Assembly: GCA_032718475.1 (NCBI GenBank)
Contig: JAUCBJ010004773.1
Span: forward strand, 1 to 64,000
Length of the DNA stretch: 64,000 bases
From: Nemertoderma westbladi
Taxonomy: Eukaryota; Animalia; Xenacoelomorpha
Reading direction: 5' to 3'
Made by a program: the position numbers and the translations under genes. Numbering within the stretch: the first letter of the stretch is position 1; every line of letters begins with the position of its first letter. Under the pieces are notes generated by a model. That model had not been told where the DNA came from and did no database searches. It saw nothing but the letters and a program-made list of their open reading frames with translations. Shown piece by piece: positions 1-64,000 of this stretch.

Positions 1-441
1 GTAACGACTTCGGACGATAAATCGTTGCGGGTCTGGGAGTGGGACATCCCGGTGGACTGGAAGTCCATCGCCGAACCCCACATGCACTCGATGCCCACGG
101 TGAGTCTCAGTCTCGGCGGGAAGTGGCTGGCCGCCCAGTCCATGGACAACCAGATTGTTATATACAACGCGGCCTCCCGTTGTCGACTCAATAAGAAGAA
201 GGTGTTTAAGGGCCATATGGTTGCAGGTTACGCGTGCGGCTTGGGGTTCTCGCCCGATATGTCCTATATAATCAGTGGAGATGCGGACGGGAAGGTGGTT
301 ATCTGGGACTGGAAGTCCACCAAACTAATCAATAGATTTAAGGCTCACGACGATGTCTGTATCCAGGTACTCTGGCATCCACACGAAACATCAAAGGTTA
401 TTAGCGCCGGTTGGGACTCACTTATAAAACTTTGGGATTAA
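1..441 (+). CDS. CDC40: Pre-mRNA splicing factor CDC40/PRP17, C-terminal WD40 repeats (5'-partial)
   Basis: Frame 1 is open from base 1 ([19 protein letters not shown]...HSMP...QSMDNQI...[11 protein letters not shown]...FSPDMSY...[22 protein letters not shown]). This matches the conserved PRP17 C-terminus. No intron in this stretch. Confidence 0.95.
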
Positions 442-683
442 TTTATTATTTACCATGGAAATTGTTATATTATTGCGAATTTACTAGTCCAATGAGTTTC
501 TATGTTATAATAAATAATATTTATATTATAATTTAATTTAATTTTTATATTTTATCGTTAAATTAGCGACCAAATGAAACCGAATATTCGGTGCTGGGTT
601 CTCATCATACCGCACCGCAGTATGGGCGAACCAATCATTATGAATAAAGCTAATTATTTATCTCTAAATTAATTTATTTATCT

Positions 684-3600
684 CCATAGGGGGTAACCCA
701 TAGGGGGTAACCCATAGGGGGTAACCCATAGGGGGTAACCATAGGAGGTAACCCATAGGAGGTAACCCATAGGGGGTAACCCATAGGAGGTAACCATAGG
801 AGGTAACCCATAGGGGGTAACCCATAGGGGGTAACCATATGAGGTAACCCATAGGGGGTAACCCATAGGAGGTAATCATAGGAGGTAACCCATAAGGGGT
901 AACCCATAGGGGGTAACCATAGGAGGTAACCCATAGGGGGTAACCATAGGAGGTAACCCATAGGAGGTAACCATAGGGGGTAACCATAGGAGGTAACCCA
1001 TAGGGGGTAACCCATAGGAGGTAACCCATAGGGGGTAACCATAGGAGGTAACCCATAGGGGGTAACCATAGGAGGTAACCATAGGAGGTAACCATAGGAG
1101 GTAACCCATATGAGGTAAACATAGGAGGTAACCCATAGGGGGTAACCCATAGGGGGTAACCATAGGAGGTAACCATAGGAGGTAACCCATAGGGGGTAAC
1201 CCATATGGGGTAACCATAGGAGATACACAATAGGGGGTAACCATAGGAGGTAACCCATTGGAGGTAACCATAGGAGGTAAACCATAGGGGGTAACCATAG
1301 GAGGTAACCATAGGAGGTAACCCATAGGGGGTAACCCATATGGGGTAACCATAGGAGATACACAATAGGGGGTAACCATAGGAGGTAACCCATTGGAGGT
1401 AACCCATTGGAGGTAACCATATGAGGTAAACATAGGAGGTAACCCATAGGGGGTAACCCATAGGGGGTAACCATAGGAGGTAATCATAGGAGGTAACCCA
1501 TAAGGGGTAACCCATAGGGGGTAACCATAGGAGGTAACCCATAGTGGGTAACCAATAGGGGGTAACCATAGGAGGTAACCATAGGAGGTAACCCATAGGG
1601 TGTAACCCATAGGAGGTAACCATAGGAGGTAACCCATAGGAGGTAACCATAGGAGGTAACCCATAGGGGGTAACCATCGGAGGTAACCCAGGGGGTAACC
1701 ATAGGAGGTGACCCATAGGCGGTAACCCATAGGAGGTAACCATAGGAGGTAACCCGTAGGCGGTAACCATAGGAGGTAACCCGTAGGGGGTAACCCATAG
1801 GGGGTAACCATATCAGGTAACCCATAGGGGGTAACCCATAGGGGGTAACCCATAGGAGTTAATCCATAGGGGGTAACCCATAAGAGGTAACCCATAGGAG
1901 GTAACCATACGAGGTAACCCATAGGGGGTAACCATAGGAGGTAACCCATAGGAGGTAACCCATAGGAGGTAACCATAGGAGGTAACCATAGGAGGTAACC
2001 CATAGTGGGTAACCCATAGGTGGTAACCATAGGAGGTAACCCATAGTGGGTAACCCACAGGGGGTAACCATAGGAGGTAACCATAGGAGGTAACCCATAG
2101 GGGGTAACCCATAGGGGGTAACCATATGAGGTAACCCATAGGGGGTAACCATAGGAGGTAATCATAGGAGGTAACCCATAAGGGGTAACCCATAGGGGGT
2201 AACCATAGGAGGTAACCCATAGGGGGTAACCATAGGAGGTAACCCATAGGAGGTAACCATAGGAGGTAACCCATTAGGGGGTAACCCATAGGGGGTAACC
2301 ATATGAGGTAACCCATAGGGGGTAACCCATAGGAGGTAACCCATAGGGGGTAAGCATAGGAGGTAACCCATAGGGGGTAACCATAGGAGGTAACCATAGG
2401 AGGTAACCATAGGAGGTAACCCATATGAGGTAAACATAGGAGGTAACCCATAGGGGGTAACCCATAGGGGGTAACCCATAGGGGGTAACCATAGGAGGTA
2501 ACCATAGGAGGTAACCCATAGGGGGTAACCCATATGGGGTAACCATAGGAGATACACAATAGGGGGTAACCATAGGAGGTAACCCATTGGAGGTAACCAT
2601 AGGAGGTAAACCATAGGGGGTAACCATGGGAGGTAACCCATAGGGGGTAACCATAGGAGGTAACCCATAGGGGGTAACCATCGGAGGTAACCCAGGGGGT
2701 AACCATAGGAGGTGACCCATAGGCGGTAACCCATAGGAGGTAACCATAGGAGGTAACCCGTAGGCGGTAACCATAGGAGGTAACCCATAGGCGGTAACTC
2801 AGGGTAACCCATACGAGTTAATCCATAGGAGGTAACCCATAAGAGGTAACCCTTAGGAGGTAACCATAGGAGGTAACCCATAGGGGGTAACCATAGGATA
2901 TAACACAGGGGGTAACCATAGGAGTTAACCCATAGGAGGTAACCCAGGGTAACCCATAGGAGGTAACCAAAGGAGGTAACCATAGGAGATAACCCATAGG
3001 CGGTAACTCAGGGTAACCCATAGGAGGTAACCCATAAGAGATAACCCATAGGAGGTAACCATAGGTGGTAACCCATAGGGGGTAACGATAGGAGTTAACC
3101 CATAGGAGGTAACCCATAGGGGGTAACCCATAGGGGGTTACCATACGAGGTAACCCGTAGGGGGTAACCCATAGGGGGTACCCATAGGAGGTAACCCAGG
3201 GGGTAACCATAGGAGGTAACCCAGGGGGTAACCATAGGAGGTAACCCAGGGGATAACCCATAGGAGGTAACCCATAGGAGGTAACCATAGGAGGTAACCC
3301 ATAGGGGGTAACCATAGGAGGTAACACATAGGGGGTAACCATAGGAGGTAACCCATAGGGGGTAACCATAGGGGGTAACCCATAGGAGGTAACCCATAGG
3401 GGGTAACCCATAGGAGGTAACCATATGAGGTAACCCATAGGGGGTAACCATAGGAGGTAACCCAGGGGGTAACCCATAGGAGGTAACCATAGCAGGTAAC
3501 CAGGAGGTAACCATAGGAGGTAACCCATAGGGGGTAATCCATAGGAGGTAACGCAGGAGGTAGCCCATAGGGGGTAATCCATAGGAGGTAACCATAGGAA

Positions 3601-3694
3601 GTAACCATATGAGGTAACCCTGCATAGGGGGTAACCCATAGGCGGTAACCCAGGGTAACCCATAGGAGTTAACCCATAGGAGCATAACCCATAG
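684..3694. repeat. ~3-kb satellite of 12-13-bp units, CC(C)ATAGG(A/G)GGTAA
   Basis: Hundreds of tandem GGTAACC(C)ATAGG(A/G) units. A diagnostic variant (ataggagatacacaatag) recurs near 1217, 1351 and 2546. Confidence 0.97.
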
Positions 3695-3697
3695 CAT

Positions 3698-6600
3698 TCT
3701 CTAATGCCTTTATTATTGCTGCTACTTACCACCTGTCAGCCTGTATTTCTACAATGCCCCGCTACTTTATATTAGAAGTCTCTAATGCCTTTATTATTGC
3801 TGCTACCTACCACCTGTCAGCCTGTACATCTACAATTAATGTCCCGCTACTCGATATTGGAAGTCTCTAATGCCTTTATTATTGCTGCTACCTACCACCT
3901 GTCAGCCTGTACTTCTACTATGTCCCGCTACTCGATATTGGAAGTCTCTAATGCCTTTATTATTGCTGCTACCTACCACCTGTCAGCCTGTACTTCTACA
4001 ATGTCCCGCTACTCGATATTAGAAGTCTCTAATGCCTTTATTATTGCTGCTTCCTACCACCTGTCAGCCTGTACATCTACAATTAATGTCCCGCTACTCG
4101 ATATTGGAAGTCTCTAATGCCATTATTATTGCTGCTACCTACCACCTGTCAGCCTGTACTTCTACAATGTCCCGCTACTCGATATTATAAGGATCTAATT
4201 CCTTTATTATAGCTGCTACTTACCACCTGTCAGCCTGTACATCTACAATTAATGTCCCGCTACTCGATATTGGAAGTCTCTAATGCCTTTATTATTGCTG
4301 CTACCTACCACCTGTCAGCCTGTATTTCTACAATGTCCCGCTACTTGAAATTAGAAGTCTCTAATTCCTTTATTATTGCTGCTATCTACCACCTGTCAGC
4401 ATGTACTACTACAATGTCCCGCTACTCGATATTGGAAGTCTCTAATGCCTTTATTATTGCTGCTACCTACCACCTGTCAGCCAGTATTTCTACAATGCCC
4501 CGCTACTTGATATTAGAAGTCTCTAATGCCTTTATTATTGCTGCTACCTACCACCTGTCAGCATGTACTTCTACAATGTCCCGCTACTCGATATTAGAAG
4601 TCTCTAATGCCTTTATTATTGCTGCTACCTACCACCTCTCAGCCTGTACTTCTACAATGTCCCGCTACTCGATATTAGAAGTCTCTAATTCCTTTATTAT
4701 TGCTGCTACCTACCACCTCTCAGCCTGTACTTCTACTATGTCCTGCTACTCGATATTAGAAGTCTCTAATGCCTTTATTATTGCTGCTACTTAGCACCTG
4801 TCAGCCTGTACTTCTACAATGTCCCCCTACTCAATATTAGAAGTCTCTAATGCCTTTATTATTGCTGCTACCTAACACCTGTCAGCCTGTACTTCTACAA
4901 TGTCCTGCTACTCGATATTAGAAGTCTCTAATGGCTTTATTATTGCTGCTACCTAACACCTGTCAGCCTGTACTTCTACTATGTCCCGCTACTCGATATT
5001 AGAAGTCTCTAATTCCTTTATTATTGCTGCTTCCTACCACCTGTCAGCCTGTACTTCTACAATGTCCCGCTACTTGATATTAGAAGTCTCTAATTCCTTT
5101 ATTATTGCTGCTTCCTACCACCTGTCATCCTGTACTTCTACAATGTCCCGCTACTCGATATTAGATGTCTCTAATGCCTTTATTATTGCTGCTACTTAGC
5201 ACCTGTCAGCCTGTACTTCTACTATGTCCCGCTACTCGATATTAGAAGTCTCTAATTCCTTTATTATTGCTGCTTCCTACCACCTGTCAGCCTGTACTTC
5301 TACAATGTCCCGCTACTTGATATTAGAAGTCTCTAATTCCTTTATTATTGCTGCTTCCTACCACCTGTCAGCCTGTACTTCTACAATGTCCCGCTACTCG
5401 ATATTAGAAGTCTCTAATTCCTTTATTATTGCTGCTTCCTACCACCTGTCAGCCTGTACTTCTACAATGTCCCGCTACTTGATATTAGAAGTCTCTAATT
5501 CCTTTATTATTGCTGCTTCCTACCACCTGTCAGCCTGTACTTCTACAATGTCCCGCTACTCGATATTAGATGTCTCTAATGCCTTTATTATTACTGCTTC
5601 CTACCACCTGTCAGCCTGTATTTCTACTATGTCCCGCTAGTCGATATTGGAAGTCTCTAATGCCTTTATTATTGCTGCTACCTACTACCTGTCAGCCTGT
5701 ATTTCTACAAAGCCCAGCTACTTGATATTAGAAGTCTCTAATGCCGTTATTATTGCTGCTACCACCTGCCAGCCTGTACTTCTTCAATGTCCCGCTACTT
5801 GATATTAGAAAGTCTCTAATGCCTTTATTATTGCTGCTACCTACCACCTGTCAGCCTGTATTTCTACAAAGCCCAGCTACTTGATATTAGAAGTCTCTAA
5901 TGCCGTTATTATTGCTGCTACCACCTGCCAGCCTGTACTTCTTCAATGTCCCGCTACTTGATATTAGAAAGTCTCTAATGCCTTTATTATTGCTGCTACC
6001 TACCACCTGTCAGCATGTACTTCTACAATGTCCCGCTACTCGATATTAGAAGTCTCTAATACTTTATTATTGCTGCTTCCTACCACCTGTCAGCCTGTAC
6101 TTCTACTATGTCCCGCTGCTCGATATTAGAAGTCTCTAATGCCTTTATTATTGCTGCTACTTACCACCTGTCAGCCTGTACTTCTACAATGTCCCGCTAC
6201 TCGATATTGGAAATCTATAATGCCTTTATTATTGCTGCTACCTAACACCTGTCAGCCTGTATTTCTACAATGTCCCGCTACTTGAAATTAGAAGTCTCTA
6301 ATTCCTTTATTATTGCTGCTACCTACAACCTGTCAGCCTGTACTTCTACAATGTCCCGCTACTTGAAATTAGAAGTCTCTAATGCCTTGAGTATTGCTGC
6401 TACCTAACACCTGTCAACCTGTACTTCTACAATGTTCCGCTACTTGATATTAGAAGTCTCTAATGCCACCTCTCAGCCTGTACGTCTACAATGTCCCGCT
6501 ACTCGATATTGGAAGTCTCTAATGCCTTTATTATTGCTGCTTCCTACCACCTGTCAGCCTGTACATCTACTTAATGTCCCGCTACTCGATATTGGAAGTC

Positions 6601-9600
6601 TCTAATGCCTTTATTATTGCTGCTACCTACCACCTGTCAGCCTGTATTTCTACAATGTCCCGCTACTTGAAATTAGAAGTCTCTAATTCCTTTATTATTG
6701 CTGCTATCTACCACCTGTCAGCCTGTACTTCTACAATGTCCCGCTACTTGATATTAGAAGTCTCTAATGCCACCTCTCAGCCTGTACGTCTACAATGTCC
6801 CGCTACTCGATATTAGATGTCTCTAATGCCTTTATTATTGCTGCTACCTACCACTTGTCAGTATGTACTTCTACAATGTCCCGCTACTCGATATTAGAAG
6901 TCTCTAATGCCTTTATTATTGCTGCTTCCTACCACCTGTCAGCCTGTACTTCTACTATGTCCCGCTACTCGATATTAGAAGTCTCTAATTCCTTTATTAT
7001 TGCTGCTTCCTACCACCTGTCAGCCTGTACTTCTACAATGTCCCGCTACTTGATATTAGAAGTCTCTAATTCCTTTATTATTGCTGCTTCCTACCACCTG
7101 TCAGCCTGTACTTCTACAATGTCCCGCTACTCGATATTAGATGTCTCTAATGCCTTTATTATTACTGCTTCCTACCACCTGTCAGCCTGTACTTCTACTA
7201 TGTCCCGCTAGTCGATATTGGAAGTCTCTAATGCCTTTATTATTGCTGCTACCTACTACCTGTCAGCCTGTATTTCTACAAAGCCCAGCTACTTGATATT
7301 AGAAGTCTCTAATGCCGTTATTATTGCTGCTACCACCTGCCAGCCTGTACTTCTTCAATGTCCCGCTACTTGATATTAGAAAGTCTCTAATGCCTTTATT
7401 ATTGCTGCTACCTACCACCTGTCAGCATGTACTTCTACAATGACCCGCTACTCGATATTAGAAGTCTCTAATACTTTATTATTGCTGCTTCCTACCACCT
7501 GTCAGCCTGTACTTCTACTATGTCCCGCTGCTCGATATTAGAAGTCTCTAATGCCTTTATTATTGCTGCTACTTACCACCTGTCAGCCTGTACTTCTACA
7601 ATGTCCCGCTACTCGATATTGGAAATCTATAATGCCTTTATTATTGCTGCTACCTAACACCTGTCAGCCTGTATTTCTACAATGTCCCGCTACTTGAAAT
7701 TAGAAGTCTCTAATTCCTTTATTATTGCTGCTACCTACAACCTGTCAGCCTGTACTTCTACAATGTCCCGCTACTTGAAATTAGAAGTCTCTAATGCCTT
7801 GAGTATTGCTGCTACCTAACACCTGTCAACCTGTACTTCTACAATGTTCCGCTACTTGATATTAGAAGTCTCTAATGCCACCTCTCAGCCTGTACGTCTA
7901 CAATGTCCCGCTACTCGATATTGGAAGTCTCTAATGCCTTTATTATTGCTGCTACCTACCACCTGCCAGCCTGTATTTCTACAATTCTACAATGTCCCGC
8001 TACTTGAAATTAGAAGTCTCTAATTCCTTTATTATTGCTGCTATCTACCACCTGTCAGCCTGTACTTCTACAATGTCCCGCTACTTGATATTAGAAGTCT
8101 CTAATGCCACCTCTCAGCCTGTACGTCTACAATGTCCCGCTACTCGATATTAGATGTATCTAATGCCTTTATTATTGCTGCTACCTACCACTTGTCAGTA
8201 TGTACTTCTACAATATCCCGCTACTCGATATTATAAGTCTCTAATGCCTTTATTATTGCTGCTTCCTACCACCTGTCAGCCTGTACTTCTACTATGTCCC
8301 GCTACTCGATATTAGAAGTCTCTAATTCCTTTATTATTGCTGCTACCTACCACCTCTCAGCCTGTACGTCTACAATGTCCCGCTACTCGATATTAGAAGT
8401 CTCTAATGCCTTTATTATTGCTGCTACTTACCACCTGTCAGCCTGTATTACTACAATGTCCCGCTACTCGATATTAGAAGTCTCTAATGCCTTTATTATT
8501 GCTGCTACCTAACACCTGTCAGCCTGTACTTCTACAATGTCTCGCTACTTGAAATTAGAAGTCTATAATGCCTTGATTATTGCTGCTACCTACCACCTAT
8601 CAGCCTGTACTTCTACAATGTTCTGCTACTTTATATTAGAAGTCTCTAATGCCTTTATTATTGCTGCTACTTACCACCTGTCAGCCTGTACTTCTACAAT
8701 GCCCCACTACTTGATATTAAAAGTCTCTAATTCCTTTATTATTGCTGCTACCTACCACCTGTCAACCTGTACTTCTACAATGTTCCGCTACTTTATATTA
8801 GAAGTCTCTAATGCCTTTATTATTGCTGCTTCCTACCACCTGTCAGCCTATACTTCTACTATGTCCCGCTACTCGATATTAGAAGTCTCTAATTCCTTTA
8901 TTATTGCTGCTACTTACCACCTGTCAGCCTGTACTTCTACAATGTCCCACTACCTGATATTAACAATCTCTAATGCCTTTATTATTGCTGCTACCTACCA
9001 CCTGTCAGCCTGTACTTCTACAATGTCCCACTACTTGAAATTAACAATCTCTAATGCCTTTATTATTGCTGCTACCTACCACCTGTCAGCCTGTACTTCT
9101 ACAATGTCCCGCTACTCGATATTAGAAGTCTCTAATGCCTTTATTATTGCTGCTTCCTACCACCTGTCAGTCTGTACTTCTACAATGTCCCGCTACTCGA
9201 TATTAGAAGTCTCTAATGCCTTTATTATTGCTGCTACCTACCACCTGTCAGCCTGTACTTCTACAATGTCCCGCTACTTGATATTAGAAGTCTCTAATGC
9301 CTTTATTATTGCTGCTTCCTACCACCTGTCAGCCTGTACTTCTACTATGTCCCGCTACTCGATATTAGAAGTCTCTAATGCCTTTATTATTGCTGCTACC
9401 TACCACCTGTCAGCCTGTACTTCTACAATGTCCCACTACTTGATATTAACAATCTCTAATGCCTTTATTATTGCTGCTACCTACCACCTGTCAGCCTGTA
9501 CTTCTACAATGTCCCACTACTTGAAATTAACAATCTCTAATGCCTTTATTATTGCTGCTACCTACCACCTGTCAGCCTGTACTTCTACAATGTCCCGCTA

Positions 9601-12600
9601 CTTGATATTAACATCTCTAATGCCTTTATTATTGCTGCTCCTACCACCTGCCAGCCTGTACTTCTACAATGTCCCGCTACTTGATATTAGAAGTCTCTAA
9701 TGCCTTTATTATTGCTGCTACCTACCACCTGTCAGCCTGTACTTCTACAATGTCCCGCTACTCGATATTAGAAGTCTCTAATGCCTTTATTATTGCTGCT
9801 ACCTACCACCTCTCAGCCTGTACTTCTACAATGTCCCGCTACTCGATATTAGAAGTCTCTAATGCCTTTATTATTGCTGCTACCTACCACCTGTCAGCCT
9901 GTACTTCTACAATGTCCCGCTACTCGATATTAGAAGTCTCTAATGCCTTTATTATTGCTGCTACCTACCACCTGTCAGCCTGTACTTCTACAATGTCCCG
10001 CTACTCGATATTGGAAGTCTCTAATGCCTTTATTATTGCTGCTACCTACCACCTGTCAGCCTGTACTTCTACAATGTCCCGCTACTTGATATTAGAAGTC
10101 TCTAATGCCTTTATTATTGCTGCTACCTACAACCTGTCAGCCTGTACTTCTACAATGTCCCACTACTTGATATTAGCAATCTCTAATACCTTTATTATTG
10201 CTGCTACCTACCACCTGTCAGCCTGTACTTCTACAATGTCCCGCTACTCGATATTAGAAGTCTCTAATGCCTTTATTATTGCTGCTTCCTACCACCTGTC
10301 AGCCTGTACTTCTACAATGTCCCGCTACTTGATATTAGAAGTCTCTAATGCCTTTATTATTGCTGCTACCTACCACCTGTCAGCCTGTACTTCTACAATG
10401 TCCCGCTACTTGATATTAGAAGTCTCTAATGCCTTTATTATTGCTGCTACCTACCACCTGTCAGCCTGTACTTCTACAATGTCCCGCTACTTGATATTAG
10501 AAGTCTCTAATGCCACCTCTCAGCCTGTACGTCTACAATGTCCCGCTACTCGATATTAGATGTCTCTAATGCCTTTATTATTGCTGCTACCTACCACTTG
10601 TCAGTATGTACTTCTACAATGTCCCGCTACTCGATATTAGAAGTCTCTAATGCCTTTATTATTGCTGCTTCCTACCACCTGTCAGCCTGTACTTCTACTA
10701 TGTCCCGCTACTCGATATTAGAAGTCTCTAATGCCTTTATTATTGCTGCTACTTACCACCTGTCAGCCTGTATTACTGCAATGTCCCGCTACTCGATATT
10801 AGAAGTCTCTAATGCCTTTATTATTGCTGCTACCTAACACCTGCCAGCCTGTACTTCTACAATGTCTCGCTACTTGAAATTAGAAGTCTATAATGCCTTG
10901 ATTATTGCTGCTACCTACCACCTATCAGCCTGTACTTCTACAATGTTCTGCTACTTTATATTAGAAGTCTCTAATGCCTTTATTATTGCTGCTACTTACC
11001 ACCTGTCAGCCTGTACTTCTACAATGCCCCACTACTTGATATTAAAAGTCTCTAATTCCTTTATTATTGCTGCTACCTACCACCTGTCAACCTGTACTTC
11101 TACAATGTTCCGCTACTTTATATTAGAAGTCTCTAATGCCTTTATTATTGCTGCTTCCTACCACCTGTCAGCCTATACTTCTACTATGTCCCGCTACTCG
11201 ATATTAGAAGTCTCTAATTCCTTTATTATTGCTGCTACCTACCACCTGTCAGCCTGTACTTCTACAATGTCCCGCTACTCTGATATTAGAAGTCTCTAAT
11301 GCCTTTATTATTGCTGCTACCTACCACCTGTCAGCCTGTACTTCTACAATGTCCCACTACTTGAAATTAACAATCTCTAATGCCTTTATTATTGCTGCTA
11401 CCTACCACCTGTCAGCCTGTACTTCTACAATGTCCCGCTACTCGATATTAGAAGTCTCTAATGCCTTTATTATTGCTGCTACCTACCACCTGTCAGCCTG
11501 TACTTCTACAATGTCCCGCTACTTGATATTAGAAGTCTCTAATGCCTTTATTATTGCTGCTACCTACCACCTGTCAGCCTGTACTTCTACAATGTCCCGC
11601 TACTCGATATTAGAAGTCTCTAATGCCTTTATTATTGCTGCTTCCTACCACCTGTCAGCCTGTACTTCTACTATGTCCCGCTACTCGATATTAGAAGTCT
11701 CTAATGCCTTTATTATTGCTGCTACCTACCACCTGTCAGCCTGTACTTCTACAATGTCCCGCTACTCGATATTGGAAGTCTCTAATGCCTTTATTATTGC
11801 TGCTACTTACCACCTGTCAGACTGTACTTCTACAATGTCCCACTACCTGATATTAACAATCTCTAATGCCTTTATTATTACTGCTACCTACCACCTGTCA
11901 GCCTGTACTTCTACAATGTCCCACTACTTGAAATTAACAATATCTAATGCCTTTATTATTGCTGCTACCTACCACCTGTCAGCCTGTACTTCTACAATGT
12001 CCCGCTACTCGATATTAGAAGTCTCTAATGCCTTTATTATTGCTGCTACCTACCACCTGTCAGCCTGTACTTCTACAATGCCCCGCTACTTGATATTAGA
12101 AGTCTCTAATGCCTTTATTATTGCTGCTTCCTACCACCTGTCAGCCTGTACTTCTACAATGTCCCGCTACTCGATATTAGAAGTCTCTAATGCCTTTATT
12201 ATTGCTGCTTCCTACCACCTGTCAGCCTGTACTTCTACTATGTCCCGCTACTCGATATTAGAAGTCTCTAATGCCTTTATTATTGCTGCTACCTACCACC
12301 TGTCAGCCTGTACTTCTACAATGTCCCGCTACTCGATATTAGAAGTCTCTAATGCCTTTATTATTGCTGCTACCTACCACCTGTCAGCCTGTACTTCTAC
12401 AATGTCCCGCTACTTGATATTAGAAGTCTCTAATGCCTTTATTATTGCTGCTACCTACCACCTGTCAGCCTGTACTTCTACAATGTCCCGCTACTCGATA
12501 TTAGAAGTCTCTAATGCCTTTATTATTGCTGCTTCCTACCACCTGTCAGCCTGTACTTCTACTATGTCCCGCTACTCGATATTAGAAGTCTCTAATGCCT

Positions 12601-14630
12601 TTATTATTGCTGCTACCTACCACCTGTCAGCCTGTACTTCTACAATGTCCCACTACTTGATATTAACAATCTCTAATGCCTTTATTATTGCTGCTACCTA
12701 CCACCTGTCAGCCTGTACTTCTACAATGTCCCACTACTTGAAATTAACAATCTCTAATGCCTTTATTATTGCTGCTACCTACCACCTGTCAGCCTGTACT
12801 TCTACAATGTCCCGCTACTTGATATTAACATCTCTAATGCCTTTATTAATGCTGCTCTACCACCTGCCAGCCTGTACTTCTACAATGTCCCGCTACTTGA
12901 TATTAGAAGTCTCTAATGCCTTTATTATTGCTGCTACCTACCACTTGTCAGCCTGTACTTCTACAATGTCCCGCTACTCGATATTAGAAGTCTCTAATGC
13001 CTTTATTATTGCTGCTACCTACCACCTCTCAGCCTGTACTTCTACAATGTCCCGCTACTCGATATTAGAAGTCTCTAATGCCTTTATTATTGCTGCTACC
13101 TAACACCTGTCAGCCTGTACTTCTACAATGTCCCGCTACTCGATATTAGAAGTCTCTAATGCCTTTATTATTGCTGCTACCTACCACCTGTCAGCCTGTA
13201 CTACTACAATGTCCCGCTACTCGATATTGGAAGTCTCTAATGCCTTTATTATTGCTGCTTCCTACCACCTGTCAGCCTGTACTTCTACTATGTCCCGCTA
13301 CTCGATATTAGAAGTCTCTAATGCCTTTATTATTGCTGCTTCCTACCACCTGTCAGCCTGTACTTCTACTATGTCCCGCTACTCGATATTAGAAGTCTCT
13401 AATGCCTTTATTATTGCTGCTTCCTACCACCTGTCAGCCTGTACTTCTACTATGTCCCGCTACTCGATATTAACAATCTCTAATGCCTTTATTATTGCTG
13501 CTACCTACCACCTGTCAGCCTGTATTTCTACAATGTCCCGCTACTTGAAATTAGAAGTCTCTAATTCCTTTATTATTGCTGCTACCTACCACCTGTCAGC
13601 CTGTAATTCCACAATGTCCCGCTACTCGATGTTAGAAGTCTCTAATGCCTTGATTATTGCTGCTACATAACACCTGTCAGCCTGTACTTCTACAATGTCC
13701 CACTGCTTGATATTAGAAGTCTCTAATGCCTTTATTATTGCTGCTTCCTACCACCTGTCAGCCTGTACTTCTACAATGTCCCGCTACTCGATATTAGAAG
13801 TCTCTAATGCCTTTATTATTGCTGCTACCTAACACCTGTCAGCCTGTACTACTACAATGTCCCGCTACTCGATATTAGAAGTCTCTAATGCCTTTATTAT
13901 TGCTGCTACCTAACACCTGTCAGCCTGTACTACTACAATGTCCCGCTACTCGATATTGGAAGTCTCTAATGCCTTTATTATTGCTGCTTCCTACCACCTG
14001 TCAGCCTGTACTTCTACTATGTCCCGCTACTCGATATTAGAAGTCTCTAATGCCTTTATTATTGCTGCTTCCTACCACCTGTCAGCCTGTACTTCTACTA
14101 TGTCCCGCTACTCGATATTAGAAGTCTCTAATGCCTTTATTATTGCTGCTTCCTACCACCTGTCAGCCTGTACTTCTACTATGTCCCGCTACTCGATATT
14201 AACAATCTCTAATGCCTTTATTATTGCTGCTACCTACCACCTGTCAGCCTGTATTTCTACAATGTCCCGCTACTTGAAATTAGAAGTCTCTAATTCCTTT
14301 ATTATTGCTGCTACCTACCACCTGTCAGCCTGTAATTCCACAATGTCCCGCTACTCGATGTTAGAAGTCTCTAATGCCTTGATTATTGCTGCTACATAAC
14401 ACCTGTCAGCCTGTACTTCTACAATGTCCCACTGCTTGATATTAGAAGTCTCTAATGCCTTTATTATTGCTGCTTCCTACCACCTGTCAGCCTGTACTTC
14501 TACTATGTCCCGCTACTCGATATTAACAATCTCTAATGCCTTTATTATTGCTGCTACCTACCACCCTGTCAGCCTGTACTTCTACAATGGCGCGCTACTT
14601 GATATTAACATTATCTAATGCCTCTATTAT
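3698..14630. repeat. ~10.9-kb satellite of 81-bp units
   Basis: Unit ATGTCCCGCTACTCGATATTAGAAGTCTCTAATGCCTTTATTATTGCTGCTACCTACCACCTGTCAGCCTGTACTTCTACA repeated roughly 135 times, with shared variants and occasional shortened units. Confidence 0.98.
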
Positions 14631-14635
14631 TTCCA

Positions 14636-14734
14636 TTAGAACCTCCTAATTCAAGCGCTTTCTGATTGGTAGTATATTCAAATATTTTAATCATCCAATC
14701 AGAAACTCGACTGCTTGAAATTAGGATGCTCTAA
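14636..14734. repeat. ~100-bp imperfect palindrome (MITE-like) with two opposed CCAAT boxes
   Basis: ttagaacctcctaattcaagc..ttctgattgg pairs with ccaatcagaa..gcttgaaattaggatgctctaa. Confidence 0.55.
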
Positions 14735-15315
14735 CGCCCCCTCTTGACTACAATCAGTCATTTGGAAGGCGGGAGATTTGAATCACTTAGGACCTTTGTT
14801 TGTTACTTCTGTACTTGTAACTGTAAGACACGTGGCAGATTGTGGATTTCCTTACGTTACCGGAAACCGGCAAACCAGTACTGCAGTACTTCTTTCCTTG
14901 CCAGCTTGCAATATTGCCAGACTGAATATAATACAGTACTGCAGTAGGCTACTGTAGGCTAATTGTGGTATGGTGTCGTACCAACAGACTAACCCAATAT
15001 CAGAATAGCACCTGCCTGCCTTCATGCACCACGCACTATTCCAGCTATTCACTATTGCATTGCATCACTGACTGACTTCCCACCCCACCCCATCCACCAT
15101 CCCTCTCAAATGCCAGTCTGACTCTGTTCGCTATCAAAAGCATTTGTCAATATACTAATTGTTGATGTTGTTGATAATCTGGTACCGGTAGTAGGCCTAC
15201 TACTGTACTATTCAGTTAGGCCTGTGATATAAAGTAATTCAGTTTAACTTTGTTAGGTCAGTAGGCCAATTTTCAAATATTATGCTACTGGGAAACTCGA
15301 ATTGTTGATTGGTCG

Positions 15316-15577
15316 ATGCTCAGTGTTGGGATGGAGTCATTGAAATTGGTTGTATGTGGAATTATAGTTCACATTATATTGTTTATCTCCATATTCGACA
15401 TATATTTTACCTCGCCGTTGGTCCATGGCATGCCGGATTATCGTAACGATTTACCAGCCCCAGCGAAGAGAGTCGTTCTCATATCCATTGACGGAATGCG
15501 AGCTGATAAGTTCTTTGAGTTGGATACAGACGGGGTTTCCAAGGTTCCTTTCTTACGGAATATTCTAGAAACTAAAG
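15316..15577 (+). CDS. PIGN: PIGN/MCD4 GPI ethanolamine-phosphate transferase 1, coding exon 1
   Basis: SIFDIYFTSPLVHGM...PAKRVVLISIDGMRADKFFE...PFLRNI is the PIGN N-terminus. Donor AAAG|GTCGGT at 15578, phase 1. The start could be ATG 15316 or ATG 15331. Confidence 0.92.
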
Positions 15578-16128
15578 GTCGGTCTTTATTGCAATTATGG
15601 CTTTATAGCTATGCCGCTTTGTCACATGAAATATCTTAATCCGCGTCTCTTGATCTTTACCGGCCATTTTAGACAATTTTTTGATAGATCTCAGAGCTAC
15701 GGTACAGTAGTTTTCAACTATTCTAGAAAATGGAGAACATTATCCTTAATCCTTATCCCTAAAATCATTACTACTGTAAGTTAGGGAAAATCGTAGAATG
15801 CATTGGTGTGTTATTCTAACCAAAACCATTTTATTTGAATCTAAAGTTAAGGAAACATATTTTTTATTTATAGATATAATTAACTGATGTAGAGTAGAGT
15901 ATATTAGGTATATGGGGGTACAATATATTCTCTCTTAACCTAATTTCCTACGAATCTTAATGCGGACTTCGTTATTTTATTTCCGCCTTCACTCTTTTGC
16001 TACTCGAGTTTGAAAAACATGTATCAAGTGTCACTATTGCACCAGTTGCACTGCCGTTATTTTTGTCCTATTCATATTTTTATTTATTTGTATTAACCTT
16101 TTCCATTGGTACTTCCTCCGTGTTGTAG

Positions 16129-16366
16129 GTAGTTGGGGGGTTTGCCACACTCAGCTACCCACAGAGAGCCGCCCTGGCCACGTGGCGCTGGCGGCGGGAA
16201 TCTACGAAGATGTGTCAGCGGTGGCGCGAGGCTGGAAGGAGAATCCCGTGGAGTTCGATTCCGTGTTCAATCGGAGTCGTCAAACCTTCGCCTGGGGAAG
16301 TCCCGACATACTCCCGATGTTTGCAAGAGGCGCAACAGGGAGCCACATTGTTACTCACAGTTACAG
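16129..16366 (+). CDS. PIGN: PIGN coding exon 2
   Basis: Acceptor tgttgtag|. Reads [48 protein letters not shown]...[10 protein letters not shown]...HSY, containing the catalytic TESRPGH motif. Donor ACAG|GTTAGA, phase 2. Confidence 0.93.
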
Positions 16367-17090
16367 GTTAGAGACGAACACCACTGGGCATTGTTACACA
16401 CAGTTACAGGTTAGAGACGGATACCACTGGGCATTGTTACACACAGTTTCAGGTTAGAGACGGACACCACTGGGAGCCACATTGTTACACACAGTTACAG
16501 ATTAGAGACGCCACCGGGAGCCACACTGTTACACACAGTTACAGATTAGAGACGCCACCGGGAGCCACACTGTTACACACAGTTACAGATTAGAGACGCC
16601 ACAGGGAGCCACACTGTTACTCACAGTTACAGATTAGAGACGCCACAGGGAGCCACACTGTTACTCACAGTTACAGATTAAAGACGCCTCAGGGAGCCAC
16701 ATTGTTACACACAGTTACAGATTAGAGACGCCACAGGGAGCCACACTGTTACTCACAGTTACAGATTAAAGACGCCTCAGGGAGCCACATTGTTACACAC
16801 AGTTACAGATTAGAGACGCCACCGGGAGCCACACTGTTACACACAGTTACAGATTAGAGACGCCACAGGGAGCCACACTGTTACTCACAGTTACAGATTA
16901 AAGACGCCACAGGGAGCCACATTGTTACACACAGTTACAGATTAGAGACGCCACAGGGAGCCACACTGTTACTCACAGTTACAGGTTAGAGACGCCACAG
17001 GGAGCCACATTGTTACTCACAGTTACAGGTTAGAGACGCCACAGGGAGCCACACTGTTACTCATAGTTACAGGTTAGAGACGCCACTGGG
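16335..17090. repeat. 44-bp minisatellite built from the PIGN exon 2/intron 2 junction
   Basis: Unit CCACAGGGAGCCACACTGTTACTCACAGTTACAG(G/A)TTAGAGACG, about 17 copies. The first copy is the real exon end and donor. Confidence 0.9.
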
Positions 17091-17139
17091 TGGCTGTTAA
17101 TTATGTGATTTAAAAATGTAATGTCTACGCTTTATCTGG

Positions 17140-17488
17140 CCCATGTGAAGAATACCAGACTTTCTGCCGTTATATTTCACTTTGCAGTTACCCCCATATG
17201 AAGAATACCAGACTTTCTGCCGTTATATTTCACTTTGCAGTTACCCCCATGTGAAGAATACCAGGTTTTCACCAAAAGCACAGGTTACAGAAGGGATGAA
17301 TCTAACCAAAACAATAAACGAATTATTATATGTACAGGTTATAAAACAGAAATAAGTGCTATAATTAATAAAGTAAAGTATTAAATAACACTTAATAAAG
17401 ATAAATGAAAAAAAATAAAAAATCTTCATATATAAAATTCCAATAAAAAGTCGACCGAAAAGTGAAATCCTGGTATTCTTCACATGGG
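17140..17488. mobile_element. MITE-like element with 27-bp TIRs and a tandemly amplified left end
   Basis: cccatgtgaagaataccaggttttcac (from 17246) matches the reverse complement at 17462-17488 at 26/27 positions. Extra left-end copies lie at 53-bp spacing near 17140 and 17193. Confidence 0.65.
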
Positions 17489-17801
17489 CGACTCACCCGG
17501 ATGTGGTTCAAATATAGTCCTCGGGAAACCGATCGTGACTCACAACTACCGCCCATGAACCCAAGGTGGTCCCAAGAAACTGAAACTGTACCGGAAGTGC
17601 GAGACAAGGAGAGGAGGAAAGGCAATTGAAAAAATTACATTTTTCGTAGCCGTGATGTATAATTTCATTAGCAAGCTTTAGCGAGCGACGTCAGTTATAC
17701 ATCAGCCGGGAAGAAATCCGCTGTTTTATCCACGTAATATACAAATATTTATTAACTAAAATTTAGAGTAAAGAATATTTTTAATAACGTAATTTATGAA
17801 T

Positions 17802-18842
17802 CTACGAAGAGTAAACATATTTTTCTTTCCTTCGGTAATCTCGCCACTTCTTCAAGTATTTCGTTAAAACCTTCAACCTTTCCTTGGGATGACATCGTTT
17901 TGGTTTATCGTCATTAAGATATATTTTATACATCATTTTACCAAAAGCAGAATTAATACAATGTATATTTTCTGGGGTGATTTTCTCATGACGATTGTTC
18001 CATTCCCTCAACCAAATATGCGTTGTATATTTTCCGATTGTCCAGTCGTAGTTGGCGTAGTATTGTATGCCGCTCTGCATCCATTTAGGGTAGACTAAAT
18101 CGGTGGCTATGTGAACCAAGTGGGGAAACATTTGGGAAAGTTCGGCTTGGAAGCCACAACAGGTGCAACTCCAACAATCTGGTTTATAGTTAATATAACC
18201 TTGGTAGAATAGATTCAAAAATAGAGAGGAACTCCGAGCTAAAATAACTCCATTCATTAAGGAGTTCGGTTCGTGTTCATTAACTGTGTAGTCATAGTAA
18301 CGTAGATTGTCCAATGGGCGTAGAGCGAATACGTCACCGTCTAAATATATCCCCCCGTATTCCATTAATATCTGTAATCGCAACACGTCAGCTTGATGCG
18401 GGGCCGTATATTGGGTTGAAATGGAAATGTTGAAAATGTAATCCGGAGGGGTTATCTCCTTGACAACCAGTAATGGTATAGCAAGTCTCGCCCGGTCGAA
18501 CCATGGTTCCGTGTTTCCATGACTACCGTTGAAACCGAGTCCCATATTAGTGTGGAAATAAATGGCGTCTGGTTTCATATTTTTGTATATTGATAGCAGA
18601 CAAATGTAGTGAATAAATTCGAATTCTGGTTCATGTAGCCAAATTTGGTGAACAATATTTGGGACAACTTTATAGTTATTTGGTTTTGCTTCTATTTGGG
18701 TATCAATTTTGGGGGATTTATTGTCGTTTGATTTGCAATTCGATGTTGGATCATTACTAGTCGAATACAATAAAACGCAAAAAATAAAAAGCGAATTAAT
18801 AGTAATTAAAAATGCAAATGTGTATTTGCTAACAATCCTCAT
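17802..18842 (-). CDS. DXD-motif glycosyltransferase (GT32, A4GALT/A4GNT-like), type II membrane; intronless CDS nested antisense in PIGN intron 2
   Basis: N-terminal TM helix, VPNIVHQIW, HQADVLRLQILMEYGGIYLDGD and LMNGVI motifs. Intact 346-aa ORF. Confidence 0.85.
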   Translation of the reverse strand: MRIVSKYTFAFLITINSLFIFCVLLYSTSNDPTSNCKSNDNKSPKIDTQIEAKPNNYKVVPNIVHQIWLHEPEFEFIHYICLLSIYKNMKPDAIYFHTNMGLGFNGSHGNTEPWFDRARLAIPLLVVKEITPPDYIFNISISTQYTAPHQADVLRLQILMEYGGIYLDGDVFALRPLDNLRYYDYTVNEHEPNSLMNGVILARSSSLFLNLFYQGYINYKPDCWSCTCCGFQAELSQMFPHLVHIATDLVYPKWMQSGIQYYANYDWTIGKYTTHIWLREWNNRHEKITPENIHCINSAFGKMMYKIYLNDDKPKRCHPKERLKVLTKYLKKWRDYRRKEKYVYSS

Positions 18843-20227
18843 GATAGAATGAAAGTAATTTGTTTCTACTGTAAAACATTTAGACTCAGTAAAGAAAAAT
18901 ATATAATCTACGTTTCTTATGAAATGTTGTGTTTTATTAATAAAAGGTTAATTATGAACTTTATTGACCTTTCATCTTTCCGACATAGCTTATATCAGTT
19001 ATTTGTTCATGTTATTTATTGGGTTTATAGTCCAACAATATATCGCTAGTGTGTAACACAATGTAAGAGGCGAGGCTGACACAATAGAAATATTTACAGC
19101 AAATCGTATAACCAAACAAAGTGTAGGATTATACTAGACATTTTAATAGAGACGTGAAATGTGATATTATACTATACAGTAGGTACAATAAGTGACAAAC
19201 GGCGCGTTTTAATCGGATTTGTGGAACAATAATAACTCATACTATATGACACACCTGAACCGTTATGAAAGCGAAACACAAAGGTGTGTAGTTGAATAAA
19301 TTATATTACTTTAATTACTTTATTACCTGTGTAGATAATAACCAATGTACAACACGAAATACATCCACTCGTTTTGTAACATTAATATATATTTGACAGA
19401 CTACATATTCTGTGGCACTGTGGGGTGAGCCACTTTGTTGGCGGAGCCTTAGCGAACTGACACTGATAGGAGGGGGTCGGTCAATAATGGCAAATATTTG
19501 TCGTTGTCATTGTCGTCGTATGCGTTACCATTTTGACATGCTAATAACTTTGTCGGATTTAAAGCTATCGAGTTGAAAATTAAGACCAAAAATGTTCAGA
19601 CACCATCAGTTAATCAGTGTATAGGGTTACATATCTAAACATTAAAATGTCCTCCCATTTCTTTACTTTTGATTCGTTCAAGTAGAAACTTGGCAGATTT
19701 GTACTATACCATTAGCTGTGTCATCCAAAGGAGGCAAATTCGTCTGAGGTTCTCTAGTCTGCCGATAGAGGGCTAAATGTGTCAAAGTGAAATCCTTGAC
19801 CCATTCCGTTATTTATGATCCGTTCAAACTGAAACTTCTCAGATATTGTGGGGTCCATAATCTGTATGCAGTACATTAGTCCGCCGCTAGAGGGCGAAAT
19901 ATTTGAAAATGATAACCTTCCTAATTTCTTTAAGCTGAATCTTGGAATAAATGTACCACCCAAAAGTATGGTCTTTTTGAGGAAGGTGATTCATCTGAAG
20001 TTATCCAGTCTACCGGCAGAATGCGAAATGTATGAAAGTGAAAACCTTCTCCCATTCCCGTGATTTTAAATCGTTTAGGCCGAATTTTGGCATATATGTA
20101 CTGTACTGTACTACTGTACTATTACTGTAATACTATTTACTATAATAATAGACTTTTGTTAAGGTTAATAATATTAGCAGTACAGAAGTGTATACACATA
20201 ACTGAATAAATACACATTTATGAAGAA

Positions 20228-23200
20228 TTACAAATATAAATGGTCACAATTTGTTTCGCTTGCGATAGGCTCATTATATCCATGGTCAGATAGATGAGAG
20301 CAACGCGATGTATTAGTGGTTGGCTGTTTATTCTCTAAGCATCGTTTAATCAACCATTGCTCGCGCATGTCTGGCTTTAATAAACGGGTGGATTTAATTG
20401 CTCTTCGCTTCTTTGTTGAAAACAGACGCCGCTGCAAAACTGATTTCTTATTTACAGGAGATTTACTGAGAGGAATTACGGGTAGTTTTGGCTTTGATCT
20501 TAGAGCCGTCACAAATGGCAGCAAGGATTTGGCTTTCTCCTCAACAGAAAGGAGTGTTTCCTGGTCATTAATGGTTTCTAACTTCCCCATAACTTCATAG
20601 AAAACTTTCCCAATTCGTTCTTTTATTTCAGATTGTGTAGATTTTCTAGATGCCGTTTCAGATAAAATTGAAAGAAATTGAAAGTCCTCAGCAAGTCTCT
20701 GATCGGATGAGCATAAGCTCAAAGGATGGTATGCTTGAGCATGTGGACGACTTCTGTTACCTGGGATCATGGATCCGGAAGTCAGGTGAGGACCTTCGAA
20801 TACGTAAGGGAAAGGCATGGGCAGCCTTGAATAGGCTTTCCAGGATTTGGAAGTCACCGAGAATTAATCGGAAACTTAAGGTCCGATTATTTAGAGCAGC
20901 AGTAGTTCCAGTACTCCTCTATGGGAGTCCATGCTGGGCTCTAACTGCTGAGGACACCAAATCTCTGGATGGCACATTCACAAGAATGCTACGCCGGGTT
21001 CATTGTGTCAAGTACAATGCACACATCTCCAACCAGACACTATATAACATTGGAGGTGTCTCATTGGTTCCCCCAAGCTTGACACTAGAACAAAATCGCC
21101 TCCGCTTTGCAGGACATTGCTTTCGCCGTGAGGACCAGCCAGTGCATAATCTTGTACTTTGGCAGCCTCATGGAGTGAATAAGCATGGTGGACAGCCCAT
21201 GACTTTCTTGAGACGCATCTTAAAGGACACTGGCCTTAAAGATGCGGATGATCTAGCAAATGTCATGGGTGATAGGGAGTTGTGGCGGTGCAATTTTGTT
21301 GACAAGCCGGCACAGCATTCTTAAAAATGCAGCTGCAACGCAGCATGCCGATCCTAGTAGTAGTAGTTCAGATAAAATTATGATTTCACTGGTTTCACTG
21401 ATTGGAGCTTCAACAACTTCTGTCGATTGGCATTCAATCTCTTCAATTGGGAAAGTTAAGGAAACGGACGGTTCTTCTGGTCTTGGAACGTCTATTCTGG
21501 AATGGTCTTCATTGCCAATAGTATCAAAAGGTCCCCGATTAGTGCGGGCTACTAAATGGATATGCTTACATATTGTAAGCCTCAAGGAGTTATCGGGACA
21601 ACTGCAGTCGTAAGTATGACAGCATATTTCACAGTATTTACATAGAAATGGACAAGATATATAACTGTGAACTGCATTATTGTGCGTCACAGTATATACT
21701 TCACCACTATTGGAAAGACTTTTGACATCCCAAGTATGTGCACCAGTGAACGAAACATCATAAACTCATAAACACAATATCCAGGAGGTAACCAATAGTA
21801 TCTTTTACAACATTAAGAAAAACCTTCATAGCGCTCGTATCAACTTTATTACTATAGCAAAATGATGCCGGAAATCCCTCTCCATGGTCGTCAATCACGA
21901 GGAGTGTTGTCAACTGAAAGTCGTACTGGTTCAGACCGTGGGTTGAGTCCATCGCAATTTCAGATCCGGCAATTCCATATTTTTTTAACATGTAAAGTTG
22001 GAGGTCGGAGATAATAATTAACATAAAATCGTTTGAATCTAGTAATTCGCTCCCATTGTCACCTTGAAACTTTGCGAATCGGACAACATTCTCACCACTG
22101 GCTTTATTTATTTCAATCCACGCAGCTACACTCTCTGCGTCATTCTTGTGATACAAGTAGGCACTGTTTAATCCGAAATCACGAGCAATATTTGTAATGT
22201 CTTGTTTGGTTATTAAGTGCAAACGTGAAACGTTAGAATTATCAAGTTCCAAGCGTACTGAGTCCAGAACATCATCCATTGAAATACCGGCTGCAAGTTT
22301 ACCTGCAACTTCAACTCTTTCTTGCATCGTTAACTTCAAGTGGCACAATTCAGAATCATGACCTACATGGTTCGGCTGGTAGGTAACATCAACAACTCCT
22401 AAAACAAATACAGTACAATTATTAAAGTCAGTTAGTGTAAGAAAAAAACAGTTTTTGTAAATAAGGACCTAGCATTTGACAGACCTCACGCACCCCACTT
22501 GCTCACCCCACGCACATAATACAATTACGTTGTGTTGGATATTGAGTTCCGTTTTGGAGTACTTCTTGCAGACACTAAAGTTGCAATAACTTTTGAGTAC
22601 CGGTATGTGCATGGATTTTGCTCAAATTATGTGCAAACCTTTTCTACTTCGATGCACTTTCGAAAAGTGATACTTTTTTTCCTAGGGAAAAAATGGTCCT
22701 TTTTCTCCCGATTTTGGGGGATATTCTGATCAAAAAGTAACAATTTAAGAATATAAAATAGTTTTAAAAAAATAAATAATAACGCACCTGAATTATGAAA
22801 GCGTGCAGTAATTGCCCCGGGACAAAAACTATTAATTTTACATGATCCTTGAACATTCGATTCTTTCTTAGTATTTTGGGGTTTGTAGTTTCCACTTCTA
22901 AAGCAGGTAAAGTATCTCACAACAGTTTCCTCGCTAACTATCTTTCTTGGCCCGGTATTGGAATTGTACCTCTGTTGGGTAGACGATTCTTCCTCTTGTT
23001 TCCAAATGTAAAACTCCGATTTTGACTGAAAACTTAATTTCTGCTCTTCAAGCAACCTGCTTTCATGTTCATCGGCAAAATGCTGTATAAGATCATTTCT
23101 TCGTTTGCAGTGAAAGTTGCAACTCCCTTTCGCAGGACAATGTATTAAATTACGTAAAGAGCCATGATCAGCTTGAGCGATTTTGGATGATTCGCTCTTT

Positions 23201-23475
23201 TGTTTCCGCCCACGCGAAAACTTATTTATCATATTGTGCACCGTTCTTCCATGTGCGTATAACGTTGAATTTCTTGTAAAACTCGATCCACAAATGGTGC
23301 AGATAATAGGCGTACGAACTGTAGTAGCGGTACCGGTACTCGTATTGGCACCATCCGACCTTCTTCTTCCTACTTTGGCTTCTATATACGCGTTGTGAAC
23401 ATTACGTTGGTGGGCATTAAAGCTCGATTGTCGGGAAAAGCTTCTATTACACAATGTGCAATAATAATCGTCCAT
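20228..23475 (-). pseudogene. C2H2-ZnF/MULE-transposase/SWIM gene (Mutator-like), disrupted
   Basis: Exon 23475-22788 has C2H2 fingers and YFTCFRSG...SCKINSFCPG. A phase-1 GT-AG intron spans 22787-22399. The MULE core (MDSTHG...LTTLLVIDDHGEGFP...VFMS) is truncated at 21758. SWIM motif CSCPD...CKHIHLV follows. The C-terminus rejoins in frame (IILSE|TASRKS) once the LINE insertion is removed. Confidence 0.8.
20670..21366 (+). mobile_element. 5'-truncated RTE-clade LINE (copy A) with (TAG)n tail and 13-bp TSD
   Basis: RT C-terminus (FCYLGS...LLYGS...RLRFAGHC), nearly identical to 30282-30967. TSD TTCAGATAAAATT at 20657-20669 and 21367-21379. Confidence 0.92.
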
Positions 23476-23622
23476 ACTCCATATATCACTGTATCAATAA
23501 CATCGGTAGGCCTACAGTCTGACAGTAATATTTCTATTACACAATGTGCAATAATAATCGTCCATACTCCATATATCACTTGTATCAATAACATCGGTAG
23601 GCCTACAGTCTGACAGTAATAT
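23442..23622. repeat. ~90-bp tandem duplication covering the MULE-gene start codon
   Basis: ttctattacacaatgtgcaataataatcgtccat...gacagtaatatt occurs at 23442 and 23532. Confidence 0.9.
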
Positions 23623-23940
23623 TTACGACATCTGGACATATCCCTGTATCCAGATATCAAGCAGATAGCTAGATAGCAGATAGTCCTAGGCATAATACAG
23701 TAATACCGCACACTGCTATACTTAACCGGCAAATATTCGAATTTCCCGCCCCGCAGCCATTTCAAAGTGTTCGGTAATGACCCGCTTGTGACTGGTAATG
23801 CAGTACACAGTACAGCACAGCAGTAACTGAGTAATGTCGGTACCGATACTACTGTACTACTGCCTGCAGTACAGCAATAGACTGATAGAGCCTAGGCCTA
23901 TACCTATTTATAACGGATATTGGATAGGCCTAGATCATAG

Positions 23941-25050
23941 ATGGATATGGATAATGATTTATCTGGAAGCGACGCTGATAAACCACCAGCTCTGCCTCCA
24001 AAATTAGGTATCGGTAGGTCAACTAAACAACAATGTAGAGTTCTGCTGAATCAACCGCAGGGCATGCATGCTCCACAAGTTCTAACGAATCGAGCCCAAG
24101 CGGCCCACGTTCCGCAAGTTCTGGTGAACCAATCCCACGCAGCCCACGGTCCACAAGTTCTAACGAACCAACCTCAGCGTCCACAAGATCAACCACGTCA
24201 ACCCCAGGGACCCTCGGGCTACTGGGTAGGCCTCCCTCCCTACTCGTCCCCGTTGCGCCGTATCGCAAAACAATCAGAGACGACGAACCAATCCAGTACC
24301 GTTACCGGTAGTAAGGGAAGTAAACTCGATAGTAATATAAACAATGCCGACACGGACAACTACAATCTATACTTACAGGAATATTTACTTATGAACGAAT
24401 ATAAACTGTTGGCGGAGCGAGATATCCCCGGTATGTATCTCGTCCCGTCGGCTCAGTCGCCATACTGTTGGCACGGCGTGCTGTTTGTTAGGGAAGGCTA
24501 TTACCGCAGCGGCAAGTTTCGCTTTTCCCTTTTCATCCCGCGGGATTTCCCGGATGGCGGCGGTGTCCCGCGTCTAGTCTTCGATATCCCCATCTTCCAT
24601 CCGCGAGTCGATCCAAAAACCGGGGAGTTTTCCTTGGGGAACGAGTTCCGATCATGGCGTCGGAATGTGAACCACATCCACGATATTGTTGAGTTCACAA
24701 GGAGTTCCTTTTACGATATCGATTCAACGAGTTTCGTGAACGAAAAGGCGACTGATTTATATCGAACTGACCGACGGCAGTTCGACTTTCTTGTCTCCCA
24801 ATCAGTTCGGTTATCTAACGAACACATCTACGAATCGTCTTCCACCACCGATATGAACTTCATTGAGTTCTCTTCACTTTCCACTGATAATCTTTCTACT
24901 TACACTAAACTTATGCTGGAATCATCCTGCCTTCTCAATCAATCCCCTTCCCATTTGGACCCCCACATTCGGGTGCCGAGATATTTGGCTTATCTTCACG
25001 AGAAAGCCATCGCTTCTACATCGAACTCCGTGCGAATTGATTCTAAATAA
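23941..25050 (+). CDS. AKTIP: AKTIP/FTS (crossbronx-like) ubiquitin-conjugating-enzyme variant; intronless, nested on the same strand in PIGN intron 2
   Basis: YLQEYLLMNEY...IPGMYLVPSAQSPYCWHGVLFVREGYY..GKFRF...PIFHPRVDPKTGE...WRRNVNHI, with no catalytic Cys. Q/P-rich N-terminal extension. AATAAA overlaps the stop codon. Confidence 0.88.
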   Translation: MDMDNDLSGSDADKPPALPPKLGIGRSTKQQCRVLLNQPQGMHAPQVLTNRAQAAHVPQVLVNQSHAAHGPQVLTNQPQRPQDQPRQPQGPSGYWVGLPPYSSPLRRIAKQSETTNQSSTVTGSKGSKLDSNINNADTDNYNLYLQEYLLMNEYKLLAERDIPGMYLVPSAQSPYCWHGVLFVREGYYRSGKFRFSLFIPRDFPDGGGVPRLVFDIPIFHPRVDPKTGEFSLGNEFRSWRRNVNHIHDIVEFTRSSFYDIDSTSFVNEKATDLYRTDRRQFDFLVSQSVRLSNEHIYESSSTTDMNFIEFSSLSTDNLSTYTKLMLESSCLLNQSPSHLDPHIRVPRYLAYLHEKAIASTSNSVRIDSK

Positions 25051-26707
25051 AACCCGATTTAATATATTTCTATCAATTATTTCGTTTTGCCTAGCAATTA
25101 TTGTTAGTAACCTCTTGTAATATTTTATTGTCGTTTTAGCGACGTTTTGATTTCGTTTTCGAACTAATCCGTTTTAATGATTAAGTGCAGTTTTTCATTT
25201 ACCTGCCAATTATGATGCAGAGCAGGGTAGTTTTCATGTTCTAGTGTTTCTTTATATAAGTGCACCTCAGAAAAAAATAGCCTAATTTATCTCATCATCC
25301 TCCAACAACAGCCGTTGTTAGTTCTTTTTAATGAATTTTATTATATTTTACTTCATTATGGTGCACGTTATATGATGGCACTGTTGTTATGTTAAAGGTT
25401 CACGCAAGATTAGCTGATCCAACAGTTCTTTATCTATACCTACTTACTTACGTTCTAATAGTTACTTTCATATTATTAAATTGCTGGGGGTTTAATATTA
25501 ATTCACCATTTTATATTGTTAATTTAGAAAAGCCTTTTTATCTTGTCTTAGTTCAATTTATATTTCTTAGTGGCGAATTATTCTTTATGCTGTTGATTGA
25601 GTATGATATATTCTAACAGGTTATTAAGTGCATTGTAATTTGTGAGGTTTGATTACGAAATCGACCGTTACGAATTAATATTTCACAGGACAACCTGAGA
25701 AATGTAGAGAGAAACGCCAAACGTTAAAAGTGACATCACAAACGGAATCACCGACTAGAAATACTCCACAGCAAAAATTAGCAGTTAGTTTTTAGTTAGT
25801 ATTTATATTTTTCGACTGAAAGACAAACAGACTGAATTATAGATAGAGAGACATACCTTACTATCGGTTCTACATTTTGAAAACTTGTAAACTATTATTT
25901 ATTGCAATTGAATTTAAATCGTCGACAATGAAAACCCCGTTAGAGGAGAAAATAGTAAAGTGATGTTGCTTCTTATTTTTTGACAAACAGACAGTTAGCC
26001 AAGCCACACGGAGATCACTTTTCCACTTCAATGCAGTAAATTTGCGACGCGAGATAGGGGATAGAGAAGACGTTACGGTTAGATAGATGCGGTGAACGGA
26101 ACCCCCCCCCCCCCCCCCCCCCCCTCATTTGCCCAAACTATCGATCTAAATTGTTTAGATGTGTAATTCTCGTTCTATCATCACGAACTAGAGTATGCGT
26201 AAACCAGGCTTTGAGCCCTCCCACGACCTTTAAGGTCATAAAAAACCTGAGAGGAGTTGAAAGTTCTGCAAAAGAAATACACCTGACCTGAAGATTCATT
26301 GAAAAAAGATGAAAAAATACAATAAACTAACAAGTAATATTCCGATGACAACACCCTTGGTGGGGAATTTCAAAACCTTCATATTTATTGCCTGAGAAAT
26401 ACTTTCCTTTGCTAAGAGAGACATTTTGTGATACATTTCTCGTGAGGTGCGTAATTTATTTTGGAAGAGAAGAATACATTCATATTCACACAATTCGAAC
26501 TAATTAATTGGTTCGGTAAATGCAACCTATCCATGGTTGCTTTATTGTGTGTAATAGAACACTTTATATAAGATTAAATGTGCGAGTAATTAGGACACCG
26601 TCCACGCGACTTTACATGATGGTAGTTGATGACTTAGTTTTAATTAATTAATAATAAATAATTCCATACCTTGAATGAATAAACACGTTAAACGGTGTCT
26701 TCCAAAT

Positions 26708-28105
26708 ACACAATCTCCCTTATTACAACAACCATTTTTACAAAGTCGGCCAAGTAGCCCTTTGTGTGTTTCCGATGTAAAATTTTATGGTGATTCCGAA
26801 TCTGTAATCAGCTTTTCGATAAGTTGTTTTGTTCTCGAGTTATGGAAACTTTTATAATTTTCACCCAAAACTTTAACATTTGTAATTTTGATGCAGCACC
26901 ACATTTGTCACCAAAAAAGACCATCAAACACCCAAAAATTTCGAAATATTTTGTCATTTTAAGAATCAGCGCCGAAAATTTGCATATAGAGATCAAAACC
27001 GCAAAAGAATATCATTTTTGAAAAATTCTAAAAAATTGTTCACTTTTGGTGCAGTTTGGTCAGTTGTAATGATGAGGAAATGTTAATGTCATTTTTTCAC
27101 GTTGGCTTCTTTGGAACTCTCTCTATCTACTTTTTAACTACTCAACCGATTTTCGTTCTGTTTCTGCAGAATTATGTAGAGGAATATTCCGCGCAAAAAT
27201 TGTGTTGACAGAATTTTAAATTCTTGAAGAATAATATTTCAAAAAATTTGATGGTCTTTTTTGTTGTCAAATGTGGTGCTGCACCAAAATTAAAAATTTG
27301 CAAATTTTGAGTTAAAATTACAGAAGTGCCATAACTCGAGAACGAAACAACTTATGGAAAACTGATTTCAAATTCGGAATCACCATAAATTTTACATCGG
27401 AGAACACAATAAAAAAAAATGACCCCTTCTCACGGTTGTGAAGGGGTGAACCACCCTTCCCCCTTAAATTTCACCAAAAATTGCCAAAGATATTATCAAA
27501 AGACTAAGTTGTAAATTTCGAGACGTAAATCGCTTGAATTCTAATGTTTTTGTCTTAATTCTAGAATATTTATTACGCGTAATGAAGGTGGATCATTTTA
27601 AACACTCAGCTAAATAATAATTAACTATCACCTTTTATTTATTTTTGCTATTAATATAATCCCTAATCCCTTTTGATGCTAGCACTGAAATTTTACAATT
27701 TACCCCCCATGGGGTGTATATTCTAGAATAAAGACAAACAAAATATTAGAATTATATTGATTTACGTGACTAAATGTATAAATCTTTGATTTCTTTTAAT
27801 TTTGATAATATATCCAGAAGTTATTGGTGAAATTTAAAAATGATATCTAGATTACAATCAAAAGACGAAAAATAAAGCCGATTGAGGTGGCTAAATATTG
27901 CCAAAAATGCGTTTTTTAACGGCTTGTTGTATCGAAATAGCTCATAAATTAAAAAATCCAGCTATGCCAGCAGTAAGAAAAGTTGTCAAACTAAAAATTT
28001 ATTGTCATACCAAATTTCGTAGCATATGATTGAATTTTGAAAAAATGAGAGGGGGGGGGCTCCTCCGACTTGCTAAAAATGGTTGTTGTATTAAGGGAGA
28101 TGTGT
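26708..28105. mobile_element. Non-autonomous foldback/DNA-transposon-like element with nested inverted repeats
   Basis: Outer IR of ~42 bp (ctcccttattacaacaaccattttt..agtcgg at ~26708-26749 versus 28064-28105). Internal ~165-bp IR (26765-26929 versus 27247-27409). Another IR at ~27467-27570 versus 27718-27835. Confidence 0.7.
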
Positions 28106-28217
28106 CGTTTATGGAGATATTTATATTATTTACATTCTAATGGGAAGGTAATAAAAGTTTTAACTAAATATTTAATTACTAATTTATTTCTACAAACAAG
28201 CAGCAAATATAATTAAG

Positions 28218-29549
28218 TTAACCCTCTTTATCGTAAAGATCAAGGTTATAATGTTCCCCGTAGACTTGTAAATGTTCGAATAACTCAGACTTTTGCGCTT
28301 CCAGATTCTCCGGCAGTTCCTTATAAACGTTGCTAAACAAATGCGACACTTTGGGTTTACGTTTCGCTTCGCTCTTTGCGAAAGCCTTCATTACCTTCTC
28401 TCTGGCTTTCTTCTTCCATACCTCCTCCTGGTCTTTGCTCCACAACTGGTTATTTAACATGTAGTTCCTTAGACGCGATATGGGATGGTCTGTCTGATCC
28501 CAATAGGATACCTCGTCTACAGACCTGTAGGCCGAAGAGTCATCGCTGGTGCTATGGTGGCCTATCCTGTATGTCATCGCTTCCACCAACACTGGTTTAT
28601 TCTCCCGCAGACATATCTCTTTGGCAGCTCTCGACACGTTATACATGGCGAATACGTCATTACCATCAACACGTAAAGTTTGCATTCCGTAGGCTGGGCC
28701 TCTCGCCGCCACACCGTCGCTGCGATACTGCTCGCTGGTGGGCGTGCTGATTGCGTAGCCGTTGTTCCGACACAGAAACACAATCGGGCAGTCCAAAGTC
28801 GCTGCAAAGTTCATAGCCGCGTGGGCGTCCCCTTCGCTAGAGGCGCCTTCTCCGAAGAAACAAACAACCACGTTGGATTTCTTCGCTAATTTATAAGCGT
28901 AAGCGACGCCCACAGCTTGCGGCATTTGTGTGGCAAGCGGGCTCGATATGGTCGCGAAGCCATGTCGAGCCGAGCCGTAATGGACCGGCATCTGATGGCC
29001 CTGCCCGAGATCGTCTTTGTTCCCGTAGCACTGATCCATAAACATCTCTAGCGGGTAGTCCCGCCACATAAGGACACCAGCCTCCCGGTACTGCCCAAAT
29101 ATAAGATCATCTGTATTCAACGCAGCCGCAGTGCCAATGTGAGTCGCCTCTTCCCCGTAGTTGGTCATGTAGAAGGAGATCCTCCCCTGTCTTTGCGATT
29201 CGTACATTATCCGGTCCATCTGGTTTAGAAGCGTCATCTTCAGGTACATCTCTATGATGGTTTTGGGTTTGAGTTTAGGGTCGTCGTCACCGACTATTTC
29301 TCCCTTTCGGTTCATAACGCGGTAGACGGGGATTGTGGAGCTGGACGGATCGATGAACTCGAGTTTACTCGTGAAGGAGGCTCGAGCGCCGAGGAACTGG
29401 GGTGTGTCGTCGTCTGCGTAGTGTTCGGCTACGGGTGGTTCAGGACTGTAGCGTCGGTGGGGTTGGCGACACATCGGCGTCGCGATGGGAGATAGTCGCC
29501 ATCGCGAGGAAGGGAGTGCGAATCTATGTAACCCGTGGATTAAAACCAT
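28218..29549 (-). CDS. BCKDHA: Branched-chain 2-oxo-acid dehydrogenase E1 alpha, mitochondrial; intronless, nested antisense in PIGN intron 2
   Basis: [48 protein letters not shown]...NNGYAISTP (TPP motif) and [18 protein letters not shown] (regulatory phospho-site). Arg-rich transit-like N-terminus. AATAAA at ~28183-28188 (-). Confidence 0.97.
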
Positions 29550-29816
29550 GGTGATTATTACTGTATTACAGTATTACCTGTATACAGATATATAGACCTA
29601 GGCCGGTAGGCCTACACTGATCAGCTGATAGGGATCCTACGCCTACCGCTACAATAATTCCAGCCAGAATTAGTACTGTAACTGTAGTACAAGTACAGTA
29701 GTACCGGTACTAAATGTACTACTGTACTGCTGTAGTACAGTAGTAACAGTAACAGAGTAGTAAGTTCTGAAGTTATCGAATTTCGGCAGTACAGCAGTAC
29801 CGGTAGGTACTGGCAA

Positions 29817-32800
29817 TTGAAGGATCTCCGATTTGACAACATGCACGACTGTACCACTTCGAACTTCAAACATCACTTCGAAAAATTATTGAACACAGAC
29901 AACGCACGAACTGGTAGTGATGAATTTCTGGATTCCCCATACATACCAGAGGTCGATGACCCCTTCACCGAAAGGGAACTTGCAGATGCGCTTAGCGAAA
30001 TTAAAATTAATAAAGGTTATATAGGAATTGGACTGGGGATACTCACCGCTTTACCGCGTCAATGGCTTTTGCTATTGCTATCAATTTTTAACATTGTTTT
30101 TCAGAATATATGTTATCTTAGCTCATGGGTTATCAGTAAACTGGTGGTCCTTTTCAAATCAGGTAGTAGATCTTCTTGCGACAATTATAGAGGGATTTCA
30201 ATTATGGATTCACTGGGTAAATTATATGATTTATTATTGAACTCTAGACTTCTTAGGTGGTGTAATATAGATAAATGTCAACTACTACTAGGATCGGCAT
30301 GCTGCATTGCAGCTGCATTTTTAAGAATGCTGTGCCGGCTTGTCAACAAAATTGCACCGCCACAACTCCCTATCACCCATGACATTTGCTAGATCATCCG
30401 CATCTTTAAGGCCAGTGTCCTTTAAGATGCGTCTCAAGAAAGTCATGGGCTGTCCACCATGCTTATTCACTCCATGAGGCTGCCAAAGTACAAGATTATG
30501 CACTGGCTGGTCCTCACGGCGAAAGCAATGTCCTGCAAAGCGGAGGCGATTTTGTTCTAGTGTCAAGCTTGGGGGAACCAATGAGACACCTCCAATGTTA
30601 TATAGTGTCTGGTTGGAGATGTGTGCATTGTACTTGACACAATGAACCCGGCGTAGCATTCTTGTGAATGTGCCATCCAGAGATTTGGTGTCCTCAGCAG
30701 TTAGAGCCCAGCATGGACTCCCGTAGAGGAGTACTGGAACTACTGCGGCTCGAAATAATCGGACCTTAAGTTTCTGATTAATTCTCGGTGTCTTCCAAAT
30801 CCTGGAAAGCCTATTCAAGGCTGCCCATGCCTTTCCCTTACGTATTCGAAGGTCCTCACCTGACTTCCGGATCCATGATCCCAGGTAACAGAAGTCGTCC
30901 ACATGCTCAAGCATACCATCCTTTGAGCTTATGCTCATCCGATCAGAGACTTGCTGAGGACTTTCAAAGTTAACTGTCAGAATTTTGGTCTTTCTGGAGT
31001 TAATAAAAAGACCAACACTAGAAGCAGCATGTTCTAATGAGCTGAGGAGCCGTTGGGCTCCCTCTAATGATTCTGAGAGTACTCCTAAGTCATCAGCAAA
31101 GTCTAGATCAGTTAGGTACTTGGCAGGATTTCCTCGACTTCTGGAGCCAGTAGGTGGAGTTATCATCACCCCATCATCATTATAATGATCTAAGGACATG
31201 CGTAGAACATAGTCAACCACAGTAATGAACAAGAATGGTGCAAGTGTGTCTCCTTGGAGGACGCCCCATAACACTTCAAATGGTTCTGTGTCACCGTCAA
31301 CAGTAGACACAAATGTTGTCGAACCATCGTATACTGATCTGATTGCTGCAATAATTTCATCAGGAATCCCATATAATGAAAGTATGCTGAACATACGTGA
31401 GCGAGAGACTGAATCAAAGGCCTTGAAGAAGTCAACAAAGATAACAGCCAGATGCCTGTCTTTCTTTTTTGATAACTCTTCAATTATCCTTCTAAGTGCC
31501 AAAATGGGCTCCATGGTCCCACGACCTTTACGGAACCCATTCTGATTTCCACGGAGCAGTCTCTCAATGGGATCCCTGATGCGATTTAATAGAATCCTAT
31601 TGTATAGCTTTGCAGCAATCTAGATCAATGAGATTCCCCGAAAAGAACCATAGAGTGTTAGGTTGCCCTTCTTGGGAACTGGCACCAACTTATTTGTTTT
31701 CATTTCTTGTGGGACTCTTGTTGTTCGGTACATGTCTACTACTGTATGATGGGATAGATGAGCTTTAAACACTCAGGTATTTTAAAGACCTCAGGGGGAA
31801 CACCATCTACTCCACTGGCACGATTGGTCTTAATGCTCTTTGCAGCAACCTTCACTTCTGCAAAGGAGATATCGCCAATGGGAATATCTGGGAGTACAGA
31901 CTCAGACACTTTTACTTCTATAAAGTTATCAGGCAATACCCTGTCATTATTGAGGAGCTTTTCAAAGTGGGCTTTCCAACCATTGAGGCGATCGGCTGGT
32001 GATTCAGCCTTAACCTTGGTGGTTGGTTGGCTTTTCCGCCCAGTAAGCAGATTGATCGATTTCCATGCCTGGGATGATTGCCTGCTGTCGTCAGCATCAT
32101 TGATGGCATCAACCTGTTGGTTTATTAGCTCCTGTAGATTAGCAGAGTACTGCCTGTTCAGGGACCTAGATGCAGCCTTAACTGCATTCTTGGCCGCTGT
32201 AGTCTGTTTGAGTCGGGACTCTTTCTGCGCCTTATGAAGGTCATTTCGGCACTTTTCGGTCATTTCACAACCTTTTCAAATCAGGTAGTAGATCTTCTTG
32301 CGACAATTATAGAGGGATTTCAATTATGGATTCACTGGGTAAATTATATGATTTATTATTGAACTCTAGACTTCTTAGGTGGTGTAATATAGATAAATGT
32401 CAAGCAGGGGGGTTAAAGAACAGAGGTTGTATCGAGCAGATTCTAACTTTGAGGCTGCTGATTGATTTAGCTCTGTTCAAGAAAGTAAAACTTTTTCTAC
32501 TTTTTGTAGATTTTAGCAAAGCTTATGACCGAGTGCCGAGGGATGCAATGGTTCAATACTTAAAGTGTCTTGGTTGTGGTAGGGTTATGTTGCTAGCGAT
32601 TCAGGCAATATATCGTTGTACTAGGAGTATATTAAAATCAGCAATAATTTTCGTTTCTATTGGAGTGCGCCAGGGCGCACCAACCAGTTGTATTCTTTTT
32701 TGTATTTACTTAAATCGATTAGTCACAATGGTAAAAAATGTAATAGATCGCGATGGTTTCATTGGTGCAATAAATATCCTACTTCTAATGGACGATACGG

Positions 32801-34090
32801 TGCTTTTGGCAACTAGTCGTGAGAATTTAAATAAAAAGTACTTTGCGTTGTGTGAGTTTTGTAGCATATCTGGGATGGTAATAAATAAAAAGAAAACTAA
32901 GTTTTTTGTAGTCAACGGGTCAACGGACGATAAATTACCTTTACATTGTAACGATATTATTGTAGAACACTGTACTAGTTATGTGTATCTAGGGAGCCTA
33001 TTTACAGAAGATGGCAAGATGTCATCTGTGTTTAAATTATTAGAACGTAAGTTTGAAGAAACAACGAATAAATTCATAATATTTTGTACTGTAAACTCTT
33101 CAATGCCATTTATTTTAAAGAAACGTGTGCTTGAAGCTGGGGTTATGTCGTCATTGCTGTATGCGTCAGAGGGATGGCTCACAAACAACGTGAAAGTAGT
33201 TGACAAATATTATCACCGTATGGTAAAGTCCCTTTTGGGCGTCAGAGATCAGACACCAACTGATCCGTGTTTGATAGAAGTTGGTCTCCCCCCCATAATA
33301 CATCGGATTCATAGATCCAGGCAGCGGTTCTACTCCAAAGCGATGACGTACAACATTGACACCCCCTTCAGACAGGCGTTGGAGTTGTGCAGGGCTGCTA
33401 ATAGTCCAGGTTATAGGTTGCTTACTCATGTAGACAAATCGAGTGGCCTAGATGCAGTGTCTAGCCGTATTTTTAATAAACCGGATAAATGTACGAAATT
33501 TTATACATATCGAACTATTTTGAATAAAGGTATGTCCGTGCACCCGATATATTGTGTAAGTAAGCCATATATTCCTGATTACTTAAGAGTTGCTTTTACA
33601 CGTATCCGTTTAATGAGTCACAAACTCAGAATTGAAACTGGACGTTGGACACGGACGCCCTCTCCCGAGCGCGTATGTGTCTGTAATAATATTTCTATTC
33701 AAGATGAAAAACATGTTCTTATTTGTTGTCCACTATCTACACCTTTGCGTTCTAGTTACCCCAATATGAATTTTGATAACCTTGATGCATTATTATATAA
33801 CAACAACCTACTTGATTTGTGCAGTTACATAACTAAGGTATTGAAGTTATATGAAACCTAGGACTAATTATATTGCATTATATTTAAAAATGTCTGTGAA
33901 ACACATTGTTTTATATGGTTTTATTGGTAACATTGTTTATGGCTGAATTAGTATTATTAGTATAGTTATAGTTATAATATTAGTATTAGCAATACGATTT
34001 AGATATGATTTAAATATGATATGATTTATGTATTATAGTATACGAAAATAAACGGCGCTCCAGGCGCTACCTAACTAACTAACTAACTAC
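29817..34090 (+). mobile_element. 5'-truncated non-LTR retrotransposon (RTE-X-like), interrupted by an RTE insertion
   Basis: RT motifs YRGISI, FVDFSKAYD, GVRQG and LMDD. C-terminal SHKLRIETGR...CVC...DEKHVLICCP. AT-rich 3' UTR ending AATAAA...(CTAA)n. Clade assignment is from motif recall. Confidence 0.85.
30282..32270 (-). mobile_element. 5'-truncated RTE-clade LINE (copy B) with (TAG)n tail, flanked by a 133-bp direct repeat
   Basis: RT motifs FVDFFKAFDS, GVLQGDTLAPFLF and DFADD. Premature stops near 31620 and 31739. Flanks 30149-30281 and 32271-32403 are identical. Confidence 0.92.
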
Positions 34091-34091
34091 C

Positions 34092-35209
34092 CACCCATAT
34101 GGTGGGGGTGTTTGAAAAAGGTGGACTGGATACAGAAAACATGGACAACGGACAGACCAATCATTATGTAAAGCAGTTTGTAGCAATTGGTCTGTCCACC
34201 TTTTTCAAGTTTTCGCTTTCTTAGTTACATAATTGGGAATAAGATGTGTGTTTGAAAAAGGTGGACTGGACACATGCACAAAAACATAGATAATAGTCTA
34301 ACCAATCAGAAACGTCCTAGGCGTATCTCCTAGGCGTATCTACCCCCCCCCCCCCCCCCCCCCGCGCAGTATTGCCCCCCTATAGACTTACAGCATAATA
34401 ATAGTAGGTTTAGCGTACCGTACAGAACTTTAACTTGGATTTATTGGTTTATTTTTGTGGTTGGGTTAGTTGGTCAGGCCCAAACCCTAATTAAAACTGT
34501 CATTAGTAACCCTATGACCTTAAAGTCCCGATGCTCTAGGCCTAATCTAAGACATTTTGTGGAATTTAGGATCCAAAATATTTAAGGTTGGGGTTACATG
34601 ACAGTTTTAATTAAGGTTTTGGGCCTCCATTTCCACTTTGAATTAGGGTTTTGGACCGCCACTCCCAAAATATGGGGACTTATTTACCCCCCTCGCTGCG
34701 CTCGGTCGTTTAATAACAGATCTCGGGATGAATGGTAAATAAAGCATATTATATTTCCCTCTCAGTGCAATAGGTAGTTATTATAATTAACTTTATACTA
34801 TAATGAGTTAGAATATTGACGTTCCAAAACTGATGCTAAGGCTCAGCTCACAGACTTTGTGGCTCGCCCGGGACTCGCCCCATATTATTGAACTAGGCCT
34901 ATATCGACAACTTCGGTTGGTCACAATAAGTATGGGATAATAATAACAATAATAATCCATAAAAACCTTCTGAATTTTTTTGAAAAACGTGGACAGAGCT
35001 GCTATAATGTGCAAATCAATCTGATTGGTCAATTCATTGCCTGTTCTTTCTCAACCCAGTCCAGCTTATTCGAATTTGAAAAAGGTAGACAACAAAGCTG
35101 AAAAAGGTGGACATGCTGTGTGACGCAAATCGCCCGTGATTGGTCTGTCCATTGTCCATATTTTCTGTTCTGTGTCCAGTCCACCTTTTTCAAACACTCC
35201 CCATGGTGG
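34092..35209. mobile_element. MITE-like element with ~70-bp imperfect TIRs
   Basis: gtgtttgaaaaaggtggactgga..catggacaacggacagaccaatca (34108-34163) matches the reverse complement at 35137-35198. Partial internal copies of the TIR are present. Confidence 0.7.
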
Positions 35210-36410
35210 TCGGTTTGTAAATTTAAATTTAATGTTCTAATTTTCAAGTTTCAACAAAAATACAGAGTCTGGCGATGACGACTCTCACACTTGACTATAA
35301 TGCTGTAATGGCTACACTCTAGTTCCCTAGGCCAGGTTGCACACATTGACTTAGTTAAGTACTGTAGCAAACTTAAATTAAGTTTAAGTACGAGAAAAAT
35401 TGGAATTGCGTTGCACAGTTTTTTTCTTACTTAAGTAGATACTTAAAATTTAGATATAAGTGTATATTTTTAAGTCTGCCAAAAACGTATCTTAGCAGGA
35501 ATTTTTAGGTGAAAAATGTCAGTATTTCCTATAAGTCTACCAATCCATCATCCTCAGAAGAGGAAATCTTACACAACATTTACGAGCTGTGTAATGAAAC
35601 ATAATTTTTTGACCGATTCCGGTTCTGCAAGGACAATTGTCGGTTTGGAATCTGATTCGCCCTATATCGACAGAATCCAAGCTGGTAACAAAGGCCTAAC
35701 TGTTGGCAGTGACCCTACCATATTTTATGCAATTGGGAGCTTCCTGCATCTAGCTGGGAGACAGTTCACAAATCATCCGCTAGTGGAGCCGTTCGGGATG
35801 TTTCAATCACCCTGATCCAAAAATAAGACCAGTTTGTGAAATTCCCTTCTACACTCAGCGCAATTGAAAAAGTTTAAGCAGAATTCTTTGAAATTGCTGG
35901 TTTTCCTGGAGTTTACTTCTAGGCACTAATTTTTCAATATTAATTTAACATTAAATGGAACACTAATATTTGTATACATCTTTGTTACCATTTACTTATA
36001 TTGATTGTATTTAGGATAAAATCAAGACAAAGAAATCTTTCATGAGCCTCTATGCTAGGCTATAATAAACTGGCTGGGATTCCCTTTACTTGGGCGTTGA
36101 TAGCTTGTTGGTGCTGTAAACTACATTATGTACAAGATCAGTACATTGTGTGGGCACCGCCCCTTTCCTTAAAAAGGTTTCGGAATGTTAGCCCATCCCT
36201 TTGACCCTTTCACATATAGTTGGCATTCCCCCCCCCCCCCCCCCCCCCCCCAAATATGTAGATAAACCAATGCACACACACATTCTATGGTAACGGATAA
36301 CCAATCTATTGTAACCTTTGTACTAGCTAGCTACGACCATGTTATTCCAATTAGTTAAAGTATTTTGGAGAGGAATGCCTTCAGCTCTCTTTGACAGGTG
36401 AATTCAATCC

Positions 36411-36560
36411 TGATTGGATGGTATTAATAGGAGTTGGCGTAATGTTTAAAAAGCTGAAAACGATTCTTTATGATTGGTTGATATTTCTGAATTTACGTCA
36501 TTGTTATGTAAGATAAGAGGTTGCCAATAATGCGAGTGTCACAGTAAGTTATATATAAGG
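36411..36560 (+). promoter_or_regulatory. Putative Pol II promoter (CCAAT boxes and TATA box) of the UBA-MTase gene
   Basis: TGATTGG at 36411 and 36471, CCAAT at 36524, TATATAAG at ~36552, about 110 bp before ATG 36663. Confidence 0.55.
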
Positions 36561-36662
36561 CAAGGGCGCGGTGTGGTGTGGAGTACTGGAGTACGGAGTA
36601 GGCCTATCTGTTTTATATCATTTTCATTGTTATTGGTTGTTTCTGAAAAATATTTTGTGAAA

Positions 36663-38483
36663 ATGGCAGAAATTATTTGCGAATCCCCTGTTACAACTGG
36701 TATTAACTCTTATTCATTAATGCCATCCTACGTTGCGACTTCTGAAGGCTTGGATATACTTAATGGCCATGGATTCACTCACAGCACAAAGAATGCCCAT
36801 TTACTGTTAATGTTCGCTGGGGATTTACAAGTTGTATTGAAGATCCTACAAGGCCAGAGACAAAGATCAGTTAAAGAACGCGAAAGGGTGAGTCTTTATT
36901 TATAATTAATAAACGCCATGCCAGCCAGCGCCATACTGCCATACAGTACAGTTTGTTTGCGTTTCTTCATACTTACTATGTGTCATTTTATTTATGCCGA
37001 TTATTTTATTACAACATTTTTACATTAGTCAGACACCTGGTACTATTAATGGCGAATTATAACTTTCGGTCCGTCTAAACAAAACACCCAACACAACAAG
37101 TCACACGAAATCACTCAAAAAAACTAGCAAACTGTACTTAGGCAACATCATTTTAGTAAATTTGGTATTATAACTGCGGAATGCGTGGATGAAACTTTTA
37201 ATATTAAATCGAAAATGTTACAATTTTTAAATATAATTACATATGTTCTCAATATGTTCTCAGTCAAGCCATGCGTGTTGCTAATTGTAAAGTGCAACTT
37301 TTTACACAAATTATTTGCATGTACGATTTATTTTCTTTCCCAGGACCTGAATAGAAGCAGACGTCAACGTTTCCACGAAACAATCAAACAGCTGGTGTCA
37401 GAAGGTTATCCAGACCATCAGGCCTTCATAGCAGTCTGGCACAATGATGGCGACATAGAGACAGCGAGACGGAGTCTGCAGAAGAAATTCAATCTACGGA
37501 GGACAGAGTCAGACAATGAAATAGATAGCGAGGATGTCAACAACATACAGGAGCCGCTTACAGAAAGTGTCGCTACTGAAACCGAACCTGAGGAGTACCG
37601 GTATGTGATTGAGAAGCAAGACGTTGAATTGTTGGAAAAACTTACTCTTTGTCACTACAAACATTGTGAAAAGGTTTTAGAAAAAACTAAAGATTTCGAA
37701 GCCGCTAAAACTCATCTTTGTATTTATAGAGAAACCAAATTACAATCTGTGAGAACTACAGAAGAGAGACGCGATAAAGTTAATGAGTTGATTAAAATTA
37801 CAGGTTACTCCCGAGAAAGGTGTAAGAATATTCTAGAACATTTCGGTTGGAATTTAGAGAAAACTGTTAATAAATTTAATAAACATAAATCGAAAACAGA
37901 AAGTGTTTCGGAGAATAAGGATGAGTCATCCGGTACAAACAATTCAGATTTCGAATTAACGAATTTGCCGGAACTTCGGGATAAAGAGCAATATTTCTAC
38001 TCGAAGCAAACCTTGCGGGATCTAATACGCCTCCTCGCGGGGTTCGACAATCCTTGTTGTCTGAGTTGTCCTTCGGTTGGCGACGCCTTCTATCAGATGC
38101 GACGACACGTGACCGTGCTGGACATAGACGAACGGTTTAATTATTTACCGGGGTTTCGCTACTTCGATCTCAACTCTCCCACGGTTTTGGATGACAACTT
38201 CGATATAATTCTGTTCGATCCTCCGTTCTTCCAGATTCCGATGGAGCGGTTGGTTGCCGCGGTGGACAAAGTATCAGATGGGAAGGACGAAGGTCAACCT
38301 TTTATTATCAGTTTCGTTAAACGCAAGCAGAAGACCTTGTTAGATAGTTTCCATAGATACCGGCTTAGGGCTACTAATTACTACCCCGAGTACGCGTCTG
38401 TGAAAAGCAGTAAGAGACTAAATTATCTATTTTATACCAACTGGGATGGACTTCCAAACAACGCAAAAGATCTAATCATATAA
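36663..38483 (+). CDS. Two-exon gene (36663-36887, 37344-38483; ~454 aa): UBA-like repeats plus a C-terminal N6-adenine-MTase-family (EEF1AKMT1/Efm5-like) domain; nested on the same strand in PIGN intron 2
   Basis: Donor AGG|GTGAGT at 36888 and acceptor tttcccag| at 37343, both phase 0. MTase motifs EQYFYS, CLSCPSV, LDIDERF, FDIILFDPPFF and FYTNW. Confidence 0.75.
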
Positions 38484-39087
38484 CAAGTTAATATTTATTA
38501 TAACTAAAGTATAGAATTTAAGTTGTGAAGTACTTGTTTTTTATCATTTTATTTCCCTCTGATTACTTATTTACATTGCCGTATATTGATATTAACAGCA
38601 GAGTAGACCTGAGACCATTGCTTTGATTATCTTGAACCGTCCTCGTGAATAAAGTACAGACGTTGACGTGCATATATCATAAATAATTAACGTGACTGCA
38701 CTAATTGCTTGGAAAGGAAACGTGCCTATTGTGTTGTTGTTGTTGTTGTTTATTGTTTTCTTACTTCTCAAATTTCATACTCTAAAATTTTTGTGTTCGT
38801 TTAATCTCATGGTCTTGTCATGTTTACTTTACGTCTATGCATTAAATAATTACATATTATTAATATGATTTAAGATGATACATTTTAATTTATTAGTACC
38901 GGTATAATAATATGTGTAATGTGTATTAAGATATAATAACTATTTCTATTAGTTACAACCTGCTACCGCGAATGCGGTGGTGAAATTGGAACCTGAGGGT
39001 GATGGACAATTACAGTATAATAAATGCTTCAGGCCAGGCCCTCTGATAAGAACACCATCAATTATCATCACACACATAATAAGAGCC

Positions 39088-39243
39088 CAATAATAACCAA
39101 CAATAATAACCAACAATAATAACCAACAATAATAACCAACAATAATAACCAACAATAATAACCAACAATAATAACCAACAATAATAACCAACAATAATAA
39201 CCAACAATAATAACCAACAATAATAACCAACAATAATAACCAA
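39088..39243. repeat. 13-bp tandem repeat (AATAATAACCAAC)n
   Basis: About 12 perfect copies. Confidence 0.95.
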
Positions 39244-39864
39244 AAAAAGGCCAGAATCGCCTTTGTTTACTTCACCTATTTGTGTACCGTAATGATTTCC
39301 ATATAACGACTATTCTTCTTCTCTCTGTTTATAAATTTCTGTTAAGAAATATAAATTCTTCTCGATGAATTTCAAAATGACTATAAAGTAAATTTGTAAT
39401 GCACAGTGTTATTTTATTTCTCACATTTACAGTGCAGCTCACCTGAGCGCATAAGCTATGCTTTGCTGAGGTTAGTACTTTGGTTGAAGTCGGAATTCGG
39501 GGGGTGCAATTGTTTTCTTTAGATTTATACTGTAGACCTACTAACTAGACTTAGTCAGTTGTAACTATTAAACAATATCGTACAGTAATTATCCTAAGGC
39601 CTCAGGGGGGTGGGTTGGGTTGGTAACACGTGCATGCTCTCATTAAATATTTTAGTTGAATCGTGTTGGGTATAGGTTTAGATTTATTACATCATTATAT
39701 TGGATATTATACGAGTCCTATGGGCTCAATCAATCAGAGCGCCTGCTATCAAATAAACTACTATCATATTTATTATTTATTTATTTTTGAAGTAAATAAT
39801 AATAGTATAAATTCCTTAGTTTACTTACCGATCTGTTTATTTACCGGTAATTTATTTCCCGCAG

Positions 39865-40081
39865 TTCCGAAGAGGAAGACTTTGCCTCCGAGGATCCCTC
39901 CACATTGGACTCCTGGGTGTTCGACCGATTCTCCCAGTGGATTTCTAATGTATCCCAATCGGATTCTCTGCACCGCGATATTTCCAGAGACGGGACTATT
40001 ATCTTCCTGCATTTGCTGGGAATGGACACGACCGGTCACTCATACAGACCACATTCTGATGAATATCGACAAAATATGCAA
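39865..40081 (+). CDS. PIGN: PIGN coding exon 3
   Basis: Acceptor ttcccgcag|, phase 2, matching exon 2. Reads (S)SEEEDFASEDPSTLDSWVFD...IIFLHLLGMDTTGHSYRPHSDEYRQNMQ. Donor CAA|GTTAGT, phase 0. Confidence 0.93.
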
Positions 40082-40746
40082 GTTAGTAATCCTCTCCCTT
40101 ATGCAAGTATATTGAATGTATCAAATACATCATCATATTTTGGTCCGTTATCCGCTTAACCAAAGAGTCCCTCCCTGACATGACTGCAAGGCCTTCACTT
40201 GTAGAACTCCATGCCTAGCTTCGAGCTTAGAACTTCAAATTTCCCGCGGGAGCCATTCAGCAATAAAATCTGTAATTCATGAACCCGTCTTCAGTTCAGC
40301 TACACTCAGCTACCACATGGGCACATGGCCGTCTTCAGTTCAGCTACACTCCGCTACCACATGGGCACATGGCATATCGATTGGGTGTCGTTACATCTAT
40401 TCTAAAGTACTTTAGTTACAAACCCGTAAAAACGACATTAGTTCCAATGGAATAATAGTCTCTTAGTTCTAAACCGGACAGCATTTGTTCTAAACCGGAT
40501 ACATCAATAGTTCGAATCAAAGCGTCAGTAGTTCTAATTGTGAACGTCATTAGTTTCAATTGATTAGCACACACAACTAATATTAATTCCCCACCTCCGC
40601 CTGTCCCTTCCTAATTCCCAACTAAAATCATTTCCAAGTTACCTTGCAACGTTATATAAAGTTATTTACATTTAAAGAATAGCATGAAATGCAAATACCG
40701 TTAACCTGGGCTATTGATTTATCTTTTATTGTTTTGTTAGAAAAAC

Positions 40747-43700
40747 CTACTACTGTACTACACCTACGCCACACCCCATCCTGGCCCTAACGTACTACTA
40801 CTGTACTACACCTCCGCCACACTCCATCCTGGCCCTAACGTACTACTACTGTACTACACCTCCGCCACACCCCATCCTGGCCCCAACGTACTACTACTGT
40901 ACTACACCTCCGCCACACCCCATCCTGGCCCTAACGTACTACTACTGTACTACACCTCCGCCACACTCCATCCTGGCCCTAACGTACTACTACTGTACTA
41001 CACCTCCGCCACACTCCATCCTGGCCCTAACGTACTACTACTGTACTACACCTACGCCACACCCCATCCTGGCCCTAACGTACTACTACTGTACTACACC
41101 TCCGCCACACCCCATCCTGGCCCTAACGTACTACTACTGTACTACACCTCCGCCACACTCCATCCTGGCCCTAACGTACTACTACTACTGTACTACACCT
41201 CCGCCACACTCCATCCTGGCCCTAACGTACTACTACTGTACTACACCTCCGCCACACTCCATCCTGGCCCTAACGTACTACTACTGTACTACACCTCCGC
41301 CACACCCCATCCTGGCCCTAACGTACTACTACTGTACTACACCTACGCCACACCCCATCCTGGCCCTAACGTACTACTACTGTACTACACCTCCGCCACA
41401 CCCCATCCTGGCCCTAACGTACTACTACTGTACTACACCTCCGCCACACTCCATCCTGGCCCTAACGTACTACTACTACTGTACTACACCTCCGCCACAC
41501 TCCATCCTGGCCCTAACGTACTACTACTGTACTACACCTCCGCCACACTCCATCCTGGCCCTAACGTACTACTACTGTACTACACCTCCGCCACACTCCA
41601 TCCTGACCCTAACGTACTACTTCTACTGTACTACACCTCCGCCACACTCCATCCTGGCCCTAACGTACTACTACTACTGTACTACACCTCCGCCACACTC
41701 CATCCTGGCCCTAACGTACTACTACTACTGTACTACACCTCCGCCACACTCCATCCTGGCCCTAACGTACTACTACTGTACTACACCTCCGCCACACTCC
41801 ATCCTGGCCCTAACGTACTACTACTGTACTACACCTCCGCCACACTCCATCCTGGCCCTAACGTACTAACTACTGTACTACACCTCCGCCACACCCCATC
41901 CTGGCCCTAACGTACTAACTACTGTACTACACCTCCGCCACACCCCATCCTGGCCCTAACGTACTACTACTGTACTACACCTCCGCCACACTCCATCCTG
42001 GCCCTAACGTACTACTACTGTACTACACCTCCGCCACACTCCATCCTGGCCCTAACGTACTACTACTACTGTACTACTGTACTGAACCAATGAAAAATGT
42101 TCGAAATTTGGGTGCCTATTTTGACTCAACAATGTCAATGGAAACTTTCGTTAGTCGAACATCTAGTGGTGTATCATATCACTTAAGAAATCTTCGGAAA
42201 ATACGGCCATATCTTACACAATCGGCAGCAGAAAAGCTAGTTCATTCCTTGATATCAAGTCGTTTGGATTATTGTAATTCACTTTACTATGGCATCGCTG
42301 AATATCAATTAGATCGATTACAACGATTGCAGAATATGGCTGCCCGTCTCGTGACCCGTATACAAAAGTATGATCATATCACACCGATTCTAAAACGGCT
42401 TCACTGGTTGCCTGTAAGACAACGCATTGAGTTTAAAATACTGTTGCTAGTATACAAGTCTGTTAATGGTCAATCCCCAGATTATATCCAAGAATTAACC
42501 ACCATATACACGAATCCATATAACAGCCGTTCTGGAAATACTGTGACGCTGGAAATTCCTACGTATAAACACAGAACGCTCGGTGAGCGCGCCTTCGCAG
42601 TATCGGGACCTACATTGTGGAATAAATTACCAACTAAAATACGTGCCGCAACATCTATTGAAATATTTAAGAAGAACCTCAAAACTCATTTATTCGATAA
42701 AGCGTTTCCAACCCCATCTTAATTAACTTACTTTTAATTAAATACGTTATTTCTACCGAAGTATCTTAATTTCTTAATTCGCCTTGCTACGTTTTAGTAC
42801 TTTCAATTAACTTCATTATTTTTACTTCGAACTGCCTTGCTTCCACATAATGATGTAAATAGATATTACTTATTTTTTACCGAACTATTTTAATTTGCCT
42901 TCCTTGTTTTAAGTATTTTAATTATTATGATTAATTAATTGTGAACTACTTCTTGTAATGTCATTGTTAACTCGAAAGTTGCAGCGCTTAGAGTATAATT
43001 TTAAATTTAAGTTTTTAGCGCTAAATAAATATAATTTGATTGAATTTGATTGACTACACCTCCGCCACACTCCATCCTGGCCCTAACGTACTACTACTGT
43101 ACTACACCTCCGCCACACTCCATCCTGGCCCTAACGTACTACTACTGTACTACACCTCCGCCACACTCCATCCTGGCCCTAACGTACTACTACTGTACTA
43201 CACCTCCGCCACACTCCATCCTGGCCCTAACGTACTACTACTGTACTACACCTCCGCCACACTCCATCCTGGCCCTAACGGACTACTACTGTACTACACC
43301 TCCGCCACACTCCATCCTGGCCCTAACGTACTACTACTGTACTACACCTCCGCCACACCCCATCCTGGCCCTAACGTACTACTACTGTACTGCACCTCCG
43401 CCACACCCCATCCTGGCCCTAACGTACTACTACTGTACTACACCTCCGCTACACTCCATCCTGGCCCTAACGTACTACTACTGTACTACACCTCCGCCAC
43501 ACTCCATCCTGGCCCTAACGTACTACTACTGTACTACACCTCCGCCACACTCCATCCTGGCCCTAACGTACTACTACTGTACTACACCTCCGCCACACCC
43601 CATCCTGGCCCTAACGTACTACTACTACTGTACTACACCTCCGCCACACTCCATCCTGGCCCTAACGTACTACTACTGTACTACACCTCCGCCACACTCC

Positions 43701-44651
43701 ATCCTGGCCCTAACGTACTACTACTGTACTACACCTCCGCCACACTCCATCCTGACCCTAACGTACTACTTCTACTGTACTACACCTCCGCCACACTCCA
43801 TCCTGGCCCTAACGTACTACTACTACTGTACTACACCTCCGTCACATTCCATCCTGGCCCTAACGTACTACTACTGTACTACACCTCCGCCACACTCCAT
43901 CCTGACCCTAACGTACTACTTCTACTGTACTACACCTCCGCCACACTCCATCCTGGCCCTAACGTACTACTACTACTGTACTACACCTCCGTCACATTCC
44001 ATCCTGGCCCTAACGTACTACTACTGTACTACACCTCCGCCACACTCCATCCTGACCCTAACGTACTACTTCTACTGTACTACACCTCCGCCACACTCCA
44101 TCCTGGCCCTAACGTACTACTACTACTGTACTACACCTCCGTCACATTCCATCCTGGCCCTAACGTACTACTACTGTACTACACCTCCGCCACACTCCAT
44201 CCTGACCCTAACGTACTACTTCTACTGTACTACACCTCCGCCACACTCCATCCTGGCCCTAACGTACTACTACTACTGTACTACACCTCCGTCACATTCC
44301 ATCCTGGCCCTAACGTACTACTACTGTACTACACCTCCGCCGCACCCCATCCTGGCCCTAACGTACTACTACTGTACTACACCTCCGCCACACTCCATCC
44401 TGGCCCTAACGTACTACTACTGTACTACACCTCCGCCACACTCCATCCTGGCCCTAACGTACTACTACTGTACTACACCTCCGCCACACCCCATCCTGGC
44501 CCTAACGTACTGCTACTACTGTACTACACCTCCGCCACACCCCATCCTGGCCCTGACGTACTACTACTGTACTACACCTCCGCCACACCCCATCCTGGCC
44601 CTAACGTACTACTACTGTACTACACCTCCGCCACACCCCATCCTGGCCCTA
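40747..44651. repeat. 48/51-bp minisatellite split by an L2-like insertion
   Basis: Unit TACTACTACTGTACTACACCTCCGCCACACTCCATCCTGGCCCTAACG. Arrays at ~40747-42079 and 43053-44651. A 150-bp higher-order period is visible near 43740-44340. Confidence 0.96.
42080..43052 (+). mobile_element. 3' fragment of an L2/CR1-group LINE
   Basis: VRNLGAYFD...SRLDYCNSL...LQRLQNMAARL...HITPILKRLHWLPVRQRIEFK...RAFAVSGPTLWNKLP...FKKNLKTHLF, followed by a 3' UTR with AATAAA and a short TTGA-type tail. Confidence 0.9.
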
Positions 44652-45125
44652 TTATGGAAGTGGCATGACTTTTAGATTGTAACTTTTCGATGATCGATCT
44701 TTGTGTTTTATGCATACGGGCCAATATACTGCATAGACTAAAAAGACCCGGCAACCTTGTTGGAAGGATCCTAACCAAGTAAATCAATAGACAAATAAAT
44801 CAAGTATATAAGTTATAAGTGTATCCCACGCCCACTCACGTAAAAACAACCACAATCAATTATGGTTGCTACAGTAGGTAATTACCATTGCCATTGCGTT
44901 TGGAACTACTGACGCCCTGATTAGAACAACTGACGTTTAGTTTAGAACTAAAGTATCTTTTCATTTAGAACTGAAGTCCATTGGAACTAGAGTACTTTTA
45001 ACGTAAGTAACGGGATACCGGGCATATACATATATAATGCATGCCCCTGCATGCATATTGCATAATACATACCGTAGTACAGTAGATAACATGGTATGAA
45101 GGAATAAACGGGGTGTAAACGTTAA

Positions 45126-45726
45126 GCAGACAGTGGTGCCGACAGTGGAGCAGACACCTGGTACGGGCAGTGGTGCAGACACCTGGTGCGGACAGTGGTG
45201 CAGACACTGGTGCAGACAGTGGTGCAGACACTGGTGCAGACAGTGGTGAAGACAGTGGTGCAGTCACTGGTGCAGACAGTGGTGCAGACACTGGTGCAGG
45301 CAGTGGTGCAGACACCTGGTGCGTACACTGGTGCAGACACTGGTGCAAACACTGGTGCAGACAGTGGTGCAGACAGTGGTGCAGACAGTGGTGCAGACAC
45401 TGATACAGACAGTGGTGCAGACAGTCGTGCAGACAGTGGTGCAGACACTAGTTCAGACAGTGGTGCAGAAAGTGGTGCAGATAGTGGTGCAGACAGTGGT
45501 CCAGACAGTGATGCAGACAGTGATGTAGACACCGGGTGCAGACAGTGGCGCAGACAATAGTGCAGTCAGTGGGGCAGACAGTGGTGCAGACAATGGTGCA
45601 GACAGTGGTGCAGACAGTGGTGCAGACAGTGGTGCAGACAGTGGTGCAGACAGTGATGCAGACAGTGGTGCAGACACCGGGTGCAAACAGTGGTGCAGAC
45701 ACTGGTGCAGACAGTGGTGCAGACAG
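45126..45726. repeat. 12-bp minisatellite (GCAGACAGTGGT)n
   Basis: Tandem gtgcagacagtg/gtgcagacactg units. Confidence 0.95.
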
Positions 45727-45999
45727 ATCTTCCTTAGCTTTCTCAACCTTGTTGATGTTGATGTTGATGTTTACGGTTGTTGGTTGTTCGGTTTTTACTT
45801 TGTAGGCTATCTTGAGATCTTCTCTCTTACAAGTAACCTCAGAGTCTTGCCTTGGCACATATTATTTTCGTTGGGGTTTCTGGGGAATATGCCTCTTGGC
45901 TGATTCCTTGTGGGCTTTTATTATATTCTGGTATATTGAAATGGTAGACTGGTCTTCGTCCATTTAAATAAGTACTTCAATGCGGTTTTGAACTTCTCC

Positions 46000-46207
46000 T
46001 GCTGGGCTCTAACTGCTGAGGATACCAAATCTTTGCATGGCACATTCGCAAGAATGCTACGCCGGGTTCACTGTGTCAAGTACAATGTACACATCTCTAA
46101 CCAGACACTATAAAACATTGGAGGTGTCTCATTGGTTCCCCCAAGCTTGACACTAGACAAAGCCGCCTCCGCTTTGCATGACATTGCTTTCGTCATGAGG
46201 ACCAGCA
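46000..46207 (+). mobile_element. Short diverged internal fragment of the same RTE family (copy C)
   Basis: tgctgggctctaactgctgagga..ggaggtgtctcattggttcccccaagcttgacactaga aligns with 20932-21138. Confidence 0.85.
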
Positions 46208-47430
46208 ACTACTCGTCCGGACAAGATGTTGTAGCAACAACTCGTCCGGACGAGTTCTTGCTACAACATCTCGTCCGGACGAGTTGTTGCTACAACATTT
46301 CGTCCGGACGAGTTGTTGCTACAACAACTCGTCCGGACGAGATGTACAATGGTATGTAAATATATGTTTATACTGTATGGTAATTTATGAGTGGAGGCCT
46401 ATTGTAGGTTGTCATCTTAATACCAGATTAGTGTTGTGTTTAAGGCCATGGTACCACTACCGGTACTACTATGCTGGTAGGGCTAACAAGTTTCTACAGT
46501 AGGCCTACTCCAATAAAATACCCTTACCCTACCTACAGTATAAAATGTTTGCATAAAACATCTCGTCTGAACAAGTTATTGCTATAACATCTTGTCCGGA
46601 CGAGTTGTTGTTACAACATCTCGTCCGGACGAATTGTTGTTACAACATCTCGTCCGGACGAGTTGTTGCTAAAACATCTCGTCCAGACGAGTTGTTCACA
46701 TACAACATCTCGTCCGGACGAGTTGTTGCTAAAACATCTCGTCCAGACGAGTTGTTCACATACAACATCTCGTCCGGACGAGTTGTTGCTACAACATCTC
46801 GTCCGGACGAGTTGTTGCTACAACAACTCGTCCGGACGAGATGTACAATGGTATGTAAATATATGTTTATACTGTATGGTAATTTATGAGTGGAGGCCTA
46901 TTGTAGGTTGTCATCTTAATACCAGATTAGTGTTGTGTTTAAGGCCATGGTACCACTACCGGTACTACTATGCTGGTAGGGCTAACAAGTTTCTACAGTA
47001 GGCCTACTCCAATAAAATACCCTTACCCTACCTACAGTATAAAATGTTTGTATAAAACATCTCGTCTGAACGAGTTATTGCTATAACATCTTGTCCGGAC
47101 GAGTTGTTGTTACAACATCTCGTCCGGACGAGTTGTTGTTACAACATCTCGTCCGGACGAATTGTTGTTACAACATCTCGTCCGGACGAGTTGTTGCTAA
47201 AACATCTCGTCCAGACGAGTTGTTCACATACAACATCTCGTCCGGACGAGTTGTTGCTAAAACATCTCGTCCAGACGAGTTGTTCACATACAACATCTCG
47301 TCCGGACGAGTTGTTGCTAAAACATCTCGTCCAGACGAGTTGTTCACATACAACATCTCGTGCGGACGAGTTGTTCACATACAACATCTCGTCCGGACGA
47401 GTTGTTCATATACAACATCTCGTCCGGACA
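46207..47430. repeat. Array of ~29-31-bp palindromic units (CTCGTCCGGACGAG core) inside a 499-bp tandem duplication
   Basis: Repeated acaacatctcgtccggacgagttgttg. The non-repetitive block gatgtacaatggtatg... occurs at 46341 and 46840. Confidence 0.9.
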
Positions 47431-48237
47431 TAAAACAAAACTAATTATTGTGGGGCGAGCCAACATCGAACTGTTATAATTATACTATGGCCTTTTTCTA
47501 AAAGGGGGTGTTTGTCGGAAGTCATAATTGTCGGAATCCAATATGTAACTAGCCATTAGTATAATTATAATTGTTCGCTAAGATGGCTTGCAGCTTTTTC
47601 TTCACGAAGGCCCCCACTCGTGTTTATTGCATCATGGTTTATAATGTAATATTATTTTCACTATGCTAGAGATATATCATTTATCCGTAGCGAGGTAATA
47701 AAGAATCGACAGCATAGTGAAAATATATTCCATTGTATTGTATCACTGTATCATTGTGGGGCCAACCACGAAGTGAGCGAAGCATTAGCATATGGGTACC
47801 ATTAACGAGTTGTCTGTCGTCGTCGTCGATAATTTTTGATCGCTAATAACTCGGTTATTCCTTGATGAAATTAACCGAAACTTGGTACGTATGTAGTCCG
47901 GCAAAAGTTTAGAAAGAATCTCAAGTTTGGTGAAAAACGAAGGAACGCAACGAGTTTACAGTGGATACGAGTATCCATCTGCCATAAATCAGCAGTTACT
48001 CTCACAGTTTCAAGACTTTGTACAGTTATAAAGGTCGTTAGTCTCCGTTTAGGGAAATTATTTTAAGACAAAACAGGACGAGCGCAACAAGGCTCATGAA
48101 GGAGAAGGGTATTGTAAAACTAAAAATGTCATACTTAACTTAAATAGCCCTATAGTTAGAAGGTTTACAAATGACAGTTAAAGTGTGTAAGGGCAAACTG
48201 AAATGGATCTCTATTTTTACAACTAGTTTATCACAAA

Positions 48238-50365
48238 TAGGAATTGGTGAGTGCCTGCGACGGATCATGGGCCGTGCCATGGCAGAGGCGACCGGGGACG
48301 ACATCACCAACACGTGCGGAGCGGAGCAGTTGTCGGCTGGCACCTCTGCGGGTGCTGAGGCGGCTATCCACTCGATGGCGGCAATATTTGAGGATCGGCG
48401 CGATGATGGGTGGGGTGTTCTCCTGGTGGATGCATCAAATGCATTCAATGCACTAAACAGAACGGCAGCTCTGTGGAACGTCCGCCAACTGTGGCCCCGG
48501 TGTTCACTGTTCTTGTTCAACAGTTACCGGGGTCACAGCATCCTCATAGTCCGCGGAACAGAGGAGGTGCTGTTCAGCGAGGAAGGGGCCACGCAGGGTG
48601 ACCCATTAGCAATGCCGTTCTACGCGTCGGGTGCACTCCCTCTTATTCGTCGTCTAAGAAGCACCAAGACTCGCCAGAACTGGTATGCCGACGACTCCGC
48701 GACAGCAGGAAAGCTAGAATATGTTCTTGACTGGTTCCTCCTGCTGCAGCATCACGGCCCCACACTCGGCTACTACCCAGAGCCTACGAAATGCTTCCTT
48801 GTAGTTGACGAAGCCTTTCTGGATGAGGCCAACGGGGTTTTCGCGGGTCACCCCATCAACATCGTAACGGGACACCGCTTCCTCGGGGGGTTTATTGGTG
48901 GGACGGACGACCAGAAGACGTTTGTAGGGGCGAAGGTAGCAGCGTGGGTCGCTTCTGTCGATAAACTGTCTGAGATGGCTGAGGCCCAGCCGCAGGCCGC
49001 ATTCGCAGCGATGGCCTGTTCTCTGCAAAGAGAATGGGCATATCTCCAGCGCGTCACACCTAACTGTAGCCTTGAGTTTGAGGACCTGGAGCGCGCCATC
49101 GCGGAGAAGTTCCTCCCAGCCGTTTTCAATGGAGATGTGTCAGTGAAGGAACGTAGCTTGTTCGCCCTGTCCCCTCGCACTGGCGGCATGGGCCTACGCA
49201 ACCCCGTCACAGAGGCCGCCATTTCCTACAGGGTGTCACAAAGAGGAACGCGAGCCCTATCACGGGCAATCCTGGGCGATGACGAATTCTCTCTGGCGGG
49301 ACATCTAGAATGCCTCCAATATGCGAGGAAGGCTGGGCGGTTAGAACAGCTAGCCCGCGAGGAAGGCCAGAATAAGGAAGCGGTGGAGGAGATGCCTAAA
49401 GACCGGCGAAGGACTATCCAACGCGCTGCGGACTACCGCTCGGGTGGGTGGATCTCCTCCCTCCCGATATCGGAACACCAGCTGGATCTTTCGCCCCAGG
49501 AGTTCAGGGACGCGCTGGCCATCCGGTATGGCCGTCACTTAGCATCGGTTCCAAGCCGCTGTGACGGATGCGGGGCCGCCTTCGACATTAACCATGGGTT
49601 AAATTGTAAGAAAGGCGGCCTCGTAATACAGAGGCATAATGAGCTGCGGGACCTCGTGGGGAACATCGCGGCCCAGGCGTTCGGCTCACGCAACGTGGTG
49701 TTGGAACCCATCGTCCGGGAACAGGCGGGGATTGAGGACAAGGCGGGGCTACGGTGCGACATCGGGATTCGGGGCGCGTTTGAGAGTCAGACCCAGGCGT
49801 TGACTGATATAAAGGTAATGAACCTTGACGCCGGGTCTTACTCAAGCCGCTCCCCAATGAGTGTTCTCGAGTCCGCTGAGGATGCTAAGAAGCGGCTCTA
49901 TGCCGACGCCGTTTCTGATCGTCGTGGCAACTTCTCCCCGTTTGTCGCCTCGTGCGACGGGATCGTGGCTCCACAGGCCAACAAACTGCTCCGGACCTTT
50001 GCAGAGAGGCTGCATCGCGCGTGGGGGAAACCCTACAGTGTGGTAATGGGCTGGGTCCGGACCCGAGTCCAACTCGCCATTAGCCGCGGGGCTTCCCACT
50101 GCCTCCGTGGATCCCGGGTGAATTGGCGCAGCGGACTGGGCCTGGAGGACGGCGCCGGGCTGCCCTCAATGGCCTATTACTAGGCAACCAGCAACCGCCC
50201 CTTCAAGTAATAAAACATTTTAATATGCATCAAATACTAAATACTTGATTAACAAAGTATAGTTTTTAATTGTTTTGTGTTTGTATTCGTATTTTGTGAT
50301 CTCGTCTCGTGCCTAATATTTCTTTTTTCTATTACATTTATCAGCCAATAAAAAGAGGGAGAACC
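48238..50365 (+). mobile_element. 5'-truncated CRE-clade non-LTR retrotransposon (RT, CCHC, restriction-like endonuclease)
   Basis: GECLRR, GAEAAIH, VDASNAFN, QGDPL, WYADD. CDGCG...HGLNC, RHNELRD, RCDI..D....EDAKKRLY (RLE). ORF is open to 50183. TSD GTTTATCACAAA at 48226-48237 and 50366-50377. Confidence 0.88.
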
Positions 50366-50568
50366 GTTTATCACAAACTGATAACATCGCCTTCACTCAT
50401 ATATATTTTAGGAAAGACGGTTTTCGTATATCTAATACAGATTAGTAAAATGTACTTTCTAATATAGGCTCTCGTGCTGCGCGAAGGCCCCACGAACGTG
50501 TATCACTAGTAGATTGGGTTAAACCGTTGGTAATGTATGCTGATGGATGATGTCTCAATTACTGATAG

Positions 50569-50814
50569 GTTGTGGACCGCGGAGTAGAAGCTGTTGAGAA
50601 ACTCATGGACAAGACGTTCCCCGATGGAGATACGGCCTACCTTGTGGTGTCGGACCATGGGATGACAGACTGGGGGTCCCACGGTGCTGGGCATCCTCAC
50701 GAGACTCTTGTTCCACTCCTGGCCTGGGGAGCAGGCGTTAATGGTCCCGCAAAGGCGAAACGGGGTGCGTTGGAGTCACATGATTGTGAGAGAAGTTCCT
50801 GGGGTCTCACTAAG
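50569..50814 (+). CDS. PIGN: PIGN coding exon 4 (the rest of the gene lies beyond the window)
   Basis: Acceptor actgatag|, phase 0. Reads VVDRGVEAV...SDHGMTDWGSHGAGHPHETLVPLLAWGAG. Probable donor AAG|GTTGGT at 50815. Confidence 0.92.
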
Positions 50815-52924
50815 GTTGGTTGACGTATATTTGTTTGTTATTATAAGAGCAAAAGTTATATATCGTATAATACGGATGTTTTGGTATACCGGTAGTAAAT
50901 TAATGTTACAATTATTATCATAAATAAATGCGGCTTTTAGGTGAGAAATAGTTTGTGGAGCGGACGCCATTTAACGTATCCTAGTTAATCAAAGATTACC
51001 AAATATAAGGCTTAATTGATTATCTTATTATTACAATTGATTTATAATTGATGTATATATATACCCTACTAAAATAACTATTTATGGCCACGGAAATAAA
51101 ATAGTACTTTATATCCCGTGTAAAGTCCTCTACGGTGGGGGCTATCCTACGGCCTACAAGTCTACTAATATGAAGCTATAGAATATCTCTAACCGTGGAG
51201 TCCAGTAGTATACCGCTTACCAGATCCTAGTAACGATGTATCTTACTATGAGACTCTAGTAATGAAACGGGCTCGTACAGTATCTGACAACAAATCCCAG
51301 TCCAGGATATCTAAACAAACAGATACAATACACAAACTACTACTGGCGAGGAGCAGAGCCTGATGTCTATTCTATGTACGTGAGCGGGTCTAATGCCTAC
51401 GTACTAGACAAAAGGATACCTGTCCTCTAACCGGTATGGCAGATGTACAGTTACAGTAACAGACCAAACTCACGGGAAAACAATCCCCGCGCAGCGAATC
51501 CTAACTATCACTGACAGTCCTAAATACAGTAACTTGCCGCGGTGTGATTTATATGGTTTATATACGAGCTAAGTGGGTTACAGACCTAGCGTTACAATAC
51601 TGATCTCCCTGTCTGAATCAGTCTAAAAAAGGTCGTGCCTAATGTAACAATACTGCTGAGCCGAAAACAACAGTTTAATAACGAAAATGAAATACTCCCT
51701 TTGCCGTAACTAAATATCAGATCCTAATTTACAAATACAGATAAATTCTGCCTAAAGTAATATAAAGTGCGCTATAACTAGTAGAACTCTAAGGGTAAAT
51801 ATGTTTTAGGGCGTGTGTGTGTGGGTGTGTTACAATAAAACAATTTTGGTGTATATATTTTCACTAGGTTTTAGTAATTTTCTGACCGAAACGATACCGT
51901 GCGCTAGCTACTAAAATAAACTAGTCGCGTTTTGTAGAACTTTATACTTACAAATGACGTCAAAGCTCTCTCCTTCTTATCCACAACTCAAATGGGCAAC
52001 CACGGTGTTAGTAACTACACCCGTGATCGGCACAAATACCAGATTCTGGTTGTAAGATAAGAAATAGGGGTTAATCGCTACCGTACGTTAGCTGATCTGG
52101 TATACAAATTTGATTCTAGAACTTTGTTGCCGCGGTAGTTAGCAGCAAATACCTATCAGTACGTGGCAAGGCGCGGTAGGATATTAATAAAACCTCCCTA
52201 GGCCAAGCGGTGTGCCGGTAGCAGAAATACTCCTTGCCTGATCAAATAACTAACTTCAGGCAGGGGGGGGGGGGGGGGGGGGGGGGTACTAATGTATGTT
52301 CTACAAAGCGAACCGGTACCAAACAGTCAGTGCTAACAAATCACTAAATTATGGAACGTATGCTGTCCGTACCTAATATGTACTTGCGCACTGACGAACG
52401 GCAATAGTTCGCACCCGTAAGACATACAGGTAACCCAGGGATTTGCAGGACTGACAAAGGGATTCTGTCTAAATATAATTATTTGATCCTAAATTTTGCG
52501 GCGTCCAGGACGGCGTCACGCTTACCCTGATCTATAGGTCTTACGGCGGGCAAGGGCGTCGAACAAAGTCTTACCTTCATCGGAAGTCGGGCGCTGCATG
52601 GCAAGTTGAGTATTTCGTTGGGCGAAGGGGGTGCGCGGTCAAATCTAATGTGGGCGCTAGCGTGTTGTGGACATCTTTCCCTTGCGTTGCTGACGGCCTA
52701 ACGGTCTAGGCTGCCATCTTCCCGATGTTTGGCTGTCCCAAAGTTGGACCAAAAGAAAACATGTTCAGGAGTTTGCAGTGTATTTACAGTTTAGCAAAGA
52801 TTTATCAAACAGAATTACAAATAGTTTCAACAAGAAACCAACAAAGTATAACGAAATGATTAGTGCATCTAGAGTAGTGAGTTTGAGACAAGTGAAGTAA
52901 GTGATAACCGAAGGCAAACCAGCC

Positions 52925-53065
52925 CTTTATATACTAAATCTGGGACATAGAATTCACTAGAACCTTCGAGAGTATTCGATGGCCTCACATTGGAGCAATA
53001 AGATATTCCATGCCTTATGATTGGCCTAACTCATCGTTCGATACTTTGTACGCACCTCATTGGCT
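52925..53065 (-). promoter_or_regulatory. Putative Pol II promoter (possibly U3 of the 3' LTR)
   Basis: Minus-strand TATATAAAG at ~52925-52933, with CCAAT boxes at ~53020-53024 and ~53059-53063. Confidence 0.4.
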
Positions 53066-53110
53066 TACCAATTTGTACCAAATGAAAATAAATGGCCCCA
53101 AAATACAAAT

Positions 53111-53180
53111 TTCCCGACCAAGATTCGAACTCGTAACCTATGTAATGCAACCAACGCCTTAACCATCTGACCACTACGCC
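53111..53180 (-). other. Degenerate tRNA-like sequence / Pol III A- and B-box element
   Basis: Minus strand reads GGCGTAGTGGTCAGATGGTTAAGGCG...CGAGTTCGAATCTTG. D- and T-arms are recognisable; acceptor and anticodon stems do not pair. Confidence 0.55.
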
Positions 53181-54011
53181 ACGAGAGTAACTAGGGGTTT
53201 TTATGTATACAAATATGAATAGGCATATTACATTACTGTAACTTAATCAAAGTGCGTCGGATTTTCGAAAGTTTTTACGTTATACTACAAATGCTATTCT
53301 ATAGTGAAATAATTCATCACCGCTCCATGAAAACAGTAAGTAAGACTGTTTTCACCAATCGAAATACAAAACTATTTACAAACTACTTCTAAATCTACTG
53401 GTGGGGCCTAAAATATAAAATAATCACTATCTAATTATTGCATACTTAATATTGCAGGTACAGCGTAAATACAATCCATCATACATACAAAATACAAATT
53501 TACCAATTAACTTTAGTGCCTAAAATACAAAAAAGGCTTTCGGTTATCAAGATAAACAAATTAAACAAATCAGAACAAAATAAATCAAAACGAATCGAAC
53601 AAATAATTGCAACTCTTTCAATAAATCTTTATATATTGTAAATATACATAATAAACTTCCACCAAATTAAATCAGTCCAAATATAAAATAAACATAAGGC
53701 GCTAAAATCTTTCAAATAAGTCTTAAAGTGTCCTCCTGACGATCTAAATAGTTCGTCCTGCTGGTCTGGATGTCTTCTCCTGAGCACTAATTGCTAACGG
53801 TAGGCTCGCAAGCCTTCCTTCTCTATCTCGCTCCTCCAAAACCAACATTCAATATAGATACCCAAATATAATATCCAAACATAAAATATCCAATGTAAAT
53901 ATCCAAATATAAAATATCCAATATAAAAATCCAATATAACATCCAAATAAAATATCTGAATATAAATATCCAAATCGGTAGGCTCGCAAGCCTTCCTTTC
54001 TTCTCGCTTTC

Positions 54012-57000
54012 CTAATCCTTGGCTGATCGGGCTCGTCCACGTCCTCTAATGCGACTGGGTGGTGGTCGAGATCGAACTGGACTCGGACTTCGGTGTCGAG
54101 TTGTAGGTGGTTCCAAAATGCTAGGAAAGGGGACGACGGGAGTCTCGCACATCCGTCGTGCGCTCAGTCCTCTAAATCCTCGTCCGATTCCAACTGTCGG
54201 CTTAACGTCGGATCGAGTTTCTACAACGCTGGGAGGAAGTTGAAAGGGTAGGACCGTTCCGTCCGTTGACACCTTGCTCTCTGACGTCGTTTGAATCCTA
54301 ATGGGTTCCGGCAAAGCCTATCCTGTCCCTCCGCGTGGTTCTCTAGCGAGGGAAACTGTGCCCCGAGTCATCCGGATTTGCGACTTCGATGTCGTCCTCT
54401 CGGCGACATTTACTACTTTCTTTATCTCTTGTCCGGCCTTTTGGGCTCTGAGTATACGAAGTTGCGGATCATCCTGTGGGTGACGTGTCTTTTCAGCTAA
54501 CGGCGTGGCCTTGAAGCCAGTCTCACGCAAAACGTCGGTCTCGTCTAGAATGCACGAGGTTACGCGTTTGTGATAAAATGCGCTCCTGTATGCCCAAGCT
54601 ATCGAATGCCAAGCTCCTCGATTCCGCTGTTCAACTCGCAATTTGTCGAATTCTCCGGCGGTAATCTTGTTCACCACAGTTTGAAAGTTCCAAGTATTCT
54701 TGTTGTCGGGGTGTACCTGTAGAAAGTAGTCCCGCACAACTTTAAATCCGCTATCCAGTGGCAATATATCCAGCACCTCCAGAAGTTTGTCGTACTGAGG
54801 CATAGCCGAAACGTATCCTTCCTTCGACATTATGAGAGGGTTTACGGCCCAAAATCCCAAGTGGGCTCTCATAGGAAAACGGTGTCGCTGCGTTGATACA
54901 TGCTCGTCTGCTAGATTCTCCCAATGGTCGAATAGCTGTCGAACGATTTTAACTGACATATGCTCATAGGGAACATCCCTAAGTTGACATTCGGACGCCC
55001 TATGGCCTTTAATATTGCAATATGTGCACTGCGCCACAAAACGCCAGCAAGTGTAGAAAGTGTGCGAACGCTGATCCCCACACCAGTTGCATACCAAGTC
55101 CGGTAGAGATATGTGTTTCGCTCCGCATTTCTTTGCGTGGTGGCCAGTTGCCCCGCATCTGCCACAAATAGTGTTGACAGGGTACCAAACTCGCTCATAG
55201 ATAAGATCTCCGATGGGGCGAGCGCTACCGTCCATGTGATAATTCTCATCATCTGGGTCAGTCGGTATGTTCGTCTCCGTGGGTTGTACACAAACCATGG
55301 CATTGCTTTTCTCCAACTCGCGTATCTCAGTTCGCGTCTTCCTCGGAAGATTCTCCTCTATTTCTATGAGTTGCCGCAACGGTTCGTCTATTAGCGCCAA
55401 CTCGGTCGGATCCACATCGTCGTGATGGGCGGTAGGCTCGCGAGCCTTCCAGGATCCTTCCGGGCGTTCGAATTCCGCGTGGTGTTCCCCGTCGTAGGGT
55501 ACTAACGTTAACATCGACGGTCTGTCGACTAGGCTTCCCGCGTGAGTGAGATAGACGTCCCTGAAAACGCTAAGTCCCGCTCGCGTGAAAACTTCGCAGT
55601 GCGCATCGGTGTTATAAAAGGGTTGGAGAAATTGTCGGAATACATCCGTATGCGTCCTTCCTCCGTCGTAAAATGTATGTCCTTCACCGAGACATAACGG
55701 ATGTCGCTTCAGAGTCCTAGACACAACATCGGCGATGAAGCAGACGTTGACCGAAGATTCTATCGCCAAGTAATATTGTAAGATTATTCGCGGAGGTGAA
55801 GTAATCGCCCAGTACTCGCAACCTTGCCACTTTAGCTGTGACTCGAACTCGTTTACATCGGGAGTGTCTCCCTCTCCATATACGTCCGTGTATTTGCTCC
55901 TCTTACTCTCCTTATAATCCCAACTGAACATTAGATATGAGATATAACCCGTCCCAGTTTTTCGCGTGTTATACTCCCTAAAGTATCCTTGCTCGATAGC
56001 CCAAAGCAACAATGGTCTAGTATCCACGTATGGTGTAGGCAATCGGTCCTCTTCTGTGGGCATCCCTGCAAAGTCGCTAATAAGGTCATCCCATACACCG
56101 GATCCGATCTTGACGATGCTTTTGTCTAACACAATGTCTCGCACGGCCTTTGGCAACATCCTAGCTTCTATGCTACAAGCCAGGTCCATGGATTTAACTA
56201 TCCGTTTTATCATCGCGTGTCTTGCGTCGTTCCTTCTGGCATAGGCATCTTTCTATCGCTTCTTTGTCGGCTGAAAACATGTAACACGCCATCTGGTGCT
56301 CTAATCTGTATAGTCTTCGAAGTGAGGCTTTGCTGGTGGCTTCCTCCTTCATTATCGTAAAACATGTAACCATTCTCCTTCAGAGATCGGCTAGTCACGT
56401 CCCAATCGTCGAGTAAATCGTCGGTAGGGTTCCAAATTCTCCCAATCGACTTTTCATCATCGAAACTAATAGGTTTTCCGGTCCAATTGGTCGCGATGTC
56501 GGTATCGGTCTCGAATGTTCCGACTCCGATCCATAATCGAATCGTTCTCGTCAGATATCCTCGCAAGATACAAGGTGCGATATCCGTCCCCGCGCGATCC
56601 ACTTCCTTAAAATTCGTAATATGTGGAGGCACATTGCGTACGATTTTCTGAACTATTGTTCTACGCAACTCGGCTGACTCTAACACATCACCATAGGTAA
56701 CCGATGGGAGGAAATCCAGGTTCGAAATGATCTCCGGGTGTTCAACTATAGGGATCTCGTAAGTTGTCTCCTTCCGGGTCGGTATACTAATAGGAAAACT
56801 AGTTGGTCTCGCAATCGGTACTATCGTTCCAGCAAAATGGGGTTGAGGTTCTCGCGTCATCTCGACATGAGGTATCTGTAGTCTCTGCGACAAATGCTGA
56901 GCAAAGGTGATACTATCGAAGAGCTCGGGTGTCATCTCCTTAGGTTCAGTTTGATCGTGGGATATCCAATAGAATGGTAGGCTCGCGAGCCTTCCGCCGA

Positions 57001-57739
57001 ACTCCTCGATCTCGCCTTTCTCGTACGCCTTGTACACCCTGTAGAGGCTCAAAGCTTCCCGTTTCTCTTGCGTCGACTTATTAGATTTGTCCACTACCAT
57101 GCTGTAGACATCTGGTTCGACTAATTTAGGTTCGTTAATAACGATCCCACCCGCGTTCGCTCCACTCATTTTAAACGAATGATACGGATTTGTCAAAGGG
57201 TATCCGCCTTCTTGGTAACGTAGACTTTGGTGGTATGAGCATCGCGCTAATATCGGCTCGGGGTTCTCCGAGTTCAACCGTATAGGAATCGCGTTGTCTT
57301 GCTCACGCATACACGCTCCACATTTATAAAACAGTTTGTATATGGAGAACGCGTCCTTGGTCTCTGGATCCGCTCCTCGAGCGCGTCTATAAAGATGCAT
57401 TCCTTCAAATTCGTCTCTGGCTGCAGGTAAGGGTTCATTTACCGTCAAGTATTGCAGCATATGATATAATCGGCGTATTTCGGTGTCTGGATCCTCGCAA
57501 ATGTCGCTAGCATTGAACTCCGCGCGTAATTCCTCCGTTCTTTTGTTATATGCGTCCAATCGTTGTCGCGTAACATTCGGGTCCGCCTTGGATTTAGCGA
57601 GCTTGGCTGTACTCCTAGCCATACTCTCCACTCCAAACACACTAAAGTTTTTAGCTCCATAACGATTAAATGGCGCCTGATGCTCTTGTTCCTGCGTAAA
57701 CCCTTGACGTAACTCTTTATAAATCTTCTCCGCCATCAT
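54012..57739 (-). pseudogene. Accessory ORF of the BEL element (509-aa, 631-aa and ~100-aa segments): DEDD 3'-5' exonuclease-like domain, 3 CCHC knuckles, Arg/Ser-rich tail
   Basis: FYDNEG..TIQIRAPDGVLHVF, then LPKAVRDIVLDKSIVKIGSGVWDD, YVDTR and YLAIES. Knuckles CGRCGATGHHAKKC, CNWCGDQRSHTFYTC and CTYCNIKGHRASEC. A -1 frame change with ATGA overlap at 56210-56213 and an in-frame TAG at 54318. Confidence 0.7.
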
Positions 57740-58471
57740 ATACGCGTATATATGGTTACATATCGTTACGTTTCTACTAGATGAAACACAAAATAGAGGT
57801 TAGATGTGAGGTGACTTAGAGTTTGTCGGCTTTTGGCTCAACTTTGCTCTAAACCCCAACCCATTTGCCTAATGACTTCGGGTTCGCGTGATTTCGCACT
57901 GGCTCCTAATCCAAAAAAATGTGCCGATAAAAAACGAATTCCGGGTAAACTAGCCGCGAGTCTAAAATACTCACCTTTTAATTTCCCAAACTACATTCCC
58001 AAAAGAAAATAATGCAGGCGAGAATTAATTCGGTCTAAATAATAGTAGACACGACTACGTAGAACAAGGCCGGTTTTCTTTTCCAAAAAAATTTTTCGGT
58101 AGGCTCGCAAGCCTTCCATCCGCTCTTGTCATCCCCAATTTTAATTTTTATCTAGTTGTATTCTAGAATTCGCATTCACTGGAGAATCATTTTTCTTAAA
58201 TTTAAATCCAACTAAATGGATTTGTCTAATAATTTTTGAAAAATTGTCTCACTTGTGGGTTCCAAGTGGAATTCCATTCCTACTGTACACACAATCCCGC
58301 TCCTATGTGATACATAAGGGTACTACCCTCCATGTTCACATATAAAGACAATGGAATTCCACCGCTGTCTCTATCTACAGTGAAGAGGATTACAAATGCA
58401 CATACAGTAATACAAATACTAATTTACTAAAATACGGTAGGTCTATGTGGCGGCCAACCAAGGTCCCACAT

Positions 58472-61400
58472 CTATTTACTAATATTGGGTGGAGATTTGT
58501 AGTCTCCTGTCTCGTTTCTAGTCTCCTCAAGGAGCACGAGACGTTGTACAGGTCTGTCTACGGTACGACCGTCGATAGTCCTTACAGTAACTGTCCTCAC
58601 TACACCAGATGTAGGGTGCGTGGTCAAAATGACTCCAGTCAGCCAAAACCGTCTTTTCAGATTGGCTTCAGCCAATAAAACATGGTCACCACGTCTTAAA
58701 CATCGGGTATTAAGATACCAAGAGGTTCTGGTCAAAATAGAGGGCAAATAATATTTCTGCCATATTTCCCAGAATTTATTTGCAAGCAATTGAGTGGTTT
58801 TCCAAGCCTCGTTGCCGTATCCGTCGCTATCAACGGGTACCGAAATGGGCAACAATGTCGTCGGCGCCTGCATAAGCAGGTGCGCTGGTGTCAAGGCAAA
58901 CTGTGCATCGTTATTGTCTGGGATCAAAGCGATCAGTCTAGTGTTCAAAATCGCTTCAATTTCTATTAACAACGTCGTCAGTTGGTCGTCTGTCAGTATG
59001 TGTTGCGTCGGTACGACTTTAGCCATAGCTGTTTTAATTGAACCAATCAGTCTTTCCCAAACGCCGCCTCTCCACGGACTGTCTGGAGTATTGAAATACC
59101 AAACAATACGGTGAGGACGTAGTTCCTCAGAAATCTGGTTTTTGTCCAACTTTCTCAAAGCTCTGGTTATCTCGTTCCGTGCACCCACAAAGTTTGTCCC
59201 TTGGTCGCAGTAAATGGATTTGACCAATCCACGTCTAGCGATAAATCGCCGTAAGGCTAGGATAAAGGCATTGGTGGTCAAATCTGTCACTCGCTCTATA
59301 TGGACAGCTCTGCTGGCCATGCAAGTGAAGATCAGTCCCCAACGTTTTACCTGTACCCTTCCGCGTTTCGCGATTATGGGTCCAAAACAGTCTATCCCTG
59401 TCTCAGTGAAAGGGGGTCTAAATGCCTGTAATCTTGCTAGTGGTAGTTCACTCATTTCTTGGTGTCCTATCCTCGCGTGCACCTTCTTACAAATCATACA
59501 GTTCCGTGTTACCGAACTCAGTGCCTTACTAGGTCTAATCAGTACAAACCTGGAGCGTAAGTGTGATAGACAGTGGTGTCTACCCACATGTTTGAGTTGT
59601 ACATGTGCGTCCAGTATCATAGCGCGCTGTAATTCATGGTGTTGCGGTATGATGATAGGATACCTAAAGTCAAGTGCAAAGTCAATGTTTTGGAGTCTGG
59701 ACTTGTGACAAAGTAAGCCCCGGTAAATAATCGGACTCCAACTCAAAATCGGTGAAGACTTAATCTGTTTACCTTGGTTGATCGCTGTGAACTCTCGTGC
59801 GAAATATCGCAATTGATAATGTCTAATGATATCAACTTCACAATGGCCAACTTCCTTTAAGGTAAGTCTTCTAGGAAAGTCGCATTTGCCTCTGGCATAT
59901 TGTCTCAAACGTTTGAGCCATGCTAACTTGCGGCACGCGTCAGTCCATGATCTAGTTAGGTTCACTATCCTGTCAACGTAAGTGTTAGTGACGTCATCAG
60001 GTAAGGTATAGTCATAGTGTGGATACTTGTCTGGACTTGGTAGGCCCACGGGCCTTCCGGTAGGTTTGTCTGAGTCCCCAAGTACGTCAATCTCTACGGT
60101 CTTACCTTTACCGTCGCTCCTAATGTGTCGACTGGCAGTAACGGTTTCAACTCTACAGTGTCAGTGTGTTCCTGTGAGCCTGTAAGCTTCCTAACCTTAG
60201 TCACACGTTTACCTGTAGGTGGTAAGTCAAGTACTTTCTTTGAGCGGAGTGTGATCGCTGTGGCCACACCTTTGTCGTCCAAAGAAGTCAAATTCGGTAA
60301 GTTTCTAAATGTCCGCTCCAATGGGTCTTCTAGTGGAGTGTCTAGTAGACAGTCTGGTGAAGCGTCCGGTGAACAGTCTGGTGAGACGTCTGGTGAGACA
60401 TAGCGCGGAACTTCCAGCGAAATGTCCTGTCGTCGGTCCCAAGGTCTGTCTGGCATATCTTCTGTCAGAAAGTCTGGTCCAAAGTCTGGTGGACAGTCTG
60501 TCGAGATGTCTGGTGGAAAGTCTGGTGAGACGTCCGGTAGACATTCTGTCGAGAGTTCCATCAAACAGTCTGGCGAACAATCCGGAGAACAATCTGGTGT
60601 CGCTTCTGGTGAATAATCTGGCGAGTAATCTGGTGAACAATCCGGCGAAACGTCTGGTGAAATCTCCCGCGGAACATCCGGTGAAGGATTCGTACAAGCG
60701 TCTGGTCGAGTGTCTGGTGAGACATCTGGCGTAATGTCAGGTCTGGCGTCTAGGTCATCAGATTTCGTCCGTCCTTGTTTCCTCTTGACCTTGGTGTTGG
60801 CTTTCGCTTTGGACTTGACAACCTTGTTGATTTTTATCTCGGCACCCTCTGGTATGGTATTGGTTGTCGCGTCGAATAACGGTGGCCATTCGTCTGATGG
60901 TCGCTGTAGGAAATCGGGTCCTCTAAACCAAAAGGATTTATTGTCCGGTTTACAAAAGTCAAGCGGTTGCATCCCCCGTGACGCGATGTCAGCTGGGTTC
61001 AGCTTCCCTGGACAGTGACGCCAATCTTGTTTGAGCGACCGGTCTAATATTTCAGCCCGTCTGTTGGCTACGAGAGTCTTGAACTCAAACGCTTTGTTGT
61101 TTATGTACCAAAGTACCAACGTCGCATCCGTCCAATATGTGACCTTCAAGTTAGCCTCCAGCTCGCGTTGAACTAGACTGACAATATTGGTGGATATCGT
61201 CCCGGCTTGCAGCTCCCCACGAGGTACAGTCATATACTTCAATGGCATTGTTCTAGCTCTTGAAGTAACGAGAGACACTTCGTAGCTGTCCGATGTCACT
61301 TGTCGTCTAAGGTACAAAGTAACCCCCAATCTATCCTTGCTAGCGTCACTAAAGCTGTGAAGCTCTAAATCGTCTGGAAAGGTGGTTTGCAAAGGAAAGT

Positions 61401-63999
61401 ATACCCTCGGTATGGTATAGTCTTGTAGGAACGTCAGTTGGGCTTCCCAGTCCCTCCATTGCTCAGCTAACTTTTCTGGGATGGGATCGTCCCATTCCAG
61501 TCCGGCTTGCCAAATGCTGCGGAGTATGATCCTAGCATGTAGGATCACTGGACTAATGAAACACAATGGGTCATACAATCGACTCATGGTCGATAAGCAA
61601 GTCCTCTTAGTGAGAGGTCTAGTCTGGTTGTTGGACCTTACACGTACCCTAAAATTGTCGGTGTTAGGGTCCCAACTAAGTCCTAATACTTTGGTCGTCG
61701 GCAGAGGTTCTAGGTCTAAGTCTAAGTCACCTCCACTGCGATCCGTCGGGTCAAATGAGTTCACCAGTTCGGGTTCGTTGGAAGCGAACTTCGTCAAGTG
61801 AAATCCGCCCTCAGCGAGACAATCCTGGAGTTGGTGTGCTACAGTTGTAGCGCGCTCCAAGGTGTCACAACTCTTGAGGCCGTCATCCACGTAGAAATCT
61901 CATTCCACTGTCCGAACTACTTCTGGGTCAAATTGGTCTCGTCTGTCCAATGCGGTCTGCTTTAAGGCGTACATGGTGCAGTTGGGGCTGTCCCTGGCTC
62001 CAAATACTCTTACCTGCATTTGGTAAGTTTCTGGCGGAAGTTCTAAGTTTCCGTCCGGATACCAAAGAAACCTCAAGCTGTCCCTGTCCCGCTCCAAAGC
62101 CTTAACCTGGTGAAACATGGCCTCTACGTCACAGGTGAAAGCCACTTTGCGTTGTCTAAAACGCATTAGGACTCCCATGAGGTAATTGTTCATATTCGGC
62201 CCGTCCATCAGTTCGCTGTTCATAGACATCCCTTGGTAAAGCGCAGCGCAGTTGTTGACTACACGCACCTTGCCAGGTTTGTCCGGGTGTCGCACAAAAT
62301 GATGTGGCAGGTAATATGTCTGGTCTGTGGTTACCTCGGGATTTAACATCCTAATGGCGTATCCCTTTTGGAGATACGTCTGAAGTTGTGCATTGTATTG
62401 CATATGGGCCGTCTCGTCTCGCAACAATCGCTGCCTTATTGATTTGAGTCGCCTCAAAGCAAGCGGGTAATTGTTAACGAGTTTAGGTTGTCCATTGCGC
62501 CACCACATACCAACCTCATAGTGGCCATTCGCGGTCTGGCGAATGGTATCTCTCATAATATTTAATGACCGTTTTTCCTGTTCTGACATAGCGGTCTCGT
62601 AACTACCGGGTTCTGCTGAGTCCTGTTCCAACCATTGAATGGTCCGTTCAGTCAGCAGTCGGTCAAGCGCTGCTTGCACTGCGCCATGGTCCTCGTCCAC
62701 GTCTTCGTTCGCTGCGGTGGCTAGTGTCAATGCATCTGGTAGGCTCGCAAGCCTTCCGGTGTCACTAGTCGGCGTCGAATTGTCGTGCGGCGGTTTGACA
62801 ACTTCTTGATCTATCGATAGGCTTGCAAGCCTTCCAAGATCAATGACCGGTGTCGAAGCCTGGTGGGTGGGGTCAATGACCTTTGGATTTTTCGGTAGGC
62901 TCGCAAGCCTTCCAAAATCCTCGTTCATCGAGTCATCCACAGCAACAACCCTTTGGTCTTCGGTAGTCAATACAACCTGGTTTACTGCAAGTAGTTGTAA
63001 GTCAGAGGTCCGTGTGGTCGTGTCCAGATCAGTTACGTCAGTATCGGTGGCGTCTGCGTTAGCGACGCAAGTCTGTCGTAGTGCCGTCCGTACAATTGGA
63101 CCACGGGAGTGTGAAGGAGAGTTATCTATCGTAGTAGTCAATAAACTACACGTACTCAAAACGTCGTCCTCCTGGTCACTTACCTCTAGTGAACGTATTG
63201 GTGCTCTAGTATACCAACCTATGGGAGTTCTACATGCGTAGGGGTTGCCCGCTGTAATAACAGATGGGCGTGTCTCCCATACCTGATGTAGGTTAAACTG
63301 GTCTGTCCCAATTAACATCGCAATGGAACGATAATTAACAGGACATTCCGGTATTCCAAGGTGTCGGAAATACTTACGATCTTCCGGTGATTGCTCTGGC
63401 ACAGGGCCGAGCAAGTTACTAAAGTCCTTCGTAGCTGCAAAGGTCAAATTTCTTACCGGAAGTAATGAGCGCTCCTCCTTGCTGTGTTCCGCTTTGGAAA
63501 GAAGAGTGTCTAAGGTTAGTTTTACTCTTGTCACAGGGATCGCTCTCTTACCATGCATGCTGCTTACAGTATACTGAGCAGTCTTACCTTGACTCATGTC
63601 CGTAACCACGTCGGCTACTTGTTCGTCGACATAACTGTGTGATGACGCAGAGTCTAAGATAGCGTATATATGCTTGCTCCCTCGGGTTCCGGTAATCTTT
63701 ATAGGAATCAAGCTAAACCCGTTCAATTGGTTCTGTGTGAGGAGCGTTACCGATGGTTGTTCCTCACCTGCATGCACGTAGAAAGTGTCGTCTTCCTCCT
63801 CGTCCTCGTCCGATGATCCTGACTGATCCATACAGTCCGTGTAAAACGTACGGATCTCGCGCGGCGCACGCTCTTTATATAATGCGTCGCATCTAGCCGC
63901 TTTATCTGGATGCTCTCGTCGAAAGCGTTTGGTCGGAGTATGACTGGTGGTGTGGAGTAACGCGTCATGGTTACGTCTACACTGAGGACATGTATCGTC
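58472..63999 (-). pseudogene. BEL/Pao gag-pol polyprotein (5'-partial), with a nonsense codon and a frameshift
   Basis: gag knuckle CPQCRRNHDALLH; protease ILDSAS; RT YYLPHH..DVEAMFHQV..LRFLW..VE*DFYVDD (TGA at 61900-61902); RNase H FSDAS, WTDA, NPADIASRG; integrase HHCC, GIDCFGP, CDQGTNF, GVWERL; C-terminal RPVQRLVLLE. Frame change between 60094 and 60049. Confidence 0.93.
60320..60750 (-). repeat. In-frame 12-bp (SPDx) repeat expansion inside pol
   Basis: tctggtgagacg-type units encoding SPDV/SPDC/SPDY between RNase H and integrase. Confidence 0.8.
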
Positions 64000-64000
64000 G

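Follow-up and report, generated by a model that had tools for sequence, protein, structure and literature searches.

How LTR retrotransposons choose their own RNA remains an open question, as does the role of the extra exonuclease-like genes that some of these elements carry. The locus described here touches on both, since a BEL/Pao element repeats one 20-nt motif through its genes and the gaps between them, and also holds an accessory gene after pol. What is this motif for, and does it act as RNA, as DNA, as peptide or not at all?

The element and its nine motif copies

A pattern scan of the window (the whole 64-kb stretch of DNA analysed) found nine copies of the motif, all on the minus strand, which is the sense strand of the element. 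Only 0.06 matches are expected by chance, and the observed count was reached in none of 100 shuffles. No further site with up to three mismatches was present in the window, and a looser 7-N6-7 pattern allowing two mismatches gave no extra site. Within the window, the preliminary description of nine copies in one orientation, with none outside the element, is therefore upheld. The count covers the part of the element inside the window, as its 5' part (gag) lies beyond the right edge.

On its pol domains, the element is a BEL/Pao LTR retrotransposon (Belpaoviridae). Matches include PF05380 (Pao peptidase A17, E 2.5e-41) and PF18701 (DUF5641, E 2.9e-18), and the order of the open frames runs from protease through reverse transcriptase and RNase H to integrase, with the protease and YVDD motifs read by eye. 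All features given here lie on the minus strand. The first pol open frame (61900..63999) appears by eye to hold a protease-like region and the first part of the reverse transcriptase, with no Pfam match; it terminates at an in-frame stop and is open at the window edge. In the second (60094..61899), the YVDD region and the Pao peptidase A17 domain are followed by an insert of low-complexity SPD repeats, and the third (58472..60160) holds the integrase with H2C2 and DUF5641. Among the matches listed for the integrase, 119 of 120 carry PF18701 and the remaining one PF05380. It is 35-42% identical to its top BEL/Pao relatives, of which those with a name come from marine invertebrates and fish. A probable 3' LTR region (52730..53400), with ends not delimited and depth only a hint to its position, contains no motif copy.

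The present copy of the element is broken, with an in-frame stop in the reverse transcriptase and a frame change before the integrase. Its accessory part is broken as well, by a frame change between two frames and an in-frame stop before an Arg-rich tail. The family is multi-copy, with 14,080 contigs of run X1 on the element and hundreds of variable places.

Read in the sense of the element, the first three motif copies (62894..62913, 62816..62835 and 62738..62757) form a 78-nt tandem in the interval from protease to reverse transcriptase, the middle one having two odd letters private to the present insertion. A diverged copy (60039..60058; GRPVGLP, loop CGUG) lies upstream of the integrase zinc-binding domain; it carries a U-A to C-G pair change and shares its outer 7+7 letters with the other copies. 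The non-coding gap between integrase and accessory gene holds a copy (58098..58117) that, together with its flanks, is identical over 28 nt to the 62894 copy with its flanks. Two copies fall in the accessory gene, one in its first open frame (56976..56995; GRLASLP, loop CGCG) and one in its second (55431..55450; WKAREPT, loop CGCG). The latter sits in a poorly conserved stretch, with the N-terminal domain on one side and zinc knuckles on the other. The last two, both with loop UGCG and with similar flanks, are in the 3' non-coding region, one directly after the Arg-rich tail (53977..53996) and one beyond it (53799..53818).

From the lowest coordinate upwards, the spacings between successive copies are 178, 1454, 1545, 1122, 1941, 2699, 78 and 78 nt. 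Most copies are located in linkers or non-coding gaps. Three are non-coding; of the six coding copies, five use a common frame and the remaining one a different frame. With three copies in the tandem and two in the 3' non-coding pair, about six independent sites stand behind the nine copies. A single orientation would be expected anyway if the copies arose by template switching. The frames first described (GRLASLP or GRLASLS, GRPVGLP and WKAREPT), the loops, the invariant A·A mismatch and the pair change at 60039 were all recovered.

Constraint, fold and competing explanations

The motif is a repeated cis-acting element constrained at the nucleotide level. This conclusion is well supported, because the copies occupy two reading frames as well as three non-coding places, and because similarity within the motif is far above that of the spacers. 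Two homologous 78-nt units agree at 18 of 20 places inside the motif and at 32 of 58 in the spacer (p 0.004). Both motif differences between these units are private decay of the present insertion. Fourteen of the 20 columns show no variation, among them those of the A·A mismatch, which is kept in all nine copies and never corrected; composition alone would give 3e-5 sites with the invariant arms. Synonymous codon positions are common to the coding copies, and contigs of other family members, read by eye, match the motifs while differing in the letters between and beside them. Family polymorphism in the one well-covered motif was not significantly lower than in its flanks (1 of 20 places vs 13 of 92, p 0.24).

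Judging from predicted folding, the motif most likely takes the form of a sense-strand RNA hairpin. It would consist of two base pairs, an A·A mismatch, five base pairs and a YNMG/YNUG-type tetraloop. Loops fitting this class, as defined in PMC5633025, occur in eight of nine copies on the sense strand and three of nine on the antisense strand; the class takes in 24 of the 256 possible loops. The sole misfit on the sense strand is a private mutation. Standard pairing holds in all 32 cells on the sense strand, and the inner stem appears in the minimum-energy structure of eight of nine 80-nt contexts. The loop is closed by a U-A pair in eight copies and by C-G in one; the stable form of the UNCG-class tetraloop is typically closed by a C-G pair. 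The bare hairpin is weak (-7.6 kcal/mol), with equal stability on both strands. An Rfam covariance-model search of 50000-64000 returned one unrelated weak match, below the gathering score.

Two copies are predicted to sit at the tips of longer stem-loops, the 62894 copy in 62885..62920 (z -3.35 for the 80-nt stretch) and the 62816 copy in 62806..62843. The basal helices of these paralogous copies differ by two compensatory pairs, a covariation that was not significant (290 of 500 shuffles) in a helix chosen after looking. A general extended stem was rejected after a swap control, in which the copies' own flanks paired no better than swapped ones (p 0.02-0.74 sense and 0.07-0.50 antisense over six flank lengths; 195, 555 and 652 of 720 for the six independent sites).

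The hairpin had been described as covarying, which is overstated. One true compensatory pair, at 60039, remains. The two odd features of the 62816 copy, its G-U change and its UGCA loop, are specific to this insertion. At these two places, the common form makes up all depth (46 contigs) and 98.6% of it (38 contigs) in run X1, and is likewise found in X2, X3 and the single X5 contig. Because family contigs from three samples carry the common form there, both features reflect decay of the present insertion. With two of the three cited variations private, covariation gives no proof of the fold, and its score over the motif was not significant (reached by 65 of 500 shuffles). CpG decay was discarded as a source of the loop variants (element CpG o/e 1.07; 6 of 21 private C/G losses at CpG vs a 24% background). 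Pairing-preserving (G·U) family variants beside the 62894 copy were given no weight, as they may reflect a neighbouring unit mapping across and are close to the end of a stretch, where the variant table has no entries. Overall, the earlier reading of a repeated cis-acting element is supported, with a predicted RNA stem-loop as its likeliest form.

The same letters allow a different use of RNA pairing. With G·U pairs counted, each copy is complementary to itself across the loop, and any two copies can pair, a property that the preliminary description had missed. The copies might therefore be pairing sites, at which monomer hairpins convert to copy-to-copy duplexes that dimerise or compact genomic RNA, an explanation that we regard as rather unlikely. 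In its favour, the commonest form reaches -30.7 kcal/mol as a sense duplex compared with -22.9 as an antisense duplex and -7.6 for each hairpin; its G·U pairing is confined to the sense strand. Given more surrounding sequence, adjacent copies are predicted to form a duplex between them rather than fold as hairpins, and all eight pairs, including the outer pair of the loop, hold across all variants. Ty1 PAL1/PAL2 provide a precedent (PMC6844567); here such palindromes would be repeated many times over the genome. However, keeping the A·A mismatch costs the duplex stability and points to recognition, pairing between the diverged 60039 copy and the rest is poorer, and a Y-G-Y-G tetraloop is automatically palindromic. 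Known retroviral dimerisation palindromes, for example those of murine leukaemia virus, are few and lie near the 5' end. The same is true of the known palindromes of Ty1 (PMC6844567).

The motif could also be a double-stranded DNA site, with half-sites GGWAGGCTYG bound by a dimeric host or element protein, serving as an enhancer, insulator or anti-silencing site. Such a site would act on the integrated copy or the cDNA. Multi-copy DNA sites exist in LTR elements, the gypsy insulator being one example, and the length of the quasi-palindrome is usual for dimeric DNA-binding proteins. The spread over coding and non-coding DNA would suit action at the level of chromatin, and RNA covariation was not significant. 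Nevertheless, we consider this explanation unlikely. At about six independent sites the motif shows the same asymmetry in the same orientation, its tetraloop class is strand-specific, both halves changed symmetrically at 60039, and the probable LTR, the usual place of DNA control sites, holds no copy. If it were a DNA site, a 20-bp repeat kept inside coding sequence would still be unusual.

Neutral spread is an improbable origin for the pattern. Here, a palindrome would have been spread or homogenised by template switching of the reverse transcriptase or by short-tract conversion, and tolerated in linkers. This would account for the one orientation, for the 28 nt shared by the 58098 and 62894 sites, and for the tandem triplet and duplicated 3' pair; the polymorphism drop at the one readable site, being not significant, is also compatible with it. 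Yet identity ends sharply at the motif ends while the spacers have decayed, and insertion of 20 nt would disrupt the three reading frames that hold copies. In addition, the 60039 copy is altered only at its centre, and no other dispersed 12-mer family behaves alike. The idea that a small mobile element had inserted was dismissed, as the copies are without common flanks or duplications and the frames are intact.

Selection on the peptide GRLASLP, for instance as a site of protease cleavage or docking where parts of the polyprotein join, is largely refuted and very improbable. Five of six coding copies do use that frame, four of them at the protease/reverse transcriptase and RNase H/integrase junctions. 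Against it, one coding copy uses another frame, the argument of the preliminary description; in addition, three copies are non-coding, synonymous positions are common to the coding copies, and the 60039 copy alters three of seven residues yet keeps its pairing.

The accessory gene and the proposed role of the motif

If the motif is an RNA hairpin, a candidate reader may be encoded by the element itself. The accessory gene consists of a first open frame (56210..57739, 509 aa from Met), a second (54318..56252, 644 aa) with three Cys/His knuckles followed by a conserved block, and, after an in-frame stop, a 101-codon continuation (54012..54317) ending in an Arg/Ser/Gly-rich tail. The CCHC knuckles and tail of the previously proposed CCHC/Arg-rich protein are thus real, but the main frame is not Arg-rich and the tail lies beyond the in-frame stop.

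A full-library search with the second frame returned three proteins. Two of them, P0122 and P0123, were set aside, as their similarity runs through the zinc knuckles only. The third, P0121 (558 aa, on a 7.5-kb contig), matches the second frame in two collinear blocks. The first, at 31% and pairwise E 3e-9, is the N-terminal domain; the second, at 26% and E 5e-7, comprises the zinc knuckles with the block that follows. DEDDy-like motifs can be seen by eye in P0121, and hhalign placed the two-sequence alignment in register with 34 bacterial PF01612 domains over 86 columns (E 3.6e-4, probability 37%), scoring 34.3 compared with at most 19.1 in 100 column shuffles. The PF01612 HMM score was marginal (1.1 bits, equalled by 3 of 300 shuffles), scans of Pfam, NCBIfam, PHROGs and PDB gave no match for a DEDDy domain, and predicted structure models had a pLDDT (33.7 and 30.8) too low for use. 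The second frame likely holds the second part of a DEDDy-exonuclease-like domain, an assignment that is weakly supported.

The closing part of the first frame shows a weak match to the earlier portion of the P0121 domain (219 of 5000 shuffles were as good as this best-scoring window), and because of this match the two frames probably belong to a single gene that is broken in the present copy. The protein is likely RNA-binding, judging from its sequence. Word-indexed protein searches (length-limited) gave no match for either frame and Atlas no usable match; no homologue of the first frame was found in either.

No motif-bearing element from another species was found by pattern scans or by locus searches with the accessory protein, and the latter found nothing with its alignment either. 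The pattern scans gave single, unrelated matches only (4 viral, 73 metagenome and 4 prokaryote loci); among the first 77 (viral and metagenome), none matched the element proteins and none had a second copy.

Of the explanations considered, we give somewhat better than even credence to a repeated RNA stem-loop whose nine copies would tag genomic RNA for one protein, probably element-encoded. One protein would read the invariant arms and the mismatch, and the many spaced sites may allow cooperative, selective capture of element RNA among host RNAs, as with the dispersed packaging signals of RNA viruses. The likely outcome would be a ribonucleoprotein assembled to package, transport or protect the RNA. 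As to the putative partner, there is about an even chance that it is the accessory protein, with its exonuclease-like fold, zinc knuckles and Arg-rich tail. Gag nucleocapsid is a possible candidate of lower probability, and a host protein a less likely one again.

Nuclear export in the strict Rev/RRE sense would be one sub-case of transport. The analogy with Rev/RRE, proposed at the outset, is weakened, because four of the nine copies, lying in or after the accessory gene, would be outside a region confined to unspliced RNA, and because the protein is large, unlike Rev, with zinc knuckles and a fold that is likely of exonuclease type. Some retroviral elements, however, are present on all transcripts.

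More specifically, and only tentatively, the two parts might form a lock and key belonging to the BEL/Pao element itself, in which a fixed hairpin present at least nine times is read by a captured protein with an exonuclease fold, zinc knuckles and an Arg tail, a counterpart of Egalitarian that would sort, carry or shield RNA. A short, near-invariant, nine-fold site that shares its element with an unexplained gene of RNA-binding type offers a well-defined target on which binding and structure can be tested, and should a protein bind the motif specifically, the pair would be a compact RNA-tagging module. In summary, the motif is real and constrained, and is probably an RNA tag for a putative partner.

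Comparison with known systems

At the level of titles and opening abstracts, and with most subscription journals and repeat databases outside coverage, a literature search found neither a near-identical hairpin repeated through an LTR retrotransposon nor a BEL element with such an accessory gene.

The dispersed packaging signals of RNA viruses are degenerate in sequence, whereas the present motif is invariant at 14 of 20 letters. Multiple signals of this kind are described for STNV, picornaviruses and hepatitis B (PMC6281560, PMC3593212). Both systems have many short stem-loops across coding sequence, and in both the putative reader is the element's own protein. A literature search found no dispersed packaging signals of that kind in LTR retrotransposons.

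In C. elegans, the Cer1 element encodes CERV, an extra protein needed for export, with a Cys-rich loop and a G-protein-like domain (PMC10309623). Like Cer1 and HIV with its Rev, the present LTR element has an extra gene after pol, the product of which may bind its own genomic RNA. The accessible text of PMC10309623 names no RNA element for CERV ('stem-loop', 'cis-acting' and 'response element' each occur 0 times). The HIV RRE is one large structure, unlike nine short copies of which four lie in or after the accessory gene.

The bdelloid rotifer LTR elements Juno and Vesta and the Athena retroelements carry a DEDDy-exonuclease ORF3 (PMC5408684, PMC6431247), which is likewise additional, lies after pol and has an RNase D-like domain whose role is unknown. 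They are not BEL/Pao elements, and 'CCHC' and 'hairpin' have 0 occurrences in the accessible text of PMC5408684. In the present accessory gene, by contrast, three knuckles and an Arg-rich tail come after the domain, the exonuclease identity of which is weakly supported. Ty1 PAL1/PAL2 are likewise self-complementary sequences in LTR-retrotransposon RNA, but they are two short 5' UTR palindromes rather than nine near-identical copies over 9 kb (PMC6844567).

Another comparison is with Egalitarian, whose exonuclease-homology domain contacts RNA stem-loops, including the I-factor signal, without making use of its catalytic residues (PMC13186709). An exonuclease-homology domain and stem-loops, among them that of a retrotransposon, are thus combined there as they may be here, where the pair is putative. 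The stem-loops read by Egalitarian, a host protein, are longer, have two helices and lack a fixed sequence. The signal of the present element is instead short, sequence-fixed and multi-copy, and the putative reader domain is encoded by the element itself.

Repeated sequence around the hairpin copies

Two of the sites that carry the 20-nt hairpin motif share more than the motif itself, as 28 nt are identical between the non-coding site at 58091-58118 and the coding site at 62887-62914, which lie 4.8 kb apart. This identity is suggestive of copying between sites. The two 3' non-coding copies have a common flank of another kind, with a purine-rich run containing AGCGAGA directly upstream of both in element sense (53820-53832 and 53998-54008). 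Similar letters also occur between motif pairs in diverged contigs.

Contigs matching the element family in two sequencing runs, X3 and X4, lack a 3061-nt piece of the accessory gene (54142-57204), and two motif copies are missing from this deletion form as well.

The probable 3' LTR region and other features of the window

Inside the probable 3' LTR, the minus strand has a tRNA-like stretch (53110-53187) that includes motifs resembling A and B boxes. ARAGORN called it only at a relaxed threshold, at which 15 further candidates also appeared; the default threshold gave no candidate. Contig depth is still high at 52500-52730, beyond the probable LTR end, so the repeat boundary as placed is tentative, or a neighbouring repeat may lie there.

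Other features in the window include a 12-nt repeat insert in pol (60300-60760), encoding an SPD-type low-complexity peptide between the RNase H region and the integrase, and a 675-codon plus-strand frame (48156-50183). The latter was judged by eye to be non-LTR reverse transcriptase-like with a C-terminal endonuclease; a Pfam search of it gave no match at E 0.1. At 1-15000, 40600-44700 and 45126-45800 the sequence consists of long, strongly strand-skewed tandem arrays, 48/51-nt and 12-nt units among them, and a 29-nt palindromic unit forms a further array, duplicated at 499 nt spacing (46177-47430).

Single matches in metagenomes

Among the metagenome loci with a single match to the motif (L005-L077), variants that preserve the stem are over-represented. 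The matches are perhaps bacterial palindromic repeats and may resemble GTAG-type REP elements.
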